DNA of 64,000 nucleotides, taken from an uncultured Alphaproteobacteria bacterium. Its GTDB lineage: Bacteria; Pseudomonadota; Alphaproteobacteria; Rs-D84. Below the pieces are notes generated by a model. That model was not told the DNA's origin. It worked only from the letters and a program-made list of their open reading frames with translations, and made no database searches. Within the stretch, counting starts at the first letter, position 1. Each line of letters starts with the position of its first letter. The translations under genes and the position numbers were made by a program. Shown here one piece after another: positions 1 through 64,000 of the stretch. Location of the stretch: the NCBI GenBank assembly GCA_944389595.1, contig CALXMY010000002.1:57913-121912 (forward strand). The letters are read 5' to 3'.

Positions 1-151
1 AGTATACCTTTTTTTATATTTTGTCAAATTATTTCATCATTTTTATATTTTTTGTTTTTTAAGAGTATGTTCCTAAGTATCTTGAAATGTGATTTTTTTA
101 CTGCTAGAATCCGGTTGGTTAGTTGTTAAGTTAAATTAAAGAGTTTTATGA

Positions 152-958
152 ATGTATCAAACGTTTAGAAAGATTTGGAAAGGATTTTGGGAACCTGTTT
201 TGGGACTGGCTGTGTTTCAATGGATTATTGCCGGTGCCATGGCTTTGGCGATTTGGTTTGTTTATTTTACATGTCGTAAAAAAATTACAAATTGGGATGT
301 TTTTAAAAAATATCGCAGAAAACCGGCCATATTTATATTTTGGCATGGGCGCAGTATGATGTTGTCACCAATTGTATGTTTGGGTGGAATGCGGGCATAT
401 GCGGTTGCGTCACGGCATAAAGACGGCCGGATGATGGCAAAATTACAGCGATTGTTCGGATTAAAATCAATTTATGGCAGTACGTCTGATGGTGGAATTT
501 CTGTCCTGCGCGAAGGGGTGCGCATTTTGCGGCGTGGTGATTATTCCATGTGTATGTCGCCGGATGGGCCGGGTGGGCCGTCTTTGCGTGTCCAGGATGG
601 CGCGTTATATTTTGCCAAAATGACCGGGGCACCAATTATTCCGGTGTGTTATTCATCTTCGCGTGCATGGTTTCAAAAACGTTGGGACAGGTATTTAGTC
701 GCATTACCTTTTTCAAAAATAACGTGTAAAGTTGGGGAACCGATATTTATTGATTCAAAAATAAGTGCCACTGATTTTGAGGCTGTGCGTAAAAAAATAG
801 AGGACATAATGGTACAACAGGTTCGTGAAATGGACGGTGAATTTAATTTGTTCCAGGTGGAACAGGATTTGACATCCAGCGAATTTAAGAATAATTTGCG
901 CGCAGAAAGGGAATTAAAAAGAAATCGGAAAAAAGCAGCGCGTAAGCAGGGGGCGTAA
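152..958 (+). CDS. lysophospholipid-acyltransferase-like (DUF374-type) membrane protein, cotranscribed with lpxK
   Basis: 268-aa ORF with an N-terminal TM helix and a conserved FWHGR segment typical of the DUF374 proteins found next to kdtA/lpxK. Stop is 2 nt before the lpxK start. Confidence 0.4.
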   Translation: MYQTFRKIWKGFWEPVLGLAVFQWIIAGAMALAIWFVYFTCRKKITNWDVFKKYRRKPAIFIFWHGRSMMLSPIVCLGGMRAYAVASRHKDGRMMAKLQRLFGLKSIYGSTSDGGISVLREGVRILRRGDYSMCMSPDGPGGPSLRVQDGALYFAKMTGAPIIPVCYSSSRAWFQKRWDRYLVALPFSKITCKVGEPIFIDSKISATDFEAVRKKIEDIMVQQVREMDGEFNLFQVEQDLTSSEFKNNLRAERELKRNRKKAARKQGA

Positions 959-959
959 T

Positions 960-1874
960 ATGAAAACTCCATGGTGGTTTTTACATAAAACGCCGTTGGC
1001 ATTTTTATTGTTGCCTGTGTCATGGATTTATTATCTGATGGGGCGGGTGGTTTATTTGTTTCGAAAAATTGGCGCATACAAATCACGTCGTGATGTAATT
1101 TGCATTGGTAATATAATGGCCGGTGGTGTTGGTAAAACACCGATTGTTCGTGAAATTGCGAAATTTTTTGATGCCCCCGTGGTAATGCGTGGATATAAAA
1201 AAAGCGCAAAAACAGGAAATATCGGGGACGAAGCAATGATGTTGGCCCGATATGGGTTACAGGTACATGTGGGCAACAGAAAAAGTAATATTATTTTACT
1301 TAATCGGCAATCAGATGACAATTCACCAATTGTTATGGATGATGGTTTGCAAAATCCGAAAATAAAAAAAGATATATCAATACTGGTTTTTGACCAGGGT
1401 TTGGGATATGGAAATGGATTTTTATTGCCGGCGGGGCCATTACGTGAACCGCGTCGTGCCATGCGTCGGGCAGATGCGATAATTATAATACGCAGTGCAC
1501 ATCCGCGGCGTAATTTTGTTTTGCCAAATAATGTGCCTGTGTTTTATGCAACAAATAAAACAACTGTGCCATATGGAAAAAATGAAAAATTATTTGCATT
1601 TGCGGGTATTGGGTATCCAAAAAAATTTTTTGCCACATTGAACAATTTGGTTGGAAAAAAATCATTTCCGGATCATTATCAGTATAATATTGATGATTTA
1701 AATAAATTGAAAAAACTGGCGGCGCGGCGTGGCGCAAAGTTAATTACCACAGAAAAAGATTGGGTGCGTTTACCACCGGAATTTCGTGATGAAATCAAAT
1801 ATGCAGATTTAGATACTATTATTGATGACGATTTTTGGCCGTGGATAAAGGAGAAAATTAAATGCCAACATTAA
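960..1874 (+). CDS. lpxK: tetraacyldisaccharide 4'-kinase
   Basis: 304 aa. P-loop GNIMAGGVGKTP and overall LpxK architecture. Overlaps the lpxC start. Confidence 0.85.
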   Translation: MKTPWWFLHKTPLAFLLLPVSWIYYLMGRVVYLFRKIGAYKSRRDVICIGNIMAGGVGKTPIVREIAKFFDAPVVMRGYKKSAKTGNIGDEAMMLARYGLQVHVGNRKSNIILLNRQSDDNSPIVMDDGLQNPKIKKDISILVFDQGLGYGNGFLLPAGPLREPRRAMRRADAIIIIRSAHPRRNFVLPNNVPVFYATNKTTVPYGKNEKLFAFAGIGYPKKFFATLNNLVGKKSFPDHYQYNIDDLNKLKKLAARRGAKLITTEKDWVRLPPEFRDEIKYADLDTIIDDDFWPWIKEKIKCQH

Positions 1875-2797
1875 AACAGGCGGTTGAATTTAAAGGCAAG
1901 GGTATTCATTCTGGGGCACCGGTGAATATGCGTATTATGCCGTCTGATGTGCGCGGAATTTTTTTTAATCGAACCGATATAGTGGGCAGTGCACCGATTT
2001 CCGCCATGTACAATAATGTTAGTGAAACAAAAATGCGCAATACAACAATTGGCGATGTTAATGGCGCGCATGTGCAAACGATTGAACATTTAATGGCGGC
2101 GTTGTTTATGGCCGGAATTGACAGTGCAATTATTAATATTGATGGTCCCGAGACCCCGATTTTAGACGGCAGTGCCGCGCAATTTTATAATGCACTGGTT
2201 ATGGCGGGGCGAACATCGGGCACAATGAAAAAAATTGTTGTGCGCAAACCTGTTATTGCGCGTGCCGCCGAATTGCGTCGCGGAATGCCAATATTTACAC
2301 GTATAAAATGGTGGTTGATAAATACCGTGTCTGGGCGTAAAAGTAATGGTTATGTTAAATTGGAACCAAATGATGCAAATGCGCTGGAAATAACGGCTAC
2401 ATTGATTTATCCGGAAAAAATAATTGGGCACCAGACGTATACATATTCATTTGATGGCACAAAAAAATCTGTTGATGATTTTGTGAAAAATATTGCACGG
2501 GCACGTACGTTTGGAAAATATTCCGAATGGGAATATTTAAAAGCACATGGAATGGCGCGTGGTGCCGATGAAACAAATGTTATTGCGTTGAATAATTCCG
2601 GAAATGGCACATTGAATAAAACAATATGGGGTGATGAATTTGTTCGGCACAAGATAATTGATGCAATTGGCGATATGTTTACATCTGGTGGATTTGTTGT
2701 TGGAAAATTAGAATCCTTTAAGGGCAGTCATGCGTTAAATAACCTGGTGTTGAAAAAATTGTTTAGTGATGCGTCAAATTATGATATAATAGATTAA
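1862..2797 (+). CDS. lpxC: UDP-3-O-acyl-N-acetylglucosamine deacetylase
   Basis: 311 aa. KGIHSG near the N-terminus and the RHKIIDAIGDMF zinc/catalytic motif characteristic of LpxC. Confidence 0.9.
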   Translation: MPTLKQAVEFKGKGIHSGAPVNMRIMPSDVRGIFFNRTDIVGSAPISAMYNNVSETKMRNTTIGDVNGAHVQTIEHLMAALFMAGIDSAIINIDGPETPILDGSAAQFYNALVMAGRTSGTMKKIVVRKPVIARAAELRRGMPIFTRIKWWLINTVSGRKSNGYVKLEPNDANALEITATLIYPEKIIGHQTYTYSFDGTKKSVDDFVKNIARARTFGKYSEWEYLKAHGMARGADETNVIALNNSGNGTLNKTIWGDEFVRHKIIDAIGDMFTSGGFVVGKLESFKGSHALNNLVLKKLFSDASNYDIID

Positions 2798-2814
2798 AAG
2801 TAATATAACACAGG

Positions 2815-3264
2815 ATGTTTGACATGAAAAAGACACTTGTTTTTTGTTCGTTGTTTCTGGCGTTGGTGGCGTGCGGGGGCATGATAAAAAATCAAAACGG
2901 CAGTCAGTATTTAACACAATTGGATGCCGAACCAATTGGATGCACTTTTTTATACAAAATTGAATCCGAGGTTTCGGTATACGATGTTGATGATGCGCGT
3001 GTTTATTTGGAAAACAGAATTGTTGACCAGGCGCGACCAGGAAACGCGTATTGGATTACCAGCCAACGTACGCGGCCGAATGAATGGGTAATATTTGGAC
3101 CGGAACGGACATTTGTTTTGGTGGCAAATGTTTATGATTGCCCACACCCGAACAGTGTTCGCACGGCCAAGGATGGTGGCAGCAGTATCGCCGCAACACC
3201 GGTGTTGGTGGAACATCAGATAAATTGTGTCGATAATATGTATGGCGGTATGGGCGGATGTTAA
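2815..3264 (+). CDS. hypothetical lipoprotein
   Basis: Signal peptide with lipobox LVACGG (likely start at MKKTL, codon 4). No recognisable domain. Confidence 0.5.
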   Translation: MFDMKKTLVFCSLFLALVACGGMIKNQNGSQYLTQLDAEPIGCTFLYKIESEVSVYDVDDARVYLENRIVDQARPGNAYWITSQRTRPNEWVIFGPERTFVLVANVYDCPHPNSVRTAKDGGSSIAATPVLVEHQINCVDNMYGGMGGC

Positions 3265-3287
3265 ATATAACACACGTTTGTGTTTTT

Positions 3288-3316
3288 CCCGTCACAAAAA
3301 TGTGACGGGTTTTTTG
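3288..3316 (+). terminator. rho-independent terminator after the lipoprotein gene
   Basis: Perfect hairpin CCCGTCACA-aaaa-TGTGACGGG followed by TTTTTTG. Confidence 0.7.
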
Positions 3317-3386
3317 TTTGCAATCTGTGTTTGCCAAAGACAATTATTTTATGTTATAATTACATAGTAACAGGTAGCGAGGGATT

Positions 3387-4649
3387 TTGTCTGGGCAATT
3401 TATTAATATTGACAGGAAAAAATATGCTGTTGGTTTGTTTTGGCAGCCAACGGGTGCGGGCTATGTTGCGCGGGCATATGCACGTGCATTGGCGCGCAGT
3501 GTTGATAGAAAATTAAACCTGTATACAGAATATCGTGCAATGGTTGGTTTGGGTTCCAAACGGTTTGGGCACCGTATCGGAATGGACAGTTGTGCCGCCG
3601 CGGTTACCGATGCATTGGGTGAATATTCTTCTTTTTTGGCGGTTTTTGCCGTGGACAAGGTTTTTTATCTGGTTGCGGTGCGTAATGGCGTTATTTTAGA
3701 AGATAAATTGTTCGAAAAAGAAGATGACGCGCGCAGCGAATATTTCAAGTTGTCCGAGATACCTGATTGGGGGGCTTTATTTGCGCCGGGCGCATGGGGT
3801 ATGCCGCGTGCCGTTGAACGTAATTTATCTGATTTGGTTTCGCGTGCGCCGCGCGCAACATTGCGTCCAATCAGTCGTGTTCGTGCGGGTATAATATCAT
3901 GTGTGATATTTATTATATTTGCCGCGGTAATGTTATGGTTTTTTCGTGAACCGTTGCATCAAATGTCTATGCCGCAACCCGAAAATTCACAGGTCAGTCC
4001 GGAAATCGCCGCGGAATATGCCCGTCAAATTGATGTGGTGAACAAGGAACTGGACGCAGAGTTTGAAATTGAACGTGCGCCACAACCGGAACCAATCGTT
4101 TTACCATATGAATATTTGCCGGATCCAACGCGTCGCGCCCAGGTTTGTTTCCAGGCAATTGCATTTTTAATGCAGCCAATTACCGGGTGGAACCAGGTTT
4201 CGGCAGAATGCGGGGAAACGCATGCCAGTGTTATATTTAATCGCAGTTTTGGAACTTTGGATGGTTTTTATTCGATTGCAACAAATTTAATGCCCGGCTC
4301 GTTTGTTCAACAGGAATCAGACAACAGTTTATATGTGCGTGCAACGTTGCCGGATGTACCGGTGCAGGCATCGTTGGATGAACGTGATGTTGAAACATTG
4401 GCGCGTGCCGTGTTAACCGCTTTTCAGGATGCAAATATGCCTGTTGATGTTCAAATGGTTACAGATACATTAACAAATGGTGTTGATACGATTAATCTGG
4501 ATATAGTAGAGGTTGGGGCACAATCTAAATTGGCACCGGAACAATTTATGAAGATTTTTGATGATTTTGGCGGGGTGTATATGACGCGTTGCGCGTGGGA
4601 TGCATCAACACGTAACTGGAACTATGAGGTGATAATCTATGCAAAATAA
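3387..4649 (+). CDS. bitopic assembly protein of a type IV filament system (GspL/BfpC/PilO-like: cytoplasmic domain, one TM helix, periplasmic domain)
   Basis: 420-aa ORF. A cytoplasmic N-terminal region of about 170 aa, a single TM segment IISCVIFIIFAAVMLWFF, then a periplasmic C-terminal region of about 230 aa. It is the first gene of a tightly overlapping operon with a GspE-type ATPase and a GspF-type platform. The start codon is uncertain: TTG at 3387 with GAGGGA just upstream. Confidence 0.35.
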   Translation: MSGQFINIDRKKYAVGLFWQPTGAGYVARAYARALARSVDRKLNLYTEYRAMVGLGSKRFGHRIGMDSCAAAVTDALGEYSSFLAVFAVDKVFYLVAVRNGVILEDKLFEKEDDARSEYFKLSEIPDWGALFAPGAWGMPRAVERNLSDLVSRAPRATLRPISRVRAGIISCVIFIIFAAVMLWFFREPLHQMSMPQPENSQVSPEIAAEYARQIDVVNKELDAEFEIERAPQPEPIVLPYEYLPDPTRRAQVCFQAIAFLMQPITGWNQVSAECGETHASVIFNRSFGTLDGFYSIATNLMPGSFVQQESDNSLYVRATLPDVPVQASLDERDVETLARAVLTAFQDANMPVDVQMVTDTLTNGVDTINLDIVEVGAQSKLAPEQFMKIFDDFGGVYMTRCAWDASTRNWNYEVIIYAK

Positions 4650-5346
4650 AATTAAATTTTTGCCGTTATATTTGTTTGCTGTATTGATGTTTTTACCCGC
4701 GGCATATGCGGCGGATGAATCTGTTCAAGCAGCGCAGATAACCGATGCGGATATTGCCGCCGAAATGGAAAGCGTGTCGGCGGATGCGGTGGCGGATTAT
4801 AATCCGGATGGTTCCGTGTTTCAGCAGATTACCGATTTGGAACAAGAAAAGGTTTTAATGGAATTGGAAAAAGAACGCGCGCAATTGGATTTAGAGTTAG
4901 ACAGATTGGCGGCCGAAAAAATAAAATTACACATGGAAATTGATGAATTGTCCGGGCGCGCCGAACAACAACAACAGGAATTGCAAAATGCCCAGGCTAA
5001 ATTAGAAACCGAGGCCGCGCGTTTGGAACGCGAAAAAGAAGCACTAGAGGCGCAAACCCAGGAATTGGCCGCACGCAGTGCCGCGTATGTTAATACAAAT
5101 GCGTCCGGCGATGATTCTGCTGGGGCCATGATTAATTTTAATTCGCAATACAGATTGGTTAATGTAATTGGTGCAGGTGCACAGTTACAGGCAACGATTG
5201 AAAATCTGGATACTGGACAAAACAGAAATATCAGTGTTGGCAAAGTAATTGATGGGTATACCGTGCAATCAATTTCGTTGGATGACGGGGTTGTGTTTAC
5301 CAATGGCGAAGACACACAGACATTGAATATTATCAGATCCATGTAG
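4639..5346 (+). CDS. periplasmic coiled-coil protein with N-terminal signal/anchor (GspM/PilP-like position)
   Basis: 235 aa. Hydrophobic N-terminus LPLYLFAVLMFLPAAYA followed by a long heptad-like Glu/Leu/Ala-rich stretch. Overlaps the upstream gene by 11 nt and precedes the ATPase by 10 nt. Confidence 0.3.
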   Translation: MQNKIKFLPLYLFAVLMFLPAAYAADESVQAAQITDADIAAEMESVSADAVADYNPDGSVFQQITDLEQEKVLMELEKERAQLDLELDRLAAEKIKLHMEIDELSGRAEQQQQELQNAQAKLETEAARLEREKEALEAQTQELAARSAAYVNTNASGDDSAGAMINFNSQYRLVNVIGAGAQLQATIENLDTGQNRNISVGKVIDGYTVQSISLDDGVVFTNGEDTQTLNIIRSM

Positions 5347-5356
5347 GGCATATGTC

Positions 5357-6994
5357 ATGAACGATGCGGAAAACAATATTTTAAATAATGTGCCAGTTGC
5401 ACAAAAAACATCAATACCGGCCGGATTGGAAACCGCCGATAACAAAGATATTGTGGATTATTTGTTTTCCAATGGAAATCGTTTATTAACAGCGACCGGT
5501 GCCGAACAAGAATTACCAAAAGATACCCAGGGATTAATAGCATATTTTTCCGGGGGGGAAATAATAATATCGCGAACACATCGGTATGATGGACGTGTGT
5601 TGGCTTTTATTGATTTGTTAAAAAAACGTGCGCGTCCAATGTGTATTCCGTTTTATTCTGATTTGGGTTTGGTGTCCAGCATATACAAGGCATATGAAAA
5701 TCGTTTGGGTGGAATCACACGTTCACGCCAGGATTACGACAACCAAATGCAAAAGGATTTTGTCGATATAATTGCCAAGGCGGCCGCACAAAAAGTATCT
5801 GATATTCATATAGAGGTTGCAGACCAAACAACCATTTATTTCCGTATTGATGGCAGTATGCAACCTGTGTTGGAATATAATTCCGGGTGGGGCGAATCAT
5901 TTGTGCGTGCGGCGTTTGCGTCGTCTGATATGTCGAATGCAAACTATGCGCAAAATGAATATCAATTTGCACAAAAAGATGGGCGCACACCATTGCGTGG
6001 AACCAAGGATTTATATCTGCCGCGTGGAATTTTAAGTATTCGTATGCAATTTAATCCGATTGCGTTTGGCAGTCGTTATGTTGTTATGCGTTTATTGTAT
6101 GATAACCCGTCCGAAGGTATAAAAACAGAACAGGAATTTGGTGAATACGAACAAAAATTATTAATGCGTTTGCGTTCTTTCCCAACGGGGTTGGTTATTG
6201 TTGCCGGTCCAACCAGTTCCGGAAAATCCACCACTTTGGTGCGTAATATGTCATTGATGTTAAAAGAGCATCATTATGAAATAAATATGATAACAGTAGA
6301 GGATCCGGTTGAGCAAAAAATATTCGGCGCACATCAAATGCCCGTGGTTAACACAATGAACGAAGAACAACGCGAAGCAAAATATACCGAGGCATTGGCC
6401 GCCGCATTGCGCAGTGACCCTGATACGTTGATGGTGGGTGAAATTCGTACATTGGCCGCGGCACAGTTAACTGTGCGTGGGGCATTGTCGGGGCATAATG
6501 TTTGGACCACGTTGCACGCCAATTCGGCAATGTCTGCGCTGACGCGATTGTTGGATTTGGGTATCGAAGCGTTCAAGTTAAAAGAAGAAACATTGATGCG
6601 TGGATTAATTTCTATGCGTTTGTTTAAAAGGTTATGTCCGCATTGTCGTGAACGTTTGATTGAACATCCTGAATCACCGGAATATGGCCGTGTTATGGAT
6701 GCATTTGGTGAATTGGGGCTGCGCCAGGTATATATTCGTGGTGCCGGATGCGAGGAGTGCAAAGGTACCGGTACATTGGGGCGTATCAAGGCGGGTGAAA
6801 TAATTATCACAAACAGCGAATTTTTACGCATGGCATTATCGGGCAATACCGATGGTGCATATAAATATTGGTTAGAGGATATGGACGGGCGTACATTAAA
6901 AGAAGCCGCCACATCACTGATGTTGCAGGGTATTATCGGTGTTGATGAATTAGAACGCTGGGTTGGATTGCTGGACAGACCGGGGGTGTATTGA
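5357..6994 (+). CDS. type II secretion / type IV pilus assembly ATPase (GspE/PilB/BfpD family)
   Basis: 545 aa. Walker A GPTSSGKST, Asp box, His box TTLHANSA and a C-terminal tetracysteine zinc motif CPHCRE...CEECKGTG. The zinc motif is typical of assembly ATPases rather than retraction ATPases. Confidence 0.8.
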   Translation: MNDAENNILNNVPVAQKTSIPAGLETADNKDIVDYLFSNGNRLLTATGAEQELPKDTQGLIAYFSGGEIIISRTHRYDGRVLAFIDLLKKRARPMCIPFYSDLGLVSSIYKAYENRLGGITRSRQDYDNQMQKDFVDIIAKAAAQKVSDIHIEVADQTTIYFRIDGSMQPVLEYNSGWGESFVRAAFASSDMSNANYAQNEYQFAQKDGRTPLRGTKDLYLPRGILSIRMQFNPIAFGSRYVVMRLLYDNPSEGIKTEQEFGEYEQKLLMRLRSFPTGLVIVAGPTSSGKSTTLVRNMSLMLKEHHYEINMITVEDPVEQKIFGAHQMPVVNTMNEEQREAKYTEALAAALRSDPDTLMVGEIRTLAAAQLTVRGALSGHNVWTTLHANSAMSALTRLLDLGIEAFKLKEETLMRGLISMRLFKRLCPHCRERLIEHPESPEYGRVMDAFGELGLRQVYIRGAGCEECKGTGTLGRIKAGEIIITNSEFLRMALSGNTDGAYKYWLEDMDGRTLKEAATSLMLQGIIGVDELERWVGLLDRPGVY

Positions 6995-8069
6995 TATGAC
7001 AACCAAAATGGATTTGTGGTATGCAAAACTGGTCTTTCGCATGGATACGGAAAAACGTATGGCCACGGCGCGGAAATTGGCATCGTTGTTGCGTAATGAT
7101 TTTACTTTGATGGATGCGTTGGGACGGCTGGAATCAATTGAATCGCATGGCGGAAAAAAGCCGAACGAGCCATTTGCAATTGTTATGCGCGAATGGCAAA
7201 AGAATCTGGAACGCGGAATGAGTTTTTCTGATGCAACGCGCGGATGGGTTCCACCCGAAGAAACATTGTTGGTAACATCGGGAAATTTGTCTGATTTGGT
7301 TGTTGCATTGGAAAATGTCAGTCGTGTTGTTGATGGTACAACGCGCATCAGACGCGCCATGACCAGCGCAATTGCATATCCACTGTTTTTGTTATTGTTA
7401 ACATTTGGCATAATTATGATGGTGGGAATTTATTTGGTGCCACCATTGGCCGATATTGCAGGGGACAATGTGATTTGGCGTGGAATGGCGGCATCGCTGA
7501 TATGGTTGTCCGAATTTTCAATAAAATACTGGTATGTAATATTGGGTGGGTTTGCTGCATTAATTGCAATTATTTGGTTCAGTTTGCCAAATTGGACGGG
7601 GCGCATGCGGACACTGTTTGATAAATTGCCGCCGTGGAATGTGTATAAAATTCAAATGTCGGTTGGATGGTTAATGAGTTTGTCGGCAATGGTTGCCGCC
7701 GGAATTACAATACCAGATGCAATGCGTATGTTGGCCGACAGTTCAAATAAATATTTGCGCAATATTTTGGAAGATACGTTGCATTATATTGCAAATGGTG
7801 CAAATTTGGGAAACGCATTGAATAATACGGGACGCGATTTCCCAAGTACTGAAATAATTGGTGATTTGGCAATATATGCCGATATGACGGGGTTTGATGA
7901 AAATTTGTCACGGGTGGCAAATGATTATTTAGAAGAATCTGTGCGTAAAATGGAATCTGTGTCAAATGTATTGAACAGTGCTGGTATTTTATTGGTGTCT
8001 GCGATAATTGCATGGGTGGTATTGGGAACCTTTCAGATGCAGGATCAAATTACATCAGCACTGACATAA
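6963..8069 (+). CDS. type IV filament inner-membrane platform protein (GspF/PilC family)
   Basis: 368 aa. Two T2SS-F-like repeats and three predicted TM helices. The likely true start is MTTKMDLW at about 6996, just after the ATPase stop. Confidence 0.6.
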   Translation: MDCWTDRGCIDMTTKMDLWYAKLVFRMDTEKRMATARKLASLLRNDFTLMDALGRLESIESHGGKKPNEPFAIVMREWQKNLERGMSFSDATRGWVPPEETLLVTSGNLSDLVVALENVSRVVDGTTRIRRAMTSAIAYPLFLLLLTFGIIMMVGIYLVPPLADIAGDNVIWRGMAASLIWLSEFSIKYWYVILGGFAALIAIIWFSLPNWTGRMRTLFDKLPPWNVYKIQMSVGWLMSLSAMVAAGITIPDAMRMLADSSNKYLRNILEDTLHYIANGANLGNALNNTGRDFPSTEIIGDLAIYADMTGFDENLSRVANDYLEESVRKMESVSNVLNSAGILLVSAIIAWVVLGTFQMQDQITSALT

Positions 8070-8094
8070 CGCTTATTCATTAGGTATAATTTAT

Positions 8095-8118
8095 GCGCGC
8101 CGGTTGGCGCGCTGTTTT
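8095..8118 (+). terminator. rho-independent terminator after the platform gene
   Basis: GCGCGCC-ggtt-GGCGCGC hairpin followed by TGTTTT. Confidence 0.65.
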
Positions 8119-8136
8119 ATAAATAACAGGTAACAA

Positions 8137-8706
8137 TTATACCATAAACGGCAGATTTTCCAATGTTCCTTCGGCAACACGGACATTTATGTCCAACATC
8201 ATAAATATTGTATCCGGTGTATGCAGCATATTTTGATTAAATATTTCTGTGGACAGCAAGTGACTGGTATTAACGGATAATCTTGTTATTAAATGATCGT
8301 CGTCCAGCAATGTATAAATTGGGCCAATATTGCGTGGTGTATTTTCACCAATTTCATGTTCGTTTTGTGGGCAACGCAATCCATCCAATATCGTTTTTAC
8401 CCGATTATCAATATCGCTGTGTGGCAGCCCCACAATTTCAGGATGCATCATTTGAATATCTATTTCTGCCAATAATTTTAAATTTGGGGTGATTATTGGG
8501 TTCCAATCGATACCACCAACATGACGCGTGGTAATTGGGCTTTTGGTTGCCGCGGGTAACATATACTGGGTCATGTTATTCCATGGCTGGTGTTCCAATA
8601 ATTTTTTTAATTGGGGGTGAAATTGCATACGGATATCAGATATATGTTGTGACCGTTTTTTTGGATTAATTAAAATTTCACCAAAATACAATAATTTAAA
8701 TTTCAT
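8137..8706 (-). CDS. hypothetical protein
   Basis: 189-aa ORF with no recognisable motif. Sits 4 nt downstream of the next minus-strand gene. Confidence 0.4.
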   Translation of the reverse strand: MKFKLLYFGEILINPKKRSQHISDIRMQFHPQLKKLLEHQPWNNMTQYMLPAATKSPITTRHVGGIDWNPIITPNLKLLAEIDIQMMHPEIVGLPHSDIDNRVKTILDGLRCPQNEHEIGENTPRNIGPIYTLLDDDHLITRLSVNTSHLLSTEIFNQNMLHTPDTIFMMLDINVRVAEGTLENLPFMV

Positions 8707-8710
8707 GGTA

Positions 8711-11671
<2,961 letters not shown>

Positions 11672-11689
11672 TGTAAATGGAAACAAAAT

Positions 11690-12358
11690 ATGGATACAGG
11701 GCGTTTTTCCGATGCAAGTTATTTGTTAAAGGCAAAAGCAAAACTTGCCGGTAAAATTATAAAAATTCCTGGAATTGATGCAGAAAATTTTCCTGTCAGG
11801 AACAGTCTTTTGGGGATTGTTCCACAGGGAAAGATTTTTTTATCTGATGAAGTGGCAGAATTTTTATTCGCTGTTGATGATGCAAGTAAAGAAGTGGGCT
11901 ATGAAATCCCGTTCCTGTTATTTGGTAAAAACCAAGGACAAAATGTTATTATAGATAATTATGTTTCGTCGGGTATAAGCGAAAGGACCGAAGCAAGATT
12001 TTCAGAGCTTAACTCTTATTTGCAAGATTTTATATCAAAATCAAAAAAGGATGGAACAGATGTCGTTGTACATGGGCATTCACATCCAAAAACAGGAAGT
12101 TATTATACGAATTTTTCCTTGGGTGATATGAAGACGTATATGCAGTTTCGTAAAGACAATCAGGTTTTTGATAATAATAATATTTGTTTGATTTCTTGCC
12201 TGGTTGCAGATGGTAATTTTAATTTTCTGTTTTATGATGGAAATGATTATTATAAATTTAACGATGTTTATGAACGAATGCCTTCGGGTGAAATTAAACG
12301 ATTAAAATGTTATCAAAGTCCAGATGTTATTATAAATCGTGGCAGGGAATATAGATAA
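11690..12358 (+). CDS. hypothetical protein with possible JAB/MPN (JAMM-like) metalloprotease motif
   Basis: 222 aa. VVHGHSHPKTGSYYTNFSLGD resembles the JAMM H-x-H-x(n)-S-x-x-D core seen in Rpn11, AMSH and RadC, with a slightly longer spacer. A candidate upstream Glu is in EVGYEIPF. Confidence 0.3.
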   Translation: MDTGRFSDASYLLKAKAKLAGKIIKIPGIDAENFPVRNSLLGIVPQGKIFLSDEVAEFLFAVDDASKEVGYEIPFLLFGKNQGQNVIIDNYVSSGISERTEARFSELNSYLQDFISKSKKDGTDVVVHGHSHPKTGSYYTNFSLGDMKTYMQFRKDNQVFDNNNICLISCLVADGNFNFLFYDGNDYYKFNDVYERMPSGEIKRLKCYQSPDVIINRGREYR

Positions 12359-12361
12359 AAT

Positions 12362-13030
12362 ATGTTTACGGCCGATTGGTTTTTTGATTTAGATTCTAGG
12401 TTGCGCGAAATGGGATTGGATTCCGATGCGCAATCGTTTGATGAAATACGCGAAAATTTATCACATCGGCGTGTGTTGGCCCCGGATGCGTTTGCGGAAA
12501 ATTGCGTATATGTAATTTTGGCGGGTGGATTTTCGCAAAAAACGGCCAAAAAAATTCATGCGCAAATTATGGATTTTTTGCGGGCGCATGGGGCTGATTT
12601 TGATGGTTTGTTTGCGATGTTTCATAATAAAAATAAAATTAATGCCGTGTGCAAAATCTGGGATAATCGTGCACAATTGCGGGATGAATATTATTTGTTG
12701 AATGATACGGATGCACGTGTAAATTTTCTGTCGCGTTTGCCGCATATTGGAAAAATTACTGCAAATCATTTGGCGCGAAACCTGGGTGAAAATGTTGTGA
12801 AATATGATATTTGGATTCAACGCCTGGGCGCGTTGTATGCAGGAAACCCGGCATTGATCGCGAAAATAGATAATAAAAAATTATGCCCGGAAATCAGGTG
12901 CGCATGTGATGCGATGTTTGATGATTTATGTGCACAAACTAAATTGCCACGTGGGTATATTGACGTGGTTTTGTGGAAAAGTTCACAAACGGGTTTAATA
13001 AAGGAATTAAAACATGAATGTGAAAATTGA
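12362..13030 (+). CDS. HhH-GPD-like DNA glycosylase family protein (Nth/MagIII-like, no Fe-S cluster)
   Basis: 222 aa. [12 protein letters not shown] matches the Nth/MutY helix-hairpin-helix LPGVGRKTANVV, and a downstream Asp (VKYDIW) sits at the expected distance. Lies immediately upstream of ung. Confidence 0.35.
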
Positions 13031-13676
13031 ACAATCATGGAAAGATGCGCTGGGCGCGGAATTTGATAAAGATTATTTTATTAAATTAACTGATTTTGTG
13101 CGTGGTGAATATTTGGCGGGGCATGCGGTTTATCCCGCATCGGCAAATATTTTTAATGCGTTTAATTTGTGCCCGTTGGATAATGTAAAGGTTGTGATTA
13201 TTGGTCAAGACCCGTATCATGAACCCGGTCAGGCGCATGGATTGTGTTTTTCGGTTTTGCCGCCGACACCAATTCCACCATCATTGGTTAATATTTACAA
13301 GGAAATTCAAAACGACCTGGGGCGGCCATCAAAAACACATGGTGATTTGACCAGTTGGGCCGAACAGGGGGTGTTATTATTAAATTCAACATTAACCGTT
13401 GCGGCACACAGGGCCGCATCGCACGTTGGGCGTGGGTGGGAACAATTTACTGATGCGGTAATACGCGTGGTTTCATCGCGGCCAAATATTGTTTATATGC
13501 TGTGGGGCAGTTATGCACAACGCAAGGCCGAATTTGTGAATCCGGAAAATAATTTAATTTTAAAAAGTGTGCATCCGTCACCATTATCGGCCAGTCGTGG
13601 ATTTTTTGGTAATCATCACTTTTCGCGTGCAAATGAATATTTAATTGCGCATGGCAAAACGCCAATTGAATGGTAG
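13014..13676 (+). CDS. ung: uracil-DNA glycosylase (family 1)
   Basis: 220 aa. [18 protein letters not shown] water-activating loop and C-terminal HPSPLSA motif. Confidence 0.9.
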
Positions 13677-13695
13677 GATTATTATTCGTAATTAA

Positions 13696-14256
13696 TTAAA
13701 AGTTATAAGTAAACCCGGCACCATAAAATGCATAGGAATGATTTTCTGGGGCAGTGTTGGCATTTGAAAAATGTTGTATAAATATTTCAATTGCCCATTT
13801 TTCGTTTATTTTATATCCGCCAATTAATTTGAATTGCAATAATAATTTTGCGCCCAAACGTTCGTTTTGTTGTGCCTGCAGACCGACACCAACACCGGTT
13901 GAAAAATACCAATTATCACCATGGGCCAGGGCAATATCTTCGGATAAAAATATCATTGGAATTGTATATTGATCCCAATCCCATCCATATTTTCGCCCAA
14001 ACCCCAATGTTTGCCCGATGTTTATTGATTGGCGTGCGGGTATTTTGAAAAAAGTTGTTGGTTGGGAATATTGAATATGCAGCAAATAAAATGGCACCAA
14101 TTGTGTTGGTGGCGGAATTAAAAAGCCACTGTTTACACCCTGGCCAATATTAAAGGCAATTTGATTTTTGTATTCGCCCATAAATGGATTTGTGTCCGCA
14201 TATGCGGCGCATGTGGCGAAAATCAATGTACACAAAGAAATTGCGATTTTTTTCAT
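13696..14256 (-). CDS. small outer-membrane beta-barrel protein, PagL-like lipid A deacylase candidate
   Basis: 186 aa. Signal peptide, alternating aromatic beta-strands, C-terminal ...YNF. HFSNA near the C-terminus resembles the PagL His/Ser catalytic region. Confidence 0.4.
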   Translation of the reverse strand: MKKIAISLCTLIFATCAAYADTNPFMGEYKNQIAFNIGQGVNSGFLIPPPTQLVPFYLLHIQYSQPTTFFKIPARQSINIGQTLGFGRKYGWDWDQYTIPMIFLSEDIALAHGDNWYFSTGVGVGLQAQQNERLGAKLLLQFKLIGGYKINEKWAIEIFIQHFSNANTAPENHSYAFYGAGFTYNF

Positions 14257-14366
14257 ACGCCAAATATATAATATATTATAAATATTTTCAACAAAAATTT
14301 ATTAAAAAATATAATTATTTTATTTGTGAATAAATTCCGTTAACAAATATTGGCGGATTGTTTTGC

Positions 14367-14394
14367 TTGCATTTAATAATTTCTTTGATATAAT
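14367..14394 (+). promoter_or_regulatory. sigma70-like promoter for the tRNA gene (TTGCAT-16-TATAAT)
   Basis: -35 TTGCAT at 14367-14372, 16-nt spacer, -10 TATAAT at 14389-14394, 10 nt before the tRNA 5' end. Confidence 0.5.
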
Positions 14395-14404
14395 GCGGGG
14401 CATT

Positions 14405-14481
14405 GGCGGGATAGCTCAGCTGGTTAGAGCAGTGGAATCATAATCCACGTGTCGGGGGTTCAAGTCCCTCTCCCGCTACCA
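14405..14481 (+). tRNA. tRNA with CAU anticodon (elongator tRNA-Met or tRNA-Ile2/lysidine)
   Basis: Cloverleaf: acceptor GGCGGGA/TCCCGCT, D-arm AGCTCAGCTGGTTAGAGC, anticodon loop AUCAUAA, T-arm GGGGG-TTCAAGT-CCCTC, encoded CCA. Confidence 0.8.
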
Positions 14482-14487
14482 AAAATT

Positions 14488-14510
14488 AAACCGGCGTATG
14501 CCGGTTTTTA
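14488..14510. terminator. bidirectional rho-independent terminator
   Basis: CCGGC-gtat-GCCGG hairpin flanked by A-run and T-run. Serves the tRNA on the plus strand and the ArsR gene on the minus strand. Confidence 0.65.
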
Positions 14511-14516
14511 TTATGA

Positions 14517-15185
14517 TTAAAAATTATTTCCATTTTTATCGAATCGTTTATGTATACATCCAATTGTTGTTTTATGTATTCCGGCGGTTATATCATAATA
14601 CACATGACGGCCATCGCGACGCGATTTTACAAAATCGTCATCAGACAATTTTTTTAAATATTGTGATACCTTGATTTGTGGTATGTTTGTTCCCAATACA
14701 ATTTCGGACACACATGATTCACCACGGTATGTCAGATATTCCAATATGCGCATTTTGTCGTAATGGGCAAATAATTTTATTCTGTTTGCGGCCATGGTGG
14801 TATAATCGGTCGGCAGAATTTCTTTGTACGTGGCGCGCATAAATTTTAATTGATCCGTCATATGGCCAAATAATTTGCGCAGGCATACAAATATACTGGC
14901 CGGGTATTCGCGACATATTTCATAATAAATAAATATGCCCCTGCGGTGTGTTTGTACCAATTCAGCATCGCGCATTTTGCGCAATGATTGCGATACAATC
15001 ATTTGTTCCACGCCAACACCATGTGCAATTGCCGATACCGATGACATGCCATGTACATCCAAAAATTCCAATATGCGTAATCGCAACGGATGCGCAATGT
15101 ATGTTAACCCACGGACCGCGCGTGTCATGATGGAATCAGGTAACATACATTTTATTTTTACATCCGGTAAAACTGTTTGGGGCAT
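14517..15185 (-). CDS. tandem (duplicated) ArsR/SmtB-family winged-helix transcriptional regulator
   Basis: 222 aa with two ArsR-like HTH units (HPLRLRILEFL... and ...MRILEYLTYRGESCVSEI). Confidence 0.5.
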   Translation of the reverse strand: MPQTVLPDVKIKCMLPDSIMTRAVRGLTYIAHPLRLRILEFLDVHGMSSVSAIAHGVGVEQMIVSQSLRKMRDAELVQTHRRGIFIYYEICREYPASIFVCLRKLFGHMTDQLKFMRATYKEILPTDYTTMAANRIKLFAHYDKMRILEYLTYRGESCVSEIVLGTNIPQIKVSQYLKKLSDDDFVKSRRDGRHVYYDITAGIHKTTIGCIHKRFDKNGNNF

Positions 15186-15254
15186 GTGTGTATCCTTTGT
15201 TAAATTAATATAGCATTATTTTTACAAATCGTAAATAAATTATTTGACTTTTTT

Positions 15255-15294
15255 ATATGTATCATAAATAATATGTATTGAAAAAGATATGTAT
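15255..15294. promoter_or_regulatory. three direct ATATGTAT repeats at 16-bp periodicity in the divergent promoter region (candidate operator)
   Basis: Copies at 15255, 15271 and 15287, between the ArsR-like gene and the membrane-protein gene. Confidence 0.4.
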
Positions 15295-15329
15295 TAAATA
15301 TTTAATATAATACAAAGGGGGAATTTTGA

Positions 15330-15842
15330 ATGACATCATCATTATTACGTAAATTTATTGCGTTTATTGCGATGTTAATGCCGGTGGCGGCGGTGGCGAA
15401 TCCGGCGTGTCCCATATGCACAATTGCAATTGGCGCGGGGGTTGGTGTTGCCGAATCGCTGGGGGTGCCGGTGGCAATTGTTGGATTGTGGGCCGGGGCT
15501 TTATTGACCCTTTTGGGGTATTGGATGGCAAAGTTCTGTGATGCACGTGGTTGGAAATTTTGGGGACGAAATGCGTTGTTAATTGGGCTGTCTGTTGCGA
15601 TGATTGGGTTTGCGTATTTGGGTGATATAAATTACACACCCGAATGGATTTTGGGCTTTATATATCTGGACCCGATTTTATTTGGCGCAATTGTTGGGAT
15701 GATTGTATTCATATTAACCGAAAAACTGTATGAATGGATGAAACGTAAAAATGGCGGGCATGCGCATTTTCCGTTTGAACGCGTGGTGTTGCCGGTGGTT
15801 GCGTTGGCGTTATTTAGTTTGCTGTTTTGGTTATGCATGTAA
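15330..15842 (+). CDS. hypothetical polytopic membrane protein with CPxC motif
   Basis: 170 aa, about 4 TM helices, NPACPICT motif near the N-terminus. Confidence 0.5.
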   Translation: MTSSLLRKFIAFIAMLMPVAAVANPACPICTIAIGAGVGVAESLGVPVAIVGLWAGALLTLLGYWMAKFCDARGWKFWGRNALLIGLSVAMIGFAYLGDINYTPEWILGFIYLDPILFGAIVGMIVFILTEKLYEWMKRKNGGHAHFPFERVVLPVVALALFSLLFWLCM

Positions 15843-15862
15843 AATGACAAAAGGGGGCAAGT

Positions 15863-16441
15863 ATGGAAAAAATTAAAAATGTACGCGAATTTGTTGAAAA
15901 ATTAGATGCCGCAAAAAAGGTTAATCCAAAAGATTTATCGTCTGACCAGGATTTAACCATTGGCATCATGAATCTGATATCAATCGAAGAGCATTTGATG
16001 TTTTCAGGTGCCAAAACCGGCAAGCATGAATTTTATGACTTAATCGACGAAGTTCGTGAACAGCGCAAGCAAATGATGCAAAAAATAATCCCATCGTACG
16101 AAGGCGAAGTGTGGTGTATATCAAAGCATTTATTGGCGGCATCCATGCGTTTGTTCGAGGTCGGCACCAAGGCATTGGCCGCCGGTGACAGGGCGGGTGC
16201 ATATGATTTGTTTGATCGGTCGTATGGATTGTATTGCATATTTTGGGGATTAAATATGGGCGGATTGGTTGGTGGCGCGGATGTTAAATGGGTTAAAACA
16301 CGTCCGTCAATATCAAACGTAAAAAAAAACGATAATGTCGCGCCGGTAATTGATGATTTGTCGGATTCAATGGCGGGCGACAGTAAAATCTCGCGTTTGA
16401 AACGTTGGGTAAAAAACGCGGTGAATTGCTGTATTGAATAA
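15863..16441 (+). CDS. hypothetical protein
   Basis: 192-aa ORF with an RBS-like AAGGGGG upstream. No recognisable domain. Confidence 0.45.
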   Translation: MEKIKNVREFVEKLDAAKKVNPKDLSSDQDLTIGIMNLISIEEHLMFSGAKTGKHEFYDLIDEVREQRKQMMQKIIPSYEGEVWCISKHLLAASMRLFEVGTKALAAGDRAGAYDLFDRSYGLYCIFWGLNMGGLVGGADVKWVKTRPSISNVKKNDNVAPVIDDLSDSMAGDSKISRLKRWVKNAVNCCIE

Positions 16442-16460
16442 TAAAAAATTCTGTTGAATA

Positions 16461-16487
16461 CACCCCGCATGCGCGGGGTGCTTTTTA
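16461..16487 (+). terminator. rho-independent terminator
   Basis: CACCCCGC-atgc-GCGGGGTG hairpin followed by CTTTTT. Confidence 0.7.
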
Positions 16488-16530
16488 TTCTTGATTTTTC
16501 GGGGCGGTTCCTTATAATGGCAAATACAGT

Positions 16531-16604
16531 GCCCTAATAGTCTAGTGGTAAAACACGTCCTTGGTAAGGACGAGTCGCAAGTCCGATTCTTGCTTAGGGC
16601 ACCA
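16531..16604 (+). tRNA. tRNA-Thr (GGU anticodon) with a non-canonical T-loop
   Basis: Acceptor GCCCTAA/TTAGGGC. Perfect anticodon arm CGTCC-UUGGUAA-GGACG. T-arm GCAAG-TCCGATT-CTTGC carries C at position 55 instead of U, and there is a D-stem mismatch. Encoded CCA. A TTGATT-16-TATAAT promoter lies at 16491-16518. Confidence 0.6.
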
Positions 16605-18138
16605 CTAAAGAATTCTCCCATGAAAAACTGTTAAATAGCCCGAAAATCGGGGATAAATTGATAGTCCCAAATTTTTGTTCTTTGTTGTAGGAAATTTTGT
16701 CCCTAAAGCACAAATTTAGGACTACTTGTTTGATGTTGTAATCTCCATTTTTCCATGCTTCAATGGGGCGTGAAATAAAATCAGATACATATCCGAAAGC
16801 TTCATCAAATGGCATTAATTCAGGGGTAAAGTTATCAACTTCTGATTGTAGTGATAATCTCTCTGATTCCAGCGCATTAATTTTTGCGTTAAGTGCCTTT
16901 TTCATAACATCGTTTGCGCTGATATATGCGTCAGTGATTAATGATTGTTCTTGTTCTATTGCAGATATGCGTTTCTTTTTTTCTTCGTTATTCGCACATG
17001 CAGCTTTATTGCGGTTTGAATATTCCCTTGTTGCTAATGCTCGTGCCAGCGCAATCAGATTCTCTTTTGGGGCAATTTTATTCAAAACCTCTGTTTCAAA
17101 TTCTTTATGCAAAATTTGCGGTGATACGTTGGCAAGTTTCTTTTTAGGGCAGTTCTTGTTTTGACACTGATAGTATGGATATTTGCCGCTTTTCGTCATA
17201 CTAGCAGTTAACGGGCGACCACACTCGGGACAGGTTATAAATCCCTTAAGTGGGAAGCGTTCATCATGTTTGTTGTATTTCTTGTGTCTAAGGCGGTTTC
17301 GTCCATGTAGGCGGTCTTGGATTAAATCAAATGTCGCAGTATCTATTAATGGTTCTATGTGCCATTTTTGGACTGGAATATCATATTTAGGATATGCGAA
17401 TATACCCGTATATTTGCGGTCGGTTAAGATGCGTTTCACAAAATCAAATATGTTTTTGGGGGTATGGAGACCGGCTAAGTGCATTCTTTCTGTTAAAAAG
17501 TTTGCTACATCGGTCTGAGATACTAATTTTGCGCTGGCGAATTGTTCTAGGGCTTCTTGTATTATCCCTGCCAATGGTTCATGTCGTTTTAATTCTTTGC
17601 GTGCGCCAATTTTTACGAATTGGTATCCCTTTGGTGGTTGCGTAATCCAATACCCATTTCTGGCGGCTTCACGCATACCGGCAATAGTTCTTTCTCTGTT
17701 CTGGTCTGCGAATAACTCTGCCTGTGCCGCTTCTATTGTTGCCATGAATTTCCCGACAGGGCTTGTTTCTAAAATTCCTTTGCATGTTGCCAATCTGTGC
17801 CCGCATCGTTCCATAGATTTGCGTAATTTAATGAAATCTCCTGCGTTGCGTGCTAATCGGCTTATGTCATAAAATAATACCAGACGAGGTTCTTTTATTT
17901 TTGATAGATAATCTATCATTTCTGCAAGTTGATCACGTCCTTCGGTTTTTGTTCCTGTTTTCGCTGCATCTATATAAAATTTTTCGATTTTGCAGTTATT
18001 CCGTTGCGCCCAAGATTCGCATGCCCATTGTTGTGTATCTAGGCCGTTGCCGTTATTGACCTGTTTATCGGTTGACACCCTATAATATGCAACCGCCTTT
18101 GTGATTTTATGATTTTCCATTGTGCAACACCTTGTCAA
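16594..18138 (-). CDS. large serine recombinase (phage-type serine integrase)
   Basis: N-terminal catalytic motif AYYRVSTDKQ, a recombinase domain and a C-terminal Cys zinc ribbon (CPECGRPL...CQNKNCP). The stop codon overlaps the last 11 nt of tRNA-Thr. The likely true start is MENHK at 18120. Confidence 0.85.
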   Translation of the reverse strand: MTRCCTMENHKITKAVAYYRVSTDKQVNNGNGLDTQQWACESWAQRNNCKIEKFYIDAAKTGTKTEGRDQLAEMIDYLSKIKEPRLVLFYDISRLARNAGDFIKLRKSMERCGHRLATCKGILETSPVGKFMATIEAAQAELFADQNRERTIAGMREAARNGYWITQPPKGYQFVKIGARKELKRHEPLAGIIQEALEQFASAKLVSQTDVANFLTERMHLAGLHTPKNIFDFVKRILTDRKYTGIFAYPKYDIPVQKWHIEPLIDTATFDLIQDRLHGRNRLRHKKYNKHDERFPLKGFITCPECGRPLTASMTKSGKYPYYQCQNKNCPKKKLANVSPQILHKEFETEVLNKIAPKENLIALARALATREYSNRNKAACANNEEKKKRISAIEQEQSLITDAYISANDVMKKALNAKINALESERLSLQSEVDNFTPELMPFDEAFGYVSDFISRPIEAWKNGDYNIKQVVLNLCFRDKISYNKEQKFGTINLSPIFGLFNSFSWENSLVVP

Positions 18139-18364
18139 AGATTGTGTTTATAATAATGATTAACTGGTCTCTATATTGCTCTATCTGTTTATCTGTTAAG
18201 TTTATATTGCCCAGATATTTACGACATTCTGCCACCGACATCGTCGCCATCGCGCCCACCAAAAGGTCTGCGTTTTGGCCTCGGTTTGTGCGTAAGCGAA
18301 AACAATGTTAAACAAATCCTTTATTACATCGGTTCGTGCGATATGTCGTAAAAAGGATTGATTT

Positions 18365-19105
18365 TTATATTTCATTCCATACCTCTGTCAGATTCAAAAT
18401 GAAATTTTTGTTAATCATTTTTTCTTGTGCCATTAATATAATATCGTCAATGCGTGCAATATTACACCGCCCGGCCATATCCATATACAGGTATATATCG
18501 TCTTTATTTTTTGTCTTGTCAAAACAAGTGTATGCAATTTCAAGCAGACTAAAATCTGTGCCTGGTAATTTTACCCGCAGGGATTCTTTCGTTTTTTGTA
18601 ATTTACGAACAGATACCCCAAAATCGCGACAGGCTTTTAATATATGAATATAAGCAATATCAATTTTTGAAAATGTATACCATTTTTCAATATTGCCGCG
18701 CTCGTCAATCAACAATTCTTGTTTGTGTGTCCAATCGTTTAAGCAGCGACTGCTGATAGGAATATCTTGTTTATGAAATTTTTTATCACGCAGGTCATTT
18801 AAGTATCGGGCTTCTGATAAGTTGTCAGAGCAGAACATAAACACATTCATAGATTCATTTGTTAAAACAACGTCGGCCAATCGGTAATCTTTTATCAAAA
18901 CTTGTGCCGGATATTCTTTATATGGGCGGCTGGATATTAGGGTGATGGCTTGTGTTAATTCCGTTGCCAGGTCGCGCAAATCCTGTCCCTTGAATTCAAT
19001 ATTGTGCTTTTTGCTTTTTATCCTCAGAATACCCGATTTTGCGTCAAAGTCTGTACCAGTTGGGTATTCCTTGGAATCGTAGATATGTTCTTGTTTTTTA
19101 TTCAT
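18365..19105 (-). CDS. hypothetical island protein
   Basis: 246-aa ORF. A possible HTH-like segment (SKIDIAYIHILKACRDFGVSVRKL). Preceded by a 20-bp perfect palindrome. Confidence 0.4.
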   Translation of the reverse strand: MNKKQEHIYDSKEYPTGTDFDAKSGILRIKSKKHNIEFKGQDLRDLATELTQAITLISSRPYKEYPAQVLIKDYRLADVVLTNESMNVFMFCSDNLSEARYLNDLRDKKFHKQDIPISSRCLNDWTHKQELLIDERGNIEKWYTFSKIDIAYIHILKACRDFGVSVRKLQKTKESLRVKLPGTDFSLLEIAYTCFDKTKNKDDIYLYMDMAGRCNIARIDDIILMAQEKMINKNFILNLTEVWNEI

Positions 19106-19118
19106 AGCACAACCTTAA

Positions 19119-19138
19119 ATATTACATATATGTAATAT
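19119..19138. promoter_or_regulatory. 20-bp perfect palindrome ATATTACATATATGTAATAT (candidate operator)
   Basis: Exact inverted repeat 14 bp upstream of the start codon of the 246-aa gene. Confidence 0.4.
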
Positions 19139-19374
19139 ATCAAATAAAAAGCCGTTGTAAAGCAATTTTTTTATAAAAAAATCAGCAAATACAATAATGT
19201 ATGCTTAAAATAGCATACATTGTATACCGTAAATTTAATTCGCGACACTTATTTTGATAAAAATCAGCGCTATGCCACGGAATACAAGGCGTTGCGCGGA
19301 AAATTCAAAAAGTCGTTAATATCGCGCATTTTTTATAATGCCCGGAAATCCGCCATTTTATGTCATAGTGTCGT

Positions 19375-19800
19375 CTAATGTGTTTTTATTTCCAGTTTAG
19401 GTCGCTCTTTGTCGGGGTTTTCTGAAAAATCTTTCGCACATTGAATTATTGCTATGTCTACTAAATGCTCGCGTGTTTCTGCAATATTAAATACATTTAC
19501 AATGTTGTGTTTAATCGCTTTATAGACTTGTTTTTCTCTCATAACGGTGTGCATATTGTCGACTACGCATTCACAGAGTTGGTGTGTCAATATGATATTG
19601 TCTAGTGTTGTGGTGCCTTTGGGAACATATTTATCAACGCAGACCGTTCTAACCTTTTCGTCATTCTTAAAAACATCTCTAAAATATTTGTTAACATACT
19701 TATTTCTGGATTCACACATTGCTAGATAATAGGTAATGCAAGATATGAGTGTTAAAGATATCAAACCAAGTGCAATATGAACTAGTATTTTTGTTTTCAT
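19375..19800 (-). CDS. hypothetical secreted/lipoprotein-like island protein
   Basis: 141 aa with an N-terminal signal sequence containing LISC. Confidence 0.4.
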   Translation of the reverse strand: MKTKILVHIALGLISLTLISCITYYLAMCESRNKYVNKYFRDVFKNDEKVRTVCVDKYVPKGTTTLDNIILTHQLCECVVDNMHTVMREKQVYKAIKHNIVNVFNIAETREHLVDIAIIQCAKDFSENPDKERPKLEIKTH

Positions 19801-19844
19801 AATTTATCTCTTTTTTTGGTTCGACAACCTTGTCGATTCAAAAT

Positions 19845-20231
19845 TTATTGACGCTTTTTATCAAAAATTGCCCAAATTATCGCAAACAGCCAAAGTAATA
19901 TCCCCGCCGGTCCCCATACAGAAAAGAATGTCAGCCAGTAAATACCCGTGCTATGTTTTCGATTAAGAAATGTCGCCAGACATACCGGAATCATACCCAT
20001 TGCAAATGCAATCAGTGCTGACAACAGAAAAACAAGACCGGAATCGTCAACCTGTAAATATGCATTCGACCACCCTAGCGCACCGGCGATAATTGCCCCT
20101 ATGCTAACCAACCACCACGCGCTTGCTGGAATTTTGGGTGTGTGCGGTATATTTGATTTTTCAGATTGTGTATTATTTATGCTAACTTTTTCAGACATTT
20201 TCTTACCCCTTTGATATAAAAAGACCGCCAA
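19845..20231 (-). CDS. hypothetical small membrane protein
   Basis: 128 aa with 3 predicted TM helices. Confidence 0.4.
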   Translation of the reverse strand: MAVFLYQRGKKMSEKVSINNTQSEKSNIPHTPKIPASAWWLVSIGAIIAGALGWSNAYLQVDDSGLVFLLSALIAFAMGMIPVCLATFLNRKHSTGIYWLTFFSVWGPAGILLWLFAIIWAIFDKKRQ

Positions 20232-20531
20232 AGGAATGACGGTCGGGTATTTTCAAAATCATAATTGCAATGACCCTGTGGATTTCGGCGAACCTGTTAT
20301 ATAGCCACAGACACCCGACCAAAAGGTCAGGCAAAACAGTGTAAAAAACACCATTATGCTGTCAAAAACGGATAACGATGTTTTCACACCGTGCAATTAT
20401 GGGTTTTGAACGACCCCGAACCCATATCCCTATGGATTCTTAAGCAAGTATTGCTACCGCCTCAATGTAAAATTATATTTTATAAAATATATTTATGCAA
20501 ACATAATTGTATATTTTATTGTTGGGAGTTA

Positions 20532-20981
20532 TTAAATTGTATCAAGTCTTTCTTTAAGATTGGCAATATCGTCTATAATTTTATTACATTTATTTATGTC
20601 TTGACGCCTAGAAGAGGTTTCAAAATTTTTGCCTGTTGTAAGTTCATATATATCATTAAATTGATTTCTAAAATCATAAATTTTTTTTCTAATAGAACTG
20701 AACTTATTGTGAAGATAATTCAAATTTGTTGCAATGTCTTTTTTGCATGATTTAATATTATTTTCTAGCATTAATTGATGTCCTGAAGGAAAAGATATTT
20801 TTCCCCAATACTCGCAACTAAGGGCTCTAAATTCGTCTAAAAGCCCTCTAATTAGAGATAGTCTATTTTCTTTTGCTCCCAATTTTAGTTGGTGCTTTGT
20901 TATAAAAAATGAAACTATTGCAATGCAAAGTTGTGCTATTATTCCAACAACTGTAATCCAATTATCTGTGGTCATGACCAT
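20532..20981 (-). CDS. small membrane-anchored coiled-coil protein (third gene of GHKL/STAS cassette)
   Basis: 149 aa. N-terminal TM helix VVGIIAQLCIAIVSFFI and a charged helical remainder. Lies 4 nt downstream of the STAS-like gene. The region is very AT-rich. Confidence 0.4.
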   Translation of the reverse strand: MVMTTDNWITVVGIIAQLCIAIVSFFITKHQLKLGAKENRLSLIRGLLDEFRALSCEYWGKISFPSGHQLMLENNIKSCKKDIATNLNYLHNKFSSIRKKIYDFRNQFNDIYELTTGKNFETSSRRQDINKCNKIIDDIANLKERLDTI

Positions 20982-20985
20982 TAAA

Positions 20986-21312
20986 TTATTCCTCTACAGA
21001 TTTTTTTATTATATGCCATATTGACGGTTCTAATGTTATGTCGTCATTACAAATAAAGCTTAATTTGCTTTTAATTGTTTCAAATGAAATATTATTTTCT
21101 CTTATAAGACCGCCAAAGGCTTCGTCCCAAAAAGATGCTCCAACACCATCTAAACCATCTAATATAATATTAATATGCTCTACTTTTTTATCATTAAATG
21201 CAGGAAGAATGAATTCTTCTCTGAAGCGTTGTCCAGAAAACTTACCATAACTTCTATACCTTCCAGCTGGTGCTTTATGAAAGTCTTTTGCGATATTAAT
21301 AGTTTTTATCAT
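20986..21312 (-). CDS. small STAS-like protein (DUF4325-like, anti-sigma-antagonist fold candidate)
   Basis: 108 aa. EHINIILDGLDGVGASFWDEAFGGL matches the strand-loop-helix signature of STAS-like/DUF4325 domains. Lies 9 nt downstream of the GHKL gene. Confidence 0.45.
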   Translation of the reverse strand: MIKTINIAKDFHKAPAGRYRSYGKFSGQRFREEFILPAFNDKKVEHINIILDGLDGVGASFWDEAFGGLIRENNISFETIKSKLSFICNDDITLEPSIWHIIKKSVEE

Positions 21313-21321
21313 TTTTTATCC

Positions 21322-22371
21322 TTATATGTTTACCTGCCACTCTATTAGAGTTCCATTTATGCTATGGATTTTGTCGTTTAACTGTTCTTGAATTCCATTT
21401 CCTCTGATATATTCACCTTTATCACTGATTATTCTTACAAATGCACTTTTTTTCAAAGATGTAACATAGTCGATTATTAGAGGCAAGCCATTTCCTCGGT
21501 TCTTTTGATTGGTTTGTGAAATTCCAGCATGTGTAGCCTCTCTAATTTTTGCCGCATCAGACATTCCTAATAGTTTTGTCAATAAGTTTGGCCTTGTTTT
21601 TGGTAATGATTTTGGAATGCCTATGCCTTGGTCAAAAAACATCACATTAAGAGTAGATGTGTTTCGGTTAATTGATGCAGACATCCACCACATTTTTTGT
21701 TTTAATGGGCTACTCATGATAAAATTATCAGGATAACCGTGACTTAACACGTTATCCATAGCTTCGTCAAGAGCGATTTTTAGTTTTTTCTTATTTGGCA
21801 ATACGTCAATAAGGTTACTCAAAGTATCACGAAAAGTTAGGACGTCATCGGGATTAACCAAATTTCCAGACATAAATTTTAAAAATATAACATCCTTTTT
21901 TCTTGGTTCTTTTCCAAATTCTGCAGGAATGTTTTGTATATTTAATAAATCAAACATCCCCATATCGTATAACAAGTATTTTATTTCTTCTTTCCAATTT
22001 TTGAAATCTACAACGTGCAATTTACCGTTTTTGCCTCTTATCCTACGTAATCTATCTAACTCCGAAGTAAAAACTAGCGCACAACCAGGGGTTATAAAAT
22101 CAATACCAGTAAAGTCTATTTTTAAAGAGCACAATGGATCATCTGCACATTGTCTAATATCATTTAGAAAAATTCTGGTTTCTTTATTTGTCAAATCAAG
22201 GCAGGTCGGGGCTTTTAATTTTTTTCTATACGGTGAATGTTTTGCAAGAAATTGACCTTTTTTACGAATTTGTGTTTTTCTTCTGTATAATTTTGCTCTT
22301 TTGCGCAAAAGAAACTGGCGATGTTTCCAGCGTCTTTCTTTGTTATTATTGTTATATTTTTTTATTACCAT
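21322..22371 (-). CDS. GHKL-family ATPase / RsbW-SpoIIAB-like serine kinase with N-terminal STAS-like domain
   Basis: 349 aa. Bergerat-fold motifs: N-box EAMDNVLSHG, G1 FFDQGIGIP (DxGxG) and G2 RGNGLPLI. The N-terminal ~100 aa include IDFTGIDFITPGCALVF, which resembles the STAS beta-strand/loop. Confidence 0.6.
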   Translation of the reverse strand: MVIKKYNNNNKERRWKHRQFLLRKRAKLYRRKTQIRKKGQFLAKHSPYRKKLKAPTCLDLTNKETRIFLNDIRQCADDPLCSLKIDFTGIDFITPGCALVFTSELDRLRRIRGKNGKLHVVDFKNWKEEIKYLLYDMGMFDLLNIQNIPAEFGKEPRKKDVIFLKFMSGNLVNPDDVLTFRDTLSNLIDVLPNKKKLKIALDEAMDNVLSHGYPDNFIMSSPLKQKMWWMSASINRNTSTLNVMFFDQGIGIPKSLPKTRPNLLTKLLGMSDAAKIREATHAGISQTNQKNRGNGLPLIIDYVTSLKKSAFVRIISDKGEYIRGNGIQEQLNDKIHSINGTLIEWQVNI

Positions 22372-22708
22372 TTTGTACTACATTGCATATATAGTATATA
22401 AATAGCTAAATATCAATATAAACAATGAAGAATACATAATGTGTATGTATTCCAATTCTATTTCGGTGTTTTATTGTTAAAATTATTGTTTTTTATAAAT
22501 CCGCCGTTTGCAACTTTACGATAATTCAAAATGCCACTTTCCTTAATAATCCTTGCATTTCGCATTATTTCATTATAAAATCTGTTCCAGTTGTCCCAAC
22601 TTTTATGTAGTAGGGGCACCAGAGTATTTATGAAGTCTTTTCCCGTTTTTAATTGTATTTTTACTATGCTTTTTTTATAATTAATCTGTAAATTACAGGG
22701 GTTATTTT

Positions 22709-23296
22709 ATGGCGGTGGAAGTAAATATCGGCGTTTTTGGTGCCAACGAGGGATTACAAGTCAGTCCTTGTTTTCAAAATAAAACTTATAGAAATACATT
22801 GGTGAATTTATATAACCCGAATGTTACGCATGGCGGGAAACAAATGTTTGTGTTCAAAACCCCGGAAAACGATGTTGTATACGCCATGACCATTGGCAGC
22901 GGCGGCCAAGACAAGTTGTTTTACGGTTTTAATGGCCGTCCGGGTTCTTTTGTTGGGGTTGCATTGGCGATAAAAAATGCGCAATTCAAAGATGTGAATC
23001 AGGCCATGGATATATTGGATTGGGCATATGAAAATAAAATCAAAGGCAATATCATAGAAAGCACAGGCGAAAATAAAAAGTTTGTCATAGACGGATACGA
23101 ATTTTCGGGCGACAAAATACAAAGTTTTATGGATTCTGCCATTGGGGACAGAATAACCCATGTTTGCCAACGTGGCGATTGGGGTACTTTTAAATATAAT
23201 GCCGATACGGATTCCAGGGTGGCAGTATACCGATTTCCATCGGAAAAATCTGATTTAGAAAACGCGATAAAAAAAAATCAAGGAAATGGGCTTTGA
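22709..23296 (+). CDS. hypothetical protein
   Basis: 195-aa ORF with host-like GC content. No recognisable domain. Confidence 0.4.
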   Translation: MAVEVNIGVFGANEGLQVSPCFQNKTYRNTLVNLYNPNVTHGGKQMFVFKTPENDVVYAMTIGSGGQDKLFYGFNGRPGSFVGVALAIKNAQFKDVNQAMDILDWAYENKIKGNIIESTGENKKFVIDGYEFSGDKIQSFMDSAIGDRITHVCQRGDWGTFKYNADTDSRVAVYRFPSEKSDLENAIKKNQGNGL

Positions 23297-23451
23297 CCCA
23301 CATGAAGTGGCCGAATATATTTTGAAAAAACAAAAAGATTTTTAATACTTGCAATTGTGATAATTGCATTATAGAATCCGATTCAGATGGTTCAAAATAT
23401 TATGTTTTGAACATCAGGGAAGATTTATCTTCTGTTCTTTTGTTTTTTTGT

Positions 23452-23477
23452 CCCCGGGGCATGCCCCGGGGTTTTTG
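23452..23477 (+). terminator. rho-independent terminator
   Basis: 20-nt perfect palindrome CCCCGGGGCATGCCCCGGGG followed by TTTTT. Confidence 0.6.
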
Positions 23478-23578
23478 TATAAAAGGGGATTTTATACCTT
23501 GCTTTTTTATTAGTTGTATGGCTATAATATTTTTATACCTGTTATTAATAATCGTAATCAGACCAAGAGGTATGCTAC

Positions 23579-25072
23579 ATGAAAAAATTTTTACCCATTA
23601 TTTTAGTTTTAACATTGGCCGCATGTGGCGGTGGTTCTGGTGGTGGTAATGTTGGCAATGGCGGTAATGCCGGGGTTCCGGGTGGCGGCGAAATATTTAA
23701 TCCGGATGATTTTGTTAAACCCGAATATAACGGCAATGTGTCACATGATGTTGTGGACAGTAATGCCGCTGTTTTAACAATGCATTCCAGTGTTTTTGAT
23801 GAAACGGCCAGAACACAGTATTTAATAGATGCATTTGGTGAAGAATATTATAATGCGTTAATTGCCGAATTGTCTGGCAAGGTAAATGATGCTGTGGTAG
23901 ACGCGGTGGAAAATCGCGTCGGGTCTGCACGTGATAACGGTGGTAAAAATTTTTGTAAATCGGAACGCGATTGTAATCAAATGATATTTGACCAAATGCG
24001 GGAAGTTTTGGACAATTTAGATAATCTGGATGATATGAATAATAAAGATATTCGTAATGCATTAATTGCCGCCGGATTTGGAAAGGAAATTTCAGGGCAT
24101 TGGGATGATATCAAAGATTATGTGAAAAATCATATGAATATTGATGATATTAAAAACCAGGGCGAAGAAATATACAATACACCGGGCAAGGGCAGTGGTG
24201 AATTCAATTTGAAAAATACAGATTTCAAGGCAATGTTAACCACGATACAAAATAATGTTGCTGATATCATGACATTACAGATTGATAATGATGGGCGTGT
24301 TATTGGTGTCGTGTTTAAAGATGTGGGATCTGGGTCAAGCAGAGAAAGTCCGGCAATATTATATTCGGGATTAAAGCGCAACGATGATACAAATCGTTTT
24401 GATTTTTCAGATCCAGATGGCGAAATGCCAACATCGGGCGAAATGGAAATGATATCATATGCCCAGGATTTAGGATTAAGATATTCTGATTTTGGCGTTT
24501 TGGTTGGTGCAGAAAATGCAAAAATTACGGTGACTGATGAAGATGGTAATGTCAGTGAACGTGATTTGTCGGGATATAAATTGCCATTTGCCGGTGGATA
24601 TGATGTAAAGCGTATTGATGATAAAAAACAAATTGCATCAAATGTGACTTTCTATGGTTTTGCAAATGGTACGGTTGAACCCGCAAATGCCAGTGGTGCC
24701 AAAGCGTTACCAATTGAAAGCAAAAATGCAACATTAACATTTAATGCCACCAATCGCGAAGAGCATTTAACCGCGAATTTTGATAATTGGTATAAATTAG
24801 ATGTCATAAAAAATGGTATGGGCCAAGTCATATGGGTAAATACCGATGATTGTGGGCGGCGTATTCCAACGGAATATGTGGTTAAAGATACACCATTGAC
24901 CGATGGTGTACAAAATGAATCCGTGTATTTTAATACCGAATTTTATGGCGATGACAATATCCCGGCCGAGGCCGTTGCATTATTTCAATATCAACAAAAG
25001 GTTATGGATACGCCCAAGGAAGGCGGCGGGAATTTGAATATATTCCTGGGGTTTGGGGGACGAACCAAATAA
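23579..25072 (+). CDS. hypothetical surface/periplasmic lipoprotein with Gly-rich linker
   Basis: 497 aa. Signal peptide and lipobox LAACGG, immediately followed by GGSGGGNVGNGGNAGVPGGG (a flexible linker as in neisserial-type surface lipoproteins). Confidence 0.55.
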   Translation: MKKFLPIILVLTLAACGGGSGGGNVGNGGNAGVPGGGEIFNPDDFVKPEYNGNVSHDVVDSNAAVLTMHSSVFDETARTQYLIDAFGEEYYNALIAELSGKVNDAVVDAVENRVGSARDNGGKNFCKSERDCNQMIFDQMREVLDNLDNLDDMNNKDIRNALIAAGFGKEISGHWDDIKDYVKNHMNIDDIKNQGEEIYNTPGKGSGEFNLKNTDFKAMLTTIQNNVADIMTLQIDNDGRVIGVVFKDVGSGSSRESPAILYSGLKRNDDTNRFDFSDPDGEMPTSGEMEMISYAQDLGLRYSDFGVLVGAENAKITVTDEDGNVSERDLSGYKLPFAGGYDVKRIDDKKQIASNVTFYGFANGTVEPANASGAKALPIESKNATLTFNATNREEHLTANFDNWYKLDVIKNGMGQVIWVNTDDCGRRIPTEYVVKDTPLTDGVQNESVYFNTEFYGDDNIPAEAVALFQYQQKVMDTPKEGGGNLNIFLGFGGRTK

Positions 25073-25083
25073 ATTAAAATGAT

Positions 25084-25114
25084 AATTCCGCCCATTTGGA
25101 CGGAATTATTTTTT
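25084..25114 (+). terminator. rho-independent terminator
   Basis: AATTCCGCCC-attt-GGACGGAATT hairpin followed by ATTTTTTAT. Confidence 0.6.
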
Positions 25115-25302
25115 ATATTACTTGCATTTTATATATTTGCGGTATAAAATTTTTGACTGGTAATATTTAAGGGTGCGGGAACGATGATGTGACTGACAAC
25201 CACGGAGTTCGCAAATCCCAATTCAAAGTGACAAATCAGGGTGGCACCGCGCAAAATAAAATTGCGCCCCTGAAACATTAAAAACGCGGGTGCCGTTTCC
25301 AA

Positions 25303-27114
25303 ATGTTTTTGATAATGGCATCCACAAATAAAAAAGGGACCAAAATGTTATCTTTGAAATCTAAATACAGAACACATACATGTGGCGAATTAAATAAATC
25401 AAATGTTGGGGAAACTGTTACGTTGTCTGGGTGGGTGCATCGCAAACGTGACCATGGTGCGTTATTGTTTGTTGACCTGCGCGATAATTATGGAATTACG
25501 CAATGTGTGTTCGATGGTGGTAATGCCGAAATGGAACGTGTACGTCCGGAATCTGTGATTCAAATAACGGGAACGGTTGTTGCGCGTGATGCAGCGGCGG
25601 TAAATGATAAAATTCCAACCGGTGAAATTGAAATTCAGGTGACCGATTGGCATGTTTTAACCAATGCAGATGTTTTGCCGTTCCAGGTGTTTGGCGATGA
25701 TGATACTGTTGCCGAAGATTTACGTTTGAAATACAGATATATTGATTTACGTCGTGAATCATTACATAACAATATTTTAATGCGTAATCGCATGATTAAA
25801 TTTATTCGTGACCGTATGTGGGAAATGGGCTTTTCTGAATTTCAAACACCAATTTTAACCGCGTCCAGTCCCGAAGGTGCGCGTGATTTTATTGTGCCGT
25901 CGCGTAATCATCATGGAATGTTTTATGCGCTGCCCCAGGCACCACAACAATTTAAACAACTGTTGCAGATTTCCGGATTTGACCGGTATTTCCAGATTGC
26001 GCCATGTTTCCGTGACGAAGATTTGCGTGCAGACAGATTGTTGGAATTTTACCAATTAGATTTGGAAATGTCGTTCGTTGATTTGCCGGATATTCAGGCC
26101 GTGGGCAACGAATTAATGCCAAAAATTATTCGCGAATTTGTGCCCGATGCAAAAATATGTCCCGATATTCCGCATATTCCATTTGACGAGGCAATGTTGA
26201 AATATGGGACTGATAAACCTGATTTGCGTAATCCGATTATAATTTCGGATGTAACGGAAATATTCCGCGGGTCTGATTTTGGTATTTTTGCCAATGCGAT
26301 TGAAAATGGTGGTATCGTTCGCGCCGTGCCGGCACCAAACAGTGCCGATAAGCCACGTTCGTGGTTTGATAAATTGGGCGATTATGCGGTCAAAGAATTG
26401 GGACTGGGCGGTTTGGGTTATATCGTTTTTGCAGACGATGCCAAAGGGCCCGTGGCAAAAAAACTGGATGCCGAACGCATTGCGAAATTACGCGAAATTG
26501 CGGGCGATAATTCATCATTGTTCTTTATCTGTGATGCGCCAGATGCCGCCGCCAAGGCCGCCGGTAAATTGCGTACAAAATTGGGTGAAGATTTGGGATT
26601 AATTGATGAAAAAGAATTTCGTCTGTGCTGGATCGAAGAGTTCCCATTCTTTGAGGTCGACCCTGAATCGCCCACAGGCATTGCGTTTACGCATAATCCA
26701 TTTTCATACCCAATGGCAACATTGGATGAATTAAAAACAAAAGATCCGCTGTTAATCAAGGCTGCGCAATTTGATATGGTGTTAAATGGTGCGGAAATTT
26801 GCAGTGGCGGATTACGTAATTTTAATCCGGAAATAATGTTGCGCTGTTTTGAAATCACCGGGTATGATGACGAAACGGTTAAGCAAAAGTTTGGTGGTAT
26901 GTACAACGCGTTTCAATACGGTGCGCCACCGCACGGTGGGTGTGCATTCGGTTTGGATCGATTGGTGCAAATTATGTTGGGCGAGGCAAATTTACGTTCG
27001 GTTGTTGCATTCCCAACCAACCAGCGTGGCCAGGATTTAATGATGGGGGCACCGGGGCCTGTTACAGAAAACCAACTGCGCGAAGATCATATCCAGGTTC
27101 GCAAAAAAGGTTAA
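25303..27114 (+). CDS. aspS: aspartyl-tRNA synthetase
   Basis: 603 aa. N-terminal OB anticodon-binding domain, class II motifs (FRDEDLRADR, GGLR...CAFGLDRL). The likely true start is MLSLKSKYRTHT at about 25345. Confidence 0.95.
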   Translation: MFLIMASTNKKGTKMLSLKSKYRTHTCGELNKSNVGETVTLSGWVHRKRDHGALLFVDLRDNYGITQCVFDGGNAEMERVRPESVIQITGTVVARDAAAVNDKIPTGEIEIQVTDWHVLTNADVLPFQVFGDDDTVAEDLRLKYRYIDLRRESLHNNILMRNRMIKFIRDRMWEMGFSEFQTPILTASSPEGARDFIVPSRNHHGMFYALPQAPQQFKQLLQISGFDRYFQIAPCFRDEDLRADRLLEFYQLDLEMSFVDLPDIQAVGNELMPKIIREFVPDAKICPDIPHIPFDEAMLKYGTDKPDLRNPIIISDVTEIFRGSDFGIFANAIENGGIVRAVPAPNSADKPRSWFDKLGDYAVKELGLGGLGYIVFADDAKGPVAKKLDAERIAKLREIAGDNSSLFFICDAPDAAAKAAGKLRTKLGEDLGLIDEKEFRLCWIEEFPFFEVDPESPTGIAFTHNPFSYPMATLDELKTKDPLLIKAAQFDMVLNGAEICSGGLRNFNPEIMLRCFEITGYDDETVKQKFGGMYNAFQYGAPPHGGCAFGLDRLVQIMLGEANLRSVVAFPTNQRGQDLMMGAPGPVTENQLREDHIQVRKKG

Positions 27115-27119
27115 TAAAA

Positions 27120-27148
27120 AAGAATCCGATTTTTTCGGATTCTTTTTT
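27120..27148. terminator. bidirectional rho-independent terminator between aspS and the convergent AsmA-like gene
   Basis: GAATCCG-attttttc-CGGATTC hairpin flanked by A- and T-runs. Confidence 0.7.
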
Positions 27149-29621
27149 AGAATTTTTTATGTGTACTGATGAAATCGCGCATAAACGTTGGGTCAAAATT
27201 CATCATGATTTCCGATAGTGAATATTCACGTGAATTATTCGGATTTATTTTTAAATCAATTGGCGATGGCAATGGTGATGTGCCACGCAATACAAGATTC
27301 ATGTTCGCATACATTTGACCGGATTTTATTTCAAATTCGCCCGTTGCATCGGTGTGACGCAGACGTAATATAACTGGTTGTGTGGTTACAAAATCACCGT
27401 TATCATATTTGCCAATTATGCGCATTGTTTTAATTGCAGATTCACCGCCATCCAACGCATACGATAATGCATATTCCGCATTAAATGTATTAATTTGATT
27501 GGCAGATGCAAAGAAATCATCAACGCCCAATCCGATAAAAAACCCGCCTTCGATGGTTAAATCTATGTCGCCATTTAAATTGTATTCTAAATCATGTGCA
27601 ATGTTACCAAATGTATTCATATCTATTTCCGCAGTAATTAATGCATCGCGAATATTCAGTGGCATTGTATTTGACAATAACATCCCGTTTATTAAAAATT
27701 TATTTAATTGCGCGGTTATGCTGTAACGGTTGCCATCGCGTGATAATGTTGCCAACATGTTTCCACGATCGCTGTCTGTGATGGAAAAAGTTTGAATGTT
27801 TGGTTTTAATGAATACAGGAAATTTTTGAATATATTGCCATCATATATCAATGCATCTGCCGATAATGATATGTTTATATTCAAATCAAATGGTATTGTT
27901 ATTGGTGACGTGGTAAAGAATGATAATTCTTCGTAATTATTTAAATACCCAGAATTAATGAACGCACCCAAATCCAATATATCCGTGCGCAATGTTAAAT
28001 TGTTTCCGCTTAATGTTCCGGTAAATGTATGTTCAGCGATTTTTATTTCCAGATTTGATACTGTGTTTCCATTGTATGTGCCGGAAATTGTATATGGTAA
28101 ACTGTTAAATGCCTGCATATCAATGCCGGGGAACCAATCTTTGGCATTTTTACCAGATATATAAAAATATGTATCTGTTAAGTATAATTCCCACCGCCCA
28201 GAATTTGGTACGAAATGCATCATATTATCATTCCACGAAAAATCACCAACCGCATTGCGCATGAAGTTGGGTATTTCGGTTAAACCCGGGTCCAACCATT
28301 GTAATGTTTTATTATGTGCAAAACGGTACGATGGTGTTATTGTGTCGCCATCGATTTCGTATGTTCCGGCAATGTCGGCAAATTCAAAATCTATGTGACC
28401 GCGTGGGGCAAATTCCAACAGTCGTTTAATGGCATCGTCACGATCGGGCGAGGGCAATTCTGAATATACCAATAAATCGAATTTATCAGGACTGATTGAT
28501 ACTGCGCCAACAAAATCACCGTATAAAAAGCGTTCGCATTTCCATTCTTCGGGGGTGCCATAAAAATTACATGTTGCCGGTATTCCGTAATACGGCATTG
28601 TTATCATTAAATTATGTGCGCCATTTTCGTCAATCATGCCGCCGTTAACCGCAATATCATCCGCAATTATTGATTCAATTTGAAATTCGTCACGTGTGCC
28701 GATGGCGTTTACTTTGATATGTTTGAAATTACGTGCGCCAAATTTCATGTCGCCCGTGAAATCCAAATCAAAATTTGTTTGTGAAAATATTCGTGATGGT
28801 TGGGTTAAAAATGATAAATCATAAACTATGTCATGACCGCGCAATTTAACAATTTTATCGCCATTTGGCATTATTGTTATATCGCCACTGATTTTATCCA
28901 TTTTAATATCTTTGAATGCCCAGCCGCGGTCGCCATCCCAATCGAACAGCATGCTTAAATTTATTGTTTTATCAATTTTAGGTTCCGAAAATCCGAACCA
29001 TCGATTTATATCGTTTGTTTCCATTGATATTTTACCACGCACGGAACCATCGGTAAAAATCTTGCCCGTTATGTTCATTTTGTCGTTTTGATTGCGAATG
29101 GAAATTTCATCGCCATTAAAATCAATGTCGTATTTATGTTTTTCTGTTCGAACAACGCCAACCAAATGGCCATTCCGCAGTTCTGCATCAATGATTTCCA
29201 ATTCACGATTTTTAAATGTTAATTTTGAATTATGTATCTCAACCGGATGATTAAAGTTTTTGGGCACCAGGTTATTTATCACGATATTACCATCGTATAC
29301 GTCAATTTCGCCGGTTAGTGGTGCATTTTCAATATTAAATATATGTGTAAATGGAATAAAAAACATTAATGCGCCAATTTCGCCGTTTGGTATTTCAACA
29401 TCGTGGGCCACAATTGTGGCGTGTCCCAATAAACTGAAATGTATATCGCCATTTATTTTGGCGGCAACGCCAGTTTGGTCGACGATAACCTGTTCTATTT
29501 TAGGTTTCAGGTTATTTAAATTTATCATTGGTGGCACCAAAACAATTGCCATTACCAGCATGCCGATAATAGCGATTATCGTCCATAAAATACGACGTTT
29601 ATATCGGGGTTTTAATGCCAT
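27147..29621 (-). CDS. AsmA-family outer-membrane biogenesis protein
   Basis: 824 aa. A single N-terminal TM anchor followed by AsmA-like N-terminal region (LNNLKPKIEQVIVDQTGVAAKINGDIHFSL), then a long beta-rich periplasmic domain. Confidence 0.55.
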   Translation of the reverse strand: MALKPRYKRRILWTIIAIIGMLVMAIVLVPPMINLNNLKPKIEQVIVDQTGVAAKINGDIHFSLLGHATIVAHDVEIPNGEIGALMFFIPFTHIFNIENAPLTGEIDVYDGNIVINNLVPKNFNHPVEIHNSKLTFKNRELEIIDAELRNGHLVGVVRTEKHKYDIDFNGDEISIRNQNDKMNITGKIFTDGSVRGKISMETNDINRWFGFSEPKIDKTINLSMLFDWDGDRGWAFKDIKMDKISGDITIMPNGDKIVKLRGHDIVYDLSFLTQPSRIFSQTNFDLDFTGDMKFGARNFKHIKVNAIGTRDEFQIESIIADDIAVNGGMIDENGAHNLMITMPYYGIPATCNFYGTPEEWKCERFLYGDFVGAVSISPDKFDLLVYSELPSPDRDDAIKRLLEFAPRGHIDFEFADIAGTYEIDGDTITPSYRFAHNKTLQWLDPGLTEIPNFMRNAVGDFSWNDNMMHFVPNSGRWELYLTDTYFYISGKNAKDWFPGIDMQAFNSLPYTISGTYNGNTVSNLEIKIAEHTFTGTLSGNNLTLRTDILDLGAFINSGYLNNYEELSFFTTSPITIPFDLNINISLSADALIYDGNIFKNFLYSLKPNIQTFSITDSDRGNMLATLSRDGNRYSITAQLNKFLINGMLLSNTMPLNIRDALITAEIDMNTFGNIAHDLEYNLNGDIDLTIEGGFFIGLGVDDFFASANQINTFNAEYALSYALDGGESAIKTMRIIGKYDNGDFVTTQPVILRLRHTDATGEFEIKSGQMYANMNLVLRGTSPLPSPIDLKINPNNSREYSLSEIMMNFDPTFMRDFISTHKKF

Positions 29622-29668
29622 TCCTCTATTCCCTTGTATTTTGATTATAATGGATTATATTAGGTTTT

Positions 29669-31657
29669 GTGAATAAAAAAATATTTAATCTTCAAAGTGA
29701 TTATAAACCCATGGGTGACCAGCCCCAGGCGATTTCTGAATTGGTCGAAGGTGTGCGGGATGGCCGGCGCAGCCAGGTGTTATTAGGGGTGACAGGTTCG
29801 GGTAAAACCTTTACCATGGCAAACGTAATTGCCGAACTGGGGCGGCCTGCAATGATTATGGCACCAAATAAAATTTTGGCGGCCCAGTTGTATACAGAAA
29901 TGAAATCTTTTTTTCCAAATAATCATGTTGAATATTTTGTGTCGTATTATGATTATTATCAGCCTGAGGCATATTTACCCACAACAGATACATATATAGA
30001 TAAAGACGCATCAATAAATGAACAACTGGATCGTATGCGTCACAGTGCAACCCGCGCCATGTTAGAGGAACGCGATGTTGTTGTTGTTTCGTCTGTATCA
30101 TCGATTTATGGTATGGGGTCGCCCGAACAATATTCTGGGATGAAGGTTGTTTTACATGTTGGTGATAAAACGGGTATTAACGATGTAATTCATGAATTGG
30201 TGAATATTCAATATAAACGAAATGATGTTGCATTTGAACGCGGTGATTTTCGGGTGCGTGGTGATACATTGGATGTATTCCCATCTCATTCCCAGGATCG
30301 TGGGTGGAAATTGTCTTTTTGGGGTGATGAAATCGAAGAAATTTGGGAATTTGATACATTGACCGGTGCAAAATTACAAAAATTGGACAGGGTTGCGGTG
30401 TATCCAAATACACACTATGCAACACCGATGCCATCGATACTGCAGGCCATCGGGCAAATTCGCGCGGATTTGGATGAACGTTTGAAATATTTCCACGATA
30501 ATATGAAATATATCGAAGAACAGCGTTTGCGTGAACGGGTAAATTTTGATATTGAAATGATGGAATCAACCGGAACATGTCGTGGTATTGAAAATTATTC
30601 GCGATATTTGTCGGGGCGCGCACCGGGACAGCCACCGCCAACATTATTTGAATATTTACCACGCGATGCAATTTTGTTTATTGATGAAAGTCATGTAACT
30701 GTGCCGCAAATTTCCGCAATGTCACGGGGGGACCGTGCGCGCAAAGAAACACTGTCACAGTATGGGTTTCGTTTGCCGGCATGTATTGATAATCGGCCAT
30801 TGACATTCGAGGAATGGGATGCACTGCGCCCCCAGACCATATTTGTATCGGCAACGCCCGCCGAATGGGAATTAAATCAATCCGGTGGGATTGTATCGGA
30901 ACAGGTTATTCGACCAACAGGATTATTAGACCCAGAATGTCAGGTGCGCCCAACTGCACATCAGGTTGATGATTTATTGGATACTGTTAAAAATGTGCGT
31001 GGGCGTGTATTGGTTACGACGCTGACCAAAAAAATGGCAGAACAGTTAACGGATTATTTTGTTGAAAATGGTGTACGTGCAAAATATTTGCACAGCGATA
31101 TTGAAACATTGGAACGTATTGAATTATTGCGCGATTTACGATTGGGTAAATTTGATGTTTTGGTCGGAATAAATTTATTGCGCGAAGGGCTGGATGTTCC
31201 AGAATGCGAACTGGTTGCCATTATGGATGCGGACAAGGAAGGATTTTTGCGTTCCACGCGCAGCTTGATTCAAACAATTGGTCGGGCGGCACGTAATGCA
31301 AATGGGCGGGTGATATTATATGCCGATACTGTAACCGATTCTATGCGTGCGGCATTGGATGAAACATCGCGCCGGCGTGAAAAACAAATGGCGTATAACC
31401 GCGAACATAATATCACCCCAAAAACTGTTACCAAGGCCGTATTTGCCGAGGTTGGCGATAAAGATGAAAAAACAGATAAAAAACGCAGATTTGTTTATAC
31501 TCGCGATGGTGTTATGGATGCAGATACGTTACGACGTGAAATTAAAAAATTAAACAAACAAATGCGTGATGCGGCGGAAAATTTGGAATTTGAACGGGCG
31601 GCCGAATTACGCGACGCAATTCATAAAATGGAAGATGATTTGTTATTATTGGAGTAA
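29669..31657 (+). CDS. uvrB: excinuclease ABC subunit B
   Basis: 662 aa. Walker A GVTGSGKT, helicase motifs, and a C-terminal UVR domain ([15 protein letters not shown]). Confidence 0.95.
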
Positions 31658-31660
31658 GAT

Positions 31661-31906
31661 ATGAATATAAATCGTGATGAAATTTTAAGTGTAAATGGAT
31701 TATATATATCCCAGTTATATAAACATTGGTATGCCGCAGAATGCATTGCTGTGCGTAATGGGCGTTTGTGTAAAATCAGATATCCGTATAAAACACCAAA
31801 TGATGCAATTAATATGTTGTCTTTTTTGAACGGTAAACGCGACAGTTTTCCAAAACCTGATTATCGGATACAGGTATATATTATGAACAATGGGTATGTC
31901 AGATGA
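31661..31906 (+). CDS. hypothetical small protein
   Basis: 81-aa ORF between uvrB and tsaE, overlapping the tsaE start. Confidence 0.3.
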   Translation: MNINRDEILSVNGLYISQLYKHWYAAECIAVRNGRLCKIRYPYKTPNDAINMLSFLNGKRDSFPKPDYRIQVYIMNNGYVR

Positions 31907-32301
31907 AAACATATGAATTAAAAAATATTAATGAAACGCATGAATTTGCGCGTGAATTTGCCAAAACATTGCACGCGCCGGTATGTGTCGCGTTGCATGG
32001 TGATTTGGGAATGGGTAAATCGGAAATTGCACGTACGATAATTCAAACACTGCGCGGGGCGGATACCGTGGTGCCCAGTCCGACTTTTACAATTGTGCAA
32101 AATTACGATGGGATATCGCATTTTGATTTATACAGAATAAATGATAAATCTGAATTGGTGGAAATCGGATTGCCATACGCATTACAGAATGATATTACAT
32201 TAATTGAATGGCCCGAAATTGCCGCGGATATTTTGCCGCCTGATACAATACACATATATATTACCGGTGACGGTGATGCGCGAAATATTACAATAAAATA
32301 A
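31903..32301 (+). CDS. tsaE: tRNA threonylcarbamoyladenosine biosynthesis protein TsaE
   Basis: 132 aa. P-loop-like GDLGMGKSEIAR and the TsaE/YjeE size and layout. Confidence 0.7.
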   Translation: MKTYELKNINETHEFAREFAKTLHAPVCVALHGDLGMGKSEIARTIIQTLRGADTVVPSPTFTIVQNYDGISHFDLYRINDKSELVEIGLPYALQNDITLIEWPEIAADILPPDTIHIYITGDGDARNITIK

Positions 32302-32304
32302 AAA

Positions 32305-34083
32305 TTATTTTTCCGCACGTTTTAACAGACTTTGCACCGCCAATGGAAAATCAGTGCTGTTTGCCAGATATGATCCGCTGACAATCAAATCCGCCCCGGC
32401 GGCCCAACATTTTTGTGCGGTATCCGCATTTATTCCGCCGTCGACAGATATTAAATATTTTAATCCATATTTTTTTCGTGTTGCGGCCAATACCGAAATT
32501 TTATGCAGACATTTTGAATCAAATTGTTGTCCCGCGGCACCCGGTGTGACCGCCATAATCATTATTTCATCAATTTCGCGCAAAATTGGTTTTAATATTT
32601 CGATTGATGAATCGGGGTTTAATGCCACACCGGCACGTCGGCCCGCACCACGGATTAATCGCAATGCATTGCGAACACCGGATGTATTTGTTGAAACAAT
32701 AATTGTATTTGCCCCGGCGGCAACGGCATCAGCCGCCCATACATCGGGACTTTCGGTCATCAGATGAACATGTAAATGTGCGCGCGTGTGTGCGCGGATG
32801 TATTTTAATTCTGCGATGCTGCCACGTATGTTTTCAACATATAATCCATCCATTATATCAACATGTATCATTGATATTCCGCCCGCGCGAAACATTGAAT
32901 ATGTAATTGGACTTTTCATATCAAAACACAGCGTGCTGGGCAAAACAGGAATAAAACTGATTTGTTTTTTGGGATGCGGATGAAAAACCGCAGTTATACG
33001 ATTGTATATATTGCGTATGCGTGCATGTCGCGCGGTGTATGCATTGCGATGTGTTAATTCGGCATCCCATATATATGTGGACAGTGCCTGAATTGATGCG
33101 GTTGCATGTGCGTTGTGCACGGGAATGCCAAACAGATTTTCAATAAAATCAGATATAAATTCGATTTCCGCCCCACCACCGGAAATAATAATTTTATTGG
33201 GTGTTCGATGTTTAAATGGGGTGGTACAGGCATCCTTTATCTGGGCACACAGGTCAACCATATTTGGAACAATTATATTATTAACATCGGCACGTGAAAA
33301 ATCATATGCGGTATCAGCCGGGGTAAAACGATCCATTTCACGCGGCATCATGGCGGAAACATTACGCTTTATTCGTTCGGCATCATCAAAATTTATGTTT
33401 AATTTTTCCGATATGTCATGCGTTATATCCGTGCCACCAAATGGTATCTTTTGAAAAAAGACCGGGCCATTATCCAACCACATTGAAATACTGGTAAACC
33501 CGGCACCAAAATCTATGTATAATTCCGCGCCTTTTTTGGTATGCATCATTGCGTTTTGTAAAAAATGTGGGTCATAAAAAGAATATGGCTGAATATGCGC
33601 CGCGTGTAATTTTGTTGTTAATTCACTGATTGCATCATTTGAATAAAATATTACGCCGAATATGGCCGTTAATCCGAAATCAGTGTATCCAATTGGGCTG
33701 TATAATTTTTTTACATTTGGTGTTTCATATCGCAACGGAATTATGTGCATTGGAAAAAATTCATCCGGCGGTGTTATTTGGGAAATCATTGAACTGATAT
33801 CAGATTGTGTAATTTTATGTTCGCCCCGCCAATTTTTGGATTTTGGATTTATTTTAAATATCGCGGGGCCAAAATTTCCGGTAATATATGCGTCATCAAA
33901 ATGGTCGCCAATTTGGCGTTCCAATTCATCAATAACAGATTTTATGGCGAAAACAGTATCAAAACTGTCCACTGTGTGCACGGATGATTTTATAATGTGG
34001 CCGGCACGCACACGGTGCGCAATGCCGCGAACGCCACTGGTGCCAATATCAAGACATAAAAAAGATGAATCAGATAAATTCAT
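32305..34083 (-). CDS. ftsA-rpe: in-frame fusion: cell-division protein FtsA (N-terminal ~345 aa) + ribulose-phosphate 3-epimerase (C-terminal ~225 aa)
   Basis: N-terminus LCLDIGTSGVRGIA, KIPFGGTDITHDISEKL...AERIKRNV and IIISGGGAEIEFISDFIENLFGIPV match the FtsA actin fold. The C-terminus carries Rpe metal and catalytic motifs HVDIMDG, HLMT, MAVTPGAAGQQF and ISVDGGIN. The 592-aa reading frame has no stop between the two parts. Confidence 0.7.
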   Translation of the reverse strand: MNLSDSSFLCLDIGTSGVRGIAHRVRAGHIIKSSVHTVDSFDTVFAIKSVIDELERQIGDHFDDAYITGNFGPAIFKINPKSKNWRGEHKITQSDISSMISQITPPDEFFPMHIIPLRYETPNVKKLYSPIGYTDFGLTAIFGVIFYSNDAISELTTKLHAAHIQPYSFYDPHFLQNAMMHTKKGAELYIDFGAGFTSISMWLDNGPVFFQKIPFGGTDITHDISEKLNINFDDAERIKRNVSAMMPREMDRFTPADTAYDFSRADVNNIIVPNMVDLCAQIKDACTTPFKHRTPNKIIISGGGAEIEFISDFIENLFGIPVHNAHATASIQALSTYIWDAELTHRNAYTARHARIRNIYNRITAVFHPHPKKQISFIPVLPSTLCFDMKSPITYSMFRAGGISMIHVDIMDGLYVENIRGSIAELKYIRAHTRAHLHVHLMTESPDVWAADAVAAGANTIIVSTNTSGVRNALRLIRGAGRRAGVALNPDSSIEILKPILREIDEIMIMAVTPGAAGQQFDSKCLHKISVLAATRKKYGLKYLISVDGGINADTAQKCWAAGADLIVSGSYLANSTDFPLAVQSLLKRAEK

Positions 34084-34094
34084 TTTCGATAATC

Positions 34095-34865
34095 TTATTT
34101 TATCAAAATTCTGGCATCGTCACGCATATCAATAATATCAATGTCGCGTGATAAAATATTATGATTTTGATTCAAAACCATTAAACTGGCAATTGCGGAT
34201 TCCGGATTTTTTTCCGGCAACATTATTGTTATTCCGTCCACGGTATGTAAATTCCAACGTCGATTTTCGATGAATTCCAAATAATCCAAATTGCTGGCAA
34301 TTATATTTGATGCATCAATTATTCCAGATATATCATTTGGAACATTGCCACGAAAAACAATTGTGTTTGGACTGCGCGTTGTGGTGGGGCGGTTTACAAT
34401 TGTGCCATCCACAGATAATGGGTAAAATTGTTCGCCATCAGTCCATTGGGCAACAGCCTGGTACAATTGAACATGTATTGATAAATTTCCGTCCGCTGTG
34501 CGACGTACGGCACTGTGCCGCACCCCAGGTGATGCAATTATACGCGCGTTTATTTCATTTAATGTCTGTTTTGTTGGCCGGGTCCCGGGTGCAACCGCCG
34601 CAGCCGCCGCGACGGGGGTTAAATCCTTGCCCGGGGCATCGGCGGAAACAGACATGCTGCGCACATACGACAGTTTGCCATGTCCGGTATTAATCATAAT
34701 AATTCGTGTTGCGAAATAAATCGCCAAAATTATTGATATTGCAAAATACAGCCAAAACCAAATTGAACGTTTCATGTCCAAAATTATATCATAAAAACAC
34801 GATGTTGAAAAGCCCGCAGCAATTTTTAATTTGCACGCAATAAATAACCACGTCGGAACATACAC
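34095..34865 (-). CDS. ftsQ: cell-division protein FtsQ
   Basis: Short cytoplasmic N-terminus, TM helix IWFWLYFAISIILAIYF and a POTRA-like periplasmic domain. Immediately upstream of ftsA. The likely start is MKRSIW at about 34775. Confidence 0.6.
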   Translation of the reverse strand: MYVPTWLFIACKLKIAAGFSTSCFYDIILDMKRSIWFWLYFAISIILAIYFATRIIMINTGHGKLSYVRSMSVSADAPGKDLTPVAAAAAVAPGTRPTKQTLNEINARIIASPGVRHSAVRRTADGNLSIHVQLYQAVAQWTDGEQFYPLSVDGTIVNRPTTTRSPNTIVFRGNVPNDISGIIDASNIIASNLDYLEFIENRRWNLHTVDGITIMLPEKNPESAIASLMVLNQNHNILSRDIDIIDMRDDARILIK

Positions 34866-35206
34866 TTGCGATATGAACCAACAGATTTTGATGTCGTATT
34901 ACGTGGCACAGACAATAATGCACGTTGCCCAACATCGCGATATTCATTTGATTGAAATGTTACCCACAATCCATCCCAATCGGGCATTATGCCACTTTGA
35001 TTCGGGGCCAATAATTTGGAAATACGCGAACGCGGCATATATGACGGTTTGTTTATCCCCAGGCATGCCTTGTGATCACGGACAAATTGTTCCATTGTTA
35101 CGGATTCATTTTCCCAATTTAATATGGTTGCGTCATCAATACTGCCGCGATTGACGGATGCGCAGGCCGACAAAATCAATGCAAATGCAATGTATTTAAT
35201 TCTCAT
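34826..35206 (-). CDS. hypothetical lipoprotein
   Basis: 126 aa. Signal peptide with lipobox LSACAS. Occupies the position where ddl usually precedes ftsQ. Confidence 0.4.
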   Translation of the reverse strand: MRIKYIAFALILSACASVNRGSIDDATILNWENESVTMEQFVRDHKACLGINKPSYMPRSRISKLLAPNQSGIMPDWDGLWVTFQSNEYRDVGQRALLSVPRNTTSKSVGSYRKCMFRRGYLLRAN

Positions 35207-35281
35207 ATTTTACATTATAATTTAATTGCCTTTGGGGGGCAATAGTTTTTATAATGGGAAAAGAGAATATAGGAAACGCAT

Positions 35282-35605
35282 ATGGCAATAACTGTTCAGA
35301 ATTTTATAAAATTGGCAAATTTATATAATCAAATTGCAATGATTATGTCGGCAATTTGCGTGCAAAAGGGCGGAATTGATATCGAAAATTATGCGGGCCG
35401 TTTCTTTGCCGCGGATGTTTTGGAATATGTGTATGAATATGGTCGGCGTTTAATGGATGCAAATAAAAATTTGCCGGGGGATGTTGTGGATGTTATAAAT
35501 CGATTTGGCCAGCAATATGAACGGGTCAAGGGATTAACCACGCCAACACAAAAACCATTGTATGAAATGACATTGGATGAATTTGAAAGGGTTATGAATA
35601 TTTGA
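35282..35605 (+). CDS. hypothetical protein
   Basis: 107-aa ORF with no motif. Confidence 0.3.
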   Translation: MAITVQNFIKLANLYNQIAMIMSAICVQKGGIDIENYAGRFFAADVLEYVYEYGRRLMDANKNLPGDVVDVINRFGQQYERVKGLTTPTQKPLYEMTLDEFERVMNI

Positions 35606-35635
35606 TATCATTGTTATAAAAGACAGGGTGACAAT

Positions 35636-36982
35636 ATGAAAACAACCAAATATTTATGCAAAATTTTAATTTTGGCTGTTTGGGCGGGACTGGTGTCTGG
35701 TTGCGCACAGCGGCAACAGGAAAATGTGCCACAATATGATACGATAAATGTCGTTGAAAATTTTGTTATTGATGAAAATTCGGTGCCTATTTTCCCGAAA
35801 AAGGCCGCGTTGACAACCGATACCGCACAACGTTTTTCAATTGAATTGCCAAAACGGTGTACTGTTGATTGGGATAATCAGACGGTTGTATCCGTTGTCC
35901 CCGAAGAGCCGATTGAAATGGTGCGTTTGGGAATGGGCGATCAATTACCAGATTTAAAGGTTACAGATTACGAGTTTCGACAGTTAAAGGTCAAAGAGGC
36001 ATTAGATAAACTGTTAGAGGGAACAGAAATTTCAGTAATAGAAGATGGCGAATTGACGGAAACTATATCTGGAACGATTTCATCGGGTAATTTGGCCGAC
36101 AGTGTTGAATTAATGGCGAAAATGGGGCGGTCGTATTATTCGTATGACGCGGTAAATGCCGAAATTCATTTGGATAATCGGGCCAAATGGATGATAAAAA
36201 TGCCAAAAAACGAAACTATAATAATGGCGTTATTGGATGCCATGCATGGGGCGGATGTTCGCAATTTGTTGGTAAACTGGCAGGATAAAACATTGGTGTT
36301 CGAGGGTAATTATCAAACAGAACGCGAGGTTTCAAAAATTATTGCCGATATTGCATCAAAAAAATATATGATTGCATGGGATGTCGATGTATACCGCGTT
36401 TATCCACGTACTGATAATCCGATTATATGGATGAATTTGTTGCCGGCATTCGGTGATAATAATATAAAAATGTCTATTCCCGGTGTGGTGGGGCGTGCGT
36501 TGGTTGTCAGTCCGGAAATAAATACAAAAACATTACAGGAATTTTTATCACAACAGGCAAATGTGGTGCTGATTTCCCAGGGACAATTTTCAATTCCAAA
36601 TGGCTGGCAATCCAGATTTGATATTGGCCAATGCAGCAAAGAGGATCGTTTGGAAACTGATTTGGTAATTGGGGCAACGGGCGTATATGGTGATTATGGC
36701 GGTTATGATAAACTGGATGCGAAAATAGTTCTGCGCACCAGTAACGGTGAATTGGCATCGTTTAATATACCGTCTGATATTGGTGATAATTATGTAATTA
36801 TTGGTATTCCGACACATTCATTTGTAACAACGCCGGAAACGTTAATCAGTCCGTTTGCGGAATTAGTTGTATTTATGTCGCCACGAATAATATCGATTGT
36901 TGATGCAAAAACATTGCCGGTTGGTGCGAATGTGCCTTTGTCAGGGGATGCGTTGCGCGAATTTTTAGGTAATGATTTATAG
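35636..36982 (+). CDS. hypothetical lipoprotein upstream of lolC
   Basis: 448 aa. Signal peptide with lipobox LVSGCAQ. No recognisable domain. Confidence 0.5.
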   Translation: MKTTKYLCKILILAVWAGLVSGCAQRQQENVPQYDTINVVENFVIDENSVPIFPKKAALTTDTAQRFSIELPKRCTVDWDNQTVVSVVPEEPIEMVRLGMGDQLPDLKVTDYEFRQLKVKEALDKLLEGTEISVIEDGELTETISGTISSGNLADSVELMAKMGRSYYSYDAVNAEIHLDNRAKWMIKMPKNETIIMALLDAMHGADVRNLLVNWQDKTLVFEGNYQTEREVSKIIADIASKKYMIAWDVDVYRVYPRTDNPIIWMNLLPAFGDNNIKMSIPGVVGRALVVSPEINTKTLQEFLSQQANVVLISQGQFSIPNGWQSRFDIGQCSKEDRLETDLVIGATGVYGDYGGYDKLDAKIVLRTSNGELASFNIPSDIGDNYVIIGIPTHSFVTTPETLISPFAELVVFMSPRIISIVDAKTLPVGANVPLSGDALREFLGNDL

Positions 36983-36991
36983 GGGTTTTAA

Positions 36992-38245
36992 ATGTTTTCA
37001 AAATTAGAACGCAAGGTTGCATTCAGATATTTAGGCGCGCGCCGCCGCGGATTTGGTTCGGTTATTTCATGGGTGTCACTGATTGGAATAATGTTGGGTG
37101 TGGCAACATTAATTGTTGTTATGTCTGTTATGGGCGGGTTCCATGATACGTTATTGTCGCGAATTGTTGGGATGAATGGTCATGTTGTTGTGTATTACCA
37201 GGACGGCGCAATTCATGATTATGATTTTTTAATCGATAAAATGAAACAGAACAAAATTGTTTCTGAAAATGCGATTGGTATTGTCCCCATTGCCGAGGGC
37301 CAGGTTATGGCAACCGCAAACGGCAACAATACAGGCGCAATGGTGCGGGGAATTCGTATGTCTGATTTGGCGGTCAAAACAGCCACTGGGACAAAAATTT
37401 ATGGAAAGGCATTAGATAAAATTTCCGATGGCGAATTGGTTGCGGGCGCGTCGTTGACACGGGCATTGGGCGTTACAATGGGGGACCAAATTTCATTGGT
37501 TTCGGCAAATAATGCAACACCAACGCCATTTGGTTCAATGCCGCGAATTATGTCGTATCCGGTAATGTCGTCGTTTTTTATGGGAATGTATGAATATGAT
37601 TCTGGGTATATTTTTATGCCATTGGAAACCGCGCAAAAATATTTAAATATTCCGGGTGGGGTGACTCATATTGATTTATTCCTGCGTGACCCCGAGGATA
37701 CAACAGATGTTGCACGTGCATTAACAGATTTATTGCCCGATGGTTTTGTTGTGCGCGATTGGCGTGATTTAAATCGCGGATTTGTTGGTGCGTTACAGGT
37801 GGAATCAAATGTTATGTTTTTGATATTGATGCTGATAATAATTGTTGCGGCATTTAATATTGTGTCCAGTTTGGTCATGTTGGTCAAAGATAAATCAAAA
37901 GATATTGCCGTTTTGCGTACGTTTGGTGTATCGCGGCGTTCCATGATGAAAATATTTATTTTGTCTGGCACCAGTATTGGTATTTTGGGTGCGGCGTTTG
38001 GAACGGTGCTGGGGGTGGTGATTGCGATTTATATTGAACCAATACGTCAATTTTTCCAATGGGCAACGGGACGCGATTTATTCCCGGCCGAATTGTATTA
38101 TTTGTCTGAATTACCGTCAAAGTTAGTGTTGGGTGATGTTGTTGGAATTGCGTTGATTGCGGTGTTGTTAGCATTTTTGGCAACGTTGTATCCAGCATGG
38201 AAGGCCGCCAGTACCGACCCGGTCGAGGTTTTAAGAAATGAATAA
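36992..38245 (+). CDS. lolC: lipoprotein-releasing system transmembrane permease (LolC/LolE, FtsX family)
   Basis: 417 aa. N-terminal TM, a large periplasmic MacB-like domain, and a C-terminal FtsX 3-TM bundle. Ends ...VEVLRNE. Confidence 0.8.
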   Translation: MFSKLERKVAFRYLGARRRGFGSVISWVSLIGIMLGVATLIVVMSVMGGFHDTLLSRIVGMNGHVVVYYQDGAIHDYDFLIDKMKQNKIVSENAIGIVPIAEGQVMATANGNNTGAMVRGIRMSDLAVKTATGTKIYGKALDKISDGELVAGASLTRALGVTMGDQISLVSANNATPTPFGSMPRIMSYPVMSSFFMGMYEYDSGYIFMPLETAQKYLNIPGGVTHIDLFLRDPEDTTDVARALTDLLPDGFVVRDWRDLNRGFVGALQVESNVMFLILMLIIIVAAFNIVSSLVMLVKDKSKDIAVLRTFGVSRRSMMKIFILSGTSIGILGAAFGTVLGVVIAIYIEPIRQFFQWATGRDLFPAELYYLSELPSKLVLGDVVGIALIAVLLAFLATLYPAWKAASTDPVEVLRNE

Positions 38246-38996
38246 AAAACTGGAATTAGTTTTAAGAACGTTGGTATATGACACCGTTGTCCCCGGTGGT
38301 CATTGGTCATCCAGTGCCAAAGATTATCAGGATTTTTTAACGGCACAGGGAATCAAATTACCAATAAAATTATTCCATGAATATAAATATCCAAATAATG
38401 TAACGCCACAGAAATTCGAAGAACAAGTGCGGACATTGTTTTTCTTTTATACGTTCGATGTTGAGCGTATAACCAATCCCCGCGGGTATGCGGAATCTAT
38501 GATAGCCGGGATGGAACGGATGGCGCGGGAAGATAAAAATATTGTGCCATTGACGGAAGAAGAAAAGTTGAATCTGATTAATAAAATGCGTGGTCCGGTT
38601 AAAAATTTGTCTGATGCAGACAAAAATCAATTGGTGGATTATATTCAACAACAACGCAGTACTGTGGTGGCGCAGGTTGCTGATTTATTGTCACAGACGA
38701 TTGAATTAAATCCAGAATTGTTGGATATAAATTGGGAAAATAAAAATCTGCAAGATTTTTTTGAAATTTTGGACGGTGTCAGTTATGGATACGCGCCCAT
38801 GGATATAAAATATTATATCGACAATAAACACGATTTGGCGCGGATAAGAAAAGAACAACGTGAAGAAGAATTTATAAATTTAATTGGTGATGGGCCGCAT
38901 CTGGTTATTCACCCAGACAGAATAAGAATTATGCTGGACGAAATTAAAAAACAAAAAAATTTACAACGTAATATTGAAAGAGGAATGGATTTATAA
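38238..38996 (+). CDS. hypothetical protein inserted between lolC and lolD
   Basis: 252-aa ORF. The start overlaps the lolC stop (ATGAATAA) and its stop abuts the lolD start. No recognisable domain. Confidence 0.45.
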   Translation: MNKKLELVLRTLVYDTVVPGGHWSSSAKDYQDFLTAQGIKLPIKLFHEYKYPNNVTPQKFEEQVRTLFFFYTFDVERITNPRGYAESMIAGMERMAREDKNIVPLTEEEKLNLINKMRGPVKNLSDADKNQLVDYIQQQRSTVVAQVADLLSQTIELNPELLDINWENKNLQDFFEILDGVSYGYAPMDIKYYIDNKHDLARIRKEQREEEFINLIGDGPHLVIHPDRIRIMLDEIKKQKNLQRNIERGMDL

Positions 38997-39712
38997 TGGC
39001 CGGGATATTAAATTCTTTGTCAAAAATAAAGCAGGGCGATGTCGTATTGTCTGTGCGTGATATAAAAAAGACTTTTATCGAAGGCGGTCAACCATTGCAT
39101 ATTTTGCGCGGGGGAGGTTTCGATTTGCGCAGGGGTGAAATTGTTGCGCTGGTTGGTCCATCGGGCAGTGGGAAATCGACATTATTACAATGTGTTGGTT
39201 TGCTGGACAAACCCACCAGTGGCAGTATTTTGTTGTCTGATATACCCGTGCAGAAAATGGATGACGAAATGCGCACATCAATGCGGCGGCGTAAAATTGG
39301 GTTTGTGTATCAGCGGCATAATTTGTTGGCTGATTTTACCGCGTTGGAAAATGTGATGTTGCCTATGTTGGCAAATGGTGTTGATGAACGCGTTGCCAAT
39401 GCACGGGCGTTAAAATTATTGCGGGCGGCAAATGTTGCGCATCGTGCATCACATTTACCGGGCGAAATGTCGGGCGGCGAACAACAACGTACCGCCGTGG
39501 CGCGGGCATTGGCAAATGACCCCGAAATTTTATTGGCCGACGAACCAACGGGCAGTTTGGATCCCGCGCATGCGGCATCTGTGTTTGATTTATTGTTGGA
39601 TTTGGCCCGAAATAAAAAAATGGCTATGTTGTTTGTGACGCATGATATGAATTTGGCTGCACGTGCAGACAGAAAAATAACAATTACAAACGGCATAGTG
39701 GAATCTGTTTAA
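38996..39712 (+). CDS. lolD: lipoprotein-releasing system ATP-binding protein LolD
   Basis: 238 aa. Walker A GPSGSGKST, ABC signature LSGGEQQRTAVARAL, Walker B ILLADEPT, and the LolD-type D-loop. Confidence 0.9.
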   Translation: MAGILNSLSKIKQGDVVLSVRDIKKTFIEGGQPLHILRGGGFDLRRGEIVALVGPSGSGKSTLLQCVGLLDKPTSGSILLSDIPVQKMDDEMRTSMRRRKIGFVYQRHNLLADFTALENVMLPMLANGVDERVANARALKLLRAANVAHRASHLPGEMSGGEQQRTAVARALANDPEILLADEPTGSLDPAHAASVFDLLLDLARNKKMAMLFVTHDMNLAARADRKITITNGIVESV

Positions 39713-39751
39713 AAAAAATAGTATAATATAACTAACCATGGGGGGAGTTTT

Positions 39752-40465
39752 ATGAAAAAAGCAGTTAAAAAAACAAAAGTTGCGCAAAAAGGCGTTAATA
39801 CAAATGGGGTAACAAATTGTTGCAGTCGTTCGCACAGAATATGGGGCGCGGTTGCGTTGGCCGGTTTGTTTGCGTGCGGGCTGATTTTGGGATTGTCATA
39901 TTCTGGGCCAAAAACAACGGAAAATATTGCATTGGATGTTGAACAATGCGATTCAATTGCAAATGAAATTATAAGTATTACGCAACGTGGCGCAAGCGCA
40001 GAAGATGTCGAAACGTTAAAGGAATTAAATACCGCATATACAAATGGTTGTGCGGGGCGTTTGGTTATTATTGAACGCGAATCAATCGCGCCAGTCGCAC
40101 CGAAGCCGGAAATAATGTCAACATGTGCGCGAATTGAACAATTATTAAAACAACGCCTGCGCCCAGAGGATAGTACAGAATATTTTGCACATTTAAGCAA
40201 TGCTGATACGTACAGCACGTTGGCGGACAAGGGGTGTGCAGATAATGCCGATATGTATAAAACATTGGCATTGCGCGAATTGGAAATTGCAACTGCGCTG
40301 CAGCCAACCGAAAATATGGGAATGAATGATGCTGAAATTGTAATTGATACGTTTAAAAAACTGGACATGCAACGCGAGGCACAGGAATTTTTAAATAAAA
40401 TTGAACAATTGATAGATCCGGCAACGGATTTTATCCTGAAAATGGAACAGGTTATAAATGGTTAA
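39752..40465 (+). CDS. membrane-anchored repeat protein, paralogue family A (YGC..N motif)
   Basis: 237 aa. N-terminal TM followed by two repeats of about 60 aa (C..IE...TY..L..GC..N). Clearly paralogous to the ORF at 41392. Confidence 0.5.
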   Translation: MKKAVKKTKVAQKGVNTNGVTNCCSRSHRIWGAVALAGLFACGLILGLSYSGPKTTENIALDVEQCDSIANEIISITQRGASAEDVETLKELNTAYTNGCAGRLVIIERESIAPVAPKPEIMSTCARIEQLLKQRLRPEDSTEYFAHLSNADTYSTLADKGCADNADMYKTLALRELEIATALQPTENMGMNDAEIVIDTFKKLDMQREAQEFLNKIEQLIDPATDFILKMEQVING

Positions 40466-41132
40466 ACTGATATCAAAAATATTATTTGCGATTATAATTT
40501 GCACGCCGGCCATGGCGGCGGATTCGTCTGTTTCCGAACGCCAGGATTGCGATACAATGCAATCGCGAATAAGTGAATTGGCCGCAATTGAATCGCCAAC
40601 GGATGCGCAATCTGACGAGTTGGCAAAATTGCAGGCACAATATCGCACTAATTGTTCGAAGTCTGCGGGTGGGCGGCGTGCCACAACCACCAGCAGAATT
40701 TCCATGGCGACAATGGCGGCCGCCGCCGCAACGCCGGTTGCGGCCCCCACAACGACCAAGGAAACAGTTGTTGTAAATGTTGGCAGTGTTTTAAAAGATT
40801 ATTTGGCCGATTTACAAAAATTGTGTGATGATTTATCCAGCGATATTGAAATGTTGGCGGATAACGGAACATCAGAGGGTGAATTAAAACCATTGCAAAA
40901 CCAATATAATGCCAATTGTAAAGAAATTGATAAATCAAAAACGGCGGAATTAGATGTGGAAACAATCACCAAAAATGTAAATGCCGGCCTGTGCGAGGAT
41001 GGCAGTAAACCAAACAAATTTGGTTGCTGTGGCGATGAAATATTTACCGATATGGGTAATTTGGTGTTTGCCTGTTGTCCGGAAAGTGGCGGCGAATGTC
41101 ATCCACCATTAAATGATGGAAATGCGTTATGA
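40458..41132 (+). CDS. secreted protein with C-terminal 6-Cys motif, paralogue family B
   Basis: 224 aa. Signal peptide and the C-terminal motif FGCCGDEIFTDMGNLVFACCPESGGECHPP. Confidence 0.5.
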   Translation: MVKLISKILFAIIICTPAMAADSSVSERQDCDTMQSRISELAAIESPTDAQSDELAKLQAQYRTNCSKSAGGRRATTTSRISMATMAAAAATPVAAPTTTKETVVVNVGSVLKDYLADLQKLCDDLSSDIEMLADNGTSEGELKPLQNQYNANCKEIDKSKTAELDVETITKNVNAGLCEDGSKPNKFGCCGDEIFTDMGNLVFACCPESGGECHPPLNDGNAL

Positions 41133-41377
41133 AAATAAATTGGAAATTAGTTTTCATCGGCGTTGCATGTTTTATAATTGGTGCCGTTGCGGGATATGGA
41201 ATTGCTGTATATGCCGGAAACAGTGTATATAGCGCAGATTTGGAAATTACGTGTCCGGATAATGGTGTGCCCGATGAAAACGGATGTTGTGCGGGGGAAA
41301 CTTATACAGATATGGGTGGATACGGTTTTAATTGTTGTCCTGATGGCGACGGACCATGTTTCCCGCCAATTAAATAA
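41129..41377 (+). CDS. small membrane-anchored protein with the same 6-Cys motif (family B, short paralogue)
   Basis: 82 aa. N-terminal TM and NGCCAGETYTDMGGYGFNCCPDGDGPCFPP, which aligns with the preceding ORF's C-terminus. Confidence 0.45.
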   Translation: MKINWKLVFIGVACFIIGAVAGYGIAVYAGNSVYSADLEITCPDNGVPDENGCCAGETYTDMGGYGFNCCPDGDGPCFPPIK

Positions 41378-41391
41378 ACAAGGAGAAAAGT

Positions 41392-42213
41392 ATGAGAGAG
41401 AAAAAAACAGGTGTAAATACACAAAGCAAACGCCGTGGTCGTGTGTGGCTGTGGTTATTTATCGTTATTTTGGTAATTTGTGGTGCCGCGACATGGGTGT
41501 TGTATGACGGCGGGGTTATTGGACGTAATGGCGCAATAAATGGCGGCTTTGTTGCGGAAACGGTTGCGGTTGTGCCGGTGGATACAGAAAATGTTGTGGT
41601 GGCGGACGAAACGCATGAAATTAAACCTGCATGTGTTATCATAGAAGAAAGTTTGTTGGGAAATATTGTTAATGACACACACATGGATTACGCGCGTCAA
41701 TACGATGCTGCGCGTACATATTCCGTTTTGGCGCAATATGGTTGTCCCGAAAATGCCCAGTTCTTTACCGATATGGCCATGCGCAGACAGACGATTGCCC
41801 AGGGTTTAGAGGCCGCATATGGCAACAACACAATGACATCGATTGAATACCTGTATTCTGATGAAAAAATTTGTGAAACAATTGAAAAACGTGTGCTGAA
41901 AAACATAGATACCGATGCGGATACTTATGATGAATTTTTACATAATGCGAATACATATGCGGTGTTGTATGAATATGGTTGCCGTGGAAACAAGGCTGCA
42001 TATATGCGCGCAGCGATTCGTGAATTGGGCGTGGCGGTGGCATTAATGCCAACCGATAAAATGAATCGTGATGAAATTGTAACCGTGGTTGAAATTTGCA
42101 AAAATCTGGGGGTGGCCGAGGCAGCACACCTGATGTTGCAACGGTTAAAGGCCCGTGGGTATGATATGGGATTTCTGTTGGAAATGGAAGATATTATACA
42201 CGGAATCCGCTAG
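41392..42213 (+). CDS. membrane-anchored repeat protein, paralogue family A'
   Basis: 273 aa. N-terminal TM, with repeats AARTYSVLAQYGCPENAQFFTDMAMRRQ and NANTYAVLYEYGCRGNKAAYMRAAIRELGVAVALMP that align with the ORF at 39752. Confidence 0.5.
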   Translation: MREKKTGVNTQSKRRGRVWLWLFIVILVICGAATWVLYDGGVIGRNGAINGGFVAETVAVVPVDTENVVVADETHEIKPACVIIEESLLGNIVNDTHMDYARQYDAARTYSVLAQYGCPENAQFFTDMAMRRQTIAQGLEAAYGNNTMTSIEYLYSDEKICETIEKRVLKNIDTDADTYDEFLHNANTYAVLYEYGCRGNKAAYMRAAIRELGVAVALMPTDKMNRDEIVTVVEICKNLGVAEAAHLMLQRLKARGYDMGFLLEMEDIIHGIR

Positions 42214-42289
42214 AAATAAAATTTGGCCCTGTGAAAAATACTTGCGTTTAGGTAAATTTAGTATATAATCACAGGGCTTTGAATTTGTT

Positions 42290-42364
42290 GCGGGCATAGT
42301 ACAAAGGCTAGTATGCAAGCCTTCCAAGCTTGAAATGCGGGTTCGATTCCCGCTGCCCGCACCA
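42290..42364 (+). tRNA. tRNA-Gly (UCC anticodon)
   Basis: Acceptor GCGGGCA/TGCCCGC, D-arm GTAC...GTAT, anticodon arm CAAGC-CUUCCAA-GCUUG, T-arm GCGGG-TTCGATT-CCCGC, encoded CCA. A TTGCGT-16-TATAAT promoter lies at 42242-42269. Confidence 0.85.
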
Positions 42365-42461
42365 AGAGAGCAGGTTAGGTGTAGTTGAGTTGGGTAACCT
42401 TGCGATGCAAACATCAACTCGTTGCTAATAACGCAACTCGTTGTGTTTTTATACGCGCGGT

Positions 42462-42479
42462 TTCCCGCTGCCCGCACCA
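42462..42479 (+). repeat. 18-bp exact direct repeat of the tRNA-Gly 3' end (TTCCCGCTGCCCGCACCA)
   Basis: Identical to 42347-42364 and located 97 bp downstream of the tRNA. Looks like a truncated T-arm/acceptor copy. Confidence 0.85.
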
Positions 42480-42593
42480 AAAATTGTGAAAAATGGAATC
42501 TGCTTGATTTTGATTCCGGTCATGTACGCTTTGTACACTCGCCTGCATCAAAATCATCGCATCTTCCGATTTTTGACAATTTTTAACAAGATT

Positions 42594-42680
42594 GGGCGTG
42601 CGCCGGAGTTGGAGAGCCGGGGCAGACTGTAAATCTGTTGGCTTAAGCCTGAGGTGGTTCGAATCCACCCACTCCCACCA
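42594..42680 (+). tRNA. tRNA-Tyr (GUA anticodon, class II long variable arm)
   Basis: Acceptor GGGCGTG/CACTCCC with one mismatch, D-stem CCGG/CCGG, anticodon arm GCAGA-CUGUAAA-UCUGU, variable arm GGCTT-AAGCC, T-arm GGTGG-TTCGAAT-CCACC, encoded CCA. Confidence 0.8.
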
Positions 42681-42685
42681 AAATA

Positions 42686-42722
42686 TAAATACCCGCCAAA
42701 TGGCGGGTATTTATATTTTGAG
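42686..42722 (+). terminator. rho-independent terminator after tRNA-Tyr
   Basis: TACCCGCC-aaat-GGCGGGTA hairpin followed by TTTATATTTT. Confidence 0.65.
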
Positions 42723-42830
42723 TTGTGGTATATGGATTAGGCCATACAATCGCCAGATTGTTTGGTTCGGAACAAGCGCATTAGCGCGCAGTGAAAGGGG
42801 CCCGCCGCAATTTATTGCGGTGGGAATTAC

Positions 42831-42849
42831 AATCCACCCACTCCCACCA
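42831..42849 (+). repeat. 19-bp exact direct repeat of the tRNA-Tyr 3' end (AATCCACCCACTCCCACCA)
   Basis: Identical to 42662-42680 and located 150 bp downstream. Preceded by a degenerate T-arm-like GGTGGGAATTACAAT. A terminator hairpin CCGACC-ggat-GGTCGG plus T-run follows at 42859-42879. Confidence 0.85.
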
Positions 42850-43198
42850 AAACACAAACCGACCGGATGGTCGGTTTTTGTTTTGTGTTGGGACAAAAAT
42901 CTTTTATTTTTTTGTGTGTTTTTGGTACAATTATGGGTGAATCCAGTGGGGACACTGGTTCGGTGCTTTTACATGCCCGCCAAATCCGGTGCAACATGGC
43001 AAGCCGTCGGGAATATGATGTGCTTTCTGTGAAATGCGTCGTTATTTATCACTGACTTGTAAAAGTCGGGGGCTGTTGGTTATACAATACGGGTTCCCCG
43101 AGAGACCAATGGAATCAACGATTTGGTGATTTGTGAACCATCGACCGCCTGATGTCTTTGCTGGGCGGTTTTATAAATGACTATGGGGGTAAAATAAC

Positions 43199-43756
43199 TT
43201 GGTACGGAATTTTTATTTTTTTCGGCATGGACAAACAAACGAAAATGCCGAAGGCGCAAAAGAGGGTAATCGTACAGATGCATTTCTGACATCGGATGGT
43301 GTTTTACAGGCCAAGCAATTGGCCGAATTTTTGCGCGATAAAAAAATAGACGCGTTTTATTCTTCGCCATTGCCGCGGGCGGTGCGTACGGCTGAAATTG
43401 TGGCAGAATATCATCCTGCGACACCAATTATTATCGAAGATGATTTTATTGAGACAGCATTCGGATTTTGGTACAACGATGATGCGGATGCGCAACGTCG
43501 CATAGACAATAATTTTAACCGCATCAGTGGTGCGTTGGGGCGTATTGTTGCGCAACGTGAATTATTGGATGTTGCTGTATCGTCGCATGGCGGTGTGACG
43601 CGTGCGTTGTGTTGGGCGGCGGGGATGCGTGTTGGGAATATTAAAAATTGTCAATGTTTTCATTTTGTTTTGGATGATACTGGTTGGCATTTTGTGGAAA
43701 GTTTTGATACAGGAATCGAAGTTGTAAATAAATCTGATATCCCCCAGGATGAATAA
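43199..43756 (+). CDS. histidine phosphatase family protein (phosphoglycerate mutase-like, SixA/GpmB-type)
   Basis: 185 aa. The N-terminal catalytic RHGQT motif preceded by hydrophobic FYFF. A TTG start is likely. Confidence 0.6.
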   Translation: MVRNFYFFRHGQTNENAEGAKEGNRTDAFLTSDGVLQAKQLAEFLRDKKIDAFYSSPLPRAVRTAEIVAEYHPATPIIIEDDFIETAFGFWYNDDADAQRRIDNNFNRISGALGRIVAQRELLDVAVSSHGGVTRALCWAAGMRVGNIKNCQCFHFVLDDTGWHFVESFDTGIEVVNKSDIPQDE

Positions 43757-43805
43757 TCCTAAAAATTTTTGCGTTGAATGTTTTATATGCTAAAATCCCA
43801 TTCAT

Positions 43806-45170
43806 ATGAAATGGTATGGGTGTCTTTTAATTGTTGTTTTAATGGTACTGGGGGTGCCGTGTTCTGTATTGGCAGAAACCGAATCTGGGGCCCGGAAAAC
43901 CGATGATACACACGAATTTACTATGACTGCGGTCCAGGCAATGCAATTGGCCGGGGCGATGGTTGAACGTGGTGATATTGAAAATGCGGAACAAATTTTA
44001 ACCAAAACGCCGCCAATGAATAACGCGGCGTTGGAAATAGAACGTTGGTTTTTATTGGCACAAATTGCCACCAGACGTGGCGACATAGACAGCGCGATAG
44101 AAATATATCGTACCATATTAGATGCCCAGCCTGATTTGGCGCGCATTCGTTTCGAATTAGCAGTATGTTATATGCATCAAAAAAAATGGTCGCGTGCCGA
44201 TTATCATATGCGTCTGGCGATGGCTGGTGATGATTTGCCCGAAAATGTGCGTGGTTTAATGAATTATTACAGGTATATCATTCGTCAAAATAAAAATTGG
44301 AATGTGTGGTTTAATTTCAGTGCCGCGCCCGATAATAATATAAATAATGCGGTTGGTGGCCAGGAATGCGTTTATGGTGTTTTTTGTCGTGATTTGCCGG
44401 ATCCTGTATCTGCGATGGGGTATAATTTAACATTGGGCGGAAATTACGAATTTAAATTATCGGATCAATGGCGATGGAAATCTGATGCCAGTGTGTATAG
44501 TAATATTTACGATTTACATGATTATGATGACTTGTTGTTATATGTTAGCACCGGGCCACGGTTTATTTGGTCGCGTGGGGATGTATGGTTGGGGGCACTG
44601 GCAACGCGGCGTTGGTATGGTTGGCGTGGTTATAATTGGGCCGCAGGTGTTCGAATAAATGCTGGTTATGATTTTACGCGTAAATTATCTGGTGGGTTGT
44701 CTTTGCAATATGTGTCGAATCAATATGATGATTATGGCGATTTTTTAAACGGTGGCACATATTCAACAAATATTCATATGGTTTATTCAATTACCCCCAG
44801 TATTTATACTGTTATGCGTGGCGGTATTGCACGTGAGAAAACAATTGCATCCGAATATTCATATTTGATGCCGAATATCAGTATTGGTATTGGGGCCGAA
44901 TTACCGTATGGATTTGGGGTGTATTTTGAACCGAATTTTTATTGGCAGTTATATGATGCGCCACAATGGGTTGTATACGATAATGTATTTGCCCAAATAA
45001 CCGAACATGATTTTACCCAGCGTTATTCAATTTCGATATCAAATAATAAACTGGATGTATGGGGTTTTGTTCCAACTGTTGTTTTCAGCTATACGCGGCG
45101 TGATTCAAATATGTGGCAACGTGAATATGACCGATGGGCAATTGAGTTCACAATGCAGCAACGTTTTTAA
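43806..45170 (+). CDS. outer-membrane protein with N-terminal TPR-like region and C-terminal beta-barrel (DUF560/Slam-like architecture)
   Basis: 454 aa. Signal peptide, helical TPR-like repeats at about aa 40-160, then aromatic-rich alternating strands ending ...FTMQQRF (C-terminal Phe). Confidence 0.4.
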   Translation: MKWYGCLLIVVLMVLGVPCSVLAETESGARKTDDTHEFTMTAVQAMQLAGAMVERGDIENAEQILTKTPPMNNAALEIERWFLLAQIATRRGDIDSAIEIYRTILDAQPDLARIRFELAVCYMHQKKWSRADYHMRLAMAGDDLPENVRGLMNYYRYIIRQNKNWNVWFNFSAAPDNNINNAVGGQECVYGVFCRDLPDPVSAMGYNLTLGGNYEFKLSDQWRWKSDASVYSNIYDLHDYDDLLLYVSTGPRFIWSRGDVWLGALATRRWYGWRGYNWAAGVRINAGYDFTRKLSGGLSLQYVSNQYDDYGDFLNGGTYSTNIHMVYSITPSIYTVMRGGIAREKTIASEYSYLMPNISIGIGAELPYGFGVYFEPNFYWQLYDAPQWVVYDNVFAQITEHDFTQRYSISISNNKLDVWGFVPTVVFSYTRRDSNMWQREYDRWAIEFTMQQRF

Positions 45171-45181
45171 GCATGTGTTAA

Positions 45182-46807
45182 CTATTCTTCGATTTCCACA
45201 CTGTCGATATATGTACGATTAACAGATTCCAAATTTACCGGTTGAAAATCAGGCGATGAAATAATCGGATCCCGGTCATCTTCGGGTAAAATGATTATCG
45301 TATCGGTCGATGTGGTTGGCGTGCTGTGTGTGATGTGGGTGCCATATGTATCAGATTTGTATTTGTCGCGCAGGCGCACAGGGATACTGATAAAATCATC
45401 CGGATTTACCCCGGGGGTTTCCAAATCCATTTCACGTGCAGGTTTGATTTTTTGTTGTTCCAAACTGTACACAGGGGTTAAGAAATTTTGTACGGCATTG
45501 TGTGTAATGCGCGAATTACCATCGCCCGCCAGTTGCATAATTTGTAATGCACGTTCGTTTTCACCGTTGGGCTTTAAACGGTACAAGCCGGAAACACCGG
45601 CATAACCACTGGGGTCCAATAAATATGCCGCGTCTGATTTATATGAATATATCATGCCCATTGCCATGTTTGCGGCATCATATCCAAATGCCGCCAAATG
45701 GTTTGGTAATGTATTTGTTGCACGTTCGTATAAATTTGAAAACGATGGTGTTATATCAGGCAGTGCAGTATATTTTGCGCCAATCATGGTTATATCATCC
45801 ACTATATCGGAACCGGCCCATAATGATGTGCCGTAAAAGCGCGCCTCGTTCGCGCCAACGCCGTAATAGCGCATGAATGATGCCAGACTTTCTGTATCAT
45901 TACCGTCGCCCAAAAACAGAACTGCATCATATGGTAATTTGCCGATAACTTCCAGTTTAGACATGCGTTCCAGTTGAATGTTTAATGACGATTCTTCCAG
46001 TACGGTTAATCGTTCATTTGTTAATATGTCTGATAAAATTTCACGTGCACGTGTGTTTGCCGTGCTGCGTGCGGTATTCATTGATGCGGCCAATGTTGCA
46101 GATTTAATTGATTCGGAATTTTTTTCGGTATAATAAAATATTCCATTTACCGGTATGTTATATATTTCGGCCGCCGCATATGCCGCGCCCGCCATCAGTT
46201 TTCCTGAATCTGTATCTGGGGCCATGATGATAAAGCCGGTTACACCATCGGCGGCCATTTCGCTGACAATTGCCTCGGTATTATTGGTGGGCATTAATGC
46301 CATTGTCATAACGCCGTCGCCCAATGCGGTTGCATCAGATGTAAAAGATAAAACAGGCAACGATTCCGGTTTGGCATTGCGCAGGGCGCGGGCATCGTTT
46401 GCAAATACCGGCCCAATTACAATTTCGGGATTTGTGGCCAATACATCGTTAATTGTTGTGGGTAAATCGGCCGCGGTATCATAAAATGCAACCGATAAGT
46501 TTTGTGGCGCAGATTGTAAAACAGCCAATTCAATTGCATCGCGTATAGTGCGTCCGGTATCCGCCGCGTCGCCGGTTAATGGCAACATAACCGCCATGCG
46601 GTGCACAGTGGCCCCCAATAAATTATCAGACGGCGTTCCCGGTTGCATATCGGGTGACCCATATTGCATTATAATTGGTGTACCCGTTTCTAAGGTACCG
46701 TATTCGCCGTACCAATCAGTTCGCGATGCATAATCGCCGGCACAGCCCGCCATTAATAAAACCGCCAAAAATCCAAAAAATTTATTCATATGCATTGAAA
46801 AATCCAT
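45182..46807 (-). CDS. lipoprotein with periplasmic-binding-protein type I-like domain (LpoA/LppC-like)
   Basis: 541 aa. Lipobox LLMAGCAG and a PBP-I-like core beginning RMAVMLPLTGDAA. Divergent from rsmI, as in the enterobacterial yraM(lpoA)-yraL(rsmI) arrangement. Has an acidic C-terminal extension. Confidence 0.4.
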   Translation of the reverse strand: MDFSMHMNKFFGFLAVLLMAGCAGDYASRTDWYGEYGTLETGTPIIMQYGSPDMQPGTPSDNLLGATVHRMAVMLPLTGDAADTGRTIRDAIELAVLQSAPQNLSVAFYDTAADLPTTINDVLATNPEIVIGPVFANDARALRNAKPESLPVLSFTSDATALGDGVMTMALMPTNNTEAIVSEMAADGVTGFIIMAPDTDSGKLMAGAAYAAAEIYNIPVNGIFYYTEKNSESIKSATLAASMNTARSTANTRAREILSDILTNERLTVLEESSLNIQLERMSKLEVIGKLPYDAVLFLGDGNDTESLASFMRYYGVGANEARFYGTSLWAGSDIVDDITMIGAKYTALPDITPSFSNLYERATNTLPNHLAAFGYDAANMAMGMIYSYKSDAAYLLDPSGYAGVSGLYRLKPNGENERALQIMQLAGDGNSRITHNAVQNFLTPVYSLEQQKIKPAREMDLETPGVNPDDFISIPVRLRDKYKSDTYGTHITHSTPTTSTDTIIILPEDDRDPIISSPDFQPVNLESVNRTYIDSVEIEE

Positions 46808-46813
46808 TTATTT

Positions 46814-47644
46814 TTGTATCATTTTACTATAAAAGGATTTGTAATGCAATCTGGGCTTTATATTGTTGGAACACCAATTGGAAATTTGGGCGATATGTCG
46901 CCCCGGGCGATTGATGTTTTGCGCAATGTCGATTTAATTGCGGCCGAAGATACACGGGTTTTTGGAAAATTGGCCACGCATTTTGATATTCATGTGCCAC
47001 GTGTTTCATGTCACGAGCATAATGAACGCGATGTTATTCCCGGATTAATTGAAAAATTGCAATCTGGGGCATCAATTGCGGCGGTGTCTGATGCCGGTAT
47101 GCCGGGAATAAGTGATCCGGGTTTTCGATTGGTGCGTGCGGCACGTGCAGCAAATATTCCGGTGTTTGTTGTGCCCGGGCCTGTTGCGGCAATATCGGCA
47201 CTGGTGTTGTCGGGTTTCCCAACCGACAGGTTTACTTTTTGTGGATTTTTTGATGAAAAGAAATTGCGTGATGATAATAAAATTCGTCATACGATAATTT
47301 ATTATGAAAGCCCGAATCGTATAATGACAACCATTGCGGCATTGGCACGCGTAATGCCTGAACGTCAAATTGCCATTGTTCGCGAAATAACCAAATTGCA
47401 CGAGGATGCAATTATTGGCTATCCGGCGGATTTAATGCACATAGAGCCACCACGTGGTGAAATAGTAATTGTGGTTGCGCCGGCACCGGAACATAAAATG
47501 TCAGATGCGGAAATTTCGGAAATTATAAATGATGTTGCGGCCACCACGACAAAATCTGCGGCGGCGGATTTAGCACGGCGTACGGGTATTTCAAAAAAAG
47601 AAGCGTATCGGCGGATGCTGGACAAAGGGGGCACAAATGATTAA
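46814..47644 (+). CDS. rsmI: 16S rRNA (cytidine1402-2'-O)-methyltransferase
   Basis: LYIVGTPIGNLGDMSPRAIDVLRNVDLIAAEDTR tetrapyrrole-methylase fold. The likely true start is MQSGLY at about 46844. Confidence 0.85.
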   Translation: MYHFTIKGFVMQSGLYIVGTPIGNLGDMSPRAIDVLRNVDLIAAEDTRVFGKLATHFDIHVPRVSCHEHNERDVIPGLIEKLQSGASIAAVSDAGMPGISDPGFRLVRAARAANIPVFVVPGPVAAISALVLSGFPTDRFTFCGFFDEKKLRDDNKIRHTIIYYESPNRIMTTIAALARVMPERQIAIVREITKLHEDAIIGYPADLMHIEPPRGEIVIVVAPAPEHKMSDAEISEIINDVAATTTKSAAADLARRTGISKKEAYRRMLDKGGTND

Positions 47645-48191
47645 ATTTGTTGGTGCATTTGATACGGTGGCCGCGTTACCAAATACGCAATTCCCGGAAT
47701 ATGCATTTGTTGGGCGCAGTAATGTTGGAAAATCTTCGTTGATTAATGCCGTTGTTGGGCAAAATGTTGCGCGCACTTCGAACACGCCGGGGCGAACACA
47801 AACACTGAATTTATTTAATATAAATGATCGTGTAATGATTGTTGATTTGCCGGGATATGGGTATGCGCGCGTGTCACGCATGGATGCACTGCGTTGGTTA
47901 AAAAGGCTGGAGGAATATTTAATCACCCGGCGGCAATTACGTCGGTTATTCGTTTTGATTGATTCGCGTATTGGGGCACGTGAATCTGATTTGGATTTAA
48001 TGGATTTTTGTGATGCACACGGAATATCGTACCAGGTTGTTTATACTAAACGTGATAAACGTATACGCGATAAAAACCAGCATATAATAAATCATGAAAG
48101 TCATCCGGCAATGTTGCCGCAAATTTTGGAAACATCTGCTGAAAAGAAAACTGGTATTGAACCAATCAGGATAATAATTGGAATCAAATAA
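47637..48191 (+). CDS. engB: ribosome biogenesis GTP-binding protein EngB (YihA/YsxC)
   Basis: 184 aa. G1 GRSNVGKSSLINA, G3 DLPGYG, G4 TKRD. Confidence 0.85.
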   Translation: MIKFVGAFDTVAALPNTQFPEYAFVGRSNVGKSSLINAVVGQNVARTSNTPGRTQTLNLFNINDRVMIVDLPGYGYARVSRMDALRWLKRLEEYLITRRQLRRLFVLIDSRIGARESDLDLMDFCDAHGISYQVVYTKRDKRIRDKNQHIINHESHPAMLPQILETSAEKKTGIEPIRIIIGIK

Positions 48192-50694
48192 AAATATTTT
48201 TTATGCAACAAATCCGGCGCGTATGATGGATGCGTTGGCGCATGTGTTGGATGCGTCGGGGGCTAATTTGGCGGATGTGTTGATTTTCCTGCCCAGCAGA
48301 CGCGCCGTGCGCAGTGTGGAAAAATATTTGGTTCAACGGGCAGGGCATGCGATTATTTTGCCGCATTTGGTCGCATTGGGCGAAGCACCCGATGATTCAG
48401 ATACAGATGATGATATTTCGGTGAATGGGGCAATTTCCGATATGCAGCGTGTGGTTGTTGCGGCCAAGTTATTGGCATGTGATGAAAATATCGGGAATAT
48501 TGCATCTGCGTTACCAATTGCACATGATTTAATTCGTATGCAAAATTATTTGGAAAACGAAGGGGTGGATGCCACTTCGATTGATTGGGACGCGCTGGTT
48601 GATGAAAAATATGCAACGCATTTTCGGCGCAAGGCCGCTATTTTGAATATATTATCACGGGTCCAGGATGAAATAAATGACGCACGTCCGACTGTTACAC
48701 AGGTGCGTAATTCGGGTATACGTGAATGGATAAAATGTTTGGATAAATATAAATTGGTTGTTGTATGTGCGTCTACGGCCAGTGTGCCGGCCACGGCGGA
48801 TTTAATGGCATCAATTGCGGCGCGTGAAAATGGACGGATTATATTATCGGGGCATATATCGGGAAATGTGGATGATTTTGAATTACCAACAAATCCGTAT
48901 AATGCAGAATATCGATTTTTATCGCGTATCGGGATACAGGCGACCGATTTAATTCCAATTGATGTTGGAATATCACCAATTGAATTTTTTAATCATGCAT
49001 TTGGTAATAATCCGTCACATCCGAATAATGGCGACATGGTGCAACATTGTCATTTGGTGGTTTGTGACCGCGAAAGCGAAGAGGCCGCCGCAGTTGCGGA
49101 AATTGCGGCGCGTGCAATAAATGCAAATAAAACAGTGTTGGTTATAACTCCTGATGCTGCGGGGAATCAACGTATTGCATCTGCGTTCGATTTGCGTGGA
49201 TTACAGGCCGATTTTTCGGGCGGGATTCCGGGTACAATGACCGCCGCGGGGCGTGCGTTGTTAAATTTATTTGATACATGGATTGAAAATAATGATGCAT
49301 CGGTATTCGACCGATTGTATACAGAATGTGAATTTAATTTAATTGATACAATTATAAAAATCGTTGATGAATGTGAATTTGATTTTGTGCCAAAATTTGA
49401 TGTGACGGGTGCGGAATCTGTTCAAATATTTAATGCAATTAATCAATTATCTGAATGTTTGGACGCGGCAAATATACGTTTAGGATTGGCGGATGCGCGC
49501 GCATTGCTGGCCGATGTAATTGGTGGTGTGCAAATTCGGGGGCAAATGGATGATGCCGCCGAAATAGTTGTTTTGGGTACAATTGAATCACGTATGCAAA
49601 CGGCGGATGTTGTGATATTGACGGGATTAAACGATGGTATGTTTCCGGCGCGTGGATATGAAAATGCGTGGTTGCCACGTGATGTGGCCGATAAAATTGG
49701 TTTGCCATCCCCGGACAGAAAGGTATCATTGCAATCATTGGATTTTATGAATTTGTCATGTGGGGCGGATGTTTATTGGACGCGCAGTGGCGTATCCGGT
49801 GGTGTTAAAACAACTGAATCACGATTTTTATCACGCGTGGCGGTGCGTGGCGGGCAATATGATATATCCTGTGCCACAGATATATTGCGCGCGGTTCGTG
49901 GTCGGGACAATGTGGTGGCGCAACCATTGGATTATTCCGCACCATGCGTTTCGGATGATTGGGGCGACATATATGTAACAGATTTGGAATATTTGATACA
50001 TAATCCGTATTCGTTCTATGTACGGCATATGTTGCGTTTGCGCGTGATGAATGATTATTGGGCCGCGCCTGATGCGCGTGATTTTGGTAATTTGGTGCAT
50101 TCTGTAATCGAAGAAAATCGTTATTCCAACATGGATGCAATGGTACGCGAAATGGATGCGCGTGCGCTGGGGGTGTTGGGTACGGGCAGCGTAATGTTCC
50201 ATTTTTGGCATAAACGATTTGTTGAAATCGCCCCTGTTGTTATACAGGTTATGTCTGAATTACCGCCATTTGCGGTTGAAATTGGTGGGCACATGAATAT
50301 TGATGGTCATGTGATTCGTGCGCGTGCGGATTGTGTGTGGGATGGTGGGGTTATGGATATAAAAACCGGCACTGCACCAAATGCGGCGCAATTAAAACAG
50401 GGAAATATGCCACAGTTACCGTTGGAAGCGTATATGTTAAAAACCGGCGGATTTCCAATGCGTGTAACACAAAAATCATCCATGCCCCAGATGATGTTTT
50501 TACAATTAAAAAATAATGATGCGCGTGCAATAACATATGATTATACGATAACCCAGCAAATGATAAATGCCGCCGTGGACAAGGCAAAGCAGATGATAGA
50601 CATTTATTTGGTTGGGCGCGCGCCATATGAATATCATCAGACAAATGACATAAAATATCATGCATATGATGATTTGGCGCGCACGAACGATTAA
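48178..50694 (+). CDS. AddB-like PD-(D/E)XK helicase-nuclease family protein (no adjacent addA)
   Basis: 838 aa. A degenerate N-terminal helicase-like region and a C-terminal RecB-family nuclease motif (RADCVWDGGVMDIKTG) as in AddB. Confidence 0.45.
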   Translation: MESNKNIFYATNPARMMDALAHVLDASGANLADVLIFLPSRRAVRSVEKYLVQRAGHAIILPHLVALGEAPDDSDTDDDISVNGAISDMQRVVVAAKLLACDENIGNIASALPIAHDLIRMQNYLENEGVDATSIDWDALVDEKYATHFRRKAAILNILSRVQDEINDARPTVTQVRNSGIREWIKCLDKYKLVVVCASTASVPATADLMASIAARENGRIILSGHISGNVDDFELPTNPYNAEYRFLSRIGIQATDLIPIDVGISPIEFFNHAFGNNPSHPNNGDMVQHCHLVVCDRESEEAAAVAEIAARAINANKTVLVITPDAAGNQRIASAFDLRGLQADFSGGIPGTMTAAGRALLNLFDTWIENNDASVFDRLYTECEFNLIDTIIKIVDECEFDFVPKFDVTGAESVQIFNAINQLSECLDAANIRLGLADARALLADVIGGVQIRGQMDDAAEIVVLGTIESRMQTADVVILTGLNDGMFPARGYENAWLPRDVADKIGLPSPDRKVSLQSLDFMNLSCGADVYWTRSGVSGGVKTTESRFLSRVAVRGGQYDISCATDILRAVRGRDNVVAQPLDYSAPCVSDDWGDIYVTDLEYLIHNPYSFYVRHMLRLRVMNDYWAAPDARDFGNLVHSVIEENRYSNMDAMVREMDARALGVLGTGSVMFHFWHKRFVEIAPVVIQVMSELPPFAVEIGGHMNIDGHVIRARADCVWDGGVMDIKTGTAPNAAQLKQGNMPQLPLEAYMLKTGGFPMRVTQKSSMPQMMFLQLKNNDARAITYDYTITQQMINAAVDKAKQMIDIYLVGRAPYEYHQTNDIKYHAYDDLARTND

Positions 50695-50709
50695 TCAATA
50701 AATATAATT

Positions 50710-52047
50710 TTAATTAAATGTTCCGTCGGACCCGCGCATTGGGGCACTGGTTTCTGCGCGATTACCGGTATTTTTTTCGCCGTTCAGTGCGCATCTGGAC
50801 CATTTGCGGGCATTACATGTTTTTGTCCCAAGCCGGCCGTCTGATGTTACACAGGATACCGTTTTCCCATTTTCACATGTGTCGAAAACACAGGCCTGAA
50901 AATCCGATGCGTTCGAATTTGGAAAACAGTTATACATTTTTGTTCGTGATATAGCAGTTTTTTTAAGGCATAAACCGTTGCTGTAATATTCTGTATTATC
51001 GCATGTTATACATTCGTCGCGCGTTGGATGTTTATACGAGCCTTCGGGGCATGGTACGCACTTGCCCGATTCGTCATGGACATATTCGTCGATACAATCG
51101 GTGCAGTCACCCGTTTGCGAGTTAAACATAGTTGTCGGATCGGTGCATTCGGTGCATAAATCGGTGGTGCAGTTTGGGCCGTCAAAGCCCGGCATGCACA
51201 GTGTTTTTGTGGTATAGCCGCCTTTGTTATCGGTTACCTGCAGGTTTACCTGGGCATTGCTGTAATAATATTTTTGATTTTCCATGTATGTATAATCATC
51301 TTCTGACCATGCGCCATAGACACTGTGTGCAGTGACTGTTGCGGGCGATGCGATTATGCCATGGCCATTTTCCAGATATGATTTTGCGGCCAGAATCACG
51401 TCGTGTTCGCATCTTTTGCTGTAACATGATTTGCTATGTTGGAAAAAACCAAGTGTATTACGCATTGATTCTTCTATGCTGGAATTATCGTTGCCGCCAC
51501 TTTCGTTATATGTAATAAATTGTTTTAAATAATCCGGGGTTAAATTTATGTATACGCATGAATCCGGGGATGTTGCGCGGCCCAGGTTGCATCCGTCGCC
51601 GCTGTATCCGGGTTCGCATAACCAAAAACATGTTTTGCCCATATCGCCATCAGGTAATTGATATTGTGTCCATGTGTCGTTATATTGTGTGCCTTTGTTT
51701 TCATTTCTGGCGCGAATCTGGGTTGCACAAAAATATCCGCCATGTTCAACAATGATTCTGGCGGAATAGACGACGACAACGGCCTCTTTGTCATCATTGG
51801 CGGGCTTGTGTTTCGGCAATAGCCAAAAATCCATATCTGGTAACAGGGTAACAGGATCAATGGACATACCGTTTGACCATGTGTTTTCTAGTATGACCGG
51901 ATTGTTCCATGCGTCGTTTATAGCAGCCAAATCTTCATAATATTCTTTTATACGTTGCATCCATTCCGCAATTACATCTGTTGCGTTTTTTGCCATCGCA
52001 GAGTTACAATACAATGCCGAAAATAAACCACCGTTTGGATTAGGCAC
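50710..52047 (-). CDS. cysteine-rich protein with eukaryote-like EGF and ephrin-receptor/TNFR-like repeats
   Basis: 445 aa. EGF signatures CEPGYSGDGC and CMPGFDGPNC. C-x-x-C-P-x-G-S-Y repeats (CVPCPEGSYK...CITCDNTEYY). No obvious signal peptide. Confidence 0.5.
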   Translation of the reverse strand: MPNPNGGLFSALYCNSAMAKNATDVIAEWMQRIKEYYEDLAAINDAWNNPVILENTWSNGMSIDPVTLLPDMDFWLLPKHKPANDDKEAVVVVYSARIIVEHGGYFCATQIRARNENKGTQYNDTWTQYQLPDGDMGKTCFWLCEPGYSGDGCNLGRATSPDSCVYINLTPDYLKQFITYNESGGNDNSSIEESMRNTLGFFQHSKSCYSKRCEHDVILAAKSYLENGHGIIASPATVTAHSVYGAWSEDDYTYMENQKYYYSNAQVNLQVTDNKGGYTTKTLCMPGFDGPNCTTDLCTECTDPTTMFNSQTGDCTDCIDEYVHDESGKCVPCPEGSYKHPTRDECITCDNTEYYSNGLCLKKTAISRTKMYNCFPNSNASDFQACVFDTCENGKTVSCVTSDGRLGTKTCNARKWSRCALNGEKNTGNRAETSAPMRGSDGTFN

Positions 52048-52183
52048 AGACAGGAGGAGTAAAACATGCAGATTTCCGAGCTTTTTAATAAAATAAAAAC
52101 CACGCTTTTAATCGGTGGTTTATTTTCGGCACGGTTCTGTATGAATGTTATGTTATATTTGTTATTGAATCAAGTTGTTTTTT

Positions 52184-53038
52184 TTAATCCATTTTTAACA
52201 TCAAACCACAATGATCGGTTGGCTTTGCCGCCAGGCGTGGTGATATATCAATTTCACAATGTTTTATTGATGTCATTGCCGCGGGATTGGCCAAAAAATA
52301 ATCCAAACGTAATCCCTGGTTATTGCCAACAGTATCGCGGCCACGATAACCATACCACGTGTACCCAATTTCATCACCGTGCATTTTGCGCCATACGTCC
52401 GTCCAACCGCTGTCCAGCCATGATTGCATAATTTCGCGCGCGGCCGGGGCGGCGATTGCGATGCCAACATAATTTGCAGGTTTCCACACATCGGCATCAG
52501 TTAACGCCACGTTAAAATCACCGCCAATTATTACCTGTTCGGGTGAATTAACATATTGCGATATATAATCAGTAAATGCGCGCATCCATTCCAATTTATA
52601 TGGGAATTTTGGTGAATCAACTGTATCACCATTTGGCATATATACATTTATTACGCGTATATGTCCATTAATGACGCATTCAATAAAACGCGCATTTATA
52701 TCCGGATATGTTGGCAGTCCCATTGTTACATCTTCGATGGAATATTTTGAAAATACAGCAACCCCATTCCAACTTTTTTGACCATATACCTTGATATTAT
52801 AACCGTATTCATCAAACAAGTTGTGTGGGAAATTTGCCGTTTCTACCTTTAATTCCTGAACCAAAATGGTGTCGTATTCGCCACCACGCAGCAGGTCTAT
52901 GAAACTTTCCGCATGTGCGCGGATTGAATTGATATTTAATGTCAGTATTTTCATAATTGCAATCTTTTCCTTGGTTGATATAATAAGGGTTGTCCAATAT
53001 AAAAACAACAAGGAATTTTTATTATGAATATGTATCAA
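52184..53038 (-). CDS. xth: exodeoxyribonuclease III
   Basis: MKILTLNINSIRAH... EEP-fold ExoIII, with catalytic motifs (QELK, GDFN, C-terminal DHCGL). The likely true start is at about 52954. Confidence 0.85.
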   Translation of the reverse strand: MIHIHNKNSLLFLYWTTLIISTKEKIAIMKILTLNINSIRAHAESFIDLLRGGEYDTILVQELKVETANFPHNLFDEYGYNIKVYGQKSWNGVAVFSKYSIEDVTMGLPTYPDINARFIECVINGHIRVINVYMPNGDTVDSPKFPYKLEWMRAFTDYISQYVNSPEQVIIGGDFNVALTDADVWKPANYVGIAIAAPAAREIMQSWLDSGWTDVWRKMHGDEIGYTWYGYRGRDTVGNNQGLRLDYFLANPAAMTSIKHCEIDISPRLAAKPTDHCGLMLKMD

Positions 53039-54604
53039 TTGCTGGAACGTACCACCCAGGCGTGGCCGGACAATTTATTTTTGGTGCGCGAAAATGTTAC
53101 GTTCAAGGAATTCATAGATTTGGTCCGTGCGCGTGCAACATCATTGCATGCCGCGGGGGTAAAACGTGGCGATGTTGTCGGGGTTTTGGCGCATAATATA
53201 CCGGAATTTCCAACTACGCTGTTTGCAATATGGTATTTGGGGGCGACGGCATTATTGCTGGATACCAATTTAACGCCGTTTGAATATGATAATATGACCG
53301 AAACAACCAATTGTCATCTGGTGTGTGCGGAATCATCATTTTTCTATAAAACAAAAAAATTTAAATTTTATGATATAACCACACCAGATGAAAAAATAGA
53401 CGCACGGTTGAAACCGGCACCTGTGGAATCAACGGATACGGCAACATTGTCGTTTACATCGGGTTCAACTGGTACGCCAAAGGTTGTGCCATTAACGCAC
53501 TTTAATTTGGTGGAATGCGCAAATTCATTGGAAGATATGCATAAATGGATCAAGCCCGGGTTTGTGATGTATGGATTTTTGCCGATGTATCATATTTTCG
53601 GGTTTGCGGTTGAAATATTGGCAACCCTGCATTATGGGGCGGGGGTTTTATTACAACCCAGCATTAATCCAAAGGAAATCATGGCGGATTTCAAAGAATA
53701 TCGCCCGCATGTAATTCCGGCTGTCCCCAGATTGTGGGAGGTTTTACGCAACCGCATCATTGAAAATATCAAGGCGCAACACAAATGGTGGTTGGCATCG
53801 TTTGTTTTAAAATACGGTAAATTATTGAATAAAATTGGGTTGGGTGGATTGGTAAGAAAGGTCCAAGAACCTGTATTGGCCGTGTTTGGCGGTCGGGCAA
53901 AGTTATTAATTGCCGGCGGTGCCGCCACCAAGCCAGAGGTAGAAACATTCTATGAACGGTTGGGATTAACATTTATCCAGGGATATGGATTAACCGAAAC
54001 GGTTGGACCAATCTGTATTTCCAAACCAACAAAAAAACGTTTCCCGTTTGCTTTTGGTGGGCCGACCACAAACAACGAATGCGAAATTCGTGACAAGAAC
54101 GAGGATGGGGTCGGTGTTTTATGGGTGCGCGGACACCAGGTGTTTGGCGGATATATGAATAATCCGGCCGTAAACAGCGAAGTGTTCGACGAACGTGGAT
54201 TTTTTAACACTGGTGATATGGTGACCATGGATAAAAATGGTGAATTACATTTTGCCGGCCGGAAAAAACAGGTGATTGTTTTGGATTCTGGTAAAAATGT
54301 ATATCCTGACGAGTTAGAGGGCATGTTCATTGAAATTCCGGGGGTTAAAAATGTCGCCGTGTTCGAGCATAAGGTCAAAGGCAAAACCGTGACATATGGG
54401 GTGTTTAGTGTGGAACCCGATATGACAATGGAAAAATTATCTGCAGCAATTGCCCAGGCAAATAAAAAAGTCGCATCATATAAATGGGTGACGCATTTTG
54501 CCATGACCAAGGACGATTTACCCACCACCAGCACGCAAAAGGTTAAACACCATGTCGTGCGCCAGAATTTGATAGAGGGTAAATATCCTGACAGACATGA
54601 ATAA
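53024..54604 (+). CDS. AMP-dependent synthetase/ligase (acyl-CoA synthetase family)
   Basis: 526 aa. AMP-binding motif FTSGSTGTPKVV and the YGLTE core. Confidence 0.75.
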   Translation: MNMYQLLERTTQAWPDNLFLVRENVTFKEFIDLVRARATSLHAAGVKRGDVVGVLAHNIPEFPTTLFAIWYLGATALLLDTNLTPFEYDNMTETTNCHLVCAESSFFYKTKKFKFYDITTPDEKIDARLKPAPVESTDTATLSFTSGSTGTPKVVPLTHFNLVECANSLEDMHKWIKPGFVMYGFLPMYHIFGFAVEILATLHYGAGVLLQPSINPKEIMADFKEYRPHVIPAVPRLWEVLRNRIIENIKAQHKWWLASFVLKYGKLLNKIGLGGLVRKVQEPVLAVFGGRAKLLIAGGAATKPEVETFYERLGLTFIQGYGLTETVGPICISKPTKKRFPFAFGGPTTNNECEIRDKNEDGVGVLWVRGHQVFGGYMNNPAVNSEVFDERGFFNTGDMVTMDKNGELHFAGRKKQVIVLDSGKNVYPDELEGMFIEIPGVKNVAVFEHKVKGKTVTYGVFSVEPDMTMEKLSAAIAQANKKVASYKWVTHFAMTKDDLPTTSTQKVKHHVVRQNLIEGKYPDRHE

Positions 54605-54705
54605 ACAAAACGGGGCGGGGCCCCGTTTTAGTTACTGGTAACTGGTTACTCGTGTTCCCGCCCAGGGGGGGGTGGACATTTGTACGAACGACGCGATGGA
54701 TTAAT

Positions 54706-54736
54706 AAAAAATCGGCATATTATTGCCGATTTTTTA
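54706..54736 (+). terminator. rho-independent terminator
   Basis: ATCGGCA-tattat-TGCCGAT hairpin followed by TTTTT. A second, weaker GC hairpin (AAACGGGGC-ggg-GCCCCGTTT) lies at 54608-54628, directly after the stop. Confidence 0.6.
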
Positions 54737-55166
54737 AAGTTAAAGTATTTTGATAACTTTATAAAAATATATGTAATTTCATGTTGATATTTTTTATATT
54801 TAATAAATTAATTTTATGGTAAAACTGTTTTAATTTATATTTTGTATCAAATAAATTTAATCCTGGTGGGGTTGTTTTTATTATTAATGAAAGAATGTTT
54901 TACTTAAATTTTCCAATATGATAAAATACCAGTGATGGTACGGATTGTGCCATTGGGGTGTCAGAACCCGTTAAGCATGGTGTCTGCTGTATATTCGGCG
55001 GACAGGTTACTCCAATCAATATTTGGTTGGAGGGTGGCGGAATGTATAAATACGTCACACTATTTTCTATGCTTAATAGTTCTGAACCTCCAACCACCTG
55101 AAATTTATGGTGGTTTTTTGTTACGGCATGTGACAAAGGAGATGTAAACTGCTGTATTATTTTTTT

Positions 55167-56126
55167 GTGTTTTTGTTTTGTTTGATATGTATGGTGCCCG
55201 CGTTTGGTGATGTTACTTGTGCGTCCGGTTATGCTTTAAATGATGATGGGCAATGTGTTGCGCATTGTTTGGCTGGATGGTATGTTGCCGATGCGGGACA
55301 ACCATGCATAGAAATTAGACGTGGCAGTCCATATTATTCTGCGGAACATGATGTTGTATATGGCGATACATCGGGTGATAATTATAAAAAATGTCCGGAT
55401 CCTGATCCGAATACCCCCGGCGGATATGTATTTATAAATACTGCTGGGGTGGATTATAACAGACAAACGGATATCAGGCATTGTTTCCGCGTGGATGTGC
55501 CCGTACGATATTTTGAAAATGTTAACATACGAACATGCGACGGTAATGGGAATTGTATACATCAAATGACAACGCATGGTGTGGTAAATAATCCGTGCCC
55601 GTACCAGTATGGTGATGATGGTACCGCTGTTTACGGCGAAGGGGATGAATATCTTTGCTATGGCGGTTCCACAAATATGAAATCATGTGATGCAGGGTTT
55701 TATGCGCAAAAAACAAAAACGGGGTATTCCGGACGGTATTTTCCGTGTTCGCCCGTTGGCACCGAATATTATTCGCCGGATGGTGATTTGGCGCGGTATC
55801 CGTGCCCAACCGGTACGATGACATGCGGGTATGGTGATTGTGCGGATAGTATTGATGATTGCGTACCATATAAGATATTGCATATTGATGATTTAGCCAT
55901 ACGTGTTGCGGCATCAAAATATACCGTGCCCGCATTAAATATAAAAATGCCAGATGGCAATGTTTTTTATGGTTATACTGTGGTTGGTGATTTTTCACCG
56001 GCATTAAAATTTCGTGCGCCCAGTGGCAGTGTGTACAGTGTGATAAATCCGCTGGATGAATTTGAACGCGTTTTGATTCCGGCATATCATGTATGGCCGG
56101 CATATACCGAAATTGTTATACCGTGA
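55167..56126 (+). CDS. secreted cysteine-rich protein with ephrin-receptor/EGF-like repeats
   Basis: 319 aa. Signal peptide. CASGYALNDDGQCVAHC and CDAGFYAQ...CSPVGTEYYSPDGDLARYPCPTGTMTCGYGDC follow the C..G(F/Y)Y...C..CP.GT pattern. Confidence 0.5.
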   Translation: MFLFCLICMVPAFGDVTCASGYALNDDGQCVAHCLAGWYVADAGQPCIEIRRGSPYYSAEHDVVYGDTSGDNYKKCPDPDPNTPGGYVFINTAGVDYNRQTDIRHCFRVDVPVRYFENVNIRTCDGNGNCIHQMTTHGVVNNPCPYQYGDDGTAVYGEGDEYLCYGGSTNMKSCDAGFYAQKTKTGYSGRYFPCSPVGTEYYSPDGDLARYPCPTGTMTCGYGDCADSIDDCVPYKILHIDDLAIRVAASKYTVPALNIKMPDGNVFYGYTVVGDFSPALKFRAPSGSVYSVINPLDEFERVLIPAYHVWPAYTEIVIP

Positions 56127-57437
56127 TTATTTCCCTAAACATAATTGTGAAAATGTTGCGTCCAGCACTTCGGTGGCCGTGATTGTGCCCAATATTTTGC
56201 CAATTGCATCCGCCGCGCGACGGGTATGTTCGGCAAAGATATCATAATTTTCGGTGCCCGCGGTCAGGGCGTTTTTTAATTCGTTTGTGGCATCAGTTAA
56301 TAATTCGCGTGTGCGTGCATTGACCGCGACACCGGATTCGGCCGTCATTGCAATTCGTGCAATTTTTTTATTTATTGCCGCAATTAATTTTTTTATTCCG
56401 TTGCCTGTTTTGGCCGATACGTATATTGCGCCGTGTATTGGTGCTTTTTTACCGATGTCTGATTTATTTACAACGTATATTTCGTTTGTGGCGGGGCGTG
56501 CCGGAATTTTGATTTGATTCGTTGCGCTTTGCACATGAATTACAATATCTGCGTTTTCGATTTCAGATTTTGTACGTTCAATTCCAATTTTTTCAACCGC
56601 GTCCGTGGCGCGTCGTATTCCGGCCGTGTCCGATAAATTCACCATATATCCGCCCATATCAATTGTGGCGGATACCACGTCGCGCGTGGTGCCGGGGGTG
56701 TCGGATACTATGGCACGATTTGCGCCCAAAATCGCGTTAAACAGTGACGATTTTCCAACGTTTGTTTTTCCAATCAATGCCACGTTAAAACCGCCGCGTA
56801 TAGCGCGAACCGCCGCATAGCGCGAAATTGCAGTATTAATTTCATCGTATAATTTTTTTGTCTTGATGCGGATTGTTTCCCCAATATTTGCGGGTAATTC
56901 GTCATCCGCATAATCCAATATTGCCGCGGCATATGCGGAAATTTCAATCATTTGTCCGCGCCAATTGTTATAAATTTCACTGTCGCCACCCAACATTGAT
57001 GCCAGTGCCGATTTTCGTTGGGCATCAGTTTGTGCATCCAGCAATGCCGCCAGACCATCAATATCCGCCAAATCCATTTTGTTATTATAAAATGCGCGGC
57101 GCGAAAATTCGCCGGGTACCGCCATGCGACCGCCCATTTCGCGCAAATATTCAAATATTTTATCAACAACCGCCGGCGCGCCATGTGAATGTATTTCAAT
57201 TATATCTGTGCCGGTAAAAGAGTGTGGGGCGGCAAAATATACGGCAATAACCTGGTCAATCAAATCGCCCGCGTTGTCGTGAAAGTTTGCGAAATACGCA
57301 TGGCGGCTGTCCGCAGATTTACGATTTATAATTTTTAAAAATAAATCATATAAATCATCGCCCGATACACGTATGACTGCGACACCGGATTTTCCATGAC
57401 CCGACGACAGCGCAAAAATAGTTTCATTATTATTCAT
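56127..57437 (-). CDS. mnmE: tRNA modification GTPase MnmE (TrmE)
   Basis: 436 aa. N-terminal IFALSSGHGKSGVAVIRVSG, G-domain GKTNVGKSSL and DTAG, C-terminal CLGK. Confidence 0.9.
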   Translation of the reverse strand: MNNNETIFALSSGHGKSGVAVIRVSGDDLYDLFLKIINRKSADSRHAYFANFHDNAGDLIDQVIAVYFAAPHSFTGTDIIEIHSHGAPAVVDKIFEYLREMGGRMAVPGEFSRRAFYNNKMDLADIDGLAALLDAQTDAQRKSALASMLGGDSEIYNNWRGQMIEISAYAAAILDYADDELPANIGETIRIKTKKLYDEINTAISRYAAVRAIRGGFNVALIGKTNVGKSSLFNAILGANRAIVSDTPGTTRDVVSATIDMGGYMVNLSDTAGIRRATDAVEKIGIERTKSEIENADIVIHVQSATNQIKIPARPATNEIYVVNKSDIGKKAPIHGAIYVSAKTGNGIKKLIAAINKKIARIAMTAESGVAVNARTRELLTDATNELKNALTAGTENYDIFAEHTRRAADAIGKILGTITATEVLDATFSQLCLGK

Positions 57438-57440
57438 TTT

Positions 57441-58019
57441 TTATTTATTCCCGCTGATTTGTTTTAATGCCATTGGTACCAGTTTTGATACATCGGCATC
57501 CGGATTGGCGGCAACCAATTTTTGTGCCATGTCCACAATATCTAACCGCCGATACCCCAATGATTCCAGTGCAGCCAGCAAATCGGGCAGTGCGCCCGAC
57601 GCGCCATTTGTATTTGATATATCAAATGATGCACCGCCAACACGTGCCTTTAATTCGACTATGATTTTTTCGGCGACCTTTTTCCCAACACCCGGCGCGG
57701 CGGTAATTGTTTTTGCATCGCCCGTGGCGATTGCTGATAATAATGTATCAATTTTTATTGCGCCCATAATTGCCAACGCCAGTTTTGGCCCAACGCCCGA
57801 CACGGCTGTTAATTGATTAAACAAATTTTGTGCGGCCAGGGTTGAAAAACCAAACAGACGAATTGAATCCTCGCGTACAACTGTTTCAATCCACAGTGAA
57901 ACCACAGATTTTTGTGTCAGGTATTCTGGGGTAAAAACTTTGTATCCCACATCTGCCACCATCAAGATGATAAAACCGTCGCCAATATAATCAACTATTC
58001 CTTGCAATTTTCCAATCAT
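57441..58019 (-). CDS. ruvA: Holliday junction DNA helicase subunit RuvA
   Basis: 192 aa. MIGKLQG start and HhH motifs (LTAVSGVGPKLALAI). Confidence 0.85.
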   Translation of the reverse strand: MIGKLQGIVDYIGDGFIILMVADVGYKVFTPEYLTQKSVVSLWIETVVREDSIRLFGFSTLAAQNLFNQLTAVSGVGPKLALAIMGAIKIDTLLSAIATGDAKTITAAPGVGKKVAEKIIVELKARVGGASFDISNTNGASGALPDLLAALESLGYRRLDIVDMAQKLVAANPDADVSKLVPMALKQISGNK

Positions 58020-58071
58020 TTGGTATCCTTTTGCCAGTAATTTTAATTCAATATATATAAAAGGTCAAATT

Positions 58072-58788
58072 ATGAGTGGACACAGCAAATGGCATAATAT
58101 TCAGCACAAAAAGGGTGCTGTTGATGCGGCGCGCAGTGGTTTATTTACTAAATTGGCGCGTGAAATAACAATGGCGGCAAAATTGGGTGATAAAAATCCG
58201 GATAACAATCCGCGTCTGCGTTTGGCGATTTTGAATGCACGTAAAAATTCCATGCCGAATGATAATATCAAACGTGCTATTGACAAGGCATCGGGTGCAA
58301 ATACCGAAAATTATGTTGCGGTTCGGTACGAAGGATATGGCCCGGGTGCCGTCCCCGTTATTGTCGAGGCACTGACCGATAACCCGCGTCGCACTGTGCC
58401 GGAAATACGCAATATTTTTGCCAAAAATGGTGGTAATATGGGCGAAGAGGGCAGTGTCGTTTTCATGTTTACGCGTGCGGGACAAATTTTTTACCCTGCA
58501 TCAATCGGTAAAAGTGAAGACGAGATGATGGAAATTATTATGGATGTGAATGCGGATAATCTGGAATCGGACGAGGAAGGATTTATCATCACAACCAAAC
58601 CAGATGATTTTATCACCGTGCAAAAGACATTGGCCGATAAACTGGGTGAACCGGAAAAGGCCGAATTAACATGGATTCCAAATATGCCAATGGATTTAGA
58701 TGACGAGGCATACGCAAAACTGGAAAAATTGGTTGATGCGTTGGATGATAATGATGATGTGCAAAAGGTCTTTACCGCGGCAGCATAA
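58072..58788 (+). CDS. yebC: YebC/PmpR family transcriptional regulator
   Basis: MSGHSKWHNIQHKKGAVDAARSGLFTKLAREI, the canonical YebC N-terminus. 238 aa. Confidence 0.9.
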   Translation: MSGHSKWHNIQHKKGAVDAARSGLFTKLAREITMAAKLGDKNPDNNPRLRLAILNARKNSMPNDNIKRAIDKASGANTENYVAVRYEGYGPGAVPVIVEALTDNPRRTVPEIRNIFAKNGGNMGEEGSVVFMFTRAGQIFYPASIGKSEDEMMEIIMDVNADNLESDEEGFIITTKPDDFITVQKTLADKLGEPEKAELTWIPNMPMDLDDEAYAKLEKLVDALDDNDDVQKVFTAAA

Positions 58789-58820
58789 GTCAAGAGAGTA
58801 AAATTTTTATATATAGTATT

Positions 58821-58847
58821 ATCCGCGCGTGTGCGCGGATTTTTATT
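58821..58847 (+). terminator. rho-independent terminator after yebC
   Basis: ATCCGCGC-gtgt-GCGCGGAT hairpin followed by TTTTATT. Confidence 0.7.
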
Positions 58848-58929
58848 GTTGTCTGAATATGACTTTTGTCTTTTATGTCACTATTTTTTATGGTATAATT
58901 TACTGTCAGGTTTGTAAGAGGGCTAAATA

Positions 58930-59907
58930 ATGAAATTTCTGATTGTTGCGTTAATGGGTGTAACGTTTGTGACCGGCGCGTATGCGGCCGATGTTGCGGC
59001 GTTGGACGTTTCAATTGCGGCTGTGCGCGCGGCGTGTAATGGTTTGTCCGGTCAAATGGGCGAATTAAAACGCATGGCTGGAATTAATACCGCGGTAACG
59101 GGCGCGGGCACATTGGCCAGTGGTGGTGCAACCGCGGCGGGCATAGTTAAATCATCTGTTGATAAACAAGCCGACGAAATCGAAAATTGGCTGAACCAAT
59201 ACATGACGCAACCGACCAATATATCAGGTAACCCAAAAATTAATTTGGCAAATATAAACAGGGAAGAGTTTGCCATAACTGTCGGTGATTCCGGCGTTGT
59301 GGGGGCGGTTATAGGCGGAACAACAAATTCAGAAATTATTGCGAAACAACGCGAATTAGATGAAAAAAAACAGCAGTCAAAAACATTGGGTAATGTTCGT
59401 ACAGGATTATTGGCCACCGGAACAGTTGCAAATATTGCGGGCGCGGTAATTTCAGGGAAAAATCGTACCCAGGGTGGATTAGGGGCACAAATAAATGATT
59501 GTATTGATGCGGTGCGTGCGTTAGAAACTGCAAAGATGCAGGCGCATGTTGCGGGAACCGCCACGTCTGATAAAATTGTGCTTGCTGATAATATTATTTC
59601 TGCGTGTGGTGGATATAAAACTGCTGATTTATCGGTTGTTGATAATCGGGCCAAGGGGGCAACTATTTCCAGTGGAATTGGGGCGGCAACTGGGTTAATT
59701 GGAACAATTACATCGGGGGTTGCAAATTCAAAACCAATACGTGATGGTGATCAACAGCGTGAAAAAAATTTAAATACCGCATCAAATGTTTTAAGCGGTG
59801 CAACAACGGCGGCATCGTTGACGGCGACTATATTTAATGCAACACAAATAAATGCGGTTAAAAATTTGGTTCAAATAGCAGATCAATGCGAGGGAGCATT
59901 AAGATGA
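58930..59907 (+). CDS. hypothetical secreted Gly/Ala/Thr-rich protein
   Basis: 325 aa. Signal peptide ...GAYAADVA, with low-complexity G/A/T-rich segments. Confidence 0.45.
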   Translation: MKFLIVALMGVTFVTGAYAADVAALDVSIAAVRAACNGLSGQMGELKRMAGINTAVTGAGTLASGGATAAGIVKSSVDKQADEIENWLNQYMTQPTNISGNPKINLANINREEFAITVGDSGVVGAVIGGTTNSEIIAKQRELDEKKQQSKTLGNVRTGLLATGTVANIAGAVISGKNRTQGGLGAQINDCIDAVRALETAKMQAHVAGTATSDKIVLADNIISACGGYKTADLSVVDNRAKGATISSGIGAATGLIGTITSGVANSKPIRDGDQQREKNLNTASNVLSGATTAASLTATIFNATQINAVKNLVQIADQCEGALR

Positions 59908-60737
59908 AAAAATTATTTGTGATGTTTTTAGTGGCGGTTATGTTTATTTCACCCGCTGTATCCGCGGATGATAGTGAATTTACCATGGATACGCGTGTGG
60001 TGTTAAGTTACGATGATTTTGCAAATACAGAATTTTTCACATCACATGAAAATGGGTTTATGTGTTTTATGCTCTTTATGCAATGGATGGATTTATATTG
60101 GAATACCAAATATTTTGACGAGTCTGTAAATGGATATAATATTTCAATGTCAGAATTGTATAAATTATCAGATTTTGTTTTGCAAAATGTTTCCCATGAT
60201 AGAATACCAGAAGACATAATCAATTTTGAAAAAGAAAGTGATACAAATTCATGCAAATTTTTGCAGGCGGCATTACCAAATTCAATTTTACCAAACAGCA
60301 ATAAGCGCATCAGTGAGATAAGTACGGAGTTGGTTTTTGATGTTTTTTCTAATGCGGCGGATAAACAATCGAATAAATTATCAACAGAAACGAACACAAA
60401 TCATCAAACGCAAAATGTTACGGCAGATCCGGCACGCATTGATGCAAATATGAATGGCGACCCTGATGATATTTATGATATTGTTATTCAATATACAGAT
60501 ATGGATGCATCGAGTGTAAGAAGTCGTATGTTTTTAAAAATTCAGACATACATAATAAACAGATATTGCGCTACGGATAATGTGATGTTTAGTTGTGTGC
60601 CGGAACCTCGTTTGAATTGTGATTTATTACCAAACACAACATATTTGGAACGTGATCTGGATTTATTGTGTAATAATCGTAATTGGGGGGATTATGTCAT
60701 AGATGATGGGGTTTATGAATTAAGATTGGAACGTTAG
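59886..60737 (+). CDS. hypothetical secreted protein
   Basis: 283 aa. Signal peptide MKKLFVMFLVAVMFISPAVSA, with a likely start at 59904. Confidence 0.45.
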   Translation: MRGSIKMKKLFVMFLVAVMFISPAVSADDSEFTMDTRVVLSYDDFANTEFFTSHENGFMCFMLFMQWMDLYWNTKYFDESVNGYNISMSELYKLSDFVLQNVSHDRIPEDIINFEKESDTNSCKFLQAALPNSILPNSNKRISEISTELVFDVFSNAADKQSNKLSTETNTNHQTQNVTADPARIDANMNGDPDDIYDIVIQYTDMDASSVRSRMFLKIQTYIINRYCATDNVMFSCVPEPRLNCDLLPNTTYLERDLDLLCNNRNWGDYVIDDGVYELRLER

Positions 60738-60789
60738 TTCATTTGTTGGGTATCCCATGTTGAAAAACGTAATGTAAAAAGGAATTTTT

Positions 60790-61266
60790 ATGCGGATTTT
60801 GGGAATTGACCCAGGGTTGTTGCATACGGGGTGGGCCGTTATAGATGTTAAGGCGGCGGCATATCACTATGTTGCCAGTGGTGTTATTTTGCCAAAAACG
60901 TCGTTGCCGTTGTCTGAACGTTTGGCGACCATATTTCGCGGGGTTAATGATTTATGCGAAAATTTTTCACCTGATGTGTGCAGTATTGAAATTACGTTTG
61001 TAAACCAAAATCCAAAAACTACACTTGTTTTGGGGCATGCGCGTGCGGCGGCAATTGTGGCCGTGGCGAATCGCGATATTCCAATTTTTGAATATGAACC
61101 AAATAAGATTAAAAAGGCCCTGACATCAGCCGGGCATGCGGGCAAGGAACAAATTTATAAAATGGTGCGGATGTTGTTGCCGGCGGCAAATCCAAAAACG
61201 CCGGATGAAAGTGATGCAATTGCAATTGCATTGACGCATGCGAATATAAGCAGATTCAAATTTTAA
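60790..61266 (+). CDS. ruvC: crossover junction endodeoxyribonuclease RuvC
   Basis: MRILGIDPGLLHTGWAVID with catalytic Asp, 158 aa. Confidence 0.9.
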   Translation: MRILGIDPGLLHTGWAVIDVKAAAYHYVASGVILPKTSLPLSERLATIFRGVNDLCENFSPDVCSIEITFVNQNPKTTLVLGHARAAAIVAVANRDIPIFEYEPNKIKKALTSAGHAGKEQIYKMVRMLLPAANPKTPDESDAIAIALTHANISRFKF

Positions 61267-61307
61267 TATTTATATGTATATGATATAATATTTATGAATG
61301 GGGGGGC

Positions 61308-61601
61308 ATGATGCAAAAAGATTTTTATAAAAAACAGAATGTAAAATTATTAATGCGGCAACGTATATTATTACGGGCGTTTTTTGTAAATACTGTTTTA
61401 GTTTTGTTGGTATGGGGATTGACGTTTATACCGGCATTGATGTATTTTGGCGTTTTGATAACCGGACTGGCCGCACCGATGTTTTATGTTTATACAATTG
61501 GTACGTTGGCATTATGGGGATTGGGTGGCGTGATGTTTTTCCTGGTTCCGGGAATTGCCGTATGGTGGGAAAGGGTCGTTCTGATTCGTCATCACGCGTA
61601 A
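61308..61601 (+). CDS. hypothetical small membrane protein
   Basis: 97 aa with 2-3 TM helices. Confidence 0.35.
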   Translation: MMQKDFYKKQNVKLLMRQRILLRAFFVNTVLVLLVWGLTFIPALMYFGVLITGLAAPMFYVYTIGTLALWGLGGVMFFLVPGIAVWWERVVLIRHHA

Positions 61602-61934
61602 TCATTTACGGAAACTGATTTTAGCCACCGCGTCACGGCCAAAATATTTATTAATTTTATTTTTTATTTCATCCGACATATATGATAATTGTAATGTGAA
61701 TGCCGGATTTGCCGGGCGCAGTGTTATATTAAAACGTCCATCATGCATTTTTTTTATTGCAACCAATTTTGCCACATTTGCAATATCGGGGCCCATTATT
61801 TTATCCCATCGGGCGGCCAAATCAGCATCAGATGCACGGATTCCAAATATTTGCAATAATTCACCCATTGCGCTGGCGATTGTGCCGGGCCGTGCACTGC
61901 GTTTTGTGAATTTTTTATCTAGTTGGTTTGACAT
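61602..61934 (-). CDS. DUF721 (DciA-like) domain protein
   Basis: 110 aa. W..IMG..IA....LV...........ITL.P.NPAFTLQL......I..KIN..FG...V..I.F matches the DUF721 consensus as recalled. Downstream of mltA. Confidence 0.4.
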   Translation of the reverse strand: MSNQLDKKFTKRSARPGTIASAMGELLQIFGIRASDADLAARWDKIMGPDIANVAKLVAIKKMHDGRFNITLRPANPAFTLQLSYMSDEIKNKINKYFGRDAVAKISFRK

Positions 61935-63036
61935 ATGTATATTCTTTTGGCATCAAGATGTACATTTTTCCCATTGCATGCTGGCCATGGGCGAATTGAT
62001 ATGCCTCGTCCCCTTTGCCGAAAAATATGTCTGCACGAATCCAACCACGTATTGCACTGCCGGTATCCTGGGCAATCATCAGGCGGCGGAATGCGCGCCC
62101 GTCGGACAGGTTTGTTGCAACATATACCGGTAATCCCAATGTATAAATATCGTCGTCCATTGCAATTGAACGTATTTTTGACAGTGGTGTTCCCAGTTTC
62201 CCGATTACATCCGGTGGAACAGATTCATAAAAATATACATATCGCGGATTATTATAAATTACTTCGCGGGCCAATGTTGGATTTTGTTTTAAATATGTCC
62301 ATACTGCATCCGCAGAATAGCCGTTTGGTGGGCGAATGCCACGGCTGCGTAATTGTTCGCCAATTGATTTGAATGGCATATCATTTACGGCGGCAAAATT
62401 TAATTTTACCATTGTTCCGTCGTCCAATTGTAACATTCCGCTGCCCTGGATTTGAATGTTTTGAACATCAACGATGTTTGCCCAATACAAAACGCGCCCG
62501 ATTTGTTGTTCGACAATTTGTTTTTTTGCAACACCCTTGTAATTACGGCCATCGGTTGGTACGCCCATTAATGGTTCGTTGCATTGTGCGGTGCGCGTAC
62601 GGCACGCAGGAATTATTGGTGAATAATAACCGGTATATAATCCGCGGTCGCCACCATTGTCATCAAACACCTGGTACGGTTGAAAGTTTGATTCAAACCA
62701 TGCGCGGATTGTTGCCACGTCCGCCGACGCGGATGGTAACATGCGGCATTTTTCCGCAAACAGTTCGCGATCCGGAATAACACGACCGGTGTATTGTATT
62801 TTTGCCCGGCATGAATTGCGAAACGCCTGCAGTGCATAGCGCACGTCATCATCACGCCAGCCGGGTAAATCATTATATGAAACCATACGCAGATTTGACG
62901 GAATAACGGAATTATCGCCATGATGGGTTGGGGTTGACAAATCGCATGATGTTAATGTTGCCACGCACATTGCCGCCGCCATGCATCGGAATATAATTCT
63001 TTTTAACAAATCCGCCATTTTTATTATTCCCCCCAC
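61915..63036 (-). CDS. mltA: membrane-bound lytic murein transglycosylase A-like lipoprotein
   Basis: 373 aa. Signal peptide with lipobox LTSCDL. MltA-like domain organisation with a 3D-like C-terminus. Confidence 0.6.
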   Translation of the reverse strand: MGGIIKMADLLKRIIFRCMAAAMCVATLTSCDLSTPTHHGDNSVIPSNLRMVSYNDLPGWRDDDVRYALQAFRNSCRAKIQYTGRVIPDRELFAEKCRMLPSASADVATIRAWFESNFQPYQVFDDNGGDRGLYTGYYSPIIPACRTRTAQCNEPLMGVPTDGRNYKGVAKKQIVEQQIGRVLYWANIVDVQNIQIQGSGMLQLDDGTMVKLNFAAVNDMPFKSIGEQLRSRGIRPPNGYSADAVWTYLKQNPTLAREVIYNNPRYVYFYESVPPDVIGKLGTPLSKIRSIAMDDDIYTLGLPVYVATNLSDGRAFRRLMIAQDTGSAIRGWIRADIFFGKGDEAYQFAHGQHAMGKMYILMPKEYTYVKPTR

Positions 63037-63100
63037 TTGTAAAATATATTTATAATGTTATATTATCATAAAATGATGCGTAAAAAAAGGAGTAAACGCA

Positions 63101-63553
63101 ATGGCTAAATTTAATATCATAACCCAATTTTTAAAAGATTTTTCATTTGAAAGCCCGAATATGCCTGAATTATTGTTTAAAAATGACAACGGCCAGGCAA
63201 AATTAGAAATAAATATTGATATTCAAATCAAGGGCGCAGAAAATAATTTATTTATGGTGGATTTGGTTACAAAAGTGCATTCAAAATTGGAAAAAGATGA
63301 AAAATCTATATTCCTGATTGAATCAACATATTCAGGTTTGGTTCAAATGGAGGAGGAAAAAGACGAAGAGGTTAAAAAACGCACTTTATTAATCAATGTT
63401 CCGACGTTGTTATTCCCGGCGGTGCGTGCGTTGATTACGCGTATGACATCGGAATCTGGGTTCCAGCCATTGGCATTACAACCGGTTGATTTTGCAAAAC
63501 TGTACGAAGACAGACAAAAACAGGCACAGTCTGCGCCGGCAAATAATAAATAA
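63101..63553 (+). CDS. secB: protein-export chaperone SecB
   Basis: 150 aa. N-terminus ...ITQFLKDFSFESPN and an acidic C-terminal tail. Confidence 0.85.
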   Translation: MAKFNIITQFLKDFSFESPNMPELLFKNDNGQAKLEINIDIQIKGAENNLFMVDLVTKVHSKLEKDEKSIFLIESTYSGLVQMEEEKDEEVKKRTLLINVPTLLFPAVRALITRMTSESGFQPLALQPVDFAKLYEDRQKQAQSAPANNK

Positions 63554-63578
63554 TGTGTTGGTATTTTAATGAATTTAT

Positions 63579-63607
63579 GCGTGTCGAAATCGGCGCGCAT
63601 ATTTTTT
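63579..63607 (+). terminator. rho-independent terminator after secB
   Basis: GCGUGUCG-aaau-CGGCGCGC hairpin (two G-U pairs) followed by ATATTTTTTAT. Confidence 0.6.
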
Positions 63608-63662
63608 ATTTGTAACGAGTGGCTGGCGGCCAAGCAATTTTTATGGTATAATGTAACCCACT

Positions 63663-64000
63663 ATGGCACGGGATAAATATCTTTATGTGAAAAATGGCGT
63701 TAGCGGTTTTTCGTTCGCAAATTTGGGGTTGTTTACCGGGTTTGCGGACGGTATTTATAATGCCGTGTATTCATTGGTTTTAATGGAAATTTTTGCAAAT
63801 TCCGCAATTGTTGGTGTGTATGTCGCGATTTATGCGGCGTTTTGTATGGGGGTTGGGTTATTTGCAAATGAAATTTTGCGCCGCTTTTCCAAAGTGCGCG
63901 TGTTTTATTTTGTTATGCTGATGTTGGCCGTATGTTATGCGATGATGAGTTTTTCAATCCGGCCCAGTACATTTGTTATATTGGATTATACCACGGGTAT
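63663..64000 (+). CDS. polytopic membrane protein (possible transporter), 5' partial in window
   Basis: Open to the window end. Strongly hydrophobic multi-TM N-terminus. A TATAAT lies at about 63645. Confidence 0.4.
   Translation, partial: MARDKYLYVKNGVSGFSFANLGLFTGFADGIYNAVYSLVLMEIFANSAIVGVYVAIYAAFCMGVGLFANEILRRFSKVRVFYFVMLMLAVCYAMMSFSIRPSTFVILDYTTG

Follow-up and report, generated by a model that had tools for sequence, protein, structure and literature searches.

The two direct repeats of tRNA 3' ends in the 64,000-nt window (the whole stretch of DNA analysed here) each close one copy of a family of short structured modules appended to tRNA genes. These units were discrete, conserved and structurally constrained, and their arrays differed between strains; the last segment of a unit was always the 3' end of the local tRNA, and its first segment could pair with that end. 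The explanation preferred here, with moderate confidence, is that the modules are structured elements comparable to the RtT repeats of Escherichia coli, which would be transcribed with the tRNA operon and whose arrays would be reshuffled by recombination between the repeated tRNA ends.

The original prediction held that the end of tRNA-Gly recurs 97 bp, and that of tRNA-Tyr 150 bp, downstream of the respective gene, and both observations were reproduced with exact coordinates and gaps. The last 18 nt of tRNA-Gly(TCC) (TTCCCGCTGCCCGCACCA, hereafter the Gly core) occurred at 42347–42364 and 42462–42479 only, with a gap of 97 nt; the last 19 nt of tRNA-Tyr(GTA) (AATCCACCCACTCCCACCA, the Tyr core) occurred at 42662–42680 and 42831–42849 only, with a gap of 150 nt. 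No extra copy of either repeat was found in the 64 kb with up to two mismatches, and two repeat matches arose in none of 100 dinucleotide-preserving shuffles; both repeats are beyond chance. The last 12 nt of the tRNA-Met and tRNA-Thr genes of the window were not repeated within it, and three further tRNAs in the fetched loci (neither Gly nor Tyr) also lacked an end repeat, in what is a far too small sample. The features of the region are as follows:

42242–42269, plus strand: promoter-like element of the tRNA operon (TTGCGT, 16 nt, TATAAT, then a 20-nt leader)
42290–42364, plus strand: tRNA-Gly(TCC) (ARAGORN; Rfam tRNA, 71 bits)
42365–42479, plus strand: module A, a hairpin cassette of 115 nt whose 3' end is the Gly core copy (42462–42479)
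42480–42588, plus strand: module C, a near-perfect hairpin of about 106–109 nt (inverted repeats I3 and I4; fold)
42594–42680, plus strand: tRNA-Tyr(GTA) (ARAGORN; Rfam tRNA, 38.5 bits)
42679–42720, no strand assigned: t1, a terminator-like perfect palindrome with 20-nt arms and a 2-nt gap (inverted repeat I1)
42725–42738, plus strand: anti-core of module D (GTGG..GGATT), complementary to the Tyr core
42739–42830, plus strand: body of module D, three hairpins (RNAalifold, 6 species)
42831–42849, plus strand: distal Tyr core copy closing module D (exact 19-nt repeat)
42848–42885, no strand assigned: t2, a terminator-like hairpin with its stem at 42856–42877, then a T run (terminator scan, both strands)

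About 115 related loci were compared. A scan of one genome per species gave 30 syntenic loci, all from uncultured gut Alphaproteobacteria, several of them named Candidatus Enterousia, and the window belongs to the Candidatus Enterousia group of gut Alphaproteobacteria. Relatives of the protein encoded immediately upstream (41392–42213) were graded from 99% down to 51% identity. Scanning metagenomes with the 19-nt Tyr core yielded a further 86 loci, of which approximately 60 represented the same Gly-Tyr locus in a wider gut and rumen clade; about 20 were chance matches to the 19-mer in unrelated DNA and were set aside. Exact-protein look-ups produced 16 contigs of the window's own species, and the tyrT region of E. 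coli K-12 was fetched as a comparison (L203).

The tRNA genes themselves were nearly invariant across this range, tRNA-Tyr being identical in all 20 GTDB species for which the complete gene was captured, and tRNA-Gly in nearly all of the 30 species (97–99% in three). The acceptor stem of tRNA-Tyr contained a C4-U69 mismatch that was common to all related species. The stop codon of the gene upstream could be placed in 14 relatives; in these, both promoter hexamers and the 20-nt leader were kept, and the promoter spacer and the sequence after the stop codon were variable. A consensus scanner missed this promoter because its -35 hexamer matches at only three of six positions.

Between tRNA-Gly and tRNA-Tyr, the spacer took one of several forms among the loci compared: 5–7 nt only, A (114–115 nt), B, C, A+B, or A+C, the last being the form in the window. 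The inverted repeats that had been noticed between the Gly copies are real, and proved to be part of a single long hairpin spanning the whole 115-nt unit of module A (helices 42378–42382/42474–42478, 42388–42404/42454–42469 and 42409–42425/42433–42448), in which the Gly core pairs with the module's own 5' arm. Module A was present in 12 GTDB species and in two further loci (L108 and L109), and was precisely absent from others, for example from a contig of the same species (L200). Its positions 24–115 were up to 100% identical between species (several at 100%), while positions 1–23 drifted. In the consensus fold 98% of cells were paired, compared with 31–50% when partners were slid; three pairs had changed on both sides, and the score was reached by none of 500 shuffles. 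In L108 and L109, the 3' end of tRNA-Gly is a variant, TTCCCTCTGCTCGCACCA, which also closes their module A and pairs with the 5' arm of that module. The distal copy is therefore maintained, and not decaying.

Module C carries no tRNA copy and has terminal inverted repeats of 16 nt (42479–42494/42569–42584). It alternates at the same position with module B, a sequence of about 81 nt with two hairpins, the first of which showed several stem variants. Module C was 97–98% identical in L031 and L032, where the flanking protein was 53% identical, but the sister genome of L031, L033, lacked it; within the species of the window it was present, truncated or absent. The 64-kb window contained no second copy of module A, C or D.

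Downstream of tRNA-Tyr there was either a terminator alone, or between one and three units, each comprising a terminator-like palindrome, a body and a Tyr core. The bodies belonged to family D (as in the window), E or G; D and E are related, and are bridged by intermediates from the rumen. Simple D and E units in Enterousia species measured 162–170 nt from CCA to CCA, whichever terminator they contained, and family G units approximately 180–240 nt. Palindrome t1 is the first part of the D unit, and moves with D as one 169-nt unit in the window's species. The D anti-core pairs with 42831–42835 and 42838–42841 in the consensus fold, the outer part of this closing helix being imperfect; its paired columns hardly vary, and its support comes mostly from conservation. 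The three hairpins of the body (42743–42751/42756–42764; 42766–42769/42792–42795 around 42776–42779/42784–42787; 42801–42811/42814–42824) had 97.9% of cells paired, against 38–45% when slid, with three pairs changed on both sides (RNAalifold, 6 species). Two-sided pair changes were more numerous in the other families, affecting 11 of 20 in E and its rumen relatives and 12 of 35 in G, and the 5' arms of sub-families aligned in different registers. Family G has an anti-core (TGGGAGTGGGTGGAT) that matches the reverse complement of the tRNA-Tyr 3' end exactly and forms a closing helix of 10 bp; it stands a few bases past the terminator, so that core, terminator and anti-core make one large palindrome. 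The anti-cores of D and E are degenerate and occupy the same place. An A in the family G anti-core lies opposite U69 of tRNA-Tyr, where pairing would be possible.

The copy of the Tyr core had also been described as preceded by a degenerate T-arm. That segment is better explained as the 3' arm of hairpin 42801–42811/42814–42824, since in relatives the pairing of this hairpin is kept by two-sided changes, and that of the pseudo-T-stem is lost. A tandem tRNA pseudogene was likewise rejected, as the 68 nt before the Tyr copy share only GGTGG with tRNA-Tyr, and GGTGG lies within the covarying hairpin. Neither the 97-nt nor the 150-nt interval contained a credible ORF or an integrase fragment, and a promoter scan of the window found no promoter-like site in D. 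An ORF that starts in tRNA-Tyr and crosses D (42592–43032, plus strand; L001, 4207–4641; 144–146 aa) has been called as a gene in public metagenome annotations, and is almost certainly spurious.

Several variants of the post-Tyr units were observed. Distal cores of 17 nt (AATCCAGCAGCCCACCA and the related GATCCCGCAGCCCACCA and AATCCAGGGTCCCATCA), which are 2 nt short for tRNA geometry, occurred on D or E bodies in L197 (2134–2150), L195, L198, L201, L030, L008 and L015; in the same-species contig L195, it is AATCCAGCAGCCCACCA that replaces the distal Tyr core. Composite units were seen in L134 (3435–3701), L136 (3558–3796), L171 (51–291) and L160 (471–727; all in re-oriented coordinates), where a D/E-type Tyr core was split after AATCCACCCAC(T) by an AT-rich segment resembling the 3' half of G and flanked on either side by ACCCAC(T), a pattern suggestive of nested insertion or of crossover within the core. 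Finally, a GC-rich metagenome contig from a different organism (L172), with the same tRNA-Tyr 3' end, contained a perfect palindrome with 30-nt arms that joined the final 12 nt of the tRNA, a terminator and an inverted copy. The core/anti-core layout thus extends beyond the Enterousia clade.

Module conservation is far above that of nearby neutral positions. Families A, D/E and G were common to species in which the neighbouring protein was only 51–79% identical, a divergence at which neutral positions close to the locus (those in the promoter spacer and 3' of the stop codon) differed freely and could not be aligned. The consensus folds were equally good on both strands, with single-sequence energies favouring the plus strand weakly; given this lack of strand bias, the constraint could act on DNA.

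The arrays turned over within one species. In same-species contigs whose 1.5 kb of flank matched the window at 98.7% identity or more, there were five alleles of the Gly-Tyr spacer (A+C, A with truncated C, C, B, and a 38-nt mini-hairpin) and six post-Tyr arrays (none, D, E, D-E, E-D and E-D-E). The borders of gain and loss were exact, and fell at the tRNA-end copies; in the empty allele of L193, the CCA of tRNA-Tyr was followed directly by the window sequence 3' of the distal core, beginning with the first 15 nt of t2. Module states were scattered on a neighbour-joining tree of two proteins, and sister genomes differed. Nine of the 30 species assemblies (L005, L006, L014, L016, L019, L020, L024, L028 and L034) and several metagenome contigs stopped inside or just after tRNA-Gly, which is consistent with the breaks expected from within-sample or strain differences just downstream. 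The 325-nt intergenic segment between t2 and the histidine-phosphatase gene (42865–43189) was exchanged for an unrelated 34 nt, containing TATAAT, in four same-species contigs (L193, L194, L195 and L202).

It was proposed in the original prediction that alignment with related genomes would reveal larger elements between the repeats. Alignment did reveal units with present and absent alleles, as well as islands at the site, but the islands were unlike the small units. Integration at the tRNA-Tyr 3' end does occur in this clade: the gene for a 501-aa tyrosine integrase (PF00589) begins right after the tRNA-Tyr CCA in L122, L127 and L180, and large serine-recombinase islands follow a core in L035, L118 and L141. 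Gene content between tRNA-Tyr and a conserved LppC-like gene was highly variable among relatives, and this interval behaves as a variable islet; genes found directly downstream of tRNA-Tyr included a TaqI-like N6 DNA methylase (L008, 5513–7132) and an AbiU2 protein (L035, 5292–7991). In L032 (5145–6705), a 1.3-kb AT-rich insert with two small minus-strand ORFs, neither with a Pfam match, was situated inside an E unit and bounded by direct repeats of about 100 nt comprising core, terminator and anti-core; its right end recurred in L168 (approximately 660–760). Elsewhere in the window, the 3' end of tRNA-Thr(GGT) (16531–16604) was overlapped by an ORF on the minus strand (16594–18138) for a large serine recombinase with Resolvase, Recombinase and Zn_ribbon_recom domains; G+C was 0.33–0.36 just beyond this ORF, and a low-GC stretch occupied 18–24 kb.

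The closest parallel to these units was provided by the RtT repeats in the tyrT operon of E. coli (RF00391; gene rttR). In K-12, the 19-nt end of tRNA-Tyr has one further copy in the tyrT-tyrV spacer and three after tyrV, spaced by 178 nt, and all four units were matched by the Rfam RtT model (133–138 bits). The RF00391 consensus closes each unit with a helix, GgGaaGG/CCuuCcC, that includes the tRNA-derived end and corresponds to the anti-core/core helix. RtT matches were obtained in 4,700 E. coli genomes, at 1 to 9 copies each (median 2), and at this sensitivity a further 726 genomes had none. To our knowledge, the tyrT repeats have been without an explanation since the late 1970s, and we know of RtT repeats from enterobacteria only. 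According to two papers citing Bosl and Kersten 1991 (PMC3318445; bioRxiv 10.1101/2024.07.17.603846), a single repeat unit of the tyrT operon encodes the rtT RNA, which has a role in processing of the tyrT transcript. In papers citing that work, including the 2024 preprint (bioRxiv 10.1101/2024.07.17.603846), its mode of action is described as unknown; the RtT helices are stated to have covariation support in another paper (PMC8250186).

The correspondence in layout is extensive. Like D (42681–42849), RtT lies directly 3' of tRNA-Tyr in the same orientation, and the final 19 nt of its unit repeat the end of the tRNA with its CCA, as those of D do at 42831–42849. A 5' segment of RtT pairs with this tRNA-derived end to close a branched hairpin body, just as 42725–42738 pairs with 42831–42841 in D; one RtT unit lies between tyrT and tyrV, as module A lies between tRNA-Gly and tRNA-Tyr, and the tandem arrays vary in copy number between strains in both cases. 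Unit length is also similar (178 nt for RtT, about 169 nt for D). Since both the repeat layout and the closing helix of RtT match the units described here, the design is the same. There are nevertheless differences: every Enterousia Tyr unit starts with a terminator-like palindrome, while the E. coli units lack such hairpins; there are several unrelated body families (A, D/E and G) and a tRNA-Gly version, unlike RtT; and the modules reside in the small genome of an alphaproteobacterium. Short motifs shared with RtT in a pairwise-style alignment were limited to GATGAGAA and GGTTCGA. The RtT model gave no match at E ≤ 1 in 41500–43800 of the window, nor at E ≤ 10 in L197, L013, L123, L129 and L173, in a run where the E. 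coli units were positive, and the window units did not reach the 45-bit threshold of the RF00391 covariance model. Rfam at permissive thresholds returned only the two tRNAs and weak chance matches for the region. Conversely, an nhmmer profile of the D/E family did not find the E. coli RtT units. Homology of D/E to RtT was rejected on the negative results of model and profile, and the likeness is therefore architectural, rather than detectable homology. The modules are filed here as probable functional analogues of RtT that are not members of RF00391.

Under the preferred RtT-like explanation, a unit consists of an anti-core, a hairpin body and the last 15–19 nt of the preceding tRNA, with a terminator-like palindrome in front in the case of Tyr units. 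Transcription from the tRNA promoter would certainly include A and C, which are inside the Gly-Tyr operon, and would extend to D through t1; with a terminator-like palindrome ahead of every Tyr unit, D would be made by read-through only. Because every unit recreates a tRNA 3' processing site, it may be released by the enzymes that process tRNA 3' ends, after which the anti-core/core helix would close the free RNA. The arrays could change by slippage or recombination between the repeated tRNA ends, aided by the hairpins, since hairpins bordered by repeated cores would lend themselves ideally to slippage and unequal recombination; homology arms for exchange between strains and species might be provided by the invariant tRNA genes. 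The terminator-like palindromes, the promoterless D and the unbiased folds are points against a purely RNA-level reading, and a substantial part of the probability accordingly stays with a cassette mechanism at the DNA level.

Such a mechanism, possible in our estimation and held tentatively, would make the units non-autonomous mobile DNA cassettes, with the anti-core/core hairpin as a DNA recombination site and a recombinase, encoded elsewhere, inserting and removing them at the tRNA 3' end. Folded DNA has comparable roles in integron attC sites, the folded attP of CTX phage and REPINs. The suggestion in the original prediction that the repeats might bound very small mobile entities agrees with the presence and absence of units between genomes and strains, and with borders at the tRNA-end copies. 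Gain, loss and reordering within one species with exact borders are as expected of cassettes, as are modules 93–100% identical where the flanking protein is 53–79% identical, with a patchy distribution on the tree. The same applies to folds lacking strand bias, to perfect palindromes joining core, terminator and anti-core, to integrase and serine-recombinase islands at the same site, and to the 1.3-kb gene-bearing version, bounded by direct repeats of about 100 nt, in L032 and L168; we also infer that 115 nt and approximately 169 nt are near whole numbers of helical turns. However, no recombinase was consistently linked to the units in the fetched flanks, the window held each module once, and ordinary core-core recombination can yield all of the arrays observed. 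A double-stranded circle of 115–170 bp would be physically awkward, and the E. coli counterpart is known as an RNA. Viral contigs also provided no match: the original prediction had recommended a phage search of the spacers, but exact-word scans of IMG/VR with conserved words of A, D and E produced chance seeds only, and the bodies showed no extended similarity in these contigs.

Comparison with known cassette systems, namely integron cassette arrays with attC sites, palindromic elements of the REPIN/MITE type and the intergenic mosaic elements of Neisseria, produced both likenesses and differences. Arrays of short modules bounded by a common short site, with strain-variable content, are shared, as are imperfect palindromes with 'inverse core ... 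core' ends in which structure is kept above sequence. Unlike integron and REPIN systems, the shared site is here a functional tRNA 3' end, and no IntI or RAYT-type gene was identified; none of the proteins checked downstream of tRNA-Tyr in relatives was an integron integrase. REPINs and MITEs are dispersed through genomes in many copies; here, copies were seen at one locus only, within the 64 kb of the window. A stronger form of this proposal appears improbable to us: the tRNA 3' end would be a docking site at which a site-specific recombinase acts on units folded as single strands, inserting, excising and reordering them, with anti-core and core folding into a copy of the tRNA acceptor/T-stem duplex. 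If true, it would amount to an integron-like or CTX-phage-like mechanism with the tRNA end replacing attI or dif, and RtT of E. coli would be a domesticated relative.

A further reading is that the units are neutral by-products of quasi-palindrome template switching at terminator hairpins and of unequal crossing-over, functionless as RNA and as DNA, the adjacent tRNA end having been copied inverted and then direct; we consider this doubtful. It would account for palindromes, perfect or nearly so, that have the terminator loop at their centre and include 12–16 nt of the tRNA end, for the strand-symmetric architecture, and for the nested hairpin insertions that split some cores and duplicate ACCCAC(T) on both sides. 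Template switching would also explain distal copies that track the tRNA. However, module bodies were kept, with many compensatory pairs, across genus- to family-level divergence, where neutral DNA cannot be aligned, and positions 24–115 of A were frozen while its first 23 nt drifted.

The weakest explanation is that of the original prediction, in which the repeats were attL/attR footprints of integrated elements since almost completely deleted. Direct repeats of the tRNA 3' end do flank DNA that is absent from some relatives, and thus bound variably present inserted units, as they do in tRNA-targeting integrative elements, which include att-flanked islands and non-autonomous, cis-mobilisable derivatives and are likewise variable in presence between strains. 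The units differ from such elements in having no integrase or cargo within their 115–240 nt, and in having an anti-core, a covarying hairpin body and tandem arrays of alternating types. Conservation as a structured element in relatives, which had been named as evidence against integration, was found for the sequences, while their presence was variable. Thus, decayed scars are unlikely, and we give them very little credence: the tRNA-end repeats start in the T-loop, the classic crossover position of integrases, genuine integrase islands occupy the same tRNA-Tyr end in relatives and gene content downstream is highly variable, but independent decay would leave remnants differing in size and sequence, whereas the same constrained units of fixed size (114–115 nt; 162–170 nt) with an anti-core recur in dozens of genomes, also in tandem, with compensatory changes, with a distal copy equal to the local tRNA even where that tRNA has changed, and with no integrase gene or other element-gene remnant between the repeats.

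For metagenomics, the practical consequence is a locus that breaks assemblies and yields spurious gene calls. With abundant covariation and natural presence/absence alleles, the new families make both function and mechanism testable. The design of RtT, in which a copy of the tRNA's 3' end closes a structured body, is present in uncultured Alphaproteobacteria of gut and rumen, in several unrelated sequence families and behind two different tRNAs, and its units turn over rapidly from strain to strain. These findings suggest that tRNA-appended modules are a general and recurrent class, beyond an oddity of E. coli.

Follow-up and report, generated by a model that had tools for sequence, protein, structure and literature searches.

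The two cysteine-rich genes ORF A and ORF B, found in a 64,000-nucleotide stretch of DNA (hereafter the window) from an uncultured, gut-associated alphaproteobacterium, probably belong to two unrelated, lineage-restricted families of exported, disulfide-rich proteins that have in common a leader-RNA switch module and not an ancestry. In this module, a sigma-70-type promoter leads into a leader RNA of about 190 nt, behind which the gene lies. The element located before ORF B is an undescribed, riboswitch-like leader RNA which precedes many such genes in related genomes. ORF B keeps the complete module, and ORF A in this lineage has lost its aptamer part. A relatedness between the two proteins was not supported by hhalign (probability 23%). 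All features are located in Table 1.

Table 1. Position of the features in the window
Feature	Position	Strand	Description
141-aa putative lipoprotein	19375-19800		after the second leader copy
117-aa membrane protein	19845-20198		after the second leader copy
Second, divergent leader copy	20216-20440	minus	E about 2e-5; 26.7 bits with filters off
ORF A	50710-52047	minus	445 aa, 25 Cys
ORF A C-terminal cysteine ladder	50791-51198	minus	aa 284-419, opens with CMPGFDGPNC
ORF A Ephrin_rec_like-type stretch	50992-51084		aa 322-352
Second half-EGF motif	51169-51198		CMPGFDGPNC
Half-EGF-like hairpin motif CFWLCEPGYSGDGC	51589-51630	minus	aa 140-153, C-x3-C-x2-G-Y-x-G-x2-C
ORF A upstream region	52048-52183	minus	136 nt, promoter-like element and terminator-like hairpin
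Hairpin upstream of ORF A	about 52091-52127		terminator-like
xth-like exonuclease gene	52184-53038	minus	Exo_endo_phos; ORF list, Pfam family, synteny
Acyl-CoA synthetase-like gene	53024-54604	plus	AMP-binding; ORF and Pfam family
Terminator-like hairpin	54606-54630		hairpin scan
Second hairpin	about 54707-54740		by eye from sequence only; reported by no scan
AT-rich promoter region	54737-54930	plus	16.5% GC
ORF B promoter	54899-54927		promoter scan
Conserved leader RNA	54931-55122	plus	192 nt, 42.7% GC
Leader Pa	54934-54941 with 54947-54954	plus	
Leader P1	54955-54965 (5' strand); 55081-55091 (3' strand)	plus	
Leader pseudoknot	54971-54980 (5' strand); 55067-55076 (partner)	plus	partner in P5 loop
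Leader Pc hairpin	54981-55004	plus	
Leader region 1 with region 2	55010-55017 with 55025-55033	plus	paired
Leader P4	55036-55056	plus	
Leader P5	55059-55080	plus	pseudoknot partner in loop
Leader region 3	55087-55096	plus	copy of region 1
Leader intrinsic terminator	55092-55115	plus	U-run to 55119
AAGGAG with immediate ATG-TAA	55136-55147	plus	Shine-Dalgarno-like, read from sequence
ORF B	55167-56126	plus	319 aa, 18 Cys, GTG start

Genomic setting and families of ORF A and ORF B

The initial annotation had placed two cysteine-rich genes on either side of an xth and an acyl-CoA synthetase gene, and this arrangement was confirmed by the ORFs and the Pfam families of the two inner genes. The cysteine richness was also borne out, as Cys makes up 5.6% of each protein, and no further ORF of the window with 120 aa or more reached 5%. 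The xth-like gene lies directly upstream of ORF A on the same strand, and the acyl-CoA synthetase-like gene is followed by a terminator-like hairpin and by a second hairpin. The order addB-ORF A-xth is kept in five sister genomes (L003, L005-L008), with an identity across syntenic loci of 46-52% for ORF A versus 55-87% for its neighbours. A foreign composition, for which a comparison with core genes had been suggested, was not found: GC and GC3 of both ORFs are like those of neighbouring core genes. Given the conserved chromosomal position of ORF A and these core-like values for both ORFs, there is no sign of a recent eukaryotic acquisition.

ORF A belongs to a family of roughly 400 aa, unnamed in Pfam and NCBIfam, with 25 close relatives and 254 representative clusters; the latter are mostly 350-530 aa long, with an alignment covering most of the profile. 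About 20 cysteines are invariant or nearly so in the alignment of relatives. The AF2 model of ORF A (pLDDT 82, pTM 0.69) predicts a long N-terminal helix, a beta-rich domain at about aa 55-280, and then the cysteine ladder. Such a ladder may serve as a rigid stalk or scaffold that resists proteases, either in the periplasm or at the cell surface, and in ORF A it would present the N-terminal beta-rich domain; no solved structure matches the predicted fold of this domain. The model had no fold match in PDB or BFVD, the best Foldseek rows being the cysteine-rich regions of HER4 and mGluR, which were not significant (E of at least 0.5). ORF B is the short form in a 16-member family, likewise unnamed in Pfam and NCBIfam, in which 12 cysteines are invariant and the C-terminal third is beta-rich and Cys-poor. 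AF2 modelled it poorly (pLDDT 50).

Both ORFs encode real, cysteine-rich and probably exported proteins, in which the cysteines would form disulfide bonds. The signal peptide first attributed to ORF B is plausible, as the complete relatives in the alignment carry clear signal peptides in register with its hydrophobic, signal-like N-terminal segment, but it is weak and needs the GTG start at 55167. Its candidate n-region is uncharged, and the recorded gene call begins at ATG 55191, for a product of 311 aa. No Shine-Dalgarno sequence was found at a workable distance from the GTG, the AAGGAG followed by ATG-TAA being 25 nt upstream of it. ORF A has no classical signal peptide. Since ORF A lacks both the leader and a signal peptide, and ORF B lacks a well-spaced Shine-Dalgarno sequence and has a poor model, expression and export of these copies are only predicted. 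The lack of these elements, together with the atypical N-terminus and the short upstream region of ORF A and the four synonymous and four nonsynonymous differences between ORF B and L001, could be taken to mean that one or both genes are decaying or silent. We consider this very improbable, because both ORFs are intact and retain all the invariant cysteines, the same ORF A sequence occurs in two independent metagenome contigs and has seven synonymous and no nonsynonymous differences from L002, and the near-identical relatives P0001 and P0056 have 90%-identity clusters of 118 and 113 sequences.

Cysteine patterns compared with EGF, ephrin-receptor and TNFR repeats

ORF A had been described as containing canonical EGF signatures. 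All the strings quoted do occur (CEPGYSGDGC at aa 144-153, CMPGFDGPNC at aa 284-293, with CVPCPEGSY at aa 330-338), but they are not canonical, since the PROSITE EGF_1, EGF_2, Asx-hydroxylation, TNFR and laminin-EGF patterns gave no match in ORF A or ORF B. The sole EGF-like match is the C5-C6 half-motif C-x2-G-[FYW]-x-G-x2-C, found twice in ORF A; in an EGF module, this sub-motif is the second beta-hairpin. The first copy, in CFWLCEPGYSGDGC, sits inside the N-terminal beta-rich region and is invariant across the family, the invariant residues of the motif in the family alignment being C140, C144, P146, G150 and C153. ORF A shares with EGF-like domains (Pfam EGF/hEGF/cEGF; PROSITE PS00022, PS01186) two sub-motifs of the form C-x2-G-[FY]-x-G-x2-C. 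In contrast, it has neither the six-cysteine module nor the C-x-C element (C-x3-C or nothing is found instead), it gives no Pfam or PROSITE match, and its motifs lie within or beside a larger non-EGF domain.

The C-x-x-C-P-x-G-S-Y repeats and the ephrin-receptor/TNFR-type repeats attributed to the two proteins were not borne out as described. The former occurs once in ORF A and not at all in ORF B, and the Pfam scan gave no EGF, Ephrin_rec_like or TNFR model at its cutoff, Ephrin_rec_like scoring 16.6 bits on ORF A against a gathering score of 23.1 and NCD3G 15.5 against 38.9. What ORF A shares with the Ephrin_rec_like/GCC2_GCC3, TNFR and furin-like families (PF07699, PF23091, PF15913, and NCD3G PF07562) is a single C-x2-C-P-x-G-[ST]-Y spacing, in its sole Ephrin_rec_like-type stretch, and the same spacing is repeated in the N-terminal extension of the long ORF B relatives. 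Weak matches also recur among family members (NCD3G in 9, Ephrin_rec_like in 4, TNFR_ELAPOR1_6th in 3 and Furin-like_2 in 1 of the 25 ORF A relatives). This stretch and the long ORF B relatives do resemble ephrin-receptor, TNFR or furin-like ladders, but every match falls under the Pfam gathering threshold, ORF B of the window lacks the extension with the best repeats, and neither a fold or sequence link to solved receptors nor a eukaryotic relative was found. The profiles of both families gave no solved-structure relative even at E = 10, and no relatives were found for either family in Pfam, NCBIfam or PDB.

We regard it as improbable that the two proteins contain EGF, ephrin-receptor or TNFR repeats of a eukaryotic kind, acquired from or mimicking eukaryotic hosts, and act as host-interacting effectors or adhesins. 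Sub-threshold matches to Ephrin_rec_like, NCD3G, TNFR_ELAPOR1_6th, cEGF and Furin-like_2 in both proteins and some relatives would agree with such an origin, as would the CPxGTYS-type repeats of the long ORF B relatives, the gut-associated sources, and one outlier match of the ORF A profile, a Giardia-VSP-like repeat protein. Against it, aa 1-280, which are most of ORF A, and most of ORF B lie outside any named cysteine repeat, and ORF A is syntenic and native in composition. Moreover, the organism-named relatives of both proteins are all MAGs from gut or rumen, with the labels Alphaproteobacteria, Rickettsiales or proteobacterium; the animal guts are human (Hadza), rumen, goat and termite-type. 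A bacterial-only family, named by the initial annotation as an outcome that would speak against its reading, is nearly what was found: all organism-named relatives are bacterial, although most relatives are unnamed metagenome proteins. ORF A and ORF B appear to represent bacteria-only families from uncultured gut Alphaproteobacteria, with no detectable eukaryotic EGF or ephrin-receptor homology, and their cysteine spacing only loosely resembles generic EGF-half, TNFR or furin-type ladders.

A structured leader RNA upstream of ORF B

Upstream of ORF B, an AT-rich non-coding region of about 430 bp had been noted. It is indeed non-coding, but it spans 54605-55166 (562 nt) and is AT-rich only from 54737 to 54930. 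Instead of a plain spacer, it contains a promoter (TTTACT-17-TAAAAT, with a TG extension), which ends 3 nt before a conserved structured leader RNA. In the leader (MFE -95.9 kcal/mol, z = -6.95), eight helices covary, as does an antiterminator, and there are also a pseudoknot and an intrinsic terminator. Its region 3 straddles the 3' strand of P1 and the 5' arm of the terminator, the former running straight into the latter. Two leader alignments were used, one fitted to the covariance model (A8) and one not (A9). Overall, 91.8% of cells were paired versus 38-50% with slid partners, and compensatory double changes were seen in 36 of 48 pairs; 0 of 500 shuffles came as high as the observed value. 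These counts are inflated by relatedness, since the leader copies all come from one clade. A structure-blind alignment made with MAFFT only gave 89.6% paired for the terminator conformer and 97.6% for the antiterminator, versus 30-61% with slid partners. Of 17 copies, 13 have the pseudoknot and all have the region 2:region 3 pairing, over 8-11 bp; regions 1, 2 and 3 change together in every copy. No conserved leader peptide was found.

The leader domain folds into Pa, P1, Pc, the region 1:region 2 hairpin, P4, and P5 with its pseudoknot loop, and the alternative pairing of region 3 with region 2 makes the antiterminator. In the mechanism that we propose, the folded domain, stabilised by a putative ligand or factor, would let the terminator form and the gene would be off; with the domain unfolded, the region 2:region 3 pairing would allow read-through into the gene. 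Terminating riboswitches and attenuators, such as the c-di-GMP-I and -II riboswitches, resemble the leader in several respects: a position close to the promoter, a pseudoknotted domain of several helices and about 190 nt, an intrinsic terminator and an antiterminator that exclude each other, more than one copy in a genome, tandem copies, and a cargo rich in exported or surface proteins and regulators. The c-di-GMP-I and -II riboswitches precede adhesin and surface-protein genes, with many copies per genome. The leader differs in matching no Rfam aptamer in sequence or structure, and in an unusual three-way design where regions 1 and 3 duplicate each other and each can pair with region 2. This absence of a known aptamer class, and three leaders located before small XRE-type HTH genes, suggestive of a feedback loop, would also suit a cis attenuator that responds to a protein or to a further RNA, for instance to an RNA-binding antiterminator or to the small HTH proteins sharing the leader, and not to a small molecule. 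We hold this to be less likely, though the most likely of the alternatives considered: XRE HTH proteins bind DNA, and in its size, its pseudoknot, its junction of several helices and its conserved unpaired nucleotides the leader is typical of metabolite aptamers.

Leader copies and the genes they precede

The covariance model detected at least 21 leader copies in related loci (E down to 1e-26 in one set of scans, and from 1e-10 to 1e-43 in 13 related loci in another), in addition to a second copy in the window; it gave no match in 689 kb of unrelated viral contigs sharing a 15-mer with the leader. Nearly all of the 17 tabulated copies have a -10 box of the TATAAT or TAAAAT type immediately before the leader start, and in most of them a TTG-type -35 is present too. 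The first downstream ORF is on the same strand and starts at most about 45 nt past the leader. The cargo comprises ORF B-family and ORF A-family genes, three more types of exported protein rich in Cys, one OMP-like gene and some small HTH genes. By our own tally, exported proteins with at least 5% Cys account for 14 of 19 cargo genes, a statistic biased by the choice of loci for carrying ORF A or ORF B genes. As three cargo genes encode cytoplasmic HTH regulators, the regulon is not purely envelope-related.

The ORF A orthologues of L003, L006, L007 and L013 carry the leader module. In the window, the region upstream of ORF A has a promoter-like element (TTGATT-17-TAACAT) and a hairpin (ACCAC...GTGGT) followed by a T-run; the leader aptamer is absent from it, a full-model scan with filters off giving only a 5-bit hairpin match. 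The same layout is found at L026, the locus of P0002 (67% identical).

No Rfam family matched the leader at threshold, the nearest, below threshold, being sRNA-Xcc1 (RF02221), an integron-borne trans-acting sRNA described in Xanthomonas. Its consensus has two hairpins enclosed by a G-rich/C-rich stem, an AAUACAA-type loop, and a UUUGAG-type linker followed by CACC; in L003 and L011, it can be aligned with the antiterminator conformer (region 2:region 3 stem, P4 and P5). Like the leader, it sits upstream of genes, being reported before symE or ORF6N genes (10.1101/2025.06.18.660453; 10.1101/2020.03.17.996009). In contrast, L003 and L011 score 36.9 and 31.1 bits, short of the gathering score of 53, the leader copy before ORF B gave no match at all with this model, and the leader is twice as long, with an extra 5' domain (Pa, P1, pseudoknot and region 1) and a terminator.

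A trans-acting sRNA family with its own terminator, or a mobile repeat with an outward promoter, whose place before Cys-rich genes would be incidental, seems to us a poor candidate. With its own promoter and terminator, the leader would accumulate as an RNA of roughly 190 nt; two copies resemble sRNA-Xcc1 as above, one lies in a genomic island, three are in tandem in L016, and the same slot holds differing cargo in sister genomes. However, every copy with a readable downstream sequence points towards the next gene, and 0-45 nt separate its terminator from the first ORF; the antiterminator covarying in all 17 copies would be purposeless in a free-standing sRNA; and the copies of one genome diverge strongly, unlike MITEs. 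Terminated riboswitch leaders also often show up as "sRNAs".

The preferred reading, a switch module acting on the gene that follows, may extend to the second leader copy of the window, which would control the membrane protein and putative lipoprotein genes located after it in a low-GC island. By eye, this copy has the three-way matched regions GCCUGACC, GGUCGGGU and ACCCGACC, and a pseudoknot of 7 bp (AAUUGCA/UGCAAUU).

Cysteine-rich families A and B

We looked at the two cysteine-rich ORFs, A (445 aa) and B (319 aa), reported by the initial annotation. Both were found as described, on either side of an Exo_endo_phos (xth-like) gene and an AMP-binding gene, and they contain 25 and 18 Cys, respectively (5.6% each), whereas all other window ORFs of 120 aa or more stay below 5%. 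The annotation had also assigned them eukaryote-like EGF and ephrin-receptor repeats. As EGF-like we took six Cys together with C-x-C-x(5)-G-x(2)-C (PS00022) or C-x-C-x(2)-[GP]-[FYW]-x(4,8)-C (PS01186). When A and B were scanned, the PROSITE patterns for EGF_1, EGF_2, Asx-hydroxylation, TNFR and laminin-EGF gave zero matches. The strings quoted from A as canonical EGF signatures are present, but these patterns fail on them and they reach the half-motif only; this half-motif, C-x2-G-[FYW]-x-G-x2-C, occurs twice in the scan of A and B, both times in A. The motif C-x2-C-P-x-G-[ST]-Y, described as repeated, was found once in A and not in B. The Pfam scan suggested as a check returned sub-threshold matches only for A and B. 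Among the EGF families, cEGF reached 13.5 bits in B against a gathering threshold of 26.6, A had none at E <= 1, and EGF_TEN matched in just 2 of 58 distant relatives. Ephrin_rec_like / GCC2_GCC3 (PF07699) matched one stretch of A (aa 322-352) with 16.6 bits against a gathering threshold of 23.1, and NCD3G the region of aa 322-354 with 15.5 bits against a cutoff of 38.9. Among relatives, Ephrin_rec_like was detected in 4 of 25 for A (best E 0.0069) and 3 of 8 for B (best E 0.0013). The TNFR cysteine-rich domain pattern PS00652 was unmatched in A and B, and TNFR_ELAPOR1_6th matched three relatives in each family at E >= 2e-4 (E-values only). An NCBIfam search with A and B returned nothing, and PDB sequence-profile searches with the two families found nothing even at E = 10. 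The Cys ladders of A and B resemble EGF-half, GCC2_GCC3, TNFR and furin-type spacing, although every membership test run on them failed, and the eukaryote-like domain interpretation is largely unsupported. Base composition, another check suggested, did not set the genes apart: GC and GC3 are 0.44 and 0.43 for A and 0.44 and 0.33 for B, within the range of core genes. The initial observation is partly confirmed, and it is plausible that A and B are exported, cysteine-rich proteins of gut-associated bacteria.

The 25 close relatives of A (about 400 aa, no Pfam domain) can be aligned over their full length; some 20 Cys columns are invariant or nearly so, and strongly conserved motifs include HGGYFCATQ, WLCEPGYSG, ENGHGIxASPA and KTLCMPGFDGP. 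A profile search of 1.84 billion representatives gave 254 clusters at E <= 0.001, of which 159 also passed E <= 1e-10. Almost all are 350-530 aa long and cover most of the profile; the single exception was a VSP-like repeat protein matching the ladder only. Among species-representative genomes, the hosts are MAGs titled uncultured Alphaproteobacteria, Rickettsiales or proteobacterium, with sources that include Hadza human gut, rumen and goat reticulum. The gene order lppC-rsmI-engB-addB-A-xth-acs is common to the window and the closest loci, in which A is 46-52% identical compared with 55-87% for its neighbours, which argues that A is an old, fast-evolving resident gene and not a recent import. 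Compared with a second strain (locus L002), A shows 7 synonymous and 0 nonsynonymous differences. The AlphaFold2 model of A built from the 25-sequence alignment was confident (pLDDT 82, pTM 0.69). In it, a long helix at the N-terminus is followed by a beta-rich domain, and short strands in a row make up the C-terminal part. After residue 14, A contains 24 Cys, an even number. Two A paralogues lie in tandem in L010 (6135-8908), and in L004 a 143-aa protein with 11 Cys (9152-9580) directly follows the A orthologue.

Family B comprised 16 proteins in the profile search, the sole member with a source name being labelled Alphaproteobacteria, and 12 Cys are invariant among the aligned relatives. In five longer relatives (525-600 aa), the N-terminus is extended by a segment with many CPxGYYC and CPAGTYS repeats; the window copy lacks this segment. 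Upstream of 55146 no match to this N-terminal half was found, so the idea that the spacer before B conceals its remains was rejected. The predicted structure of B was too poor for a fold search (pLDDT 50), and no further B loci were confirmed in two scans of metagenome contigs from JGI. An 846-aa protein with 60 Cys in L012 (2829-5366) matches the B profile weakly.

Signal peptides were clear in the complete relatives aligned for both families, which are probably exported and predicted to be disulfide-rich. The signal peptide claimed for B is putative: the N-terminus, MFLFCLICMVPAFG followed by D, aligns with the signal peptides of its relatives, but exists only if translation begins at a GTG that has no Shine-Dalgarno close to it. 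The N-terminus of A is only GGLFSALYCNSAMA followed by K, without a charged n-region, and is atypical in the window copy and in its nearest relatives, P0001 and P0002. Because of these features of B and A, we infer the export of the window copies from their families. The N-terminal extension called for P0002 (MPNTNHRLKSWFLFFLK...; L026 469-560, window 52048-52110) appears to be a translated terminator-like hairpin and T-run upstream of A, and its true start probably matches that of the window copy, at GTG/VPNPNGG.

A structured leader RNA and its copies

The region before B had been described as an AT-rich non-coding spacer. It is non-coding (54605-55166), but AT-rich only at 54737-54930 (16.5% GC); the leader RNA that follows is 42.7% GC. 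The predicted fold of 54900-55170 has a free energy of -95.9 kcal/mol; compared with 200 shuffled sequences, z is -6.95. The regions upstream of the B relatives in L019, L022, L023 and L025 have the same layout with different sequences. A first covariance model was built from three leader copies, and a second one covered the 3' half; in total, at least 21 leader copies were found. When viral contigs sharing a 15-mer with the leader were searched with the covariance model, no leader copy was detected at E <= 0.01 in 689 kb. The 15-mer scan had yielded chance matches only, and this search serves as a negative control for the model. A weak match at 43042-43177 of the window was judged to be a hairpin and terminator and was not counted.

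Positions and contexts of families A and B, leader copies and slot cargo (L numbers, related loci)
Feature	Locus	Position (strand)	Context	Source
ORF A	window	50710-52047(-)	445 aa	
ORF B	window	55167-56126(+)	319 aa	
Leader RNA	window	54931-55122(+)	upstream of B	
Second leader copy	window	20216-20440(-)		covariance model
Leader copies	L003, L006, L007, L013		directly upstream of A-family genes	covariance model
Leader copy	L003		upstream of OMP-like gene	covariance model
Leader copies	L006, L007		upstream of third Cys-rich family	covariance model
Leader copies	L011, L008		upstream of other Cys-rich exported proteins	covariance model
Leader copies	L004, L005, L009		upstream of small XRE-type HTH genes	covariance model
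Leader copy	L004		upstream of 279-aa protein, 22 Cys	second model (3' half)
Three tandem leader copies	L016	124-706(-)		third copy added by second model (3' half)
Slot cargo	window		B	
Slot cargo	L003	slot 4178-5045	OMP-like gene	
Slot cargo	L006; L007	slots 4420-5221; 4386-5181	205-213-aa Cys-rich gene	

Of the 17 copies tabulated for promoters, nearly all have a -10 box (TATAAT- or TAAAAT-type) just upstream of the leader start, and most have a TTG-type -35. Wherever the first ORF downstream of a copy is readable, it lies on the same strand and at most about 45 nt from the terminator. The second copy in the window and several unannotated ORFs are located in a low-GC island (16531-23000; 32-34% GC against 41% overall), which adjoins tRNA-Thr (16531-16604) and a 514-aa ORF, 16594-18138(-), read from its sequence as serine-recombinase-like. 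The tandem leaders of L016 resemble tandem riboswitches, and the gene they regulate runs off the end of the locus. Also in L016, a protein with an Mtd_N domain (5903-6484) near a long B relative may hint at a diversity-generating system.

Terminator and antiterminator conformers

The leader contains helices Pa, P1, Pc, P4 and P5, a pseudoknot and a terminator. Across 17 copies, standard pairs occupied 91.8% of cells; displacing the partners by 1-3 columns lowered this to 38-50%. Both sides had changed in 36 of 48 pairs, and 0 of 500 shuffles reached the observed values. A U-run follows the terminator helix (helix 8), which was 92.4% paired. The pseudoknot, formed by the P5 loop with the segment after the P1 5' strand, was found in 13 of 17 copies, with 5-10 bp and a sequence that differs each time. 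Region 2 can pair with region 1 or with its copy, region 3, the latter forming the antiterminator. Both conformers were also examined on a second alignment of the 3' half of 14 copies, made with MAFFT without reference to structure: the terminator conformer was 89.6% paired (35-61% with slid partners) and the region 2:region 3 helix 97.6% (30-60% with slid partners). The latter forms 8-11 consecutive pairs in all 17 copies, and regions 1, 2 and 3 covary from copy to copy, as in CUCCAACC/GGUUGGAG/CCUCCAACC, CCUCCUGC/GCAGGAGG/CCUCCUGCC, CCCUGACC/GGUCGGGG/CCCCGACC and CUUUCAUC/GGUGGAAG/CUUCCACC.

The P1 3' strand abuts the terminator, and region 3 overlaps both this strand and the terminator 5' arm; therefore, the folded domain and the terminator are compatible, and region 2:region 3 pairing excludes both. 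Judged from its sequence, the leader has the architecture of a transcription-terminating riboswitch or attenuator, with which it shares covarying structure, an intrinsic terminator with an exclusive alternative pairing, a sense-oriented 5' UTR position and its own promoter. The direction of the switch and its effector, as we infer them, would be those of an OFF switch: the folded domain, presumably bound by a ligand or factor, would lead to termination and the unfolded domain to antitermination. Attenuation by a leader peptide was ruled out, as the other leader copies have no consistent uORF. In the window, a 70-codon ORF (54935-55147) spans the whole leader and ends in ATG-TAA just after AAGGAG; it is probably not a gene because it is not conserved in the other copies.

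When the window and the leader were scanned with Rfam 15, no family reached threshold. The nearest named RNA family is sRNA-Xcc1 (RF02221), whose consensus aligns with the antiterminator conformer of two copies, at 36.9 bits (L003) and 31.1 bits (L011) against a gathering threshold of 53; the window leader was unmatched at E <= 10. Xcc1 has been reported upstream of symE or ORF6N genes (10.1101/2025.06.18.660453; 10.1101/2020.03.17.996009), a position that would also fit a cis-acting role. The plasmid SymE toxin loci examined carried symR, isrA and Ssr1 instead of sRNA-Xcc1. The EGFOA motif, considered as a possible match, was ruled out as an unrelated family (RF02955) from other bacteria. Just downstream of a leader-controlled 261-aa Cys-rich gene in L011 is a near-threshold Leu_leader hit (13690-13820(-); 44.9 bits, threshold 50).

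The leader regulon and the acs-mnmE slot

In the window, B has a complete module of promoter, leader and terminator, and its leader is identical in a second strain. Upstream of A there are just 136 nt, with a promoter-like site and a terminator-like hairpin and no aptamer, an arrangement shared by its L026 relative (67% identical). The full leader is kept by the A orthologues of L003, L006 and L007 and by a distant family member in L013. The simplest reading would be that A lost its leader in this lineage. The possibility that A and B form one family was ruled out (hhalign probability 23%); they are linked by shared regulation via the leader regulon, not by homology. Between the acyl-CoA synthetase gene and mnmE, a leader is kept and the cargo varies across sister genomes (Table); this slot behaves like a cassette site. 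In L008, the slot is empty of genes. The window (CCCAGGGGGGGGTGG, 54665-54672) and L001 (CCCGGGGGGG) have poly-G tracts of unequal length between the terminator of acs and the promoter of B, which could reflect hypervariability or an assembly artefact.

We consider the leader RNA and its regulon more notable than the Cys-rich proteins. Two protein families without annotation, A (254 representative clusters) and B (16 members), gain a context: their source organisms, where recorded, are uncultured gut or rumen alphaproteobacteria, and in several related genomes both are found behind the same leader type. This view replaces the tempting, unsupported eukaryote-like label. The leader, an orphan regulatory RNA, is well defined: it has a pseudoknot, and its terminator and antiterminator covary. 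A tentative reading, in which we place limited confidence, is that it represents a new riboswitch class, a metabolite- or second-messenger-sensing OFF switch working by three-way region exchange and governing a regulon of disulfide-rich surface or exported proteins, families A and B included, in an uncultured gut lineage of Alphaproteobacteria. If so, sRNA-Xcc1 would be the antiterminator core of related cis-regulators and not a purely trans-acting sRNA; the leader may prompt a re-reading of that family. It also points to a signal for surface remodelling by these bacteria in the gut, and gives an experimental entry, by ligand screening and reporter assays, to the biology of bacteria never cultured.

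The adjacent window ORFs 58930-59907 and 59886-60737 (325 and 283 aa) have signal-peptide-like N-termini, no Pfam family at threshold and no leader upstream, and the GC content of the second is just 33.7%. Both may encode additional envelope proteins specific to the lineage. Slam-like and LppC/LpoA-like families are known mainly from Beta- and Gammaproteobacteria, yet this alphaproteobacterial genome has a gene of each type, TPR_Slam/SlipAM (454 aa) and LppC/LpoA-like (541 aa), at 43806-46807.
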